Shown here: piece after piece, positions 1 to 64,000 of the stretch
How the letters are laid out: every line of letters begins with the position of its first letter
Position numbering within the stretch: the stretch's first letter is position 1
Assembly (NCBI RefSeq): GCF_036365525.1
Contig: NC_090372.1
Span: 16,827,630 to 16,891,629, forward strand
Direction of reading: 5' to 3'
Length of the DNA: 64,000 nt
Origin: Heterodontus francisci
Taxonomy: Eukaryota
Position numbers and translations under genes: made by a program
Notes under the pieces: generated by a model
Told to the model about the DNA's origin: nothing
Seen by the model: only the letters and a program-made list of their open reading frames with translations
Database searches by the model: none

Positions 1-1692
1 GAGATTACTTGTCATCTGTTTTCACTGTGGAGAACGACGATGTCGGTATAGAGATCAAGGAGGGGGATTGCGATATACTTGAACATATTAACATTGAAAG
101 GGAGGAAGTATTAGATGTTTTACCTGGCTTAACAGTGGATAAATCCCTAGGCCCAGATGAGATGAACCCCAGGTTGTTGTGTGAGGCAAGGGAGGAGATT
201 GCAGGGGCTCTGACACAAACTTTCAAATCCTCTCTGGCCATGGGAGAGGTGCCAGAGGACTGGAGGACAGCAAATGTGGTACCATTATTCAAGAAGGGTA
301 GCAGGGATAGACCAGGTAATTACAGGCCGGTGAGTTTAATATCAGTGGTTGGGAAACTAGTGGAAAAAATTCTGAGGGACAGGATTAATCTCCACTTGAA
401 GGCAGGGAATAATCAGGGATAGTCAGCATGGCTTTGTCGGGGGAGATCGTGTCTAACTAACTTGATTGAATTTTTCGAGGAGGTGACTAGATGTGTAGAT
501 GAGGGTAAAGCAGTTGATGTAGTCTACATGGACTTCAGTAAGGCTTTTGATAAGGTCCCGCATCGGAGATTGGTTAAGAAGTTAAGAGCCCATGGGATTC
601 AGGGCAATTTGACAAGTTGGATCCAAAATTGGCTCGGTTGCAGGAAACGGAGGGTAATGGTCGAGGGTTGTTTTTGTGAGTGGAAGCCTGTGACCAGTGC
701 TATACCACAGGGATTGGTGCTGGGACCCTTGCTATTTGTAGTGTACATTAATGATTTAGACATGAATATAGGAGGTATGATCAGTAAGTTTGCAGATGAC
801 ACGAAAATTGGTGGTGTCGTAAATAGTGAGGAGGAAAGCGTTAGATTACAGGACGATATAAATGGGCTGGCAAGATGGGCGGAGCTGTGGCAAATGGAAT
901 TTAATCCTGAGAAGTGTGAGGTGATGCATTTTGGGAGGACTAACAAGGCAAGGGAATATACAATGGATGGTAGGACCCTAGGAAGTACAGAAGGTCAGAG
1001 GGACCTTGATGTACTTGTCCATAGATCACTGAAGGCAGCAGCACAGGTAGATAAGGTGGTTAGGAAGGCATATGGGATACTTGCCTTTATTAGCCAAGGC
1101 ATAGAATATAAGATCAGGGAGGTTATGATGGAGCTTTATAAAACGCCAGTTATCCCACAGCTGGAGTACTGTATACAGTTCTGGGCAGCACACTATAGGA
1201 AGGATGTGATTGCACTGGAGAGGGTGCAAAGGAGATTCGCCAGGATGTTGCCTGGGCTGGAGCATTTCAGCTGTGAAGAGAGACTGGAAAGGCTAGGGTT
1301 GTTTTCCTTTGAGCAGAGAAGGCTGAGGGGGGACATGATTGAGGTATACAAAATTATGAGGGGCATTGATAGGTTAGTTAGGAAAAGACTTTTTCCCTTA
1401 GCGGAGGGGTCAATAACCAGGGGCATAGATTTAAGATAAGGGGCAGGAGGGTTAGAGGGGATTTGAGGAAAATATTTTTCACCCAGAAGGTGGTTGGAAT
1501 CTGGAGCACACTGCCTGAAGGGGTGGTAGAGACAGGAACCCTCACAACATTTAAGAAGTATTTAGATGTGCACTTGAAACACCACAGCATATAAGGCTGC
1601 AGGTCAAGTGCTGGAAAATGGGATTAGAATAATTAGGTGCCTGATGGCCAGCACAGACATGATGGGCCGAAGGGCTCTCTAACTCTATGACT
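1..1692 (+). mobile_element. CR1-clade LINE, 3' portion (RT, frameshifted) with 3' tail
   Basis: ORFs 9-422 and 462-1439 contain PGNYRPVSL, DFSKAFDKVPH and KFADDTK. Ends in gggccgaagggc...ctctatgactcta, a CR1-type tail. Confidence 0.93.
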
Positions 1693-2181
1693 CTATATCG
1701 TCCTGTAATCTAAAGCTGCCCTCCTCACTATTTACGACACCACCAATTTTCGTGTCTTCTGCGAACTTACTGATCACGTCTAAATCATTAATGTACATTA
1801 CAAACAGTAAGGGTCCCAGCACCAATCCCTGCGGTACACCACTGGTCACGGACTTCCACTCGCAAAAACAACCCTCGACCATCACCCTCTGCCTCCTGCC
1901 ACTAAGCCAATTTTGGATCCAATTTGCCAAATTGCCCTGGATCCCATAGGCTCTTACCTTCTTAACCAATCTCCCATGTGGGACCTTATCAAAAGCTTTA
2001 CAGAAGTCCATGTAGACTACATCAACTGCTTTACCCTCATCTACACATCTAGTCACCTCCTCAAAAAATTCAATCAAGTTAGTTCGACACGATCTCCCCC
2101 TGACAAAGCCATGCTGACTATCCCTGATTAATCCCTGCCTCTCCAAGTGGAGATTAATCCTGTCCCTCAGAAATGTTTCCA
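1693..2181 (-). mobile_element. CR1 LINE internal RT fragment, inverted, same subfamily as 1-1692
   Basis: ORF 1685-2305(-) is near-identical in protein to the region encoded at 361-860(+). It abuts the tail of the first element. Confidence 0.9.
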
Positions 2182-2182
2182 A

Positions 2183-2977
2183 TTTGGGGAATGTCATGGT
2201 GGGGAGGAGGCCAGAAAATGCCTCCGGGAGAGGGTCACCACGTACCCTGACGCCGGGAAGGCCTAGCCCGATATTGCCGGTGGCAGCGAGGCTTCGTGGT
2301 GGCACTCCCCCCCCCCCCCACCCCCCACTCCGCCGCTCAGCGACAGGATCGTCATTTAAATATTTTAATTAATTAAAATCAATGAATTAATGAGACCTAT
2401 GTTCCTGCCATCGGTCCCGGTGCAATCTTTGTGCCACTGGCCAGTATTCCTGCGCCTTTGGATCCCCATCCGCAAACCGATGCTGAACACTGGTGAGGAG
2501 GGGGGAGGAGGTAAGTTTCTCAGTGAGGGATGGGGGGGAGCGGGGTCAAAGTAATATCATTGGTGCGGGGGTTGCTGGGAAGTGATATAGTTTAAAATAT
2601 TTATGCACTATGGGGGCAGGGAAAGGTCAGGGGGACAAGGTAAGTGTTTTGCGGGGGAGAGAGCAAGTAATTAATTTAATTGTTGTTGAAGGGGCTGGGA
2701 AACAGACAGAATAAATGTATTTAACTTTTTTTATTAAATGTCTTTAAATATTTAAATGGAACGGTAGGGCTCAAAGCCCTTTCAAAATGGCATCAGCACC
2801 TACACACAAGCAGCTGACGCCAATTCTGGGGACTGACAGCCCACCCCTCCACATCATCGGGAGGGGCGATCCACCTCTTTAAATGAACCACCGCGCTTAA
2901 TTTCACGACGGCTCCACGACGGCCATTGTTTTCGCCAGCCACTGAAAGTGGCGGCAGGAGTATGAATTTCAGCCCCC
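2183..2977. mobile_element. GC-rich MITE-like element (possibly PIF/Harbinger-derived)
   Basis: Ends in gaatttcagcccc, the reverse complement of the GGGCTGAA(A/T)TT terminus seen at several other elements in this window. Left end unclear. Confidence 0.35.
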
Positions 2978-3260
2978 AGTCTCTGAATGTGAGGCTAAAT
3001 TCCAAAACGTGATATAAACCAATATTTGCAATCCTGTTAACTTCAAATACTAGTTTATTCTATAACCATAGTTAAATCAATATTTGCAAATGTATCAGCA
3101 CATAATTCATCATGGACAATGATAATTTATTAGTTCAATTATGTTGTACTGTCCATTCTCAATTTTTCAGAATGGTTTGTTATGCTGGTGTAACTATATA
3201 CAATTGTTTTTCTTCACCTTGGTAGATTCATATAATTTATATTGACTCTCATTTCCTTAG

Positions 3261-3398
3261 GTATCGCATCATTGCTAGTTTCATTCCTGGTTGGTTTATA
3301 TTACAACAGCATAATTGCCTTGGTTTTATGGTACATCTTTAATTCATTCCAAGATCCTCTGCCCTGGAGCAGATGTCCGATGACAGAAAATAATACAG
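3261..3398 (+). CDS. SLC6A19: SLC6A19 (B0AT1) coding exon 3, 138 bp
   Basis: Acceptor ttccttAG at 3259-3260 and donor GTacag at 3399. Encodes [46 protein letters not shown] (SLC6 TM3/EL2). Phase 1-1. Confidence 0.93.
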
Positions 3399-4370
3399 GT
3401 ACAGATTTATCTTCTATTTTACAAAATGTCTTACTTTTTCTCAAGTGCAGCACTTTATCCACAAGGATCAGCGGAAAATGACAGGGCTTCAAGTTGTGAA
3501 ATCTGGACAGAATCAGAATAGGCAGTTGCCAAAATGTTACATGCATATTGCTAGCAGAATAATGTAACTCTGGTGAGCAGAACTGTAGAAGATGGTGGAA
3601 GTAACTGCCAGCTTTGCACTTGTGTCTGCCATTCCCAGGATTTCCCATCAGATGTGGCAGATGAGAGGGGGGGGGGGCTGTTGGGGGGGGGGCTGTTGGG
3701 GGGGGGGGGGCGGCACGGGGACTGCCAAGAATTTATCTGTGCAAATGTGGGCAAATAGAGTCAAAAAGCTGATAACAAAACTCTGTCATATGGCATAGTT
3801 TCCATAATTTGTGTCCTAGCAGCATTTGTCACAGGGAATACTCATGTATTCCATTGGTGAAATATTGCTAAGGGCAGCAAAGTGGGTATTTAAAGATTAA
3901 AGGTGCCAGAGTGTCTGTGTAATGAATCAAACCGGTGTATTTATTCTGTTTGAGTTGAGCAATTAGTGGAATTTGAAATTTAGAAATAGAGATTGTCTTT
4001 GTCTAACAAGGCAGGGTTCACCTTATTCCTCTTACACATCTTTTAATTTCTCCTTTCTAATTCCTGCTGCTAGATGATTTCTGCGTAGCAGAACATTCCC
4101 CATTTCAAGCACAGATTATTTAAGCTTTCTCAACACCAGTGAGCTATCCCCAGTGTTGGAGTAGCCTTCATAACCTCTAGGATCTTGGCGTCCATATCAG
4201 ACATCACCAGCACCAGTGTGTTAACTCTAACTGTTAGGCACAAGAAACTTTACATGGCCATTGCCTACCTTCAGCTATTTGCCATTAAGACATTGCATTT
4301 ATATAGCACTAGTGACATCCTCAGGATATCCCAAAGAACTTCACATTCAGTAAAATACTTTTGAAATATA

Positions 4371-4750
4371 GGCTGGAATTTTACACCACTCCAGCGAGCT
4401 GGATGGTGGCGAGGGGGTGGCGTAAAATGGAGTGGGAGGCTCCGGGAGGCCTTCCTGGCCCACTCCCGCCTCCACCCCACTTTACGTGGGCTGCGGGGGA
4501 GCGAGAAATGGGCAGCCCGCCCTAGGCCAATCGAGGCCCTTAAGTGTTGGCCACTTAGGGCCTTCACCCGTCTCCACGGGTATTTTACCCGTGGCAGGCA
4601 GGCGTCCGATAGACATAAAAGGCCGCCCAGCGATACCTGGCGGCCTTCCAGCGCATTGCGGGGGGCCCTGACCATCGGGCACTTCCCCAACCACCCCCAG
4701 GACCCAAGACACTCCCCCCCCCCGCGCAAACGACCACGATTGGCCGGCAG
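4371..4750. mobile_element. MITE-like element, same family as 29096-29847
   Basis: Starts ggctggaattttac. Shares the internal block ggccaatcgaggcccttaagtg...ggtattttacc with the 29.2-kb copy. Confidence 0.45.
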
Positions 4751-5055
4751 CTCATTGAGGCGTGTTAAAGTGGGATAACTAAATGAACCACTCAATACTC
4801 AGGTCTGTTCCTATCGTCAAATGGTTTAATGATTTACACCGGTGGGGAGCAAGATGCTGGGCACATCATACGCTTCTCCAATGAACAAAGGAAAATCCGC
4901 AACAGATATACAGTTACTCAGCCCATCCCGACTGGACACAATCCAATCATAATAGTTATTGATTGCATACATTATATTCATTACCAATAAAATTACTAAT
5001 TATGCATCATGTGGTTGTGGGAACAGCTCATGGTACGCCCCTGACCATCTCAGGA

Positions 5056-5411
5056 TTTTTTTTTTTTATTTATTTCATTTAGAGATACAGCACTGAAACA
5101 GGCCCTTCGGCCCACCGAGTCTGTGCCGACCATCAACCAGCCATTTATACTAATCCTACACTAATCCCATATTCCTACCACATCCCCACCTGTCCCTATA
5201 TTCCCCTACCACCTACCTATACTAGGGGCAATTTATAATGGCCAATTCACCTATCAACCTGCAAGTCTTTTGGTGGTGGGAGGAAACCGGAGCACCCGGA
5301 GAAAACCCACGCAGACACAGGGAGAACTTGCAAACTCCACACAGGCAGTACCCGGAATCGAACCCGGGTCACTGGAGCTGTGAGGCTGCGGTGCTAACCA
5401 CTGTGCCACCC
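5056..5411 (-). mobile_element. tRNA-derived V-SINE (HE1-like)
   Basis: Reverse complement of 26897-27249: tRNA head, V-domain (gtgtggagtttgcaagttctccc), CR1-type tail gggccgaagggcctgtttcagtgctgtatctct. Confidence 0.88.
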
Positions 5412-5859
5412 AAATGTTTACCAAATCCCCTTATCAACTATCCTTGAATCTTCATAATGAATCCTTCTACCTTTATCAGGCCTGCATTCCTAGTTGCTTT
5501 GTGCAGTCCGCAATTAGACAGAGCCGCTGTCCTATGCACTGATATGAGGGGCCATCCTTGGTCAGGCTAGCAGTACCATTCTCTAACTGATTCCACAGTG
5601 CCTTTGATAAATGCTCCATTTTGTATGTATGTGTATCTATGTATATATCTATTTAGCTGCATCGGCCACAATTTTCCCCCTACAGGCAGGACTTCCTCCC
5701 TCAAGCGAGTGGAAGTCCTGCCTCTGAACAGCTAAAACCTGGGGACCCGTAAAATATGGGTTGGATCCCCTGGCTGGGCGGATGTGGGTTTGCCATCGGT
5801 GGCCAGCCGCCATCCGCCCGTTGTAAAATCCAGCCCATTGTCACTGTTGTAAAGTAGGA

Positions 5860-6150
5860 AGCATGCAGCAAGAACTGGATAGCATTCAGGTTTGGGTTCA
5901 TAAGTGGCAAGCAACATTCGTGCCACAGAAATGTAAGGCAATGACCATCTCCAATAAGAGAGAGTTTAACCACCTCCCCTTGGCTTTCAATGGTATTAGC
6001 ATCACCAAATTCCCCCACCATCAACATCCTGGGGGTTACCATTGATCAGAAACTCAACTAGACCAGCCATGGCTACTAGAGCAGGTCAGAGGCTGGGTAT
6101 TTTGTGGCAAGTGACTCACCTCCTAACTCCCCAAAGCCTCTCCACCATTA
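5860..6150 (+). mobile_element. LINE fragment, CR1/L2-group 'family B'
   Basis: ORF 5863-6045 (MQQELDSIQVWVHKWQATFVPQKCKAM) is homologous to ORF 20103-20546(-). Confidence 0.75.
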
Positions 6151-6156
6151 GTCCAG

Positions 6157-6518
6157 AAAGAGTGTTAATGGCAGAATAATGAGCAGCTGTGTCTACATGA
6201 AAAACAGACACATGGTTAAAAACAAAATAATAAAAAAAAGAAAAATATTTTAAAAAGGCCAGTCATGCTCTGAAATTATTGAACTCAATGTTCAGTCCGC
6301 AAGACTGTAGAGTGCCTAATCGAAAGATCATGTGCTGCTCCTCGAGCTTGCGTTGATGTTCACTGGAACACTGCAGCAGGCCAAGGACACAAATGTGGGC
6401 ATGAAAGCATGGTGGGTGTTGAAATTGGAAGCCACCGGAAGTTCGGGGTCATGCTTTCGGACTGAGTGGAGGTGTTCTGCAAAGGGGTCACCCAAGCTGC
6501 GTTTGGTCTCCCCAGTGT
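6157..6518 (-). mobile_element. Penelope-like element fragment (GIY-YIG C-terminus and 3' UTR)
   Basis: Homologous to 22914-23170 (gtcatgctctgaaattattgaactcaatgttcagtcc...gcgtttggtctcccc) and to 27360-27470. Confidence 0.8.
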
Positions 6519-6666
6519 TTTATTTTAGCACTAAAGTGGGAGTCTGATGGAGAGAGGCTGTTGTGCTACCTGGTTGGAAAGATTAGGATTTTATTGGGCA
6601 AGCTCCTGGTTGCAGTATTCTCATGGCTATCACTATTCTCATCTACTATTTTTATTTATGTTTTAG

Positions 6667-6848
6667 ATGTTGTAGATGAATGTGCCAGGAGCTCTCCAGT
6701 AGATTATTATTGGTACAGGGAAACCTTAAACATTTCAACTGGTATTGAAGATTCAGGTACTATCCAGTGGTGGCTGTTACTCTCTCTTATATGTGCTTGG
6801 GCTGTGCTGTATGTATGCACAATCAGAGGCATTGAAACAACTGGCAAG
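6667..6848 (+). CDS. SLC6A19: SLC6A19 coding exon 4, 182 bp
   Basis: ttttAG acceptor, GTactg donor. Encodes [60 protein letters not shown], closely matching recalled B0AT1 sequence. Confidence 0.95.
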
Positions 6849-7655
6849 GTACTGTACAAATTTAATACATCTGTTTGTACAAATGTAAGTTTTCCATTGT
6901 GTAATTAAACAGCTCTGACAGTGCAATGGGCCTTAATTCTTTTCCTCATGCTCAGAATTACCCTTGGCAAACATTTAATGGGATATTATTGCATCTGAAA
7001 AGTGTGTACTGCCATTTCATCTTATACTACTTAGCTACATATGTAATGTAATGTCAATTTGTATTACGATGCATCATTAAAATATGCTATTGTGTTTTCT
7101 GGTAAACAATATCCATCAGAAGATTTTGCTTGTCTCACCCTCCCTGAGCAATAGCAAGTATCTTGCTTTAAAGGGGAGAAATCCAAGTTTTCTCCTCCCC
7201 TTCTCTCCTGAATGTGTCGACTCCTTGCTGGGTCACAGTTCCACAAACACTGGTCATTTTTTAATCTCAAGTATTCATGTGTCAGTCTTGATAGTTTTGT
7301 CAGGATATTTGAATGCAGAAGTTATCACAGCTAAGCCCAGTCCGATCCTCATCAGCAGACAACAGTCAATCTTCACTGTTGCATCTGTCACTGTAGCCAA
7401 CCCACAGTCAGCATGTTAAAAGTGACAGCAGCTGGCGGGACTGATATTATTCACGATAATCATGATAATCCACAGCTGAGATGTAATGCATTAAAATTAT
7501 ATTATAATCTGATACCCAATGAGCTTCGCTGATGGCTCACAGAGTTTGTAGAGCGAGTAGTTGAGCCACACGCACCAGGAAGGGCATGTTAGGCTGCAAA
7601 CGTGTGTTGAATTATCTGATAAGAGAGTCGCAATTGGTCTCAGTGCTGCTGGAGT

Positions 7656-9278
7656 CTTCTTTGGCCTCCTTATCTCGAAAGACAATGGATAAGCGCCTGG
7701 AGGTGGTCAGTGGTTTGTGAAGCAGCGCCTGGAGTGGCTATAAAGGCCAATTCTAGAGTGACAGGCTCTTCCACAGGTGCTGCAGAGAAATTTGTTTGTC
7801 GGGGCTGTTACACAGTTGGCTCTCCCCTTGCGCCTTTTTGCCTGCCAACTACTAAGTCTCTTCGACTCGCCACACTTTAGCCCCGTCTTTATGGCTGCCC
7901 GCCAGCTCTGGCGAACGCTGGCAACTGACTCCCACGACTTGTGATCAATGTCATGGGATTTCATGTCGCGTTTGCAGACGTCTTTAAAGCGGAGACATGG
8001 ACGGCCGGTGGGTCTGATACCACTGGCGAGCTCGCTGTACAATGTGTCTTTGGGGATCCTGCCATCTTCCATGCGGCTCACATGGCCAAGCCATCTCAAG
8101 CGTCGCTGACTCAGTAGTGTGTATAAGCTGGGGATGTTGGCCGCCTTGAGGACTTCTGTGTTGGAGATACGGTCCTGCCACCTGATGCCAAGTATTCTCC
8201 GGAGGCAGCGAAGATGGAATGAATTGAGACGTCGCTCTTGGCTGACATACGTTGTCTAGGCCTCGCTGCCATAGAGCAAGGTACTGAGGACACAGGCCTG
8301 ATACACTCGGACTTTTGTGTTCCGTGTCAGTGCGCCATTTTCCCACACTCTCTTGGCCAGTCTGGACATAGCAGTGGAAGCCTTTCCCATGTGCTTGTTG
8401 ATTTCTGCATCTAGAGACAGGTTACTGGTGACAGTTGAGCCTAGGTAGGTGAACTCTTGAACCACTTCCAGAGCGTGGTCGCCAATATTGATGGATGGAG
8501 CATTTCTGACATCCTGCCCCATGATGTTTGTTTTCTTGAGGCTGATGGTTAGGCCAAATTCATTGCAGGCAGCCGCAAACCTGTCGATGAGACTCTGCAG
8601 GCACTCTTCAGTGTGAGATGTTAAAGCAGCATCGTCAGCAAAGAGGAGTTCCCTGATGAGGACTTTCCGTACTTTGGACTTCGCTCTTAGACGGGCAAGG
8701 TTGAACAACCTGCACCCTGATCTTGTGTGGAGGAAAATTCCTTCTTCAGAGGACTTGAATGCATGTGAAAGCAGCAGGGAGAAGAAAATCCCAAAAAGTT
8801 GTGGGTGCGAGAACACAGCCCTGTTTCACGCCACTCAGGATAGGAAAAGGCTCTGATGAGGTGCCACCATGTTGAATTGTGCCTTTCATATTGTCATGGA
8901 ATGAGGTGATGATACTTAGTAGCTTTGGTGGACATCCGATCTTTTCTAGTAGTCTGAAGAGACCACGTCTGCTGACGAGGTCAAAGGCTTTGGTGAGATC
9001 AATGAAAGCAATGTAGAGGGGCATCTGTTGTTCGTGGCATTTCTCCTGTATCTGACGAAGGGAGAACAGTATGTCAACGGTCGACCTCTCTGCACGAAAG
9101 CCACACTGTGCCTCAGGGTAGACGCGATCGGCCAGCTTCTGGAGCCTGTTCAGAGCGACTCGAGCAAAAGCTTTCCCCACTATGCTGAGCAGGGAGATTC
9201 CACGGTAGTTGTTGCAGTCACCGCGGTCACCTTTGTTTTTATAGAGGGTGATGATACTGGCATTGCGCATTTCCTGGG
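7656..9278 (-). mobile_element. RTE-clade LINE, 5'-truncated, with 13-bp TSD
   Basis: RT motifs NYRGISLL, FIDLTKAFD, GVKQGCVLAP and LLFADD, plus the RTE C-terminus WLGHVSRMEDGRIPK and CSTCGRACHSRIGLYSH. TSD GTGCTGCTGGAGT at 7643-7655 and 9279-9291. Confidence 0.93.
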
Positions 9279-9649
9279 GTGCTGCTGGAGTAGGATGGGA
9301 TCAATCATCCACTTTAAGTGGTCTGAGTATCTGAACATCCGAAAATCATGGGTCAGAAAAGACCAACTGATTTATCAAGTTGTGATACATGATGAGTGAC
9401 GCATCACAGTTCGACAGTCCCCTGTTCACCAGCAGCCATGTAATCTCCAGGGATAGGCAAAAGAAAAAAAGCCAATTATGGTTGAAAAATCTGGAAAATT
9501 CATCTCCAAGCCCCTTAGCTGATTAGAAACTTATGATGTTACTGGATGAATGATTAGTACATTTGCATCAAATTCCTCTTTGCTGTTTCAATGGAAATGT
9601 TAATCTATTTGAAATAAACACTAAACACTAAACAAATAAACACTGGTGG

Positions 9650-9775
9650 GGATATAATGGGGAATATGGGATTAATGTAGGATTAGTATTAATGGGTGGT
9701 CGTTGGTCAGCACAGACTCAGTGGGCCGAAGGGCCTGTTTCAGTGCTCTGTCTGTATGACTGTGACTATGACTAA
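9650..9775 (+). mobile_element. V-SINE 3' fragment
   Basis: ggaatatgggattaatgtaggattagt...gggccgaagggcctgtttcagtgct matches the 3' half of the 26897 SINE. Confidence 0.7.
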
Positions 9776-9940
9776 AATAGTGCGGACAAGAGGTCATTTC
9801 AAGTTCGCGTGTTTATATTCACTAGTAGAAGAACGATGTTAATGAAAGTATCTGAAATTTAACCAGAATGTATGAACTAACTGCCTGACATATTTGGCTG
9901 CACTGGAGCAATACTTTTAATCTTTTTTCTTTTCCTCCAG

Positions 9941-10051
9941 GCTGTATATGTTACTTCTACCCTCCCTTATGTTGTACTTACAATTTTCTTGATTCGAGGG
10001 CTCACACTAAAAGGATCCGTTGATGGAATAAAATTTCTCTTTATACCAAAA
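9941..10051 (+). CDS. SLC6A19: SLC6A19 coding exon 5, 111 bp
   Basis: Polypyrimidine tract plus ccAG, donor GTAAGT. Encodes [37 protein letters not shown]. Not in the ORF track; read directly from the sequence. Confidence 0.95.
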
Positions 10052-10924
10052 GTAAGTATTTTTAGCTCTTTTTCTTTCCTTTTCAGGTTTTGAAACTTTT
10101 ATTATGCCTTCTTTTATTGAAATGAAATATGGAGGTAATTTTAACTCAAAAGAATGGGTAGATTGGGCTTGGGTCAGATGTTAAAATTTTCAAAATCTCA
10201 AACCCAACTCCAACTTGCCTCCAAGGTGCCTGCTTTCGGTTTTAACAGAGGCAGGATGTTGGGGACAGGCAACCCCAGGAGGCGGGTTAGTCAATTAAAT
10301 ATAATGAGGCTGTGTGCCTCATGTTTAAACTGCCTTCCAGATTTAACCTTGATTGGCTGGGTTTCCCTGGCTTCGGGAAAGGTCAATGCTTTTATAGCAC
10401 TGCTTGTGGGCCAAAGGAGAAGACGTGCTTTCTGTCAACCCACAAAACTTACCTGCTTTTCTGCTCACTACCAGACCCCCACCCTGTTCCTTATGATCGG
10501 ATGCACCCCCACGCGGGATTGGGATCGGGCTGTCCCTCAGTACAAAGAATGCCCCCCACAATCAGAACCCCCTGGGATTTGGTATCGGAGATTGGATCTC
10601 CTCACATCGGTGACCACTCTCACTCCTCCATGATCAGACCCTCCACCCCAGGATTGGAACCTCCCCACCCCCAAGATCGGACTGCTCCCCCCATTGAAAT
10701 TAGACCAGTCCCCTCCAGAGGTTGGTGGAACGGGAGCTAATGTAAGTCAGCGTAGTGATGATAGTGAATGGGAAATGGTACGACTTTGGATATTGCCAGT
10801 ACAGACTTGATAGGCTGAATGACCTAATCAATACTTTGTACAAATTTGTCATTCTATCTCCTTAGTCTTATGCTCTCTGCCCCCTATTTACAAATCCTTT
10901 AATACTGATGGTCTTTTTCATCAC

Positions 10925-11292
10925 TTTTTTTTTCAGATTCAGGGCCTTGCTGGTAAGGCCAGCATTTATTGTCCATCCCTAGTTGCCCTGATTTAATACA
11001 GTTGTGTGGCTTCCTTGGCCTATTCAGGGGGCTGCTAAGGGTCCTGTGTGGGATTAGAGTCACATATAGGCCAAACTGAGTGAGGACAGGAGGTTGCTTC
11101 CTTAAAGGATATTAGTGAACCAGCTGATTTTTTAAATGAAAATCTAATAGCTTCATGGTCACTATTTGCTTTACAGATACCAGCTTTTTATTTCCAGATT
11201 TTCTTTTAAATTAATTCAAATTCGCAAAAGGCCAGAGTGAGATTTGAATTCTGAATTATTATTAGTCAGTAACATAACCATTGCACTACCGT
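10925..11292 (-). mobile_element. tRNA-derived SINE sharing its 3' tail with 'family B' LINE
   Basis: Degraded reverse complement of 53331-53713. Tail ggccagcatttattgtccatccctagttgccct. Confidence 0.65.
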
Positions 11293-11479
11293 AACCTGCA
11301 TTCACATTGACAGGGAATGATCTATTTCATCCCCTAGGTTTCCCTATTCATTTATACCTTTCCAACTGAGTGTATATCCACACTCCTGGATTTTCTTCCA
11401 AAATGTCTGCACTGGGTTAGCCAGATTAAATTCTATCTACCACCTGTCTGTCCAATCTGCTAAACAATCGATGTTGATT

Positions 11480-11800
11480 AAATGTACACAAACTAGGGTT
11501 GCATTCCCTGGAATATAGAAGGTTAAGGGGTGATTTGATCAAAATTTTCAAGATATTAAGGGGAACAGAGAGGGTAGATTGGAAGAAACTATTTCCACTG
11601 TTTGGGGAGCATAGTCAAAAAATAGGAGTCATCCCTTTCAGGAGTGAAATTAGGAAATACTTCTTCACACAAAGGTGATTGAAGTTTGAAACTCTCTTCG
11701 GCAAACAGCAATTGATGCTAGATCAATCGTTAATTTTAAAACTGAGAGCGATAGATAGGCAAAGGTGGATTTATGGAGTTAAGTCGCAGATCAGTCATGA
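11480..11800 (+). mobile_element. CR1 LINE 3' fragment
   Basis: ctagggttgcattccctggaatatagaaggttaaggggtgatttgat (LGLxSLExRRLRGDLI-like) followed by a CR1 3' UTR. Confidence 0.7.
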
Positions 11801-12073
11801 TCTCAATGAATGGCAGAACAGGCTTGAGAGGCTAAATAACCTCCTCCTGTTCCTATGTTTACAGTGCTTCTCATTGCTTGACAAGCCTCCTACTTCTGTC
11901 ATCAGCAAATTTCCAAAAGGCACTCCTAATATATGGCTTATAAAAATATGGCTTATAAAAAATAAATATTCACTAAATTCTGCACAGCCATTTTGCCTAT
12001 TACCAAACCAAAAATTCTTATTGTCGAAGCCCTTTTGTTGAAAATAATACATCACTTTTCCTATGATTTCCAG

Positions 12074-12186
12074 GTGGAAGAGTTATCAAATCCAACCACT
12101 TGGTTAGATGCTGGAGCGCAAGTATTTTACTCCTTCTCTTTGGCCTTTGGAGGTCTCATATCCTTCTCCAGTTATAACTCTGTTCA
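12074..12186 (+). CDS. SLC6A19: SLC6A19 coding exon 6, 113 bp
   Basis: ttccAG acceptor, GTAAGT donor. Encodes [37 protein letters not shown] (TM6). Confidence 0.95.
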
Positions 12187-12282
12187 GTAAGTAGCACCTG
12201 ATATGTGCTCATCACCCAAACATTTAAATTAAAAGATAAATAATCAACGACTAACTGATTTCCTCTTTTCTTTATTCCACAG

Positions 12283-12411
12283 CAACAATTGTGAGCGAGA
12301 CGCTGTGATAATCTCAGTTATCAATGGCTTCACATCAGTGTACGCAGCCACAGTAATATATTCCATTATTGGTTTCCGAGCAACGGAGCAATTTGATAAT
12401 TGTTTTGATAA
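12283..12411 (+). CDS. SLC6A19: SLC6A19 coding exon 7, 129 bp
   Basis: Branch-point-like CTAAC at 12251, ccacAG acceptor, GTAAGT donor. Encodes [42 protein letters not shown] (TM7). Confidence 0.95.
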
Positions 12412-12654
12412 GTAAGTAAATTATCAGGGAATGAAGCTATCAATGTTAATTGTTTCTACTTTGCTGCATTAGATTGCTTAATTCACATTATTGGGTCATT
12501 CAAATGTTCAGCTCAAAAAGACTTCACATTAGCAGACAGCATGTAGAAAAACATAAACATAATTTTAAACATTTATTTTATGGTATGTTTGTTCAAGACT
12601 GCTCAATGTACTTAGAATCATCTTTTGCGCTTCCCTTTTCTATCTTGTGTTCCT

Positions 12655-13200
12655 TTCAATTCATTCTGGGGATGTGGGTGTCGTTGGCAAGACCAGTATT
12701 TATTGCCTATCCTTAGTTGCCATTGAGAAAGTGATGGTGGGCCTTCTTCTTGAATGGCTGCAGTCTGTGTGGTGAAGGTACTCTCACAGTGCTGTTCAGT
12801 AGGGACCCAGCGACCATGAAGGAATAGGGATATATGTTCAAGTTGTGATGTTGTGTAACTTGGAGGGGAACATCGAATTGGTGGTGTTCCCATGCACCTG
12901 CTGCCCTTGTTCTTTTACTTGGTGGAGGTTGCAGGTTTGGAAGGTATTGTTGAACAAGTCTCAGTGAGTTCTTGCATGCATCTTGCACATAGCGCACATT
13001 CGAGCTACTGTGCACCAGGTGGAGGAAGTGCATGTTTATGGTGGTGCATGGGCTGCAAATCAAGTGGCCTGCTTTTTCCTGGATGGTATTGAGCTTCTTG
13101 AGTGTTGTTGTAGTTGTACCCAACCAAGTGGAGAGTATTCCATTGCACTCCTGACTTGTACCTTTTAGCTGGTGGGAAGGCTTCGGGGAGTCGGGAGGTA
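12655..13200 (-). mobile_element. 'Family B' LINE 3' part (split by the CR1 insertion; continues at 16386-17400)
   Basis: Homologous to 19681-20513. The host sequence ggggagtcgggaggta resumes as gtaagccactcactgcagaat after the CR1. Confidence 0.8.
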
Positions 13201-16200
13201 CACGTGGCTGAGCAGCTGGTGTAGAAGGGAGGGTTTCAGATATCTGGACCATTGGGCTCTCTTCAGGGACAGATGGGACCTTTACAAGAAGGACGGGTTG
13301 CAACTAAACTGGAGGGGCACTAATATCCTGGCTGCAAGGTTTGCTAGCGTCACTCGGGAGGGTTTAAACTAGTGTGGCAGGGGGGTGGGAACCAGAGCAA
13401 TAGGACAGCTAGTGAAATAAATGAGGAGGACATAGTAAATAAGGCCAGTAGGACTAAGAGGAAGAGCAGGCAGGGAGATGTTGCTGAGCACAGTGGGACT
13501 GATGGTCTGAAGTGCATTTGTTTCAATGCGAGAAGTATAACAGGTAAGGCAGATGAACTTAGAGCTTGGATTAGTACTTGGAAATATGATGTTGTTGCTA
13601 TTACAGAGACTTGGTTGAGGGAAGGGCAGGATTGGCAGCTAAATGTTCCAGGCTTTAGAAATTTCAGGCAGGATAGAGGGGGGTATAAAAGGGGTGGGGG
13701 AGTTGCATTACTGGTTAAGGAGAATATCACAGCTGTACTGTGGGAGGACACCTCAGAGGGATCATGCAGCGAGGCAATATGGGTGGAGCTCAGGAATAGG
13801 AAGGGTGCAGTCACGATGTTGGGGTTTACTACAGGCCTCCCAACAGCCAGCGGGAGGTAGAGGAGCAGATATGTAGACAGATTTTGGAAAGATGTAAAGG
13901 TAACAGGGTTGTGGTGGTGGGTGATTTTAACTTCCCCTATATTGACTGGGACTCACTTCGTGCTGGGGGCTTGAATGGGGCAGAATTTGTGAGGAGCATC
14001 CAGGAGGGCTTCTTGAAACAGTATGTAGATAGTCCAACTAGGGATGGGGCCATACTGGACCTGGTATTGGGGAATGAGCCCGGCCAGGTGGTCGAAGTTT
14101 CAGTGAGAGAGCATTTCAGGAGCAGTGACCATAATTCCATAAGTTTTAAGGTATTTGTGGATAAGGATAAGAGTAGTCCTCGGGTGAAGGTGCTAAATTG
14201 GGGGAAGGCTAATTATAACAATATTAGGCAGGAACTGCAGAATTTAGATTGGGGGCGGCTGTTTGAGGGTAAATCAACATCTGACATGTGGGAGTCTTTC
14301 AAAAGTCAGCTGATTAGAATCCAGGACCAGCATGTTCCTGTGAGGAAGAAAGACAAGTTTGGCAAGTTTCGGGAACCTTGGATAATGCGGGATACTGTGA
14401 GCCTAGTCAAAAAGAAAAAGGAAGCATTTGTAAGGGCTGGAAGGCTAGGAACAGACGAAGCACTTGAGGAATATAAAGACAGTAGGAAGAAACTTAAGCA
14501 AGGAGTTAGGAGGGCTAAATGGGGCCATGAAAAGTCATTGGCAAACAGGATTAAGGAAAATCCCAAGGCTTTTTATACATATATAAAGAGCAAGATGGTA
14601 ACCAGGGAAAGGGTTGGCCCACTCAAGGACAGAGATGGGAATCTATGTGTGGAGCCAGAGGAAATGAGCAAGATGCTAAATGAGTACTTTGCATCAGTAT
14701 TCACCAAAGAGAAGGACTTGGTGGATGATGAGCCTAGGGAAGGGAGTGCAGATAGTCTCAGTCATCTCATTATCAAAAAGGAGGAGGTGTTGGGTGTCTT
14801 GCAAAGCATTAAGGTAGGTAAGTCCACAGGGCCTGATGGGATCTACCCTAGAATACTGAGGGAGGCAAGGGAGGAAATTGCTGGGGCCTTGACAGAAATC
14901 TTTGCATCCTCATTGGCTACAAGTGAGGTCCCAGAGGACTGGAGAATAGCCAATGTTGTTCCTTTGTTTAAGAAGGGTGGCAAGGATAATCCAGGAAATT
15001 ATAGGCCGATGAGCCTTACGTCAGTGGTAGGGAAACTATTCGAGAGGATTATTCGGGACAGGATTTACTCCCATTTGGAAACAAACGAACTTATTAGCGA
15101 GAGACAGCATGGTTTTGTGAAGGGGAGGTCGTGTCTTACTAATTTGATTGAGTTTTTTGAGGAAGTGACGAAGATGATTGATGAAGGAAGGGCAGTGGAT
15201 GTTATCTATATGGACTTTAGTAAAGCCTTTGACAAGGTCCCGCATGGCAGACTATACAAAAGGTGAAGTCACACGGGATCAGAGGTGAGCTAGCAAGATG
15301 GATACAGAACTGGCTCAGTCATAGAAGACAGAGTGTATCAGTGGATGGATGTTTTTCTGAATGGAGGGATGTGACTAGTGGTGTTCCGCAGGGATCAGTG
15401 CTGGGACCTTTGCTGTTTGTAGTATATATAAATGATTTGGATGAAAATGTAGCTGGTCTGATTAGTAAGTTTGCGGACGACACAAAGTTTGGTGGAGTTG
15501 CGGACAGTGATGAGGATTGTCAGAGGATACAGCAGGATATAGATCGGTTGGAGACTTGGGTGGAGAAATGGCAGATGGAGTTTAATCTGGACAAATGTGA
15601 GGCAATGCATTTTGGAAGGTCCAATGCAGGTGGGAGGTATAGAGTAAATGGCAGAACCCTTCGGAGTATTGACAGGCAGAGAAATCAGGGCGTACAGGTC
15701 CACAGGTCACTGAAAGTGGCAACGCAGGTGGATAAGGTAGTCAAGAAGGCATACGGCATGCTTGCCTTCATTGGTCGGGGCATAGAGTATAAAAATTGGC
15801 AAGTCATGTTGCAGCTGTACAGAACCTTAGTTAGGCCACACTTAGAATATTGCGTGCAATTCTGGTCGCCACACTACCAGAAGGACGTGGAGGCTTTGGA
15901 GAGGGTACAGAGGAGGTTTACCAGGATGTTGCCTGGTCTGGAGGGCATTAGCTATGAGGAGAGGTTGGAAAAACTCGGATTGTTTTCACTGGAACGACGG
16001 AGGTGGAGGGGCGACATGATAGAGGTTTACAAAGTTATGAGTGGCATGGACAGTGGATAGTCAGAAGCTTTTTCCCAGGGTGGAAGATTCAGTTACTAGG
16101 GGACATAGGTTTAAGGTGCAAGGGGCAAAGTTTAGAGGGGATGTGCGAGGCAAGTTTTTTACACAGAGGTTGGTGAGTGCCTGGAACTTGCTGCCAGGGG

Positions 16201-16385
16201 AGGTGGTGGAAGCAGATACGATAGCGACGTTTAAGAGACATCATGACAAATACATGAATAGGAAGGGAATAGAGGGATATGGGCCCCGGAAGTGCAGAAG
16301 GTGTTAGTTTAGGCAGGCATCAAGATCGGCGCAGGCTTGGAGGGCCGAATGGCCTGTTCCTGTGCTGTACTGTTCTTTGTTCTTT
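13201..16385 (+). mobile_element. Near-complete CR1 LINE (end of ORF1 plus ORF2 APE-RT, a few frameshifts)
   Basis: ORF1 esterase-like C-terminus (WCRREGFRYLDHW...DGLQLN). ORF2 has NARSI, AITETWL, GDFN, LDLVL, SDHN, PGNYRP, PQGSVLGP and KFADDTK. Tail is a (TTCTTTG) repeat. Confidence 0.95.
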
Positions 16386-17400
16386 GTAAGCCACTCACTG
16401 CAGAATAACCTGTCTGTGACCTGCTCTATTAGTCACAGCAGTTATGTAGCTGGTCCAATTGAGTTTCTGATCAATGGCGACCCTCAAGACATTGATAGTT
16501 GGGGATTCGGTGATGTAATGCCATTGAATGTCAAGGGGAGGTGACTAGCCTCTGTCTTGTTGGAGATAGTCATTGTGTGGCATGAATGTTACTTGCCATT
16601 TATCAGCCCAAACCTGGATGTTGTCCAGACCTTGCTGCATTCAGACCACAAACTTCTTAATTATCTGAGGAGTTGCCAGTGAAACTGAAGACTGCGCAAT
16701 CATCCCCAACTCTGACCTTGTGATGTAAGGAAGGTCTTTGATGAAACAGCAGGATGTATTTGGTTCTCGTATGCTGCCCTGAAGAACTCCTGCAGCGATG
16801 CCATGGATCTGAGATGATAGGCTTCTAATAACCACAATCATCTTCCTTATGCAGGAAATGACTCTGGCCAGAGAAGAGATAACCCCCTGATTTCCATTGA
16901 CTTCACTTATTCTAGGGCTCCTTGGAGCCACACTCAGTCAAATACTGCCTTGATGCCAAGGGCAGTCACTCTCACCTCACCTCTGAAATTCAGGTCGTTG
17001 GGCATCCATGAGGTCTGGAACTGAGTGTTCCTGGCAAAACCTCAAACTGGTCATCAGTGAGCAGGTTATTGGCGAGTAAGTGCCACTTGATAACACAATT
17101 GATGGCTCTTTCCATCATTTTGCTGATGATTGAGAGTAGGCAGATAGTACAGTAACTGTTTGAGTTGGATTTGCACTGCTTCTTGTGGACAGAACATACC
17201 AGGGTAATTTTCCACATTATTGTGAAAATGCCAGTAGTGTAACTGTGCTGGAACAGCTTGACTAGCAGTACAACTATTTTTGGAGTAGAGGTCATCAGCA
17301 CAACAGCTGGGATGTTGTTGGCACCCATTGCCATTGCTGTGCTCAGCAATTTCTTAATATCACATGGAGTGATTGAATTAGCTGAAGACTGGCATCTATG
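16386..17400 (-). mobile_element. 'Family B' LINE RT portion (degraded)
   Basis: ORF remnants GVLQGS and SNSYCTICLLSIISKMME. Continuous with 12655-13200. Confidence 0.75.
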
Positions 17401-17464
17401 CTGATAGGGTGCGTGTGTTTATATCGAGCTGACAGTAATGCTCATAAATTCCATTAAAATTCTA

Positions 17465-17897
17465 ACAGTACTCAATAGTGGACAATATTCTATAGTGAAC
17501 AGTGTTCTATAGTGGATGATATTCTATAACAGATAGTGTTCAATAGAGGACAATGATCTATAGTGGATGGTATTCTATAGTGGACAGTATTCTATAGGGG
17601 ATGGTGTTCTATAGGGAACGGTATTCTATAGTGGACAGTATTCTATCGGGGACGATATTCTATAGTGAACAGTATTCTATAGTGGACAGTATTCTATAGT
17701 GGACAGTGTTCTATAGTGGACAGTGTTCTATAGTGGACAGTGTTCTATGGGGGACAGTATTCTGTGATGGACATTATTCTACAGTAGACAACGATCTACA
17801 GCGGACGATAGTCGATCGTATTCTATAGTGGAAGGTGTTTTGCAGTGAAAAGTATTCTATATTGGATGGTGATCTATAGTGGAGGGCATTCTATAGT
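17465..17897. repeat. 17-bp minisatellite (TATTCTATAGTGGACAG)n, roughly 25 units
   Basis: Head-to-tail repeats are directly visible, most homogeneous at 17670-17750. Confidence 0.9.
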
Positions 17898-17899
17898 TT

Positions 17900-18168
17900 T
17901 TTTTATTCTTTCATATGATGTGAGCATTGCTGGCTAGGCCAGCATTTGTTTCCCACCCCTATTTGCCCTTGAGAAAGTGGTGGTGAGTCGCCTTGAATCA
18001 ATGCAGTCCATCTGGTGTAGGTATACCCACAGCTGTTAGGAAAGGAGTTACAGATTTTTGACCCAGCAACAGTGAAGGAACGGCGGGTGATTCTGATCCA
18101 AGTCAGGATGGTGTGTGACTTGGAGGGGAACTTGAAGGTGGTGGTGTTCCCATGCCCTTGTCCTTCTA
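17900..18168 (-). mobile_element. 'Family B' LINE 3' end fragment
   Basis: Same 3' terminus as 19681 (ggccagcattt...gcccttgagaaagtggtggtgag). Confidence 0.75.
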
Positions 18169-18169
18169 G

Positions 18170-19470
18170 GTGATAGCATGAAAATGAGGCAGAAGTGACT
18201 GATTCTCCCTTGTATTACCAAGCTGACATTTGTCAAACACTCCCTTTTTCTGCTCCATCCTACTCTCTAACTCCTTTATCATCCAGGGGATTTTGGCTTT
18301 TGTTGCCCTCCCTTGTAGAAATGTACCTAGACTGTATCCAATCCATTTCCTCCTTGAAGGCTGTCCATCCTCCATTAGATTTCTGCCTGGAAGTCTTTGA
18401 CTCTAATTTACCTGGGCCAGTTCCCTCCTCAATTTGTTGTAATTAACCCTCCTACAGTTAAGTATTTTTATTGTAGATTGCTCCTTCCCTTATGCATAAC
18501 TAATCTAAATTTTTTACTATGATCACTATTCCCCAGATGCACCCCACTGTGACTTCGCCACTTGACCCACTTCATTCCCTTGGACTAGACCCAGCAACGC
18601 CTCCTACTTCATTTAATAGCAAACATACTGATCAAGAAAGTTCTCCTGAACACACTTTGGAAATTCCTCTCTTTCCCCTGCCCTTAACACAATCACTACT
18701 GTACTCAATATTGGGATAGTTTATGTTTCCAATTATCACTAGTCTTATTTATGCACCTCTCAGTAATTTCTTTGCAAATCTGCTCCTCTGTCTCCTTTCC
18801 AATATTTGACGGCCTACAAAATACTCCAAGTAATGTATTATCCCCTCCATTGTTTCTTAACTCAAACCAAATAGATTCTGCTTTGACCCCTCAAAGACAT
18901 TTTCTCTTCCTAGCACTGTAATATTTTCCTTAATCAAAACTGCTACCCCTCCTCCTTTTCTTCTATCCTGAATACCATGTACCCAGAAATATTAAGTATC
19001 CAATCCTCTCCTTTTTTGAGCCAAGCCTTCCTTATCGCCCTCACATCATATTCCTACGAGGATCTGCAGCTCACCAATCTTACTAACCAAATGCACTCCA
19101 AACACGTTATATTTTCTATGATTCCACCTAATTCTGTATTATTTATAACTGTCTCTCCTAGTCCTCTGTGCACCCTGTTTTTACCTTTTAATACTGCAAC
19201 TTGGTGTCCAACCCAGTGCCAAATTAGTTTAAACACTCTGCATAGATTAACTTGCCCATGAGGATATTAGTCCCAGCTCTATTCAGGTGCAACCTGTCCA
19301 TCTTTAACAGATCCATCCTGCCACAGACCTGGACAATATGTCTCAGGAATTAGAGGCTCTCCCTCTTGGACCATATCACTAACCACACATTAACCTGTCA
19401 TAACCTCACATTTCTACTCTCACTAGTGCATAACACTGAGAGTAATCCAGGGATTAATAGCTTTGAGGTC
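18170..19470 (-). mobile_element. Old CR1 LINE fragment (endonuclease/linker region)
   Basis: Degraded remnants such as AKIPWMIKELESRMEQKKG. Reverse-strand similarity to CR1 13300-14500. Confidence 0.5.
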
Positions 19471-19574
19471 CTGTCGGAGCCAGGTAGAAGGCAAGTTCCT
19501 TCTTTTTCAGGTGCAGCAACAAGACAGTTGGGCCTGAAGGTTATATGACTGCTACCCTCAGCCAGAAACCAGTA

Positions 19575-21860
19575 ACGACAACAACAACAAATTGTATATA
19601 TATAGCACCTTTAAAGTGGCATAGCGCTCCAAGGCAATTCTCAGAAGCATTATCAAGCAACATGTGACAATAAGACACATTTTTTTTACATTCATTCATG
19701 GGATGTGGGCGTCGCTGGCCAGGCCAGCATTTATTGCCCATCCCTAATTGCTCTTGAGAAGGTGGTGGTGAGCTGCCTTCTTGAACCGCTGCAGTCCATT
19801 TGGGGTAGGTATACCCACAGTGCTGTTAGGAAGGGAGTTCCAGGATTTTGACCCAGCGACAGTGAAGGAACGGCGATATAGTTCCAAGTCAGGATGGTGT
19901 GTGACTTGGACAGGAACTTGCAAGTGGTGGTGTTCCCATGTATTTGCTGCCCTTGTCCTTCTAGGCGGTAGAGGTCGCGGGTTTGGAAGGTGCTGTCTAA
20001 GGAGCCTTGGTGCATTGCTGCAGTGCATCTTGTAGATGGTACACACTGCTGCCACTGTGCGTCACTGGTGGAGAGAGTGAATGTTTGTAGATGGGGTGCC
20101 AATCAAACGGGCTGCTTTGTCCTGGATGTGTCGAGCTTCTTGAGTGTTGTTGGAGCTGCACCCATCCAGGCAAGTGGAGAGTATTCCATCACACTCCTGA
20201 CTTGTGCCTTGTAGATGGTGGACAGGCTTTGGGGAGTCAGGAGGTGAGTTACTCGCCTCAGGATTCCTAGCCTCTGACCTGCTCTTGTAGCCACAGTATT
20301 TATATGGCTACTCCAGTTCAGTTTCTGGTCAATGGGAGCCCCTAGGATGTTGATAGTGGGGGATTCAGCGATGGTAATGCTGTGGAATATCAAGGGGAGA
20401 TGGTTAGATTCTCTCTTGTTGGAGATGATCATTGCCTGGCACTTGTGTGGCACGAATGTTACTTGCCACTTATCAGCCCAAGCCTGAATATTGTCCAGGT
20501 CTTGCTGCATTTCTAAGGAGGTATTAGGGCACATGACCAAAAGCATATAGTCAAAGAGAGGGTTTTAAGTCGCTTCTTAAAGGAGGGAAGAGAGAGAGAC
20601 CAAGAGGATTAGGAAGGGAATTCCAGAGCTTAAGGCATTGACAGCTGAAGGTGTGGATTAAAATTGGGACTGCGCAAGAGGCCAGATTTGGAGGATCACA
20701 GGTAACTCAGAGGGTTGCAGGGCTGGAGGAGGTTACAGAGATAGGGACGGGCCAGGCCATGGAAGCAATTGAAAACAAGGGTGAGAGTTTTGAAATTGAG
20801 GCGTTGTTTAACTGGGAGGCGATGTAGGTCAGTGAGCACAGGGGTGATTGGTGAACAGGGCTTGGTGTGAGTTAGGACATGGCAGCAGAATTTTGGATGT
20901 GCTGAAGTTTATGGAGGATGGAAGATGGGAGGCCGGCCAGGAATGTGTTGGAATAGCCAAGTCTAAAGATAACAAAGGCACGAATGAGGGCTTTAGCAGC
21001 AGAAGAGCTGAGGCAAGGGCGGAGTCAGGCAATGTTACGGAGGTGGAAATCGGCGGTTTTAGTGATGACACAGATATTTGGTCAGAACCTCATCTTGGGG
21101 TCAAATATGAGGTCAAGGTTGCAAACAGTTTGGTTCAGCTACATACATTTTCCAGGTAAATGGTTGCTGTCAATGACTAGGGAACGGGGTTTGTGGCAAG
21201 GCACAAAAACAATGGCTTTGGTCTTTCCAATATTTAGTTAGAGGAAATTTCTGCTCATCCAGAACTGGATGTTGGGCAAACAGTCTGACAATTTAGAGAC
21301 TTTGGAGGGGTTGAGAGAAGTGGTGGTGAGGTAGAGCTGAGTATCGTCAGAGTACATGTGAAAACTGATGCTGTGTTTTCAGATGATGTAAGATGAGCAA
21401 TAGGAGGGGCCAAGCTAGATCTTTGGGGGACACCAGAGGTAATGGTGCGGGAGTGGGAAGAGAAGCCATTGCAGGTGATTCTTTGATTATGGCCGGATTA
21501 GATAAGAATGGAACCAGGTGAATGTAGTCCACCCAGCTGGATAACGGTGGAGAGGCATTTGAGGAGGATGGTGTGGTCAACCTGTGAAAGGCTGGAGGCA
21601 GGTCGAGAAGGACAAACAGGGATAGTTTACTACCCTCTCAGTCACATAAGAAGTCATTGATAAGAGATATTTTAGTACAGTGACAGGGGCAGTAACCTGA
21701 TGGGAGCGATTCAAACATGCAGTTCTGTAAAAGATGGACACGCATCTGAGAGGCAACAGCATATTCAAAGACTTTGCAGAGGAAAAGGTGGTTGGAGATG
21801 AGGCAGTAGTTTGTCAGGACAGAGGGGTCAAAGGTGGGATATTTGAGGAGAGGGTAATGC
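19575..21860 (-). mobile_element. L2-clade LINE 3' region, interrupted by a 'family B' LINE at 19681-20513
   Basis: L2-type 3' end (aacaacaacaaattgtatatatatagcaccttt) at 19575-19680 resumes at aaggaggtattagg (20515). Reverse-strand QNSAA and PITPVLTDLH-like motifs. Confidence 0.75.
19681..20513 (-). mobile_element. 'Family B' LINE (CR1/L2 group), 5'-truncated
   Basis: ORF 20103-20546(-) encodes QQDLDNIQAWADKWQVTF...LSTIYKAQVRSVMEYSPLAW. 3' tail (minus strand) gggcaataaatgctggcctggccagcgacgcccacatcccatgaatgaat-polyA. Confidence 0.85.
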
Positions 21861-21975
21861 CTTCATATTCTTAATGAGCACAAAACAAATCTGAAAATGC
21901 TGTGTGTTATAAAGAATCATGTAATGTTAATTCATGTCTGATACATTCATTTCTGTGTTCTTTGTTTCCTTACAG

Positions 21976-22132
21976 CAATATCATGAGCTTGACCAATGCT
22001 TTTGATCTGCCAGAAACCAATCTGACCCAGGAGAACTATGATGAAGTCTTTCAGTACTTAAACAGTACCTATCCAGCAATCGTATCTGACCTGAAATTGA
22101 AGACCTGTGACCTGCAAACACTATTGAGTCAG
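21976..22132 (+). CDS. SLC6A19: SLC6A19 coding exon 8, 157 bp
   Basis: ttacAG acceptor, GTaaat donor. Encodes NIMSLTNAFDLPETNLTQENYDEVFQYLNSTYPAIVSDLKLKTCDLQTLLSQ (extended EL4 of the nutrient amino-acid transporter branch). Confidence 0.93.
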
Positions 22133-22454
22133 GTAAATGCCCTTAGCACAGACTATTTGTTCAAACTGCCTCAGCAGTGAATTCTTTAAATGCCCTCAGA
22201 TCCTTCTTACTTCTTTCTCAGCAGCTTTTTTTAGAAGGCAGATAAAAATGAGTATAGTCAAAACTAATGATCATGCACTTTCTATCATTCAATATTGCTG
22301 TTTTTCCATAAGTTCTGTCTCATTAAAGTAGTTTCTAAATGTAAATGCTGACGTAGTCAAAGATGTCTATTTTATGTAACATTAAAAGGCCACCAGTCAT
22401 AAGTGTATATGGAATATTAGCCACCCCTCACTAATGAGACAGCATTATTACCTT

Positions 22455-24632
22455 AAATAGAAACAAGAAATGCTGGAACCACTCAGCAGGTCTGGCAGCA
22501 TCTGTGGAAAGAGAAGCAGAGTTAACATTTCAGGTCAGTGACCCTTCTTCGGAACTGGCAAATATTAGAAATGTCAAAGGTTATAAGCAAGTGAGGCGGG
22601 GGTGGGGCAAGAGATAACAAAGGAGAAGGTGTAGTTTGGACCAGGCCACATAGCTGACCAAAAGGTCATGGAGCAAAGGCAAACAATATGCTAATGGTGT
22701 GTTGAAAGATAAAGCATTAGTACAGATAGGTTGTTAACGGACTGAAGATTGAACAGCAGCAAGTACAAACATGAAAAAAAAAACAGTGGGTAAGCAAACT
22801 GAAGAAGCTAAGATGAAATGAAGTAAGCATTAAAAAAAATTGTAAAAAATGCAAAAAAGAAATAAAGAAAAGAAAAAATTATAACTAAAAATAAAAGTAA
22901 AATGGGGGGCCCGTCATGCTCTGAAATTATTGAACTCAATGTTCAGTCCAGCAGGCTGTAGTGTGCCTAATCGGTAAATGAGATGCTGTTCCTTGAGCTT
23001 GCGTTGATGTTCACTGGAACACTGCAGCAAGCCCAGGATAGAGATGTGAGCATGAGAGCAGGGTGGAGTGTTGAAATGGCAAGCAACCAGAAGCACAGGG
23101 TCCTGCTTGTGGACTGAGCGGAGGTCTTCCGCAAAGTGGTCACCCAGTCTGCGTTTGGTCTCCCCAATGTAGAGGAGACCACATTGTGAGCAGCGAATAT
23201 AGTATACTACATTGAAAGAAGTCCAAGTAGATCGCTGCTTCACCTGAAAGGAGTGTTTGGGGCCTGGGATAGTGAGGAGAGAGGAGGTAAATGGGCAGGT
23301 ATTACACCTCCTGCGATTGCAGGGGAAGGTGCCATGGGACGGGGATGAGGTGGGGGGGGGGAGGGTAATGGAGGAGTGGACCAGGGTGTCGCGGAGGGAA
23401 CGATCCCTTCGGAATGCTGACAGGGGAAGGGAGGGGAAGATGCGTTTGGTAGTGGCATCACGCTGGAGGTGGCGGAAATGGCGGAGGATGACCCTTTGGA
23501 TATGGAGGCTGATGGGGTGGAAAGTGACGGTTCCACCCCATCAGCCTCCATATCCAAAGGATCATCCTCCGCCATTTCCGCCACCACCAGCGTGATGCCA
23601 CTACCAAACACATCTTCCCCTCCCTTCCCCTGTCAGCATTCCGAAGGATTCGTTCCCTCCGCGACACCCTGGTCCACTCCTCCATTACCCCCCAACATCT
23701 CATCCCCATTCCATGGCACCTTCCCCTGCAATCGCAGGAGGTGTAATACCTGCCCATTTACCTCCACTCTCCTCATTATCCAAGGCCCCAGACACTCCTT
23801 CCAGGTGAAGCAGTGATTTACTTGGACTTCTTTCAATGTAGTATACTGTATTCGTTGCTCACAATGTGGTCTCCTCTACAATGGGGAGACCAAATGCAGA
23901 CTGGGTGACCGCTTTGCGGAAGACCTCCGCTCAGTCCGCAAGCAGGACCCTGAGCTTCCGGTTGCTTGCCATTTCAACACTCCACCCTGCTCTCATGCTC
24001 ACATCTCTATCCTGGGCTTGCTGCAGTGTTCCAGTGAACATGAACGCAAGCTCGAGGAACAGCATCTCATTTACCGATTAGGCACACTACAGCCTGCTGG
24101 ACTGAAAATTGAGTTCAATAATTTCAGAGCATGATGGGCCCCCCATTTTACTTTTATTTTTAGTTATTATTTTTTCTTTGTTCTTTTTTTCTTTTTTGCA
24201 TTTTTTACAATTTTTTTAAATGTTTATTTCATTTCATCTTAGTTTGTTCAGTTTGCTTACCCACTGTTTTTTTTTTCATGTTTGTACTTGCTGCTGTTCA
24301 ATCTTCAGTCCGTTAACAACCTACCTGTACTAATGCTTTATCTTTCAACACACTATTAACATATTGTTTGCCTTTGCTCCATGACCTTTTGGTCAGCTAT
24401 GTGGCCTTGTCCAATCTACACCTTCTCCTTTGTTATCTCTTGCCCCACCCCCGCCTCACTTGCTTATAACCTTTGACATTTCTAATATTAGCCAGTTCCG
24501 AAGAAGGGTAACTGACCCGAAATGTTAACTCTGCTTCTCTTTCCACAGATGCTGCCAGACCTGCTGAGTGGTTCCAGCATTTCTTGTTTTTATTTCAGAT
24601 TTCCAGCATCTGCAGTATTTTGCTTTTATTAT
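22455..24632. mobile_element. Penelope-like retroelement inserted as a head-to-head inverted pair with 16-bp TSD
   Basis: Arms 22455-23522(-) and 23531-24595(+), extra tail 24596-24632. Both arms encode GTFPCNRRRCNTCP and a GIY-YIG motif NVVY(Y/C)IRCSQCGLLY(I/N)GETK. TSD AGCATTATTACCTTAA at 22441-22456 and 24633-24648. Confidence 0.92.
24494..24530 (+). ncRNA. Degenerate minimal hammerhead ribozyme motif in the PLE right arm (mirror copy at 22520-22556 on -)
   Basis: AGTT-CCGAAGA-A-GGGTA ACT GACCC-GAAA-TG-TT-AACT. The core has CCGA instead of CTGA and one stem II mismatch. Confidence 0.55.
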
Positions 24633-24710
24633 AGCATTATTACCTTAAGAGGTTCAGTTCCTGGAACAACATTCTAAGCTAAGGAAGCTGGTTAATGTCA
24701 TCAGCTCAGT

Positions 24711-26020
24711 TGAAGTGATTTATGACTTTAACCCCTTATAGGGACTAAACCAAATCAGGGGTACATCCCTATGAATCTCCTTAAATTATGTTCAAACCAG
24801 ACAAACTCTTATAGATACTTATTTGGGTCCAAAAAAAATTGAACTAGTTTTCCCTCAAAGAAAGAAAACTAACAGAGAATATTACCATTTTTCGGATAGC
24901 CTATTTTTAAATAACTATGGCTAAGTCATAAATATTGCAGATTTATAAGAGTCTGGGAAACTCTCTTCAATACGTATCTCTCCACTTTAAGAGACACAGT
25001 GGGGGTTCTTGTAGTTGTATACAGAATGCTACATGAGATGATTTATTAACTTTTATATATTTATTAAAGAATTTAACATGCATTACACTTTTAAGTGCAT
25101 AAGTATACTACAATATCAAAGATTACGAAGAGATGTAAAACATAATCTTATTTCTAAAATAGAATCCAAAAGTTCAACCTTAACAATGTTACAGCAAAAT
25201 ATCTTAGAATATCCATCAAAATTCAGAGTAAACTGTTACCTTAAATTCCCCGAGTAAACCTCCTGCTTAACAAAACAAAACAAAACACTCTCGGTTAAGA
25301 GCAGAATTCTCTTGTCACGCAGTCAGCCGTTCTGACCATAGGCTGAGAAGCATTGATGAGGAATTTCAATACCGCTGATTTTTCAATTCAAAACTCTTAT
25401 GTTTATACTGTTCCTAATCTATTAACTCATCTTTTGGAATGTAGGTGTTACCTTTCTGTGCGTGTTTTTCCTGCTTTCGTTATCCATATATGGTAATATC
25501 ATTAGCTACTTATTCCCGATTAATTATCTGCTGAGCGTTCCCTTCTCATGGTGTTGTGAGCTTTTATCTGGTCAAATGTTTGTAGTGTTTTATAGTAACA
25601 CTAAGACTTAACTTTATAAATATGTTTTATACTTAAAAGATTTTTAATTTAATTTGTGCAGTAATTGTTTTTGTAGGTAACATTCCATTTTGTGATTGAT
25701 CATCTGTGATGGTTCTTTGATGGTACCTTGCACCACCTCCTTAAGTCAGTCTGTCTATATCATTAATATTATCAACTAATTAGGATTATAGTTATCAGTA
25801 CAGACCATGTATAGCCTGTCTCATTTAACTTAAAAGGTGTTTCTGGTTCACATTCCATTGTAACAGGGATGTTCATGGATTTTTAACTCTGCCCTTAAAG
25901 GGAATTTCAGTGAGTCTTGGAAACTGACCATTTATTCAATCTTTAATTCTAAAAGGTATAATTTATTAATCATATCTAAATTCTACCTAATTAAGCCTAT
26001 TATACCTATATTTCATCACA
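24711..26020 (-). mobile_element. Probable solo LTR (ERV/Gypsy-like), 1310 bp
   Basis: TG...CA termini (minus strand TGTGATGAAA...AATCACTTCA), perfect 4-bp flanking duplication CAGT at 24707-24710 and 26021-26024. Minus-strand AATAAA near 25042-25065. AT-rich, no ORF. Confidence 0.5.
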
Positions 26021-26351
26021 CAGTGGCATCACTGAACCCTCACCCTTTAGTCAGTTTCTAAATGAGGCAAAGATAATCCTCATAAGTAAAGCCTTTGGTA
26101 TATTTTTTTCTGTGCTCTGCAACTCTTTTAAAGTTTCTCTATTAATCGCTATTAATTCTGCAGTCTCCTACAGAAACCAATGGTTGTCACTGTGCATTCA
26201 CAAGATGTATGTTGGCACACACCACAATGGCGATGTATGTCCATGGCTTTGTGGCTTAGTCTGGCTCTTTATCCAACCTGATTGGCACATAATCAAGTGC
26301 CGATGCCTCTTCACAAATCTTTTCAACTAACTCCAATCTCCTTTTATATAG

Positions 26352-26556
26352 GGCGTCGAAGGCACTGGGTTGGCCTTTATTGTCTTTACTGAAGCTATTA
26401 CAAAAATGCCCGTCTCTCCCTTATGGTCAATTTTGTTCTTCGTAATGCTATTCTGTCTTGGACTTTCTTCAATGTTTGGGAATATAGAAGGTGTGCTGGT
26501 ACCAATTGAAGATTTGAAACTCTTGCCAAAGAAGTTGCCCAAGGAACTTATTACTG
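26352..26556 (+). CDS. SLC6A19: SLC6A19 coding exon 9, 205 bp
   Basis: tatAG acceptor, GTaaac donor. Encodes [68 protein letters not shown] (TM8). Confidence 0.95.
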
Positions 26557-26699
26557 GTAAACACAAACCCTCCATTTACTTATCTATTGTTTCAGCTGTT
26601 AGTCTAGACCATAAAACAACTACTATTATCTCCTATAATAAAACAGAAAGTGCTGGAAATACTCAGCAGGTCTGGCAGCATCTGTAGAGAGAGAAGCAG

Positions 26700-26736
26700 A
26701 GTTAACGTTTCAAGTCAGCGACCCTTCATCAGAACT
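26700..26736 (-). ncRNA. Minimal hammerhead ribozyme motif (intact core) in PLE
   Basis: Minus strand reads AGTT-CTGATGA-A-GGGTC GCT GACTT-GAAA-CG-TT-AACT: 4-bp stem I, CUGAUGA and GAAA core, palindromic AACGTT in place of stem III. Confidence 0.7.
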
Positions 26737-26896
26737 GGCAAAGTTTAGAAAGGTTTTAAGCAAGTGAAGTGGGGGTGGCGGGGGGGGAGGGTGAAAGAGA
26801 ACAAAAGGGATGGTGTGCGATAGGGCAGAGGGCTGGAGAGTGTGCTAATGTTGTGCTGAAAGACAAAGCATTCATGCAGAGAGAGTGTTAATGACA

Positions 26897-27249
26897 GGGC
26901 GGCACAGTGGCGCAGTGGTTAGCACCGCAGCCTCACAGCTCCAGCGACCCAGGTTCAAATCCGGGTACTGCCTGTGTGGAGTTTGCAAGTTCTCCCTGTG
27001 TCTGCATGGGTTTCCTCCGGGTGCTCCGGTTTCCTCCCACATGCCAAAGACTTGCAGGTTGATAGGTAAATTGGCCATTATAAATTGCCCCTAGTGTAGG
27101 TAGGTGGTAGGGAAAATATAGGGACAGGTGGGGATGTGGTAGGAATATGGAATTAGTGTAGGATTAGTATAAATGGGTGGTTGATGGTCGGCACAGACTC
27201 GGTGGGCCGAAGGGCCTGTTTCAGTGCTGTATCTCTAAACTAAACTAAA
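26897..27249 (+). mobile_element. Full-length tRNA-derived V-SINE (HE1-like)
   Basis: A-box tggcgcagtggttagc, B-box ggttcaaatcc, V-domain, CR1-derived tail and (CTAAA)n end. Confidence 0.9.
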
Positions 27250-27484
27250 TAATGAACAGCTCTGTCCAAAAGCACAAACAAGGAAAACCAAATTTAAGGC
27301 AGGCACATGGTTAAAAAATAAGATAAAATAAAATGAAATAATAAAATAATAATAAAAAAGGGCCAGTCATGCTCTTAAATTATTGAACTCAATGTTCAGT
27401 CCGGAAGGCTGTAGAGTGCCTAATGGGAAAATGAGGTGCTGTTCCTCGAGCTTGCACTGATGTTCACTGGTACTATTATCTCCT

Positions 27485-28330
27485 TTTGAGTCATGTTTAT
27501 CAAGCAATCTTACTATTCAATCTCACCTGAAAGCTCCCACTGTCCCTTAGCATCCACAGCCTTCTGGGGAGAGAGGTCCAGAGTTCCACTGCTCTTTGTG
27601 TGGAAATAGTTCTTCCTGATTTCCCTCCTGAATGGCCTTGCTCTAATTTTAGGATTATGCCCCTTTGTTCTTGATTCCCCCACCAGAGAAAATAGTTTCT
27701 CCATAGCAACCCTATCAAATACTCTTAACATTTTAAACGCCTTAATTAGATCACCCTTCAACCTGCCGTACTCAAGGGAATAATGACCATGTTTACCCAG
27801 CCTGTCCTCATAAGTTAAACTTCTAAGTCCCAGTATCATTCCGGTGAATCCGGGCTGAACCTGTTCCGAGGCCATTCCAGTATATCCTACCTGAGCTGTA
27901 GTGCCCAGAACTGAACGTTATACTCCAGATGTGATGTGGCCAAAGCTTTATCCAACTTTAACATAACTTCCTCCTCCTTTTATTCCAGTCTCCTTGAGAT
28001 AAAAGCCAATATTCCATTAGCCTCCTTGATTGCTTTTTGCACCTGTGTATTATCTTTTAGTGATTTGCATACTTGGATTCCAAAATTTCCTTTCCCTTCT
28101 ACGATGCCTAGTTCTCACCACTTAGAAAATACTCAGATTTATCTTTCTTGGGTCCAAAGTCGATGACATCACGCTTGCCCACATTGACCTCCATTTGTCA
28201 TAGGTTTGCCCATTCACTTAGTCTGTCCATGTCCCACTCCAACTTCTGCTCTCATCTGCATTACTGTCCCTCCTAACCTAGTGTCATCTGCAATATTGGA
28301 TAGACAACTCTCTAGTCTTTCATCCAAGTC
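27485..28330 (-). mobile_element. CR1 LINE 3' fragment (degraded)
   Basis: ORF 27513-27875(-) encodes LTYEDRL...SLEYGRLKGDLI...SRTKGHNPKI. Confidence 0.8.
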
Positions 28331-29095
28331 AAGGCCCCGCTTGGCAATGTAAAGGGACTCAGAAAATGCTCTGAGGGCTGAGAAACATGTGTAAGAAAAT
28401 CACCTGGGGTTAGTGGTATTTTCCCTGCCTTGTGGGGAAGCAACTAGTTTAATTTTATTGATATCATTATTTTAGTAGCTGTATTTTAACTTAATATGAC
28501 TTTGTTATAATGAGGTTTTATTTATAAAATATACCAAACCCGTCAACTTTTACCATCCAAGCTCAGAAAGAGCAGCATTTCCAAGCGTAAACATTTATTT
28601 ATTTTTATCGATTCTTGAGTAAAAGTGTAATATAGTGGGACCTATGTCTTTGCTAAACATCAAACAGCCCCAGATGTTGTTATATTGATTGCAGAACTTC
28701 CCAGTTGTAAAAAAAACCCAACATTAACAACATTCAAACTAGTACAAAGCCTGAACTTTAAAACCCAGGCTAAATATTGGAGAGAAAGTTCAACAACTTC
28801 TTTTAAATTGAGTGGACAGTTTCTTTCTGTATCTACTTGTCACATCTGTAAATATTCAGTCTGGTTTCGCTGATAGGACAAAAATCAGGCTATAATGGTT
28901 TGTCAAGCTTCTAGGAACTTAAATAGACTTAACTTACACACATGATTTACTGTTGGATTAAAAACTAATTCACACATATGAGTAGAGGGTTCCAAAAAAT
29001 GTGATTTCCTTTCAAAATAATTGCTGAAACCAAAAATGTTTCTGTGATTTTTAAACAAATACATACAAATATTAATCCAAATGGGAGATCTTAAA

Positions 29096-29847
29096 GGGTT
29101 GAATTTGATGGGCCCTCTCAGGATTGGAACAGAGGTGGCGATGCCTATAAAACTGCGAGGAAGGCAAGGGGGTGGAGTGTCCATTTTCCTGATATCTTCC
29201 AATTTAGTTCTGGGCAGGGAAGGCCAAGGATGGCCTTCCTGCCCAGAGGCCAATTGAGGCCCTTATGTGGCCAATTAAAAGACCACTAAAGGGCCTCTTC
29301 CTGTCCCCATTGGTATTTTACCGGTGGCATTGGGGTGCCTCCGTCACGTGAGAAGGCCACCCAGTAACTCATGGGAGCCTCCATGTGGGCTTGGGGGTGG
29401 GGGCCTCCTCTGTGGGCAACCTGTGGCTCATAGAGGCCCCCCAGTGGCACAGGCTGCCCCTGTGGCATCACCAACTCCTCTGCCCTCATAAACCCACTCC
29501 TCTGACCCCTCACCGGGGCCTGCCTGAGTGGCCCTGGCAAACCCACCCTCACTTACCTGCTGTCCGGGCTCCAGCACTGCTCTTCCTCAAGTGACTGCTG
29601 CAGTTTCAGCAGTAGCCACTGCTGTCGGTGGTGCTGCTGAGACTGCAGATCTGCCAGCCCTCTGGTTGGCCAGCAGCTCTTGAGGGTGGGATCCCCATCC
29701 TTAAAGGGATGGGGTTACGGCGACGGGCAGTTAATTGCCCCAGTGCTGTGAATTGCAGCTGGGGATACGGCAAAGGGCCAAGGTGGGGTTCCCCTCAACT
29801 TTTTGGCCCAGCATCGGGACCCCCGCCGACTGCATTAAATCCAGACC
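29096..29847. mobile_element. MITE with imperfect TIRs, PIF/Harbinger-like
   Basis: Left GGGTTGAATTTGATG, right CATTAAATCCAGACC. AAA on both flanks (possible 3-bp TSD). GC-rich non-coding interior. Confidence 0.5.
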
Positions 29848-30784
29848 AAAGTTTACTTACAATTGAGACCTGTCCCTGTACAATCAGAGAAAATGAGAAG
29901 TTGTATGTAGAGAAAGGATGGGGTAGTTTCCTCCAATTGCTTATGTTAGTGAAAAATAACATGGGGAATCCCACTTTATTTTCACTGATACTTTGTCAGT
30001 AACATTACAGAACAGAGGAAACCTACCTGTGTATGTTATGTCGGGTTTGATTTTCATAAATAGTGCTTTTTTGCCAGGCAGTGGATGGGGGAAGCTCACG
30101 GCCTTCCCATTGGAGGTGGCGTGAGGTTCCAGTCATTTTTATCGTTGGGTCTCATTTGAATAAATTTAGTGAACTGCCAGTGTGAAATATACTCCTTTTA
30201 GAGAGCTCACCAATGAGTGGTAAGTCTGACAGGGCTGGTGTGCAGCAGCACCTTGAAGGGGAAGTGGCGGTGGGGGGCAAGGGAGCAGCAGCTTATAATG
30301 GCTGGGCAAGATTTTTGTAGCACCGACAGCAGCAAGAAGATCAAACATTGAAAACCTTTAAGGCTCAAAACACACGAGTAAACATCCCAATTTTCCTTGA
30401 CTGCAGCTAAGGATGATGTTAAAGTCATCACTCAAATTGACTGCTCCCTGGCTTCTTAGTGAGTGGGAGATTGAACAGGTGGTAGCCATGTGGATAGAGA
30501 TGAAAATGGCAGCGGGAAGCAAAACCTCTGACCCTGATTTCTATTTATTCATGAGCCTGTTTCGGGGGGAGTTCTGGCTGTCAGGATTAAGGCCTGCAAA
30601 AAAAATTCAGAACAGACGGATAATAAGCCATAAGTCAGCTCTTCGCTTTCCCGCCCAAGTTTGTTCCTGATACTGCCTCATTTTTAGGTGGGGCTGTAGG
30701 GAGATGAAAGTCACTGCTCATTGTGTTGGAATGCGATGGTTCTGCTCAGTCGAGCTAAACAAATTCTCGTGTTCTCTCTTACAG

Positions 30785-30944
30785 GCATGATTTGTCTGGT
30801 GTGCTTTTTCATTGCCTTCATATTTGTCTTAAATTCCGGAAACTACTGGCTGGCCCTTTTTGACGGTTATGCTGGCTCCATACCTCTGCTGATCATCGCT
30901 TTCTGTGAGATGACGTCTGTTGTATATATTTATGGCATCGACAG
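30785..30944 (+). CDS. SLC6A19: SLC6A19 coding exon 10, 160 bp
   Basis: ttacAG acceptor, GTaata donor. Encodes [54 protein letters not shown]. Confidence 0.95.
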
Positions 30945-33039
30945 GTAATAATATGACACTTTTATTTGAGTTTCGTTCATAAAAAAAAAATTCTATGTTG
31001 AAGGAGAATACTGTATGTGATGTTTAGCCGAGTTTGGTAAGAAATATGAGGCAGAGACTGAAACAAAGGCAGCAGGCTGCTGATCATAATGGAGCCTTCT
31101 TTATTCCGTTTTACATTCACTTTCCCTTTTGGCTCATGTGTGCATACTAGCCTCAAGTGAACAACATGTACAATGCAATTCTCAAAATACTACACTGTGC
31201 AGATAGTTTTTGCATAGTATGTTCTTGTTCTCTTTACTCCCCTTGCTCCCCTGTCTCCAGTTTCAGAAAGAAGAATTAATTATCATCCCATCTTATTTCT
31301 TTTATTCATGCATTATAAATTATTCAGTAATTCATACATAATTCACTCTAACCAAGTGATGAAGCTCAGCTTTGCAGATGTAACAAGAGTTTTCAAATGA
31401 TGTTTATTTTGATGATACTTTTAAGGTTGCCAGCTCTTGTTGGATGTATTCCTGAAAGTTTCACCACATAACTTCCTCTCTCTAACAGCCCTGCACAGGC
31501 AAACAGCCTTTTTTTCCCATTTCCAATATTTCTATAGTGAATAAACTAAAGTATTCAAAGAATATGTAAAAAAAAACATTTTTTAATGCCCCTGTGATTT
31601 TTCTCCTGGGTTGCTCACAGCAGAGCTCAGGAAATTAATCTTCAATTCCTGGAGACTCCAGGGCAGCCCTGGAGGGCTGGTAACACTTGATGCATTGTGG
31701 CACTATTGGGATTTGCAATTGAGGAAGATGAGGAACACTCATGAATGCACGGGGATAAATTCCATCTCTGTACATCACTGTTTATCATTCTTGTGTTCTA
31801 GGGTCAGATACTATGTTTTATTGAAAAATTAACTTGGTGATTTTGGAAATATTTATGCACAAACTGTTTTATGATATCATTAGGGAGAGCAATTTGATGT
31901 CGGTTACATTTGCTTAGAGACTGACAGTTTCACTGCCTCTTGGAACTCATGGGAGTAATTGTCCAAGTCCATAATGCTGGGAGGCAGTTTCGTCCACCGC
32001 CATTGCAAATCAGAAACGTGCTGACACACTGCCCATGGTTTTCCATCCATTAAAATGCATCAAGTTTCCCCAGTCCATGCACAGAAAATTACCTCACTTT
32101 GTAAGATACTTGGGCAACAAAATGTACCACACACAGTGTAGTCAATTTGAACCCCTGCTGCGTGGGAACAGTGCATGGGAAGGGTTAAAATTGGGGAGGT
32201 GTTCTTACTAGCTTGATGTACCATTTTTATCTCCGTCAGCTTTCCAGGCGGCTAAGGGTCCTGCTACAGGCAGCCGAGCATCTCATTAGTATTTAAATAT
32301 TTGGGTCCGATGATGTCAATTGGACCCCGATGCAATCTTAACTCCTGATAGCCTAGTGCGGGACCTTTCTGGGAAACCAGGATGATGCCCAGATGAAACC
32401 CAGGAAAGTGGAATTTTTTGATGTGCTGTCTTTTCCTAGTGAGCAAGGAAGAGTGGAAATGCTCATCTGAGCTGTATTAGGAAACCTTGGACATTCCCAG
32501 GCTTACCTCACCTTTCCCTGACTTTGTTCTTTGTCGATGTATGATACCAGTGGGAATATGATTTATATTGAGAATTGTTTGGGAGGAAGGGAAGCAGATT
32601 GTATTCACTCTAATCACAGTATCAAAGCAAGAGAAAAGATGAAAAACCTTTAAGATGTAAATTAACAAAAAAACTAATGCATTTCATGATACTTTTAGCA
32701 ATGCTTTGACCCTCAGTGGCTATTTTAACCTTGCACTGTGATTACTACAAATGGACTGATTAGAATTAGTTGTATATCCATCATGCTGTTTGCAAATCTT
32801 CTACAAAGCTTTTTGAAATAGATCATTCTGCACTTCACAGTTGACCGTCCTTTGGCTAAAATCATTTTTATCCACTCATGCCGATACACTTATCATTCAT
32901 GTTTGTTCTTCAATATTTGCTTCCAGTCAATAAAACAACAATGCACTCCCTTTCCCCTGCCTTTCATGAAGGCCTTGATTCCTAGCTGGGGTGTGGGGGA
33001 GGGTTTGTGGCATAACAGCTGATCCCAATCCTGTCCAAT

Positions 33040-34415
33040 TACTGCTTTTCCCACTCACACATCTTTACCTGTGGACTCCTCGAAGGATCTAAGCCTTAGC
33101 TTCCTCCTGTTTCTCGTCTACACGCTGCCTCTTGGTAACATCATCCAAAGACATAACATCAGGTTCTGCATGTACACTGCAATAAAGGCCTGCTACTCGG
33201 CCCGAACCCGATGGGATCAGATGACATGTGTCGGGTTCGGGTCGGGTTGCAATTCTGGGTCCAGCATTCGGGCTCAGGTCGGTTCGGGCCGGATCGGACA
33301 CGCTCTATCACCACCTCAGGCAAGTGACTCTAATGTTAATTTACGTTTTGGGCTTTAAAGGTGGTTTTGTTACAGTTATTTTAAGCTTGTGCAGGTAAGG
33401 AACAAAGTGAAAAATGGAAGGTAAGTTAACTGATGGTTGGGTCAGGTCCAGCACGGGAAAAAAATGGAAGGACTCGCATCGCATCGGGTCGGGCTCGGAG
33501 TCAGATAGCGTTCTGTCGGGCTCGGACCGGGTCTCATTTGCAGACCCGAGCAGGCCTTTACACTGCAACACCCAGTTCTACCTCACCACCACTTCTCTCG
33601 ATCCCTCCACTGCTGTTGTGTTGTCAGACTGCTCGTCCAACATGCTGGATTATCTGCAAATTTCTCCAATTAAACATTGGGAAGACTGAAGCCATTGCCT
33701 TCGGCCCCCACCACAAACTCCATTTCCTCGCCACCTCTATCTCCCTTCCTGGCCACTATGTTGGGGTGAACCAGACTGTTTGGCAGCCTAGTTGATCGTG
33801 AGCTACTGGCCTTATATTCTCTCCGTCGCAAAGACTGCCTCTATAACATTGCCAGTTTCCACCGTATCCCATCTGTGCTGAAACCCAATGTTCTTTTGGC
33901 CAGCCTCCCACCTTGCAACCTCCGTAAATTCAAGTTCACCCAAAACTCTGCTGCCCTTATTCTAATTTGCACCAAGTTCTGGTCACACATCACCCCTGAG
34001 CTTGCTGACTTATATTAGCTTCACGTTCACCACTACCTCAAATTTAAAAATTCTCATCCTTGTTTTCAAATGCCTGCACCCCTCCTGATCTTTGTAACTA
34101 TCAGCAGCCCTGCAACCGTCTAAGAGCTCTGCAGTCGTCCAACTCTGACCGCATGTACCCAGTTCCCTTTGCCCTACCATATGTGCCCGTGCCTTCAGCT
34201 GTATAGGCTTTAAGCTCTGGAATTCCCTCCTTACATCTTTCCACCTTTCCCTCCTCCTTTAAGACTCTCCTTAAAGACCCTCCTTAAAGACCACCACTTT
34301 GACCAAGCTTTTAGTCACTCCACCTAATACTGCCTTCTTTGGCTTGGTGTTCATTTCTGTCTATTATGCTCCTGTGAAGCACCTTGTGACATATTCCTAC
34401 ATAAATGTGCTATTT
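33040..34415 (+). mobile_element. L2-clade LINE 3' region (degraded), host to a hAT MITE
   Basis: Remnants LQLNIGKTEAI, caaaactctgctgcc, and an L2 3' end gtgaagcaccttgtgaca...gtgcta. Confidence 0.7.
33183..33560. mobile_element. Non-autonomous hAT DNA transposon, 378 bp
   Basis: Perfect 12-bp TIRs TAAAGGCCTGCT / AGCAGGCCTTTA, perfect 8-bp TSD CACTGCAA (33175-33182, 33561-33568), clustered subterminal TCGGG/CCCGA motifs. Confidence 0.88.
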
Positions 34416-34850
34416 TATCAAAATTGTTTCATTTAAACCACGAGATAATTTGATTTATTGAGCAAACTGACTTTGAATTAATCGGAGTAGGCTGTATTAT
34501 AAAATACATGAAGTATGTAGCATTGACACTGATGTGAACTGTTTTTAACTGATCTGGTATTCAGCTATCATGCCTGAATTTCAAAATGCCACTTATTTTT
34601 TAAACCAGAATAAATTCATATCTAGCATATCGAACTACAGTAGAACTGACCTGTGGGTTCTAGGACAGTCGCACATGCGTATGTAAGAACTTGGGTCAGG
34701 TGCCAGAGGGCTGGTACCCCCTGTAGAAATGTACTCAACCACAGAAGAAAATGGAACAAAATTGGGAGTGAGTGGGGAAAGCACCAAAAGTGTAATTACA
34801 TCTTTAAAATTGCTCCCACTAAATAAGCCTCATGGTCTAAGTAATTCATG

Positions 34851-35186
34851 GAGAGATACAGCACTGAAACAGGCCCTTCGGCCCACCAAGTCTGTGCTGA
34901 CCATCAACCACCCATTTGTACTAATCCTACATTAATCCCATATACCTGACCACATCCCCACAATTCTCCTACCACCTACCTACGCTAGGGGCAATTTACA
35001 ATGGCCAATTTACCTATCAACCTGCAAGTCTTTGGCTGTGGGAGGAAACCTGTGGCAGAAACCCAAGCACCTGGCAGAAACCCACACGATCACAGGGAGA
35101 ACTTGCAAACTCCACACAGCCAGTACCCAGAACCGAACCCAGGTCACTGGAGCTGTGAGGCTGCAGTGCTAACCACTGCACCACTG
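34851..35186 (-). mobile_element. V-SINE (HE1-like)
   Basis: Reverse complement of the 26897 SINE. Confidence 0.85.
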
Positions 35187-35407
35187 TTTTGAAGGCATAT
35201 TTTACCAAATGCTTGGCTTGGCTATCATTCTGAAATTAAACAATGATGCATTAGAATGAACAAGAAATTTCCACCAATTCTTTTACTTATGAGGAAGAGA
35301 ATGGTGAACATGAAGTTCAATAGTTGTCCATCTCTTGCTAGATACTGATAAAGAGCCTCTTTGTATTTATACATCTGTGTATCTGTATTATGTTATCTAT
35401 TTTACAG

Positions 35408-35570
35408 ATTCAACAACGACATCAAATGGATGATTGGTCACAAGCCAAATATCTTCTGGCAGGCTACCTGGAGAGTCATTAGCCCACTCATAATGTTGGT
35501 CATATTCGTGTTTTACTTTGTAGTTAAAGTGAAAGAGGAGCTGTTATACATCGTTTGGGATCCAGATTAT
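35408..35570 (+). CDS. SLC6A19: SLC6A19 coding exon 11, 163 bp
   Basis: tttacAG acceptor, GTAAGT donor. Encodes [54 protein letters not shown]. Confidence 0.95.
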
Positions 35571-36191
35571 GTAAGTATACTTTTAAATTAATATAGGCCA
35601 ATTTCTCTTAGGAGCAAGTTGAATTTCTAATCAAAAACATGTTTGTAACAGCAATTGCTCCTGCCTACAATTTGCCGTCCGATTATCACTATTTGATACC
35701 TCGGATAAACTGACTCCAGACACTTGTTTTCATGCATACCGACCATTGTAAGTCATAAGGCCTATATTTGAGGCTGATTTTGAGTATGTCAACTTTGTTC
35801 AGACGGTTAGTAAATATTAGTTCTCTAAGTTGGAATGAATTTGTCTTAAGTGGATTAACTAGTAAAACACACTATATTGTCAAACCAACATTTCTGAGTG
35901 AGTATAGAGTGACTGTTCCATTGGAAAAGTACTGGACAGCCCTAATCTGTGCCATTGGTCCCAATTTTAAAGGGGGTGAGCCCCACAGTGGGTGGCCTAC
36001 CCAGGGAATTCAGCGCTGGCTGAATTCTTTGGTATCTCCTCCAAGCTTTGCAGTTACTTTTCTCTATAATAACATTGCTAATGTGACTGCTCAGTCTTCA
36101 GAATGGGCTAAAAAATCTATTGGAAAATCCTGACTGTATATGCACTCTAATTGCATGCTGTGTCTAATTAACTAACTGTGATTCTCAACAG

Positions 36192-36401
36192 GAATATTTC
36201 CCCAGTGTTTCTAAGGTGCCTTATCCTGGTTGGGTGACTGTGATCATAGTAATTGTGGCCGGAATACCAAGTTTGGTCATACCTTGTACAGCCATCTACA
36301 TGCTCATCAGAAACAAGTGCCGGAAGAAGGATGACAAGCAGGGCCTTGTCCAGTCAGCATCTGTTGCCTCACTGAATGGAATAGTCAACAATGGGGTTTA
36401 A
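36192..36401 (+). CDS. SLC6A19: SLC6A19 last coding exon 12 (to TAA stop)
   Basis: caacAG acceptor. Encodes EYFPSVSKVPYPGWVTVIIVIVAGIPSLVIPCTAIYMLIRNKCRKKDDKQGLVQSASVASLNGIVNNGV*. The C-terminus resembles that of B0AT1. Confidence 0.93.
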   Translation, partial: EYFPSVSKVPYPGWVTVIIVIVAGIPSLVIPCTAIYMLIRNKCRKKDDKQGLVQSASVASLNGIVNNGV

Positions 36402-37764
36402 CGGGACTCTACAAAGCAACAATGGCAATTTGCACTGCCCACTTTCAGCAAACACTGAATTCAAACAAAAAGAAAAGCACATTACTGGAGCATGACAAAT
36501 ATCTAAATTTCTTCTTATTTTTATTTTGATGCAAGACAATATTTTTATATATGATGATGCAGTAGATGACTTCCTGGCACATCATTGCTTAGAGAAATGT
36601 CCATTTGTTTATGTATATCTTAACAGAAAATGAGTCAGAAACAGAAGTTAGATGCTCTGAATTGTTATTTTGTACCATTAGTGAAAGGGATACCTCTATT
36701 GCCAGTTAATGTGCTGCAGGTGTTTACTTCATGCTATTAGCACCTTAGGACGTTCCACCACGTTAAAGGTGCTATATCAATACAGGTTGTTGTTGAAGTA
36801 GTTATCTCATATCAACATCTATATTCATTTAGGGTCCAGCATCTGCTGGCCACAAAACCTCAATTAAACCAGTGATATACGTACAGTTCTGTATACTGTT
36901 GTTAAAATGTTTTGATGCTTCAAAGGTTACCATAGCGATCAGGCTTGTCCTGCAACGGCAAATGAGAGGGATATAGAGGCAGTTATTAATTTCTGTACAA
37001 GAGGTTACTCTCAGGATCAATTGCTATTCGGAGCAACGTTCTTTAACAGTTGTAAAAAAGTGATGTTCGCTGTTTAGTTTCCTTCGCCCCTGTACTGCGG
37101 TTTTTATGTGAAGAAGAATATATTGGTAATCAGGTCAGTTGTCTAATTCGCATTAATAGTCGATCAGTAATATGTCATTTGGCTACACTGAGCCAATTAT
37201 GTTTATGCCATTAACTTAAGGAGACAAAAATGGGCATTATTATTAATGCCTTAGCTTACTACTGGATTGGACACCACAATCACCATCAACAGAGTATTAG
37301 CATTCTAATTCTGAAACTACTGTACCTTCTCCCTCACAGTTGCCACTGGGCACCTAAACTATTCACTTCTATTGAATACAGCAGGTGTGGTGATATAACA
37401 TGGCTTTTTGCAAATATGTACCAAGACCTTTGTTAGAAGGTAAATGAAAAGACAACTTTAATTTCAAATGTTTTCAGGCTGCTTAAACTGATTGATATGG
37501 TACCTCCTCCCCCGACCCAAACCAGTACAGCCTCTTTCTTTCTGATTTGCAAAATCAAAGGTTAATGTTTTAAAAGACCAAACTGCCATGGAGGCCCAGA
37601 GTTGGCAAGGAACCTATTGTGAACTTTGCTGCTTGTTCTTGCCAGTGAGTCATCAAATCATGTGGATTGTGAACTTGCTGTGATCCTGCATGGTGGGATA
37701 ACTATGAAAGATGAAGGGAAAGACAAGGGTGCTTGCAGGTCCCTGTACAGATCATAATGAAGTT

Positions 37765-37770
37765 AATAAA
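37765..37770 (+). terminator. Candidate polyadenylation signal for SLC6A19
   Basis: First AATAAA I could find after the stop codon, followed by T-rich sequence. An ATTAAA at 36863 is an alternative. No transcript evidence. Confidence 0.3.
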
Positions 37771-38184
37771 CGTTTTTATGTCATTTTCCTGCATGACCAA
37801 TTACAGAGACTAAATTTGCATATTTATTTTCTTCACATTTCAGAAATGTTTAGAAGAAATTTAAAGGAGAAATACCTGATAAGTTTTTGCAAAATAAAAC
37901 CTCTTCATTTGGAGACCCAATGTGCTTTCAAGGAAATTTGCATTGATCTCATTTTGTCCAGAAATTGAATGAAATCCTCCCAAATAGGTCAATGGTCACA
38001 AGTTTCCTGAAGTTCACCCCTGGCAAACTGATGTTCTTTTGGAAAGGCATTCTAAAAGATAAATTACAATCTAAGGTTTTGTCAGAGTACACAAGAAACA
38101 CTTCTCACTGCACAGTCGGAGACTGGAATTCCACAGAGTCTCTTTTGGGAGGCTGCGCCCTGGGCACAAAGCCTCACTCTACCA

Positions 38185-39319
38185 GGGCTGAATTTTCCCG
38201 GTTGGGTTGCGATCTCAACGTCAGCTTCAATTCCAGGTTGTGAACCCAGAAGTGGCCATGGCAGGATGTCGCTGGCAAACTTCCTGGAGGCAACCAATTA
38301 AGAACCCACTTCTGGGAACCCGTCCAATTAAGGACAGTGGGTGGACTGGAGAGGTGGGCAGCCCAATAGGACAGCCTAAAACGATGTCCAGCCAGCAGTC
38401 CCATCGGGAGATGTGGACACTGCTGAGGCCGTCAGAAGACCGCATGGACGCCTCAAAATGGAGGTGCTCTCTGCAACATTGTAAAAATATTTTAAAAATA
38501 CACGTAGCTTCAGGCCATCATTGTAAAGGGGATCCCCTCCACAGGATGGCTTGCAACTGTGGCTGTTCCATCCCAGCAGGTCTGTACCAAGGTGATAGAG
38601 AGGAGGCGTCAATGGTCCACTCTGTCCTGCTGCTAGGAGGCCACCTCAAATTACCTGTGGGCTGTCGGCCTCAGCAGGATGCCCATCCGCTGTCGGGGAA
38701 GATGACAGCGTGGCATCACCTTTCCCCCAGTTGGCCCGTTAATGGGCCTGATTGGCTTCCTGCTGCTGCCAGGGCTGGAGGGGCGGGGGTGGTAGCCTCT
38801 GCCTCATTGACTCCATCTCCAGCAAGATCGCTTGGAGCCAGGAATGCATTGCGTAGCCGACCTGACCAGCAAGTTTCCAAAATAAAAAGAGAAAGTGCTG
38901 GAAATACTCAGCATGTCTGGCAGCATCTGTGGAGAGAGAAACAGACTTCATGCTTCAGGTCAGTGACCTTTCATCAGAACTGGCAAAGGTTAGAAATGTA
39001 ATAGGTTTTAAGCAAATAAAACGGGGGGTGGGGGAAAAGAGAACAAAAGAGAAGGTGTTGATAGGACAGAGGGCCAGAGAGATTAACTGACAAGGAGGTC
39101 ATGGGGCAAAGGCAAGAGAAAGCTCACTGTCCTGAAATGTCAACTCTGCTTCTCTCGTCACAGATGCTGCCAGACCTGCTGACTATTTCCAGCATTTTCT
39201 CTTTTTATTTCAGATTTCCAGCATCTACAGTATTTTGCTTTTATTTTAGAGCCATTTTCCAACTTTGCTCCAGGTCCCATCTCTTACCCTGCCGCTGAAG
39301 GACCAGGAAAATTCAGCCT
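38185..39319. mobile_element. MITE with ~18-bp TIRs (Harbinger-like), host to a mini Penelope insertion
   Basis: Left GGGCTGAATTTTCCCGGT, right ACCAGGAAAATTCAGCCT. No clear TSD. Confidence 0.55.
38881..39249. mobile_element. Miniature inverted-pair Penelope-like insertion
   Basis: Minus arm 38881-~39115, plus arm ~39116-39210, same tail 39211-39249 as at 24596. Degenerate 13-bp TSD AGCAAGTTTCCAA / AGCCATTTTCCAA. Confidence 0.8.
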
Positions 39320-41052
39320 ACTGAAGCAAGGCAATGTATTATAATAACCATGGTGATGTTGATTTACCAGTGTGTGTAGTGGAATCCGGTTATAATGATT
39401 GACCTGAGCAGATCCCAAATTTATCAATAAAGCCAACTGATCACTGCATCCGAAAGTAGCGGGTGAGCAGCCGGAACATCATATTGTGGGGTTGAAACAA
39501 CTAATCGGAAACAGCAGCTCAATCCACCAGCACACGATCCAAAAATACTTGCCCATGTAAAACAGTAACTTCATTCCAATTAAAGTCCACTGAAGGAATG
39601 TTGAAAGTCACTTTTAAAAGAATGGCTAAAAGTTAAACTAAATGTAATGGGAATGGGAAAGGAAAATCTGGCAGGGTGGATCAGCCAGCAGCAGTAGAGG
39701 CCACTTGCTTTTCCTTACATTGAAATTAATGGAGAGAAAATCCATTGGGTTCTGTAAAGGGGATCTGATCATCCCTACTCGATTTTCCTTCCTGTATTGT
39801 GCTGTTTAACACCCCGGTGGTAATGATGAGCATTTAACCAAATGTTACAGCTTAACAATCTATCAGCATCAGTACAAATCTGAATTTAAAGCAAGTAATA
39901 AATTCAATATGTGTAGGAGCCCCATTATGATGAAGTGATGATACAAGATGGATCAGTGATTCCGGACTTAAGTCCTGAACCCAGATCATAACTTCAGGTC
40001 TATGGATAAAGGTGGCTAAAGATTACTTAATGCTTAATTTGAAAGCCCAACTATTCTAGTTTTGCATTGATTTTCCATCATTTCCCTCCAACAGAATCTT
40101 TAAAAGATTTTAAATTGTAGTAGAACCATTCCACCAAATGGATATTGATATGTAAACATCTTTTGTGACATACTATTGTTTAGAATTTTGGGTTTTGCCA
40201 AAATCACTGGGTGAACTTATTCAGCGATGTCATTGTGACTGAAGCTGTGTTAAATTAACAACAGACATAGTTAAAATAACAAAATCAGTGACACTGTCTG
40301 GGAAATGATTACTGATGTATTATGGACTTTATAACATAGGCCTCAGTAACTCCCCCCACTTCAATCCCTTTGTGTCCTCCACACTCATTTAAATCAACAA
40401 CAAAAAAAACCCCACGACCTAGCTGCTGTGGATCCTTCCCACAATGAGCCTTTGGTAAACGTACTGCCATGTGTAGTATTGAACCATAGAGATCCTCACT
40501 GAAAGCTTCCTGCTGAGTTAGCCATCACGAGGGAGATGTGTCAAATAGCTTCAATAGCCCTTGACTAAAAAGGGAGGAATTAGCTGTGGGTTTCTGTTCA
40601 CTATCCAGTTACCCACACTAATCGAGCCAAGGATAACTTCAGTTGTGGCTGCAACATCCTCTCCGCTTAAAAGAAAGCCGCCTGTTAACACTTGCTGTTC
40701 TGCTTCACAAAAGGGTGAGATATTGGGCAGCTGCCAACATCTCTGTGGAACTATATGGTAGCAAGAGTCACTACCTTCAGAAGAAGGGAAGGAAACTGGT
40801 CAAAGAAAAGTCCAAATATTGTGGATGGGAATGGATTGCTTTATGGCGTTTGTTTCTTTAAAAAAGGTACTGCTGATAACAGCCACATTTTAAGGGTAAC
40901 CACAATGTTTGCAAGTTTTTGAAGGAATCCACATGTAAGAGGAAACTAAGAACAACTTCAGAGATCCGACTGCATTCCGACTTCATTCAATACAACCCAC
41001 ATTGTGTATGTTTTATTATCAAACTCAGGGCTTACTTTACATTTGTCACCTT

Positions 41053-41065
41053 GTTATCGATTAAC
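41053..41065 (+). promoter_or_regulatory. HNF1-like site upstream of SLC6A18
   Basis: GTTATCGATTAAC, two mismatches to the HNF1 consensus GTTAATNATTAAC, about 160 bp upstream of the TATA-like box. Confidence 0.35.
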
Positions 41066-41219
41066 AAATATCTCTCTGTATTTGACACATCTATCCTGAC
41101 AGATTGCTTTATTTTAATCACTTATCCTCGTGATTTCCCAATTCTATATTCAGGACATCTAAACAAATGACGTTGACCCTCTGTAAGATTTGGCTCCTCC
41201 CAGCTCCCCTCCATCTGAA

Positions 41220-41226
41220 TATAAAT
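41220..41226 (+). promoter_or_regulatory. TATA-like box of SLC6A18
   Basis: TATAAAT 148 bp upstream of the predicted ATG, in a stretch with no recognisable repeats. Confidence 0.45.
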
Positions 41227-41367
41227 CGTGGATTTTCTCAGTAGCAGATTATCCAGTACTTTATTGTTAAAGAGATAACATATTAATTGCAAGAAAAGTA
41301 GGAAGTTACAGAATAGCTAAGAACAGGAATCTGAACATATCCCTCCGTATGATCCCAGTTGGATGAG

Positions 41368-41539
41368 ATGGCAGCAGAAAGGGAGAATGATTGTGTTATG
41401 GGTGAAAACACTGATGTTTTGATGGAGGAGAGGCCTAAGTGGGACAATAAGTTTCAGTATGTCCTGAGCTGTGTTGGATTTGCTGTGGGACTGGGAAACA
41501 TATGGAGGTTCCCATACCTTTGTCAGACTTATGGAGGTG
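41368..41539 (+). CDS. SLC6A18: SLC6A18 (B0AT3/XT2) coding exon 1
   Basis: ATG in good Kozak context (GAGATGG). Encodes [57 protein letters not shown], donor [16 protein letters not shown] and CQTYGGG fit SLC6A18 better than SLC6A19 (GFCVGLGNVW, CQSHGGG). The tandem position downstream of SLC6A19 matches vertebrate synteny. Confidence 0.88.
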
Positions 41540-43960
41540 GTGAGTATACAAGCACAAAGATGGAGGGGAAACTTGTATGCAGATTGCTATGGTTAACCTA
41601 TGTGAATTTCTCTGTATTTTGGAGTTTCTTTGGAAGTCACTGTGCAACGAGAGGGTGAACACGTACTACAGAAGACAACATTCCTTTGTTCACTGTTTTA
41701 GCAGAGGCACCTAAGCATTTAAAATAAGTAGTTTAACACCTGCATGGAAATAATATACAAAGGAATGTCATTAAAACAAATTCAATGTCTGTCTACCAAT
41801 ATATCGACAGTGATTGCTAAGTTTAAGGATCTTCAGTAATTTCTATGCTGGGTTTTTGTATGTTGAAATTACCAAAACACAAAGTTAATCATATTTCTTT
41901 TTCTATCCATCAGAAACACCTATCATTTTGACAATAGCATATGGTTTGGTTATACTAGAGTATGATTTTCAGCTTCCTCAATTGTTTTCCAGTCAGGATG
42001 TCACCGGGCTTCACAATAAGATAACTTGCATGAATTCCTTTTGCAAAAAATGTTGCTGTTGACAAGTTTGCCATCTAGCATAAGCTCGTTAATGTGTTAG
42101 TTACTGTCACACAGCATAATTTCATCCATTGGCATTTCAATGTGTTGTTAACCAGGGGATTAGTCAACACTTAGTTGCTAGTTTGTCAACAAGTTGCCCA
42201 GTCTGGTCAATCAACTCGAGAAAAAGTGACCGGATATGTGGTGGCATGGGGTTACTGTGTCTCAACATGTGAGTAAGCTGAGTTAACAGGTTTTAATTAT
42301 ATGAGTATGTTAGTTCATCTCTTTTCATACAATTACCCTCAGTATGTGATTGACTATTTCACCCTAGAAAGGATTTAGAAAAATAGAGTTATATTTAAAG
42401 GTTGTGTTTTAAAGCAAACTGTGTTCTCACAAATCATTTTTCAAAAGGCACTGAGATAAAAGAGGGTTAAAATACTAATGAGCTAGGTTTTAATTATGTT
42501 TCCTTATAGACCATAAATATTCCACAATTAATTAGCTGGTCTCATTGTTTCTGTAAATGACAAACACCCTACACTCAGTGTGTTGAGAGGAACCCATATC
42601 CTGAGTGCTTGCCTGGGGTAGCCTATCACAAACCTTCCTCTCAAGTTGTGAACATGGAGAGATAAAAGGCAGAGACAGAGACACAGACAATCAGCCCGGT
42701 TTTGTTGCCAGGGTGTTTTGCAAAAGCTCAGAAGGGTACAAAGAAGGAGGGTAGTTAGACTTTACTGGTCTAATTTTGACTTTGTGTGATATCAAATCAG
42801 TTGCTCTCAGTTTTTATTTCCAATGAAGTCAATGTTACATCCCTGGGTTACACTGTTATAGTCTGATATTGCACCAAGGTGAAGTAGTAAGTCCTGCACC
42901 ATTTTCAGTGCTATTGGGAGTCCCACATCAACAATGGAGGAGGGGTATTGTTGCAGCTCCTTGCCTTGGAACAAGCAGGCTGCGCCAGGCGAAGATCTAT
43001 TAAAAAAAAATGTAAAGCACCAATTTTGAGTTTGCCACTTTCCTAATTGCAATCAATCGCTCTGTGGTCAGTTGCAGTAGAGAAACCAGACTTGAGAGGG
43101 GAATGGGCCCTTCTTCTGCCAGAATCATGTCCTGGTGCATAAGCAAGCCAAGCCAGCTTCATGCAAGCTTACATAGCATTGGACAAGGGAAGAAAGTGGA
43201 ACTGGCAGGAATTCCAGTGGAAAGCACTATCCTGTAAATCTTGCATCTTCTTCTGTTGTGTTCATGGAAGGGGCATAAGAAGCACCTTCCCCACTTCCTC
43301 CTCCATGGTACCTATGCACATTGGTGCTCCCTAATTCCTCATTCACCTTTTCCCAGCATTACCTTTTTTTGAGTCTTTCCAGGCTACTTCCTGACTCATC
43401 CACATCACCAAGATTATCCTGATAAAAGTAATCAATTACACCACTGTGCGACTGTGACTGTGGCTCACTTTGTCCTCCTTGACCTTTCTGCCATCTTTGA
43501 CACGGTCAGCCACTCGGTTTTCCTCCACCACCTGTCCTTTTCAATCTCTGTCCACACTTGCTCTCATGGTTCCATTTCTGGTCCAGGTTGAAATATCCAA
43601 GGATGAGAAGTCCCGCAGCACAAAAATGTGACTATCAAAGTGTTACTTTGCCTCTTGTGCACCCAGTTGACTGTGGCAGCTTAAGTTAGGTTTTCAAAAT
43701 AGAATTTGACAAACACTAATAATTTCTGGCAGAATTCTTCTGGTCGACTGCCATAACTTTGTCAGAAGGCAGGTAGTAACCCGAGAGAAACACCAAATTT
43801 TGAAGAAATCCTACCCCAATAACACCTTTCCCACTGTCTACTTAAATCAGTTATGCACTTTCAGTTGACTCCAGGGTCAGGGGGATATAAAACACATACA
43901 GAGAAATGTTTGTTGTGTGAAGCTTGTGGAGGATTATTAACCAATGTGAATGAATAATTT

Positions 43961-44150
43961 ACTGGAGTATCAGCTTGGTAACATTCTTGTATCTGAGTCA
44001 GAAAATTCTGAGTCCAGGACTAACTCTGCTGAGGGTACTGTTATATTGAAATGTTAAATAAATAAACAAAGATCCCATCTGCCTGTTCCAGTAGTTCAGG
44101 TTAATGGTAGGAATCACAATATTTCAAGAGCAGAGGGTATTGGCCTGCCC
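43961..44150 (+). mobile_element. Degraded SINE, possibly Deu-domain (SacSINE1-like)
   Basis: tRNA-like head (tctgagtcagaa...gagtcc) followed by gatcccatctgcctgtt and tatttcaagagcagaggg, resembling my recollection of the Deu domain. A possible 3' fragment lies at 4290-4368(-). Confidence 0.3.
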
Positions 44151-44580
44151 ATGTTTGGAACAGTTGGGACTGTTTTCCTTGGAGAAGAGAAGGCTGAGAG
44201 ATGATTTGATAGAGGTATTCAAAATCATGAGGGGTCTGGACAGAGTAGATAGAGAGAAACTGTTACCATTGGTGGTAGGATACAGACCAAAGGATACCGA
44301 TTTAAGGTAACTGGCAAAAGAAGCAATGGTGACATGAGAGAAAACCTTTTTCACGCAGCAAGTGGTTAGGATCTGGAATGCACTACCCGAGAGTGTGGTG
44401 GAGGCGTGTATGATTGAGGCTTTCAAAAGGGAGTTGGATTATTACCTGAAAAGAAAGAATGTGCGGGCTACGGGAGAAGGCAGGGGAGTGGCACTAGTTG
44501 AATTTCTCCTTCAGAGAGCCAGTACAGTAATGATGGGCTGAATGGCCTCCTTCTGTGCTGTAACCATTCTATGATTCTAT
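44150..44580 (+). mobile_element. CR1 LINE 3' fragment
   Basis: LEQLGLFSLEKRRLRDDLIEVFKIMRG, then the tail gggctgaatggcctccttctgtgctgtaaccattctatgattcta. Confidence 0.85.
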
Positions 44581-45639
44581 TGGCCAGATAGATCTGCCAT
44601 TGGTGGAGCCTATGAACTCCTCTTAGTACCATCCACAACAAAATGGAAGATCTTTAAATGATTAAGCCTACAGATGCAAGATTGATGGGTTACTTGTAAC
44701 CCACAAAGTAGTTGAGTCTGATTTATTTCCAGTGCATTTACTGTTTTGAAAAGAAAAATACAACTTTCTTTTGTGCCTCACAGTGTAAAATATTAACTCA
44801 GTTCTACTCAATACAGCAAATGTTTAATCTTGTTCACTGTTTTTCTCACCATAAGAAAACAAGCCATTTAGTGCCACAACCTGACTTTGCCAGTATTGTG
44901 TTCACAGGGACCTGGCTCCTAGACGTATGCCAGAAGTGAGCGGTTATCAATAAAATGGGGGAACGGTGTGATCAATCTTTTTAAAATGCAGTAACATCTA
45001 AGTGTAAGCTTTTCAGAGCAGCCTTTAGTGTCTCAGGGCTGTAATGTTCCATTCTCCATTTGGCTAAAGACTCAAATTGGTCATTGTGCAGCTAAATAAC
45101 ACCCCCTCCCCACCCCAGGCAAACAGAGCACAGGATTTTCAGTCAGGAAGACCGACACATAAAGAACTATAGACGTTGCACCTTGTCCAAACTTCATCCA
45201 CACCAAGTCCCATAGCCCACCCTCCCTGTTTCATCTAAGCTCTTTCTGTCAGCCATGGAACATTACAAGTCCTGTCAAACCTTAACACATAAAAGTATCA
45301 AAATACATGGACTATGTAAGACCCTCAATTTATGTATTTTTGAAGAGCATGTAACCTAAAATGTTCAGTGAAACAATATGTAAATTCTTTGCTGAATTCA
45401 ATAAATGCATTTCCATGGAAAAGTAAACACAAGGGGATAAGAATTCCTCTATCTGCAGTGACATCCCACATTTGATAAGTATTCTTGAGTTTGATACTTC
45501 TACTGGAACAAACAATTCCCACTGCGTTCCTCCCGATCGGCTGCTGTAATTTTGGTAGAAGATCAGTGGAACCATAGAGAAATGGCACAAATACTTACAA
45601 ACAGCAGTAGACCAGGAGAGATGTTTAGTTTTTTAAATT

Positions 45640-46120
45640 ATTTGTTACCTGGATGTGGGAATCATTGACAAGCCCAGCATTTATTGACTATCTCTAGTTA
45701 CCCTTGAGAAGGTGATGGTCATCCGTCTTCTTGAACCCTGTAGTCTGTATGGTGAAGGGACTCTCACAATGCTGTTTAGTTTAGTTTAGAGATACAGCAC
45801 TGAAACAGGCCCTTCGGCCCACCGAGTCTGTGCCGACCATCAACCACCCATTTATACTAATCCTACACTAATTCCATATTCCTACCTCATCCCCACCTGT
45901 CCCTATATTTCCCTACCACCTACCTATACTAGGGGCAATTGCTAATGGCCAATTTACCTATCAACCTGCAAGTCTTTGGCATGTGGGAGGAAACCGGAGC
46001 ACCCGGAGGAAACCCATGCAGACACAGGGAGAACTTGCAAACTCCACACAGGCTGTTAGGTAGGGAGTTCCAGTATTTTGACCAAGTGGCAATGAAGGAA
46101 CAGCGATAGATGTCCAATTA
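45640..46120 (-). mobile_element. 'Family B' LINE 3' end containing a 5'-truncated V-SINE (45777-46051)
   Basis: The LINE sequence is interrupted at GCTGTT, which is duplicated at 45771-45776 and 46052-46057 around the SINE. Confidence 0.8.
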
Positions 46121-46440
46121 CAGGCCAGCAGTAGGCTAGTAGATATTTGTGAGGCCTGTAGGAGCACTCCTGCTCTATATTGGAGAGGCCTCCAATGGGC
46201 CTCTAAAGACCATGAGTTGGGGCTCTTAGCACTGAAGAAATGGAACTGAATGCATGAAGCATACTTTGCCCATTCTCTCTGAAAGCTGCAATCGGGGTCC
46301 TGCAACAGACATAAGACTTAAATTTGCATATCTGAAAAGCCTTCTGCCTGAAAGTTAATTCTAGTTGGTAAACAGCTGTCGAAGGCCCCTTCCAGATTTC
46401 AGGCGAGGAACAGACAGCCAGCCATTGCAAGGTTTTCCCC

Positions 46441-46678
46441 ATGTACTTATGTCTGAATAAGTATGTGAGTGTATGTGTGTATGCATGTATATGTGTATCT
46501 ATGTATGTATGCGTGTATATATGTGTCTATGCATTTGTGTGTCTAAGTATGTGTGTGTCTATGTGTGTGCATGTATGTCTGTGTGTGTATGCATGTGTAT
46601 CTATGTGTGTATGTGTATGTATGCCTATGTATATGTGAGTGTACTGTGTGTGTGTGTTCGTGTATGTGTGTATATATG
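46441..46678. repeat. Degenerate (TG/TA)n microsatellite
   Basis: Directly visible. Produces spurious MCV-rich ORFs. Confidence 0.9.
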
Positions 46679-47508
46679 GTGGTAACATTGCCCCTGCCTA
46701 CCTGGCAATGGGCCCGATTTTAACTTGCCCTATGTGAATGGGCAGCTAAAACGTCCTGTGTTACTTTACCCACTGAAAAACCGCCCAGATCCCCCCATTT
46801 TGAATATTAACAGAAACCTCTGGAAGGCGGCTAAGCCACCCATCCGCTGCCGAGGTGTCCTAAGTTGCAGGAGTTCAAAGACGTCATTGGGCTTTGACAG
46901 TGATGATAACTTTGGCCTCAGCAGGCATGGTGCTGCAGCTTTCCTGCTAGGTGAAGGCCAGCCTGAAATGATCAGAAAGCTATAGAGACTGTCCAAGTAA
47001 GTTTTTCTCTTTGCCTATAAGAATATTTTTGGCATTCACTGCCCCGGATCGAAAGCCTCCTTCACCTTTCCCTACTGGATTACAATTACCTGAGTGCCAA
47101 CAAGCAGCTAGGGACTGTGTGAATTTCTTGAGACCAGTTACTGCTTCCTGCCCACCTCCCACTCACTCTGGAAGGTTTATTGATGAGGCCCAGTGGTTTA
47201 CAGTGGTGTGGCCTCATTCTTCTATGGCCAGGCGGGAAAATAACTGAAAGCAGCAGTTTCCCACTGCAAACCCGCAGGCTGTTAAAGTACAACCCCCAAC
47301 CCCACCCCGGCCCACTGGTGCAGTGTGTATTTGTGCGCATGTTTGCATGTTTTTTGATACGTTCATGTTTGTATATGTGTGTGTAAGTGCGTGCGCGTCT
47401 GTTCCTGGGACACATTAAATTGTTGAAATCGTGGCAATCGTTTTGCAACTCGCCAAAGGATGACCCATTAATGATTTCCAAGTATATTGCAATTTCTAAA
47501 GAGATATA

Positions 47509-47694
47509 GGGCTAGAAATTCATCATGGATGGTGGTGCAAAATAGGCATTATTGGATTAACTGCCCGTTATAAGCAGAACCTGAGGTTTAATTCCATTGA
47601 CTGCAATGGAACTGAATGCCAGGCCGGGCATGTGATGGGTGGCCGATCAGATATCACTCATTTTGCACCACTGCCTGTGACCAATTTCTAGCCA
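47509..47694. mobile_element. Small palindromic MITE
   Basis: TIRs GGCTAGAAATT / AATTTCTAGCC, inner inverted pair gtggtgcaaaat / attttgcaccac, and central ttccattgactgcaatggaa. Confidence 0.65.
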
Positions 47695-48149
47695 TTTATG
47701 CTTTTCATTTGGTGTAATAAAAGCTTCTCAAGCTGAAGATATCATTGGAACGTTTCTCATTTTCCAGCTGCAGTGCCAATTGCAGTACAATAGGAACACG
47801 GGTTGACATCCAGTGAGATGCTTGCATCCAGTGGATATGGAAGACACCCCACCCTGCCCCCAGTTCCTCATCATCATATGTGTTGTGGGATCCAATAAAA
47901 CCCTCCCACCATAAAGAAGTGATCACCTTACCGGCTGGTATAAAGACAGTCACAGCCATGGATGGAGCATTCATGTTGTTCCTCCCTCAGACTCTTAATT
48001 AGCCTGTGAATATATTATTCTCCAAGGGAAGAGTGTGAAGATATGACAACAACAAAGACATTAACTTGGTTTCTTTTCAATAGATTCATAACTTCATTAA
48101 AGTGATGGACACAGAAATGTTGTACATGTCTGTTAAATGCTCATCTGTA

Positions 48150-49480
48150 ATATCATAGGAACATGGGACCAGGAGCAGGCCTTCAGTCCTTCGAGACTGT
48201 TCGGCCATTCAGTTAGATCGTAGTTGATCTGTATCTTAACTCCATTTGCCCAATTTGTTTCCATATCCTTTAATACCCTTACCGAATAAAAGCTGGGCAT
48301 TCTCAGTTTAGACACATGTCAGATAGTTGGGCAGTGAAGGGTAGAACTGCAGCCTAGTGTTTACACACTTATAATCATTGATTTACTGAGATACACATTA
48401 CACATATGCACCTCCAAACACAGTTTCAGTCTGGTACTATATATATAGGAGCACAAGTGACTCCCCAGTTAATGCCCTCTACCTAAATACAATTAAACAT
48501 CCAATTAATATACAATTAACAATCCCAAGCCTCAACAGCTTTTTGGGGCAGGGTGCTCCAGATTTCCACTACGCTATGTGTGAAAAAGTGCTTCCTGACG
48601 TCAACCCTGATTGGCCTAGCTCGAATTTTAAAGTTATGCCCCCTTGTTCTGGACTCCTAAGTTTCTCTCCATCTACCCTATCAAATCGTTTTATCATCTT
48701 ATACACCTCGATTTGATCATCCCTTAATTGATATTCGAGGGAATACAAGTCTAATCTATGCAACCTGTCCTCATAACTTAATGCTTTTAGCCCTAGTAAC
48801 ATTCTGGTGAATCTGAGCTGTACCTCCATCAAAGGCCAATAAATCCTTCTTAAAATGCAGAACCAGAGTGGATGCAGGACTCTACATGGGGTCTGACCAG
48901 AACTTTACATAGCTGTAATATAACTTTCACCCCTCTGTATTCCAGCCCCTTTGAATAAAAGCCAACTTTCCATTAGCTTTTTAAATTATTTTTTGTATCT
49001 GTCCACTACCTTTTAGTAATTTCTATACTTGGATTCCCAAATCCCTCTGCTCCTCCACAGTTCCCAGCTTCTTACCTTTTAGGTCCAAAGTGAATGACCT
49101 CACATTTTCCTACATTGAACTGCATTGCCACAATTTTGCCCACTCACGTAATCTATCAGTGGCCTTTTGCAACTTCCTGCTCCTATCTACACTATTTACT
49201 GTGCCACCTAACTTTGCGTCATCAGAAAACTTGGATATATAGCTCCCTATTCCTTCATCCATGTCATTTGTAAACATAGTGAAAAGTTGAGGCCCCAGTA
49301 CAGATCCCTGGGCGACACCATTAGTCACACTTATTGTGCATACTCATTATCCTTATTTTCCATCTTCTACTTCCTAACCAATTTCCTACCCATATTTATA
49401 GTTTGCCTCCAATTCCGTGCACTCTCATTTTTGTTAACTGTCTCCTGTGTGGAACCTGAGTGAATGCCTCCCTATGAATA
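48150..49480 (-). mobile_element. CR1 LINE 3' region (degraded)
   Basis: ORFs 48569-48832(-) and 49110-49328(-): GVAQGSVLGPQLF, SKFSDD, LSYEDRL. Confidence 0.8.
48317..48521 (-). mobile_element. Possible short solo LTR nested in CR1
   Basis: Interrupts the CR1 3' UTR. TG...CA ends, TATA-like ctatatatatag and minus-strand AGTAAA. No TSD found. Confidence 0.3.
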
Positions 49481-49889
49481 ATGTCCAATGGCACTCACTC
49501 ATCCAACAACAATTTCTGTCGTGGTATTTTCTTAGGCTGTTTGCATCACTGCATATCCACTGGCCCAATGAGCAACAATCAGATCCTGTGAACCCCAAGA
49601 GACAGCATACTGCCTTCTAGCCCTTCCATGTCTTAAAGATGGTACAAAGGGTGCAAGACTATTCTCTCCCCCTGTACCACCATCGCAACAGGTTGTGCGA
49701 CTGTGCTGAAGGAAGAGGAGGCATGGTTCTGAAATTGTGACCCGTCAGGCATTCCTAAACAGCTGCTGCACATTTCTTTATGTCTGCAATGAAGAAACAG
49801 CTTCCTCAATTCTTCAAATGAAAGCAGTAGGTTCCACAGCCACACCTGTCTGTTGCTGCACATCCTCAAAGACTGACCTCAGAGCCTAC

Positions 49890-50790
49890 ACTTAGGTTTG
49901 ATCTTTAGTAGAGGTGTTCAAAATTATAAGGATTTTGATAAGAGTAGATAGGGAGGAAATGTTTACACTGGCAGGATGGTTAATAACCAAAAGACACAGA
50001 TTTAAGAAAATCGGAACAAAGACAGAGGGAGAGATGAGGAGAATTCTTTTCACTCAGCAAGTTGCTCTGATCTGAAATGCATTGCCTGAAAGGGCAATGG
50101 AAGCAGATTCAATAATAACTTTCAAAAGGGAATTGAATAAATATTTTTTTTAAATGAAACATTTGCAGGGCCATGAGGAACGAACAGGGCAGTGGGACTA
50201 ATTGGAAAGCTCTTTCAGAGAGCCAGCATGGGCTTGATGGGTCGAATGGCCTCTTTCTCTGCTCTATGATTCTATGAATGAGTTGGACCGACATAAAAGA
50301 TGGGAGAAAAATGTCTCAGCTGGAGCATTGTGTTCAATTATTGGCACCACACTTTAGGAAGGATGTCAAGGCATTGGAGAGGGTGCAGAGCAGATTTGCT
50401 GGAGCAATACCAGAGATGAGGGACTTCAGTTATGTGAATGAAGACACTAGAGAAGCTGGGCTTGTTCTCCTTATAGCACAGAAGGTTAAGGGGAGATCAA
50501 ATAGAGGTGTTCAAAATTGTGGAGGGTTTTGATAGAATATGTAGGGAGAACCTGTTTCCACTGGCAAGAGGGTCGGTTAACCAGAATCAAAGAGGCGATG
50601 AGAGAATTTTTTTATACAACGCGTTATTTTATTTCTGGATTGCACTGCAGTGGAAGCAAATTCAATAGTAATTCAAAAGGAAATTTGATATGTACTTGAA
50701 CAGGAAAAGATTGCTGGGCTAGGGAGAAACAACAGGGGAGTGGGACTAATTTGATTGCTCTTTCAAAGAGTTGGCACAGGCACAATGAGC
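49890..50790 (+). mobile_element. Two tandem CR1 3' fragments
   Basis: QLEHCVQLLAPHFRKDVKALERVQ and two copies of a CR1-type 3' UTR (ggggagtgggactaatt...gctctttca). Confidence 0.7.
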
Positions 50791-50984
50791 CAATGATTCA
50801 ACAAAACATGAATTTAAAGCAAGTTCTGTGACTTAAATTCTCACTCTGAAGGAAGAGTTACAAGTTCACTCATAGACCCTCTCTCAGAGACACTGGTTCC
50901 CATAAGCAGACTGAGCATCTTCTGTTTAGCACCAGCATTGCCCAATATCGAATGATGCCATAGTAACAATAGCAGGCCCCTCAT

Positions 50985-52450
50985 ATCACAGAATCACAGA
51001 ATCACAGAATAATACAGTGCAGAAGAGGCCCTTCGGCCCATCGAGTCTGCACCGATGCATTAAAGACACCTGATCTGTCTACCTAATCCCGTTTGCCAGC
51101 ATTTGGCCCATAGCCTTGAATGTTATGACGTGCCAAGTGCTCATCCAGGTACTTTTTAAAGGATGTGAGGCAACCTGCCTCTACCACCCACCCAGGCAGT
51201 ACATTCCAGACCGTCACCACCCTCTGGGTAAAAAAGTTCTTCCTCAAATCCCCCTTAAACCTCCCGCCCCTCACCTAAAATTTGTGACCCCTCGTAACTG
51301 ACCCTTCAACTAAGGGGAACAGCTGCTCCCTATCCACCCTGTCCATGCCCCTCATAATCTTGTACACCTCGATCAGGTCACCCCTCAGTCTTCTCTGCTC
51401 CAGTGAAAACAACCCAAGCCTATCCAACCTCTCTTCATAGCTTAAATGTTCCCACCCACGCAACATCCTGGTGAATCGCCTCTGCACCCCCTCCAATGCA
51501 ATCACATCCTTCCTATAATGTGGCGACCAGAATTGCACACAGTACTCCAGCTGTGGCCTTACCAAAGTTCTGTACAACTCTAACATAACCTCCCTGCTTT
51601 TGTAATCTATGCCTCGATTGATAAAGGCAAGTGTCCTATATGCCTTTTTCACCACCCTATTAATCTGCCCTTCTGCCTTCAGAGATCTATGGACAAACAC
51701 ACCAAGGTCCCTTTGTTCCTCAGAACTTCCCAGTATCAGGCCATTCACTAAACTACTTCCGTGTCACATTCCTCCTTTCAAAGTGTATCACCTCACACTT
51801 TTCAGCGTTAAATTCCATCTGCCACTTTTCTGCCCATTTGACCATCCCATCTATATCTTCCTGTAACCTAAGACACTCCACCTCACTGTTAACCACTCGG
51901 CCAATCTTTGTGTCATCCGCGAACTTACTGATCCTACCCCTCACATAGTCATCTATGTCATTTATATAAATGACAAACAATAGGAGACCCAGCACAGATC
52001 CCTGTGGTACGCCACTGGACACTGGCTTCCAGTCACTAAAACAGCCGTCTGTCATCACTCTCTGTCTCCTACAACTAAGCCAATTTTGAATCCACCTTAT
52101 CAAGTTACCTTGTATCCCATGTGCATTTGCTTTCTTGATAAGTCTCCCATGTGGGACCTTGTCAAAGGCTTTGCTGAAATCCATGTAAACTACAGCAACT
52201 GCACTACCCTCATCTACACACCTGGTCACATGCTCAAAAAATTCAATCAAATTTGTTAGTCATGACCTCCCTCTGTCAAAGCCATGCTGACTATTCCTAA
52301 TCAAATTTTGCCTCTCCAAGTGGAGATAGATTCTCTCCTTCAGAATTTTCTCCAATAGTTTCCCTACCACTGACGTGAGACTCACTGGTCTGTAGTTCCC
52401 TGGCTTATCTCTACAACCTTTCTGAAATAGTGGGACCACATTAGCTGTTC
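50985..52450 (-). mobile_element. CR1 LINE 3' portion (RT)
   Basis: ORFs 52260-52481, 51753-52250 and 51275-51748(-) carry canonical CR1 RT motifs. The 3' tail reads (ATCACAGA)n on the + strand. Confidence 0.93.
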
Positions 52451-52454
52451 TCTC

Positions 52455-54426
52455 TGCGCTCATCTTGTCCATGCAGCCCACCTCCTACTCTCTCAACACT
52501 ATTTCCACTAAACCACTGACTGCCCAACTTCTCCTCCTGGCTCCCATGTTAACTGGCATTGTTAATGGTTCTCTCTGCTCAGGTTCTGACCCAATGTCCT
52601 TCAAATCTGCCTTCATCACCACTATCCTAAAAAAAACCTTGACCCCTCTATCCTAGCAAGCTACTGCTCCATCTCCAAACTCCCTTTCCGCTCCAAAGTC
52701 CTTGAATGTATTGTCACCTCCCAAATTGGTGCCCATCTTTCCCGGAACTGCATGTTTGAATCCCTTCAATCAGTACCAAAAACAATCTTATCAAAGTCAT
52801 AAATGACATCCTGTATGACTGTGACAAGGGTAATCTATCCCTCCTCATCCTTCTCGACCTGTCTGCAGCCTTTGACACAGTGACCACACCATCCTCTTCC
52901 AACATCTCTCCACTGTCGTCCAGTTGGGTGGAACTGCACTCGCCAGACAATTGCTGTCAATGGCTTTTCCTCCCATTGCCACGCAGTTATCTCTGGTGTC
53001 CCACAAGGATTGATCCTTGGACCCCTCTTTTTTCTCATCTACATGCTGCCCCTCAGCGACATCATCCGAATACACATCAGTTTCTCCATGTTTGCTGATG
53101 AGAACCAGCTCTACCTCATCACCACCTCTCTTGACTCCTCCACTGTCCAAATTATCAGACTGCTTATCCGACATCCAGCATTATAATGAGCAGAAATTTC
53201 CTTCAATTAAATATAGGGAAGACTGGAGCCATTGCCTTCAGTCCCTACCACAAACTCTGCTCCCTGGTCACCGATTCCATCCCTCTCTCTGGCAACTGTC
53301 TGAGGCTGAACCAGACTGTTCACAACCTGGAATGCAAAGGAGGAAGGTGGTGGCAGAGTGGTAATGTCACTGGACTAGTAATCCAGAGGCCCTGGCTAAT
53401 ACTCTGGGGAAATGGGTTCAAATCCCACCATGGCAGATAATGAAATTTGACTTCAATTAATAAAAAAAATCTGGGATTAAAAGCTAGTCTAATGATGGCC
53501 ATGAAACCATCGTCAATTGTCGTAAAAACCCATCTGGTTCACTATGCCCTTTAGGGAAGGAAATCTGCCATCCTTACCTCGTCTGGCCTACATGTGACTC
53601 CAGACCAACAGCAATGTGGTTGACTCTTAAATGGCCTAGCAAACCACCCAGTGGGGCAATAAATGCTGACCTAGTCAGTGATGCCCACATCCCACAAACA
53701 AATGAAAAAAAAAACTTCAGCGTCATATTTGACCTCAAGATAAGATTTATACCACATACCTATGACATCCCTAAGACCTCTATTGTAACATCGCCCATCT
53801 CCGCCCCTGCCTCAACTCTTCTGTTGCTGGCACCCTCATGCTTGCCTTTCTTATCTCCTGACATGACTATTCTAATGCACTCCTGGCCAGTCTCCCACTT
53901 TCTATTATTTGTAAAGTTGAGGTCCTCCTAAATTCTGCTGCATGTGCCCTAACTCACACCAAATGTCATTCACATATCAGCCCTTTGCTTGCTGACCTAC
54001 ACTGGCTCCAGGTTAAACAATGCATTGATTTTAAAATTCTCATTCTTATTTTCAAATTTCTCCATGGCCTAGCCCCTCCCTATGCCTGCAGTCTCCTCCA
54101 GCCCTACAACCCTCTGAGATATCTGCGCTCCTCTAATTCTGTCCTCTTGAGCATTCCCGATTTTAATCGCTCCACCATTGTTGCCGTGCCTTCAGCTGCC
54201 TGGACCCTAATCTCTGGAAACCCTCCTTAAACCTCTCCGCCTCTCTACCTTACTTTGCTCCTTTAAGACAATCCTTAAAATCTGCCTCCTTGACAAAGCT
54301 TTTGGTCACTTGACCTAATATCTCCTTCTGTGGCTCGGTGTCATACTTTATTTCCTAATGATTGTGTAGCACCTTGAGGCACTTTATTACATTAAATGCA
54401 CTATATAAATATAAGTTGTTGTTGTT
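52455..54426 (+). mobile_element. L2-clade LINE RT/3' region, interrupted by a SINE
   Basis: ctcgacctgtctgcagcctttgacac (LDLSAAFD), ggtgtcccacaagga (GVPQG), LQLNIGKT, LADLHWL, and an L2 tail aaatataagttgttgttgtt. Confidence 0.85.
53331..53713 (+). mobile_element. tRNA-derived SINE with 'family B' LINE 3' tail
   Basis: A-box tggcagagtggtaatg, B-box ggttcaaatccc. Tail gggcaataaatgctgacctagtcagtgatgcccacatccca-polyA matches the LINE end at 19681-19745. Confidence 0.8.
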
Positions 54427-55534
54427 CAGCAGTGGGGGATGTGGCCATCCAGTAGATTCTGTCAATTACAGGCGGTAGCCAAAAATGCCACCTGCCACCA
54501 TCTTTCAGGTGAAGCTCGCTTTTCTTCTCTTCCCCTTCACCAGTCAAGTTCAGCTTCTTTGAATTATTTAAATGTCAGTGTTTCTATCCGTTTTGCTTTT
54601 AGATTTTAAACATTTTGAATTGCCATTGTCACCAGCGTAAGCCAATGTCCGAGGTCGCTGCTACAAAAGTTTCAAGTTTTCCATTAGGTATTCTCTTGGG
54701 TACAGAACTAAAAATGTTTCAGGGTTAGCTTGTATTGTCCACTTGCTAACTTTAGGATGGTGTAACCCAGGGATATATCCTCTTGTGCGGGCTGAGCTAG
54801 TTATTTGTGTCTTTAACACATGTCCAACTTCAACCTCTTTGAAAGCAGACAGAAATAGTGCTTGATGAGACAAGAAAAGATACAAATTGTTCAGCTGCTG
54901 GCTTACAGTATGTGAACACACAGAGTAACAGTTATTTTTGGATTCACTTATTCCAACATGTATTAATGTAAAAATAAAATAATGAACAAGCTACCCAGAT
55001 CACCACGCCCATTTTCAGGGCTTCAACAAAGTAACTTCTAATTAGTTTCCTTCATTGTAACCTTCTTGTAACCTTTGCTGTGATTGACAATCTTCACAGC
55101 ATTCTGTTTTAAAAATCCTGACTGCCCTCGTTTCTGCATCTATTTTTTATGCCTCTCAGTTTTTAATCACAAGGGATCAGAGACTTCTCAACGCAATGGT
55201 TGTGAGGTGTTTATCCATTATGAAGACAAGCTAAGAAATTGCTCATTATTTACATGTAAGGAGAAGCAACATCAAATCTCAGCTCATTAGATTTTTAACC
55301 ACTTATCAGCTTGTGCCTTTTAAGTTACGAAAATACACTTTGCTTTTAAAGACAATTAAAAACAACTCTTTTTCCAAATACTTTCTGCAGTGAAAATGTT
55401 CAAAAAAAATCTCAAAATGTAACTGGGTCAAAGAGGTGAAGAATTGCAGAGAGAAAAGAAAGATGCATAAGTGTAAATAAGTAAAAGAAAACTGGCTGAA
55501 GTTCTTTCTTTGTTCTTACTGTTTGCGACCACAG

Positions 55535-55675
55535 GAGCCTTTTTAATTCCATACCTCATTGCACTGATCTTTGAGGGAATTCCACTACTCCACCTTGAAC
55601 TGGCAATCGGACAGCGTATCCGGAAAGGTAGTATCGGTGTCTGGAACTCCATTTCCCCTTACCTCGGAGGAGTCG
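55535..55675 (+). CDS. SLC6A18: SLC6A18 coding exon 2, 141 bp
   Basis: ccacAG acceptor, GTAAGG donor. Encodes [47 protein letters not shown]. Confidence 0.9.
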
Positions 55676-55759
55676 GTAAGGTCTTGCTTTTAACATTTAA
55701 AAAGAAATTAGGTGCTGTTTTTATTTAGCAAATGGACATCTTTGATGTCCTAAAAAATG

Positions 55760-56712
55760 ATTGTACGAACATACGAATTAGGAGCAGGAGTAGGCCAATC
55801 GAGCCTGCTCTGCCATTCAATAAAGTCATGGCTGAACTGATTACTACACATTTTCACCTATCCCCGATAATCTTCCACCCCCTTGCTTATCAAGAATCTA
55901 TCTACCTTTGCCTTAAAAATATTCAAAGACTCTGCTTCCACCGCCTTTTGAGGAAGAGAATTCCAAAGGCTCACGGCCCTCAGAGAAAAAATTTCTCCCC
56001 ATCTCTGTCTTAAATAGGGGACCCCTTATTTTTAAACAGTGACCCCTAGTTCTAGATTCTCCCACAAGGGGAAACATCCTTTCCACATCCACCCTGTCAA
56101 GACCCCTCAGGATCTTATATGTTCCAATCAAGTCTCCTCTTACCTTTTTATATTCCAGCAGATGCCTAATCTGTCCAATCTTTCCTTGTAAGACAGCCCG
56201 CCTATTCCAGGTATTAGTCTAGTAAACCAACTCTGTACTGCCTCCAACTCATTTACATCCTTCCTTAAATAAGGAGAGCAGTACTGTACACAGTACTCCA
56301 GATGTGGTCTCACCAATCCTCTGTATAGCTGAAGAATAACCTCCCTAATTTTATATTCAATTCCCCTTTCGATAAACGATAACATTTTATTAGCTTTTCT
56401 AATTATGTGCTGAACCTGCATACTAACCTTTTGCGATTCATGCACTGAGATCCCTCTGCATCTCAGAGCTCTCATCATTTAGATAATATGCTTCTTTTTT
56501 ATTCTTCCTGTCAAAGTGGACAATTTCACACTTTCCCACAATATACTCTATTTGCCAGATCTTTGCCCACTCACTTAACCTATCTATATCCCATTGTTGC
56601 CCCCTGTGTCCTCTTCACAAGTTACTTTCCTACCTATCTTTGTGTCATCAGCAAATTTAGCAACCATACCTTCGGTCCCTTCAGCCAGGTCATCTATATA
56701 AATTGTAAAAAG
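55760..56712 (-). mobile_element. CR1 LINE 3' region
   Basis: ORF 56140-56478(-) encodes ILQLYRGLVRPHLEYCVQY...LSYKERLDRLG. Confidence 0.88.
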
Positions 56713-58032
56713 TATTTGTGATTCCCAGAGACTCCAATCTTAAACGTAAGATGACTATAAGAGTTTGTGCTGCAAAAGGGAAACTAACCTTTTGATTTAA
56801 AAGTGTCCTATTTTATTATGAGGTTGGTTGCTGATTTCAGCAGAAGTTGTACACCATTTAATAAGCAGTAGTTTAATTTCCAGGGCAATATTAACAAGGG
56901 CCAAACATACAAACTAATATAAAAGTCTAAGCAAATCATTTCACATCTCAAACAATCATAGAAAATATAAAGTAATAAATAACGACGATGAAAATCTGCG
57001 TAACACTGCTTCATGGTACAGCTGTTACTGGCACACAGCACCATGGAAACGAGGGCACAAAAATTGCTGAATTGCGACATCCCATGGGAACACATGAATT
57101 GGATTATTTTCCTCACCCTTCAGGCTGTATTATTTTTGTGCCACAAATTGCTGGAAGTGCAAATTGATAATGGCACGGCGTTATCAACAGGGCATCCAGG
57201 GCCTCATTAACGTGGGTCCAATGGTCTATCAGCTTAACCAATGAAATTTAAGGATAGAGAAAGAAACAGAGGGAAAGACAGAGAAGAAAATAAGGTGAAT
57301 TGGTGACAAATTAGATAAAGATAAATAAAGAGACAAAAGAAAGATTGGATTGAAAGAAGATTCAGAAAGGAAAAGCAAGAAAAAATGTTAAAATTTAAAA
57401 TTCAAGAAACCTCTAGAAACAATTTACTACCTGCAGGAGTGAGGCTGCACAGTTTCAATTGTTTTTATTCTAAACCTACACCGTTGAGCTTCATGTCGGG
57501 ACCTCAATCACGTCATTAGCAGGGTTGTTATGCTGTGAAATAGCAGCCCGAATCTGTGACAAGATTCATTCGTATTTACACATAAATCCAGCTATTTCTT
57601 GACACTCATGGGGAGGTTGATGGCAATTATTTATTTTTGTGAGGCTAATGATGGAAAGGCGTGATTCATCCAGCAATTTGTGGCAGTTGGCAAATCACGC
57701 CGCACCTCTTCCTTGCTACAAATTGCTGCGATTTTTACTCACGAATAGCGGTAGGCACCATGAACTTGCCACTATCTTTCCAATAATTTCTGAGCCATGG
57801 TGTGGACATGGAAGAAATATTGAATTGATCATTGAAAGCATTGCAGGAGTGGCCAAAGGGTGGTCAGCTGCTGATTCTCTTTCATCTGAGGAATGGCTAG
57901 TCCTTCTCCTAATGGCAGAGATGAAGACTTCACAATGCTGGAAATTCCATGTAAACACCTAAGTCCTTTCATTCCATAGCATCATGCTTGTGCCAACTTG
58001 ATGGTCTGGTCTGCTTTTCAAACTGACATCAT

Positions 58033-58836
58033 TGTTATGACCAGGTGAGAAAGGTGTCTAGGGGTCTTTCTGAGCCTTCACCTGGTCTTATTGTAACAGA
58101 GTTTTGTTTTAAACACACTGTGTTTTGAGCTCCCTCTTGGTGAATCCTTGTTCACCGCTCTCCAACGATAAGGCAAAGAAACCAATGCACCAGGTTTTCT
58201 CAGGTTTAAAGAAGAAAAGTGAAATTTATTAAAACTTAACCTTAAACTCTAATTCGTTTAACACCTACGGATATACGACGTGCCCACGCTAACATGCACA
58301 TGTGATATGTACATACAAACAGAGACAGAAAACAGCAGAAGAAAAATAGAGAGGTTTGAGGCAATATCTGAAGAGGGGTTTTTGTTACTGTACTTCGAGC
58401 TTGCTGTAGTCCTTGCTTTTCGTTGGGGCCCAGTATTCTTCTTAAACCTTGTTCACTGTAGGAGACTTTTCTCTCTTGGGGTTCATATGTCTTCAATGGA
58501 TTCTGAAGCTGTTGAGAACGAGATGAGAGCAGACAGGAGAGAGGTCTTTTCAGTCCAGGAGCAAACAGCTTTCTGTCTTCAAACACTGTTTTTCCAATTT
58601 AAAACTCCCCTAGTTGGCCAGCAGGTGGTCACGTGACTGACTAGTTTGACCCGGTCTCTTCTGTGTATTGGGGAGCAAGGACTGGTTCCTTTGTTCCAAC
58701 ACTGTCCGCCAGTATGAAAAAAAATGTATTTCCAGCCAGGGGCTTGGCAACCCCTTGTAATAGGCCTTCTTTTCTTCCCAGCAACCATTTTAAAATTTAA
58801 TGTCGATTATGTGCCTCATTCTTGGCTTGCATGACA
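58033..58836 (-). mobile_element. Probable solo LTR (Gypsy-like), 804 bp
   Basis: Inverted termini TGTTATG...CATGACA, flanks TCAT/CCAT (4-bp TSD with one mismatch), minus-strand AATAAA near 58225. Non-coding. Confidence 0.6.
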
Positions 58837-59501
58837 CCATCCTTAACAAACATAATGGCTGCAGCTCTCTGTCCATTTGGTTTAATTTTTGCAATCCATT
58901 TGCTAGAGAGCCACAAAGAGAGAAGCTGGAGCAGCCACACCTCGTCCAACTCTTGTTTGCCTCAAATCCAATGGACCACTCTACAATCATCAACATATCT
59001 TCATCTGCCATTTGTAAACATGCACATTTCTGTGTGACCTTAGTGTTTTCGATCTGTATCTGATTAGCCCAATCTCATAACTATATTGGAAAATATTCGC
59101 CATTGTAAAAACAGGAAGATTACAATTTCAATACCCGTCAACCTGAATCCTTGAAAAAAGTGGCGTATTTGTTGAGCACAGCCCAAACGCATAGCTATCT
59201 GCTGTGCACTTGAATGAATGGATTACAGCAGTAATGAGGAGGGTAAGTAGCTACTCATTGGCCATTAGTTGATATATTCTATAAAACCAAGCAGCCATTA
59301 CAGTGACGTAAAAGCTCATGTTTCTAAAGTGCTACTTATCTGCTAACGTTAAGAGCAAATTAAAGTTCCAGTATGTTTATGCTTGTATTTTTAATCTCCA
59401 ATTCTAGCATAAAATGCACTGCAGTTCATTATGTCTCATGCACATCATTAAAGAAACTTGCAATTCTTTTGATCAATTTTCTTTAATTTATTATGTTGCA
59501 G

Positions 59502-59639
59502 GCATCGCCTCCATGCTGGTTTCCTTCCTCTTGGGGTTGTATTATAACACCATCCTTGCATGGGTACTCTGGTACTTTTTTCATTCATTCGAGGAACCAC
59601 TACCATGGAAAAATTGTCCTTTAAACAACAATAAAACAG
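59502..59639 (+). CDS. SLC6A18: SLC6A18 coding exon 3, 138 bp
   Basis: ttgcAG acceptor, GTtaaa donor. Encodes [46 protein letters not shown]. Same length and phase as the paralogous exon at 3261-3398. Confidence 0.9.
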
Positions 59640-59859
59640 GTTAAAAATTTAGAAATATTTAATCAATCATCCAGTGAGGAGACATGTAACTGTTTTTTAT
59701 CTTTGTGTCTGCTATGATGAGGGACACCTTTGCTGGGTAATGGAACTTTACTTTACATTCACTATCAACAGTGATCATTACTTGATCAAGTACAACATGA
59801 ACACATGGGGGGTAAATTTTCATGTGTCCAATTTCTAGGGTTAAATTGTGAGGACAGGT

Positions 59860-60283
59860 TGCAGAAACTTGCTTTGTATTCCTTGAATTGAGATGGTTGA
59901 GGAAGGGTCTGATCAAGTTCTTTCAAATTATAAGGGGATTTGATAGGGTTGATGGAAAGAAACTATCTGCTCTCCTGGGGGTGTCCAGAACAAGGGGCAG
60001 AATCTTAAAATTAGAGCTCGGCCATTCAAGAGTGAAATTAAGAAGCACCTTTTCACAAAACAGGTTGTAGAAATATGGAACTTTCTCCGCCACAAAGATA
60101 TTGTGGATGCTGGGTCAATTGAAATTTTCAAAACCAAGATTGATAGAACTTTATTTGATGAGAGTATCAGGAGGTATGGATCAAAGTGGGGTACATGGAA
60201 CTGAGGTATAGATCAGCCATAATAAAATTGAACGACAGAGCAGGCTCGAGGGGCTGAATGGCCTACTCCTGTTCTTATGTTCC
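59860..60283 (+). mobile_element. CR1 LINE 3' fragment
   Basis: LIKFFQIIRGFDRVDG...SRTRG, then the tail ggggctgaatggcctactcctgttcttatgttc. Confidence 0.75.
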
Positions 60284-61119
60284 ATCGGGCAGGAACTGTA
60301 AATTGAGAGCCTACCACTTCTGTGTGAGGTCTGAACCATTTTCAAAGTCGGGCATCATTTGACACACAGCTCAGCAATCACAGAGGGGAGGCAGGAGGGA
60401 GATCTGTTAGCACCTATGCAGAGCCAAGTTGCAATTGAAGCCTTAAGTGGCTTCATGTTGCACTTGATCTCTGTTGGCGACAGAGGGATTAGCAGGAAGT
60501 GGGAACACCTTTAGTAGCCTACAGCAATCCCTTCAAGGACTGTTGCTGAGACTTCTCTATGCCAAATACCAATGGCGGGAACATGCACAGTCCAAGCTCT
60601 GTCCTTTGTACCTTGAATTTGTGACTGGGTCCTCTGGCCATCCATTTCCAGGACCGGATAGAAATGGCGGCGGGCATATCACTGGTAAGTAGCTACTGAC
60701 CTGTTCCTGCCCAAATTTTGGAATGTAAATCAGCCCTATGCACAGTAAAACTCCCACTGCTCAAAGCAAGCAATGGTCTAGAAAGTTGATCGTGCCACCC
60801 CTGATTTTCACATACCACATGCCTAAGTCTGCAATATGGCAGGAGGAAGCACATACTCATTATGAGCTGGAAGTGCGCCACCTGCCATATTGGATCGAGC
60901 TTCTCCTTAGGTGTCCAGAACGCCCGCCTGATCTGTGAAAAACATTGAATAATTAACTTTGATACCATCTCCCCTACCACTGGAGAACCCCCCCCCCCCC
61001 CCCCATCAATGAGATGAAGATTGGGCAGGTACTACAATGGGTAGCCAGGTTACTGCCCAGGTGGTGAGAGCAAAAAGTTACAATGGTGGCAATTTGCATC
61101 ATTAAGTGTAAAAAAGTTT

Positions 61120-61810
61120 TTCACACATAAATATTTGCAGGGCTATTGGAAAAAAGCAGGACAGTGGGCCAATTGCTTAGCTCTTTTAAAGAGCCAGCAC
61201 TGGAACACTGGGCCGAATGGCCTCCTTTGTTGCTGTATGATTCTAGGAAGCTTTCTAAAGCTCTGGTTAGGCCCCAACGAGAGTATTACATCCAGTTCTG
61301 GTCACCACACTTGAGAAAGGATGTGAGGGTCCTTGAGAGGGTTGGGGAAGATTTACCAGAATGGCTCCAGGGATGGGGAAATTCTAGTTACAAGGTTAGG
61401 TTGGAAAAGCTGGGTTTGTTCCCCTTAAAACAAAGGATATTGAGGGGAAATTTAATAGAAGTGTACAAGATTATGACAGGCTAAGATAAGTTAAACTGAT
61501 GGTACAAGGATTAGGGGACACATATTGAAGGTTTTCTGCAAGAGATTCGGGGGAATGCGAGGAAGAATTCTTTTACGTAGCATGTGGTAATGATCTGGAA
61601 CTGGTTGCCTATGAGGGTGGTGGAAGCAGAGATAATCAATGACCTCAAAAGGAAATTGGGTGGGCACTTGAAGGAAATAAACTTGCAGGGCTAGGGGGAT
61701 CAAGCAGGTAAGTGGGACTGACTGGACTGCTCTGTGGAGAGCCAGAATGGACTCGTTGGGTCAAATGGCCTCCTTCTATGCTGTAAATGTTTCAATGACT
61801 CAATGATTCT
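61120..61810 (+). mobile_element. CR1 LINE 3' fragments
   Basis: LVRPQREYYIQFWSPHLRKDV...LEKLGLF, plus CR1 3' UTRs. Confidence 0.75.
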
Positions 61811-63104
61811 ACTTCAGTTATCACTGCTTTAAGTTTGATCAGAATTCCAAGTGCGAGTAAAATAAAATCTTGTGTCTAACCTGAGTTGGATAATGATTTA
61901 CAATTCCGGGTGCAAATGCCATTGGTTCTACGCAGGTAGGAGATATAAAATGCATGGAAGTTGAACTTAAAGGATTGGGTTCAATAAAGGGGAGTGTCAC
62001 AAGGAAGCTCAAAAAATTAGATCATTTCTGGGAAAGGCATTATTTCTCTGAGCAATCTTTGCAAAGGCTGAAGAGGCATGGGATTAAGTAATGGTAGAGC
62101 GAGATGTAGGTGCAGGCATAAATCGATAGACAGGCAACATTGCAGGCCAGCACTTTGCCTCCTCTTTGGTGATTGCTGCAGTCAAGTTGGTGCAGCACCA
62201 GATACTAGTGAGGTGGGGGGGGGGAGGGGGGGGTTTCCTCTGTGCCAGTCTGCACCATCCCACAGATCAGCACAGCCTGCAAGAAGGTGCAACCAAGTTT
62301 CAGGCTGCAGATGAACATTATGGACTCTGCAAATGTGCAAGCTCTATGCTGCACAGTAGCTTCAGGTGCCCTAGCAGCAGATGGCAGAGATTGGTATTTT
62401 CCCCCCATCCTGCCCCCTGCTGATCCAGACTCCAAATGGGCAGGTTACCATAGTCTTTCTCAGGTGGTTTTCCCAGGACCTGCAGGCATGGTTGGTCCAT
62501 CTGGCCAAATAATTACCACTGGCTCCTGATCAGCCTGATGTGTCTTCGTTACCTTCCAGCATAAAAGCTAGGCTGGCATTTTCCTCTCCTTGTGATGCCA
62601 CTGGGAGGTCTGCTGGCACAGTCCTCACTGGAGATAGAAAGCTCCTCCAACAACAACTGCACCAAGTGAGGTTCTCTACCTCACTCTGCATGTGTTGGGG
62701 TGAGAGTTCAGGTGCGGCTGGGAGGGTCCAGCCCCCCTCTAGAGTATCCTGACCTGCCTACTATCCTTCCAAGGATCCACTTTTCCTGCAAACACATCAC
62801 CTTGAAACTTGGTGGCAAACTTTCCGGTGCCAAAAAAGGGAGTATGCAGTATTGTAAATAAATAATTCCAGCTAGCACTAAGGTTCATGTCGGTGCCAGC
62901 TGGAAACAAGAAAAATACAAAAAGTGGCTTTAAAATGTCTAATGCACATAAGCTTGAAAAAGTATGTGGGCCTTTTAAATCCTCTCCAATTTGCAGGTCT
63001 GCCTAATGTCCTGCTGCCCACCAGGTTTCCCAAGGCATAGTGGAGACTAGGCATCTAACATGTCCTTGAGACTGAAAGTGATGTGCAACCCTTCCATGTC
63101 CCGT

Positions 63105-63545
63105 TTTTTTTATTTGCTCGTGGGATGTGGGCGTCGCTGGCTAGGCCAACATTTATTGCCCATCCCTAATTGCCCTTGAGAAAATGGTGGTGAACTGCCT
63201 TCTTGAACCGTTGTAGTCCATGTGGGGTAGGTACACCCACAGTGCTGTTAGGAAGGGTTGCAGGATTTTGACCCAGCGACAGTGAAGTAACAGCAATATA
63301 GTTCTGAGTCCGGATGATGTGTGGCTTGGAGGGGAGCTTGCAGGTGGTGGTGTTCCCGTGCATTTGCTGCTCTTGTCCTTCTAGGTGGTAGAGGTCGTGG
63401 GTTTGGAAGGTGCTGTCTAAGGAGCCTTGGTGAGTTGCTGCAGTGCATCTTGTAGATGGTACATACTGCTGCCACTGTGCATCGGTGGTGGAGGGAGTGA
63501 ATGTTTGTGTATGGGGTGCCAATCAAGCGGGCTGCTTTGTCCTGG
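63105..63545 (-). mobile_element. 'Family B' LINE 3' end
   Basis: Highly similar to 19681-20125 (AAVCTIYKMHCSNSPRLLRQHLPNPRPLPPRRTRAA). Confidence 0.88.
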
Positions 63546-64000
63546 TAATGGTAATGAAGCTTTGATGGCGGGGGGAGCTTCAGATGGCCATCCTAGGGAT
63601 GATGTAAATACCAAGCAGGGCCCTAACTGAGTGGGAATCCAGCGGAACTGCATTCCATTGGATTTCCCTCCCTCTTGGATCCAGTTACCACTTGAAATTG
63701 AGGCAGAAACAAGACAAAACTTGCCTCCCATAAATCTGTTGGTGGTTATAAGTGAGATTACTTGTTGTTAAATTATGAGATTCGTGCTGTGCACGGAACC
63801 ACTTACGAAGAACTGAGCGTGGATAAACATCGTAACTTCACAGACACGCTACACAGCCACTGTAAAAGGAAACATTCCTGGCAGGAATCTAATCTAGAAT
63901 TAAAATCAAGTCCTAAAGGTTAAAGGAAACTGTGCTTAACCACGGCGCCACCCAATCCATTACGATAAGTGAATGTTTAACAGAAGTCAGAGTCATCGTC

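Follow-up and report, generated by a model that had tools for sequence, protein, structure and literature searches.

A head-to-head, doubly 5'-truncated Penelope-like insertion forming a palindrome in intron 8 of Heterodontus francisci slc6a19a

How does a roughly 2-kb palindrome whose centre is only a few bases long come to lie in an intron of a transporter gene, how were its two halves joined, and does it affect the gene that carries it? The palindrome lies in a 64 kb stretch of Heterodontus francisci DNA (the window, from whose first letter all positions are counted), in which the exons of the slc6a19a protein can be followed one after another along the plus strand between 3248 and 36398. 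Exon 8 of this B0AT1-like amino-acid transporter gene (21977–22132, plus strand, donor GT at 22133), whose number follows the layout of the human gene, has a translation that is 100% identical over 52 amino acids to H. francisci slc6a19a tandem duplicate 1. Exon 9 (26352–26557, plus strand, acceptor AG at 26350–26351) is placed by the exon map and by a contig match. The insertion makes up about half of intron 8 (22133–26351), and its left arm starts 324 nt past the exon 8 donor, where an earlier reading made from the sequence alone had put it at about 320 nt. The contigs of relatives at this locus reach exon 9 only (run X18) or hold no unique part of it (run X6, from a closer relative), and no empty site appeared among the pieces listed. 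The right flank of the insertion, 24635–26100, is itself a high-copy repeat with a summed contig depth of 5,000–70,000 in run X1 and no second copy within the window.

Global alignment of the left arm (22457–23522) with the right arm (23531–24593) gives matches in 1016 of 1068 columns, or 95.1% identity, with 45 substitutions (27 transitions and 18 transversions) and 7 gap columns. The sequence-only reading had drawn the arms at 22455–23522 and 23531–24595 around an 8-nt centre and had counted about nine substitutions in the outer ~345 bp; the centre is there, the count is exact (22460–22726), and only the description "near-perfect" overstates the identity of the whole. The arms lie head-to-head, with both 3' ends facing outward as that reading had noted, the left on the minus strand, antisense to the host gene, and the right on the plus strand, in the sense direction. 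A 16-bp direct repeat, exact at 22441–22456 and 24633–24648 (plus strand), brackets the whole unit; in a search of 40 x 40 boundary positions about 7e-7 exact 16-mer pairs are expected by chance, and this target-site duplication supports the proposal that both arms arrived in a single integration. The last two A of its left copy can also be read as the end of the left arm. In a self-comparison of the window, this insertion alone among the inverted repeats is both long and closely spaced.

The two arms are not equivalent at their ends. Beyond the right arm, 39 nt that are absent from the left (24594–24632, plus strand; 37 nt when the TT/AA shared with the target duplication is assigned to the arm) precede the second target copy. 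Contigs of the family terminate in large numbers at 24627–24630, which identifies this tail as the outer 3' end of the family. At the centre, AGTGACGG (23523–23530) separates the aligned arms, but contigs from other copies of the family (75 records) match up to 23527 and run on beyond that point into further element sequence. This assigns five of the eight spacer bases to the left arm (22457–23527) and leaves only the CGG at 23528–23530 as filler. Both arms are therefore truncated at their 5' ends within 5 nt of each other, as had been proposed, the left being the longer by these 5 nt; since the right has the tail, neither arm contains the other. We note that the tail can pair with sequence just upstream in the interval 24545–24612, where a 9-bp stem closes a loop around the inner end; in this modelled fold the stem could possibly link two start sites for reverse transcription.

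Both arms derive from the 3' end of a GIY-YIG Penelope-like element and are truncated on the 5' side. The left arm holds an ORF remnant (22914–23527, minus strand) that is open for about 200 codons and spans the C-terminal end of the reverse transcriptase (RT), a CX4CxxC linker and the GIY-YIG domain; its right-arm counterpart (23531–24134, plus strand) carries a frameshift and a stop. The closest relatives of the remnant are shark and ray proteins with 59–63% identity over about 200 amino acids, and these and the GIY-YIG end bear out the Penelope-like identity that the sequence-only reading had assigned. The match of the left ORF to the Pfam GIY-YIG family is weak (E 0.0036, 18 bits, under the cut-off of 22.6), but the relative P0005, 63% identical to it, clears that cut-off. 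In P0005, P0011 and P0015, RVT_1 precedes GIY-YIG; in the two arms the truncation has removed the RT core. The Naiad and Chlamys elements, which have an N-terminal endonuclease and no hammerhead, were rejected as candidates, since here the endonuclease ends the ORF and the relatives have the RT first.

Both arms have the CX4CxxC motif upstream of the nuclease, and a CX2-5CxxC motif within the linker that joins RT to endonuclease marks the Neptune and Nematis clades (PMC8557442). By its sequence the linker is of Neptune/Nematis type; the RT core, needed to fix the clade, is absent. Of the CCHH motif, the CxxC and the second H are kept in both arms; unlike in Neptune and Nematis, the first H is D. 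Of 47 homologues, 40 keep that H, as does the window copy at 6218–6518, so the D is a loss at the level of this copy. A pattern scan finds a decayed minimal hammerhead motif in the left arm (22524–22552, minus strand, core CCGAAGA versus CUGANGA) and in the right arm (24498–24526, plus strand); two older window copies have retained the canonical core CTGATGA. A minimal hammerhead is a general feature of Penelope-like elements (PMC6155905). The arms give no Rfam hammerhead match up to an E value of 5, and the hammerhead fold of the arm motif is not its predicted minimum-energy fold. All 28 Rfam matches to microRNA precursor families at the centre are under the gathering threshold and reflect hairpin shape only, and these families were rejected.

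This is a very abundant family, with a summed depth of contigs over the arm of 0.3–7.5 million in run X1, against 10–12 on unique sequence, a measure that is not a copy number. It is also present in DNA runs of two other species, and a 25-base family motif has no match in the metagenome contigs. Host gene models in a ray and in the horn shark (P0008, P0010 and P0014, annotated as DIPK1C, mucin-2 and HHAT isoforms) contain pieces of the endonuclease, which suggests exonisation or annotation error.

The configuration itself is a known one. An inverted, 5'-truncated copy adjoining the 5' end, with a 30–40-bp tail at one end only, is typical of Penelope-like elements (PMC8557442), and in rotifers head-to-head inverted units have target duplications and a one-sided tail (PMC3846280); all these features are present in the slc6a19a insertion. 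The rarity that the sequence-only reading implied is thus not borne out, the form being the described norm and the window holding a second such unit. Like the standard unit (Craig et al. 2021, PMC8557442; Arkhipova et al. 2013, PMC3846280), the insertion is 5'-truncated and head-to-head, with a hammerhead-like motif, here decayed, near the 3' end. It differs in having no full-length body or tandem pLTR, both arms being cut to almost the same 1.07 kb, and differs from the rotifer cases in its 16-bp duplication (8–10 bp in those; PMC3846280) and in the lack of a palindrome at the junction. What lies in slc6a19a is thus the decayed remnant of a shark retroelement that is abundant, arranged in a way already described, and particular only in its length and symmetry. 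In a literature search that reached few subscription papers, none of the few papers listed for sharks, Heterodontus or chondrichthyans describes such a Penelope structure by title or start of abstract.

The second unit in the window is an older one of a related subfamily (38868–39262). Its tail-less inverted arm (38880–39115, 236 nt) and tail-bearing direct arm (39117–39249, 133 nt) are unequal, with the same tail polarity as in the slc6a19a insertion, and it is flanked by a probable 13-bp target duplication with two mismatches that ends in AA beside the tail-less arm. There are two further copies. A single, tail-less minus-strand copy in intron 9 (26635–27470, unit 26621–27484) lies within a 14-bp target duplication that has no mismatch, keeps the canonical hammerhead core, and is split by a younger ~345-bp repeat at about 26907–27252. 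A minus-strand fragment in intron 3 (6140–6530) covers the endonuclease end; its 3' part seems to be cut by another repeat (5863–6148), and beyond its 5' break lies a short T-rich run resembling the 3' end of the element.

How, then, were two such arms placed back to back at one target? Each target strand, read 5' to 3', runs directly into the antisense strand of the element, which allows either arm to be first-strand cDNA primed at one of two nicks 16 nt apart. Two primings are indicated because neither arm contains the other and the unit at 38880–39249 repeats the polarity with unequal arms. Priming of this kind has been described for the Poseidon element of Anolis carolinensis, whose protein in vitro cuts and extends both strands of a target that is AT-rich, as is the one here, with starts at two RNA sites on either side of the tail (Frangieh et al. 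2024, PMC11167929); two such sites predict one arm with a tail and one without. Poseidon belongs to a different clade from the element here, which has a Neptune/Nematis-type linker. We regard it as likely that the insertion arose in one integration in which both cut target strands primed on one element RNA, and that it has been a neutral intronic passenger since.

In the route that we prefer, the GIY-YIG endonuclease would nick the two strands 16 nt apart, as judged from the duplication. By analogy with the anole element, the bottom-strand end would then prime at the outer RNA start site and give the tail-bearing right arm, and the top-strand end would prime at the inner site, through a 2-base AA/UU match, and give the tail-less left arm. 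Both cDNAs would end close to one position, for which a broken 5' end of a single RNA is the simplest cause, and the polymerase would jump from the end of one cDNA to the end of the other, adding 1–3 bases. Since then each arm has accumulated its own mutations, in a pattern with no sign of selection. That one RNA with a broken 5' end was copied twice and closed by a template jump is the route we put first, with confidence that falls somewhat short of even. In run X5, a contig of another copy follows the inverted arm as far as 23526 and passes there to the 3' end of the element at 24567, a weak hint that the break at 23526 may be a recurrent truncation point, which would weaken the argument for one RNA.

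Alternatively, the tail-less top-strand cDNA may have folded back and copied itself within the same single event, the tail end then coming from a short second cDNA. A hairpin turn gives 5' ends as close as those observed, within 5 nt, a coincidence that two independent truncations of exponential length would produce with a probability of only 0.0003–0.004 (for assumed mean lengths of 200–800), and from 23531 onward the right arm could be a copy of the left. On the other hand, the 8-nt centre has no paired primer stem and is an open loop in the predicted fold, the missing tail on the left arm requires a second priming anyway, and the outer 178 nt of the arms, with only 4 differing sites, show no excess of differences that would mark a second template. 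We hold this fold-back to be possible, on the doubtful side; at the joining step, the finished insertion does not distinguish it from the template jump. It is improbable that the element instead primed itself on antisense RNA and was inserted as a hairpin intermediate. Such self-priming has been proposed for the head-to-head inverted structures of rotifer Penelope elements (PMC3846280), but that proposal rests on palindromes at the junction, of which the 8-nt centre has none, and target-primed extension of both strands in vitro uses sense RNA (PMC11167929).

Extending the preferred route, in which a paired enzyme would copy one RNA twice, on both strands from two start sites, and join the cDNAs, to symmetric kilobase palindromes of this kind is a tentative step that we take with still more reserve. 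If it is correct, their arms are born identical and shark genomes contain thousands of LTR-like clocks, and the palindromes give a direct read-out of the joining step in Penelope retrotransposition.

The differences between the arms bear on whether one template or two were copied. Against the other window copies, the run contigs and 60 homologous proteins, 29 of the 45 arm differences could be polarised, the remaining 16 not being polarisable, and they are balanced between the arms (13 derived on the left and 16 on the right, p 0.71); DNA and protein do not conflict at any of the six sites judged by both. Both arms also share rare states. At 24319 they have A, where C accounts for 99% of the summed contig depth in run X1 (a variant comparison in which six arm positions are among those listed), and in both arms W stands for a C that is kept in 41 of the 47 homologues covering the site, as D does for the conserved H described above. 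In the ORF there are 22 non-synonymous and 3 synonymous differences (pN 0.050, pS 0.022, Fisher p 0.23, with nine codons around the frameshift excluded). Columns in CpG context differ more often than others (10 of 52 versus 35 of 1016), and the differences are spread evenly along the arms (p 0.63). From sequence comparison, this fits arms that were copied from one template and then decayed neutrally, each with damaging mutations of its own.

A pair derived from two RNAs, or from two successive insertions, would have inherited part of its 4.4% divergence and would be no clock. The lopsided unit at 38880–39249 shows that arms can end independently, G/C bases are retained more often on the left arm (24 versus 9 sites), and the variants common to both arms may be subfamily marks rather than private to this insertion. 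Between two active lineages, however, most differences should be silent, and the lack of a synonymous excess makes a two-lineage origin unlikely; one target duplication surrounds both arms, whose 5' ends lie within 5 nt, both have lost the conserved C and H, and their private changes are balanced. We therefore rate two RNAs or two insertions as low as antisense self-priming. Two other candidate influences on the divergence were considered and rejected: selection for mismatches near the centre, where the adjoining 30 bp are perfectly matched and the differences are even, and gene conversion between the arms, whose longest perfect run, 82 nt, is not unusual at this divergence.

The arms differ by a K2P distance of 0.044 +/- 0.007. 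The proposal that this divergence could date the insertion as LTR divergence does holds in so far as it behaves like neutral change after insertion, and fails for years, for which there is no usable rate. The pedigree rate of the epaulette shark is 7e-10 per generation (CI 1.4–14.1e-10; PMC10587355), and dividing K2P by twice this rate gives 16–156 million generations, which at face value looks too old, and no age in years is claimed.

Does the palindrome act on slc6a19a? The ~1-kb hairpin anticipated from the sequence alone is predicted to be very stable in the pre-mRNA: the central 1000 nt fold at -1024 kcal/mol (z -68 against 20 shuffles), and the modelled duplex has 1016 Watson-Crick pairs, 18 G-U pairs and 27 mismatches. 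The hammerhead on the sense strand is mutated and, in this model, would be buried in the duplex. The sequence-only reading had put the RNA forward as a potential substrate of ADAR, Dicer or dsRNA sensors and the DNA as a possible source of a cruciform, and all of these remain candidate consequences. ADAR editing of the hairpin is plausible by analogy with other inverted repeats, and in Xenopus tropicalis the Penelope repeats rank with the families that are edited most (PMC10636886). With the preferred origin, the pre-mRNA would fold in this way and probably be edited, and no effect on the spliced message would be expected. In run X5, guessed to be RNA, a 4450-nt contig agrees with exon 9 at every base over contig positions 1191–1398, a position that fits a normally spliced message with exons 1–8 before it and the insertion absent; this reading rests on one contig and gives no splicing efficiency.

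A hairpin retained to regulate slc6a19a, whether it acted by editing, by small RNAs, by nuclear retention or by a change in splicing, would draw on this long predicted duplex and its start 324 nt from the donor. We consider such a role quite improbable. Of the 45 changes, 27 are mismatches in the pre-mRNA strand, evenly spread, with no sign of selection for pairing; the message contig fits normal splicing; and A>G places number 20 in the run guessed to be RNA and 20 in a DNA run, a count confounded by other copies. There are, moreover, other inverted repeat pairs in slc6a19a. One intronic pair (361–860 and 1694–2181), 89% identical over about 500 bp and 834 bp apart, gives the pre-mRNA further possible duplexes.

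A fold-back chimeric read or assembly artefact is the least probable explanation of all, to be dismissed even though such structures trouble assemblies (PMC8557442) and no junction-spanning reads, nor any contig crossing the centre or either target junction, are among the pieces listed for four contig sets (mapped over 23480–26600, that is, the right arm, centre and right flank), because rare shared variants and private mutations on both arms argue against it, the arms differ at 45 sites with a mutation-like spectrum and by indels where a chimeric read would have given 100% identity, the tail is on one arm only, and an exact target duplication brackets the unit.

The single locus matters little in itself and has modest value as a clean example of mechanism and clock; a regulatory role for slc6a19a would matter more, if true. 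The polarity of tail and no tail, with the 5-nt offset of the arms, constrains how inverted Penelope insertions close, and the balanced, unselected divergence suggests that such pairs could date insertions. The locus also shows that a ~2 kb palindrome with a centre of few bases can persist to 4.4% divergence in a vertebrate intron. In yeast, lowering the identity of inverted Alus with a 12-bp spacer from 100% to 94% lowers rearrangements about 15-fold (PMC10164571), so the present unit should be less fragile than at its birth. Inverted Alu pairs are like it in being long intronic inverted repeats with a short spacer and the potential for a cruciform and double-stranded RNA (PMC10164571, PMC10636886), but they result from two insertions, whereas the arms here would have been made together and identical from the start, and the pair is three times as long.

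Elsewhere in the window, a second SLC6 paralogue lies downstream of slc6a19a on the same strand, with exons within 41422–59638 and 66–71% identity to slc6a19a over three exons, and two degenerate tandem-repeat tracts are found at 17464–17897 and 46450–46678.
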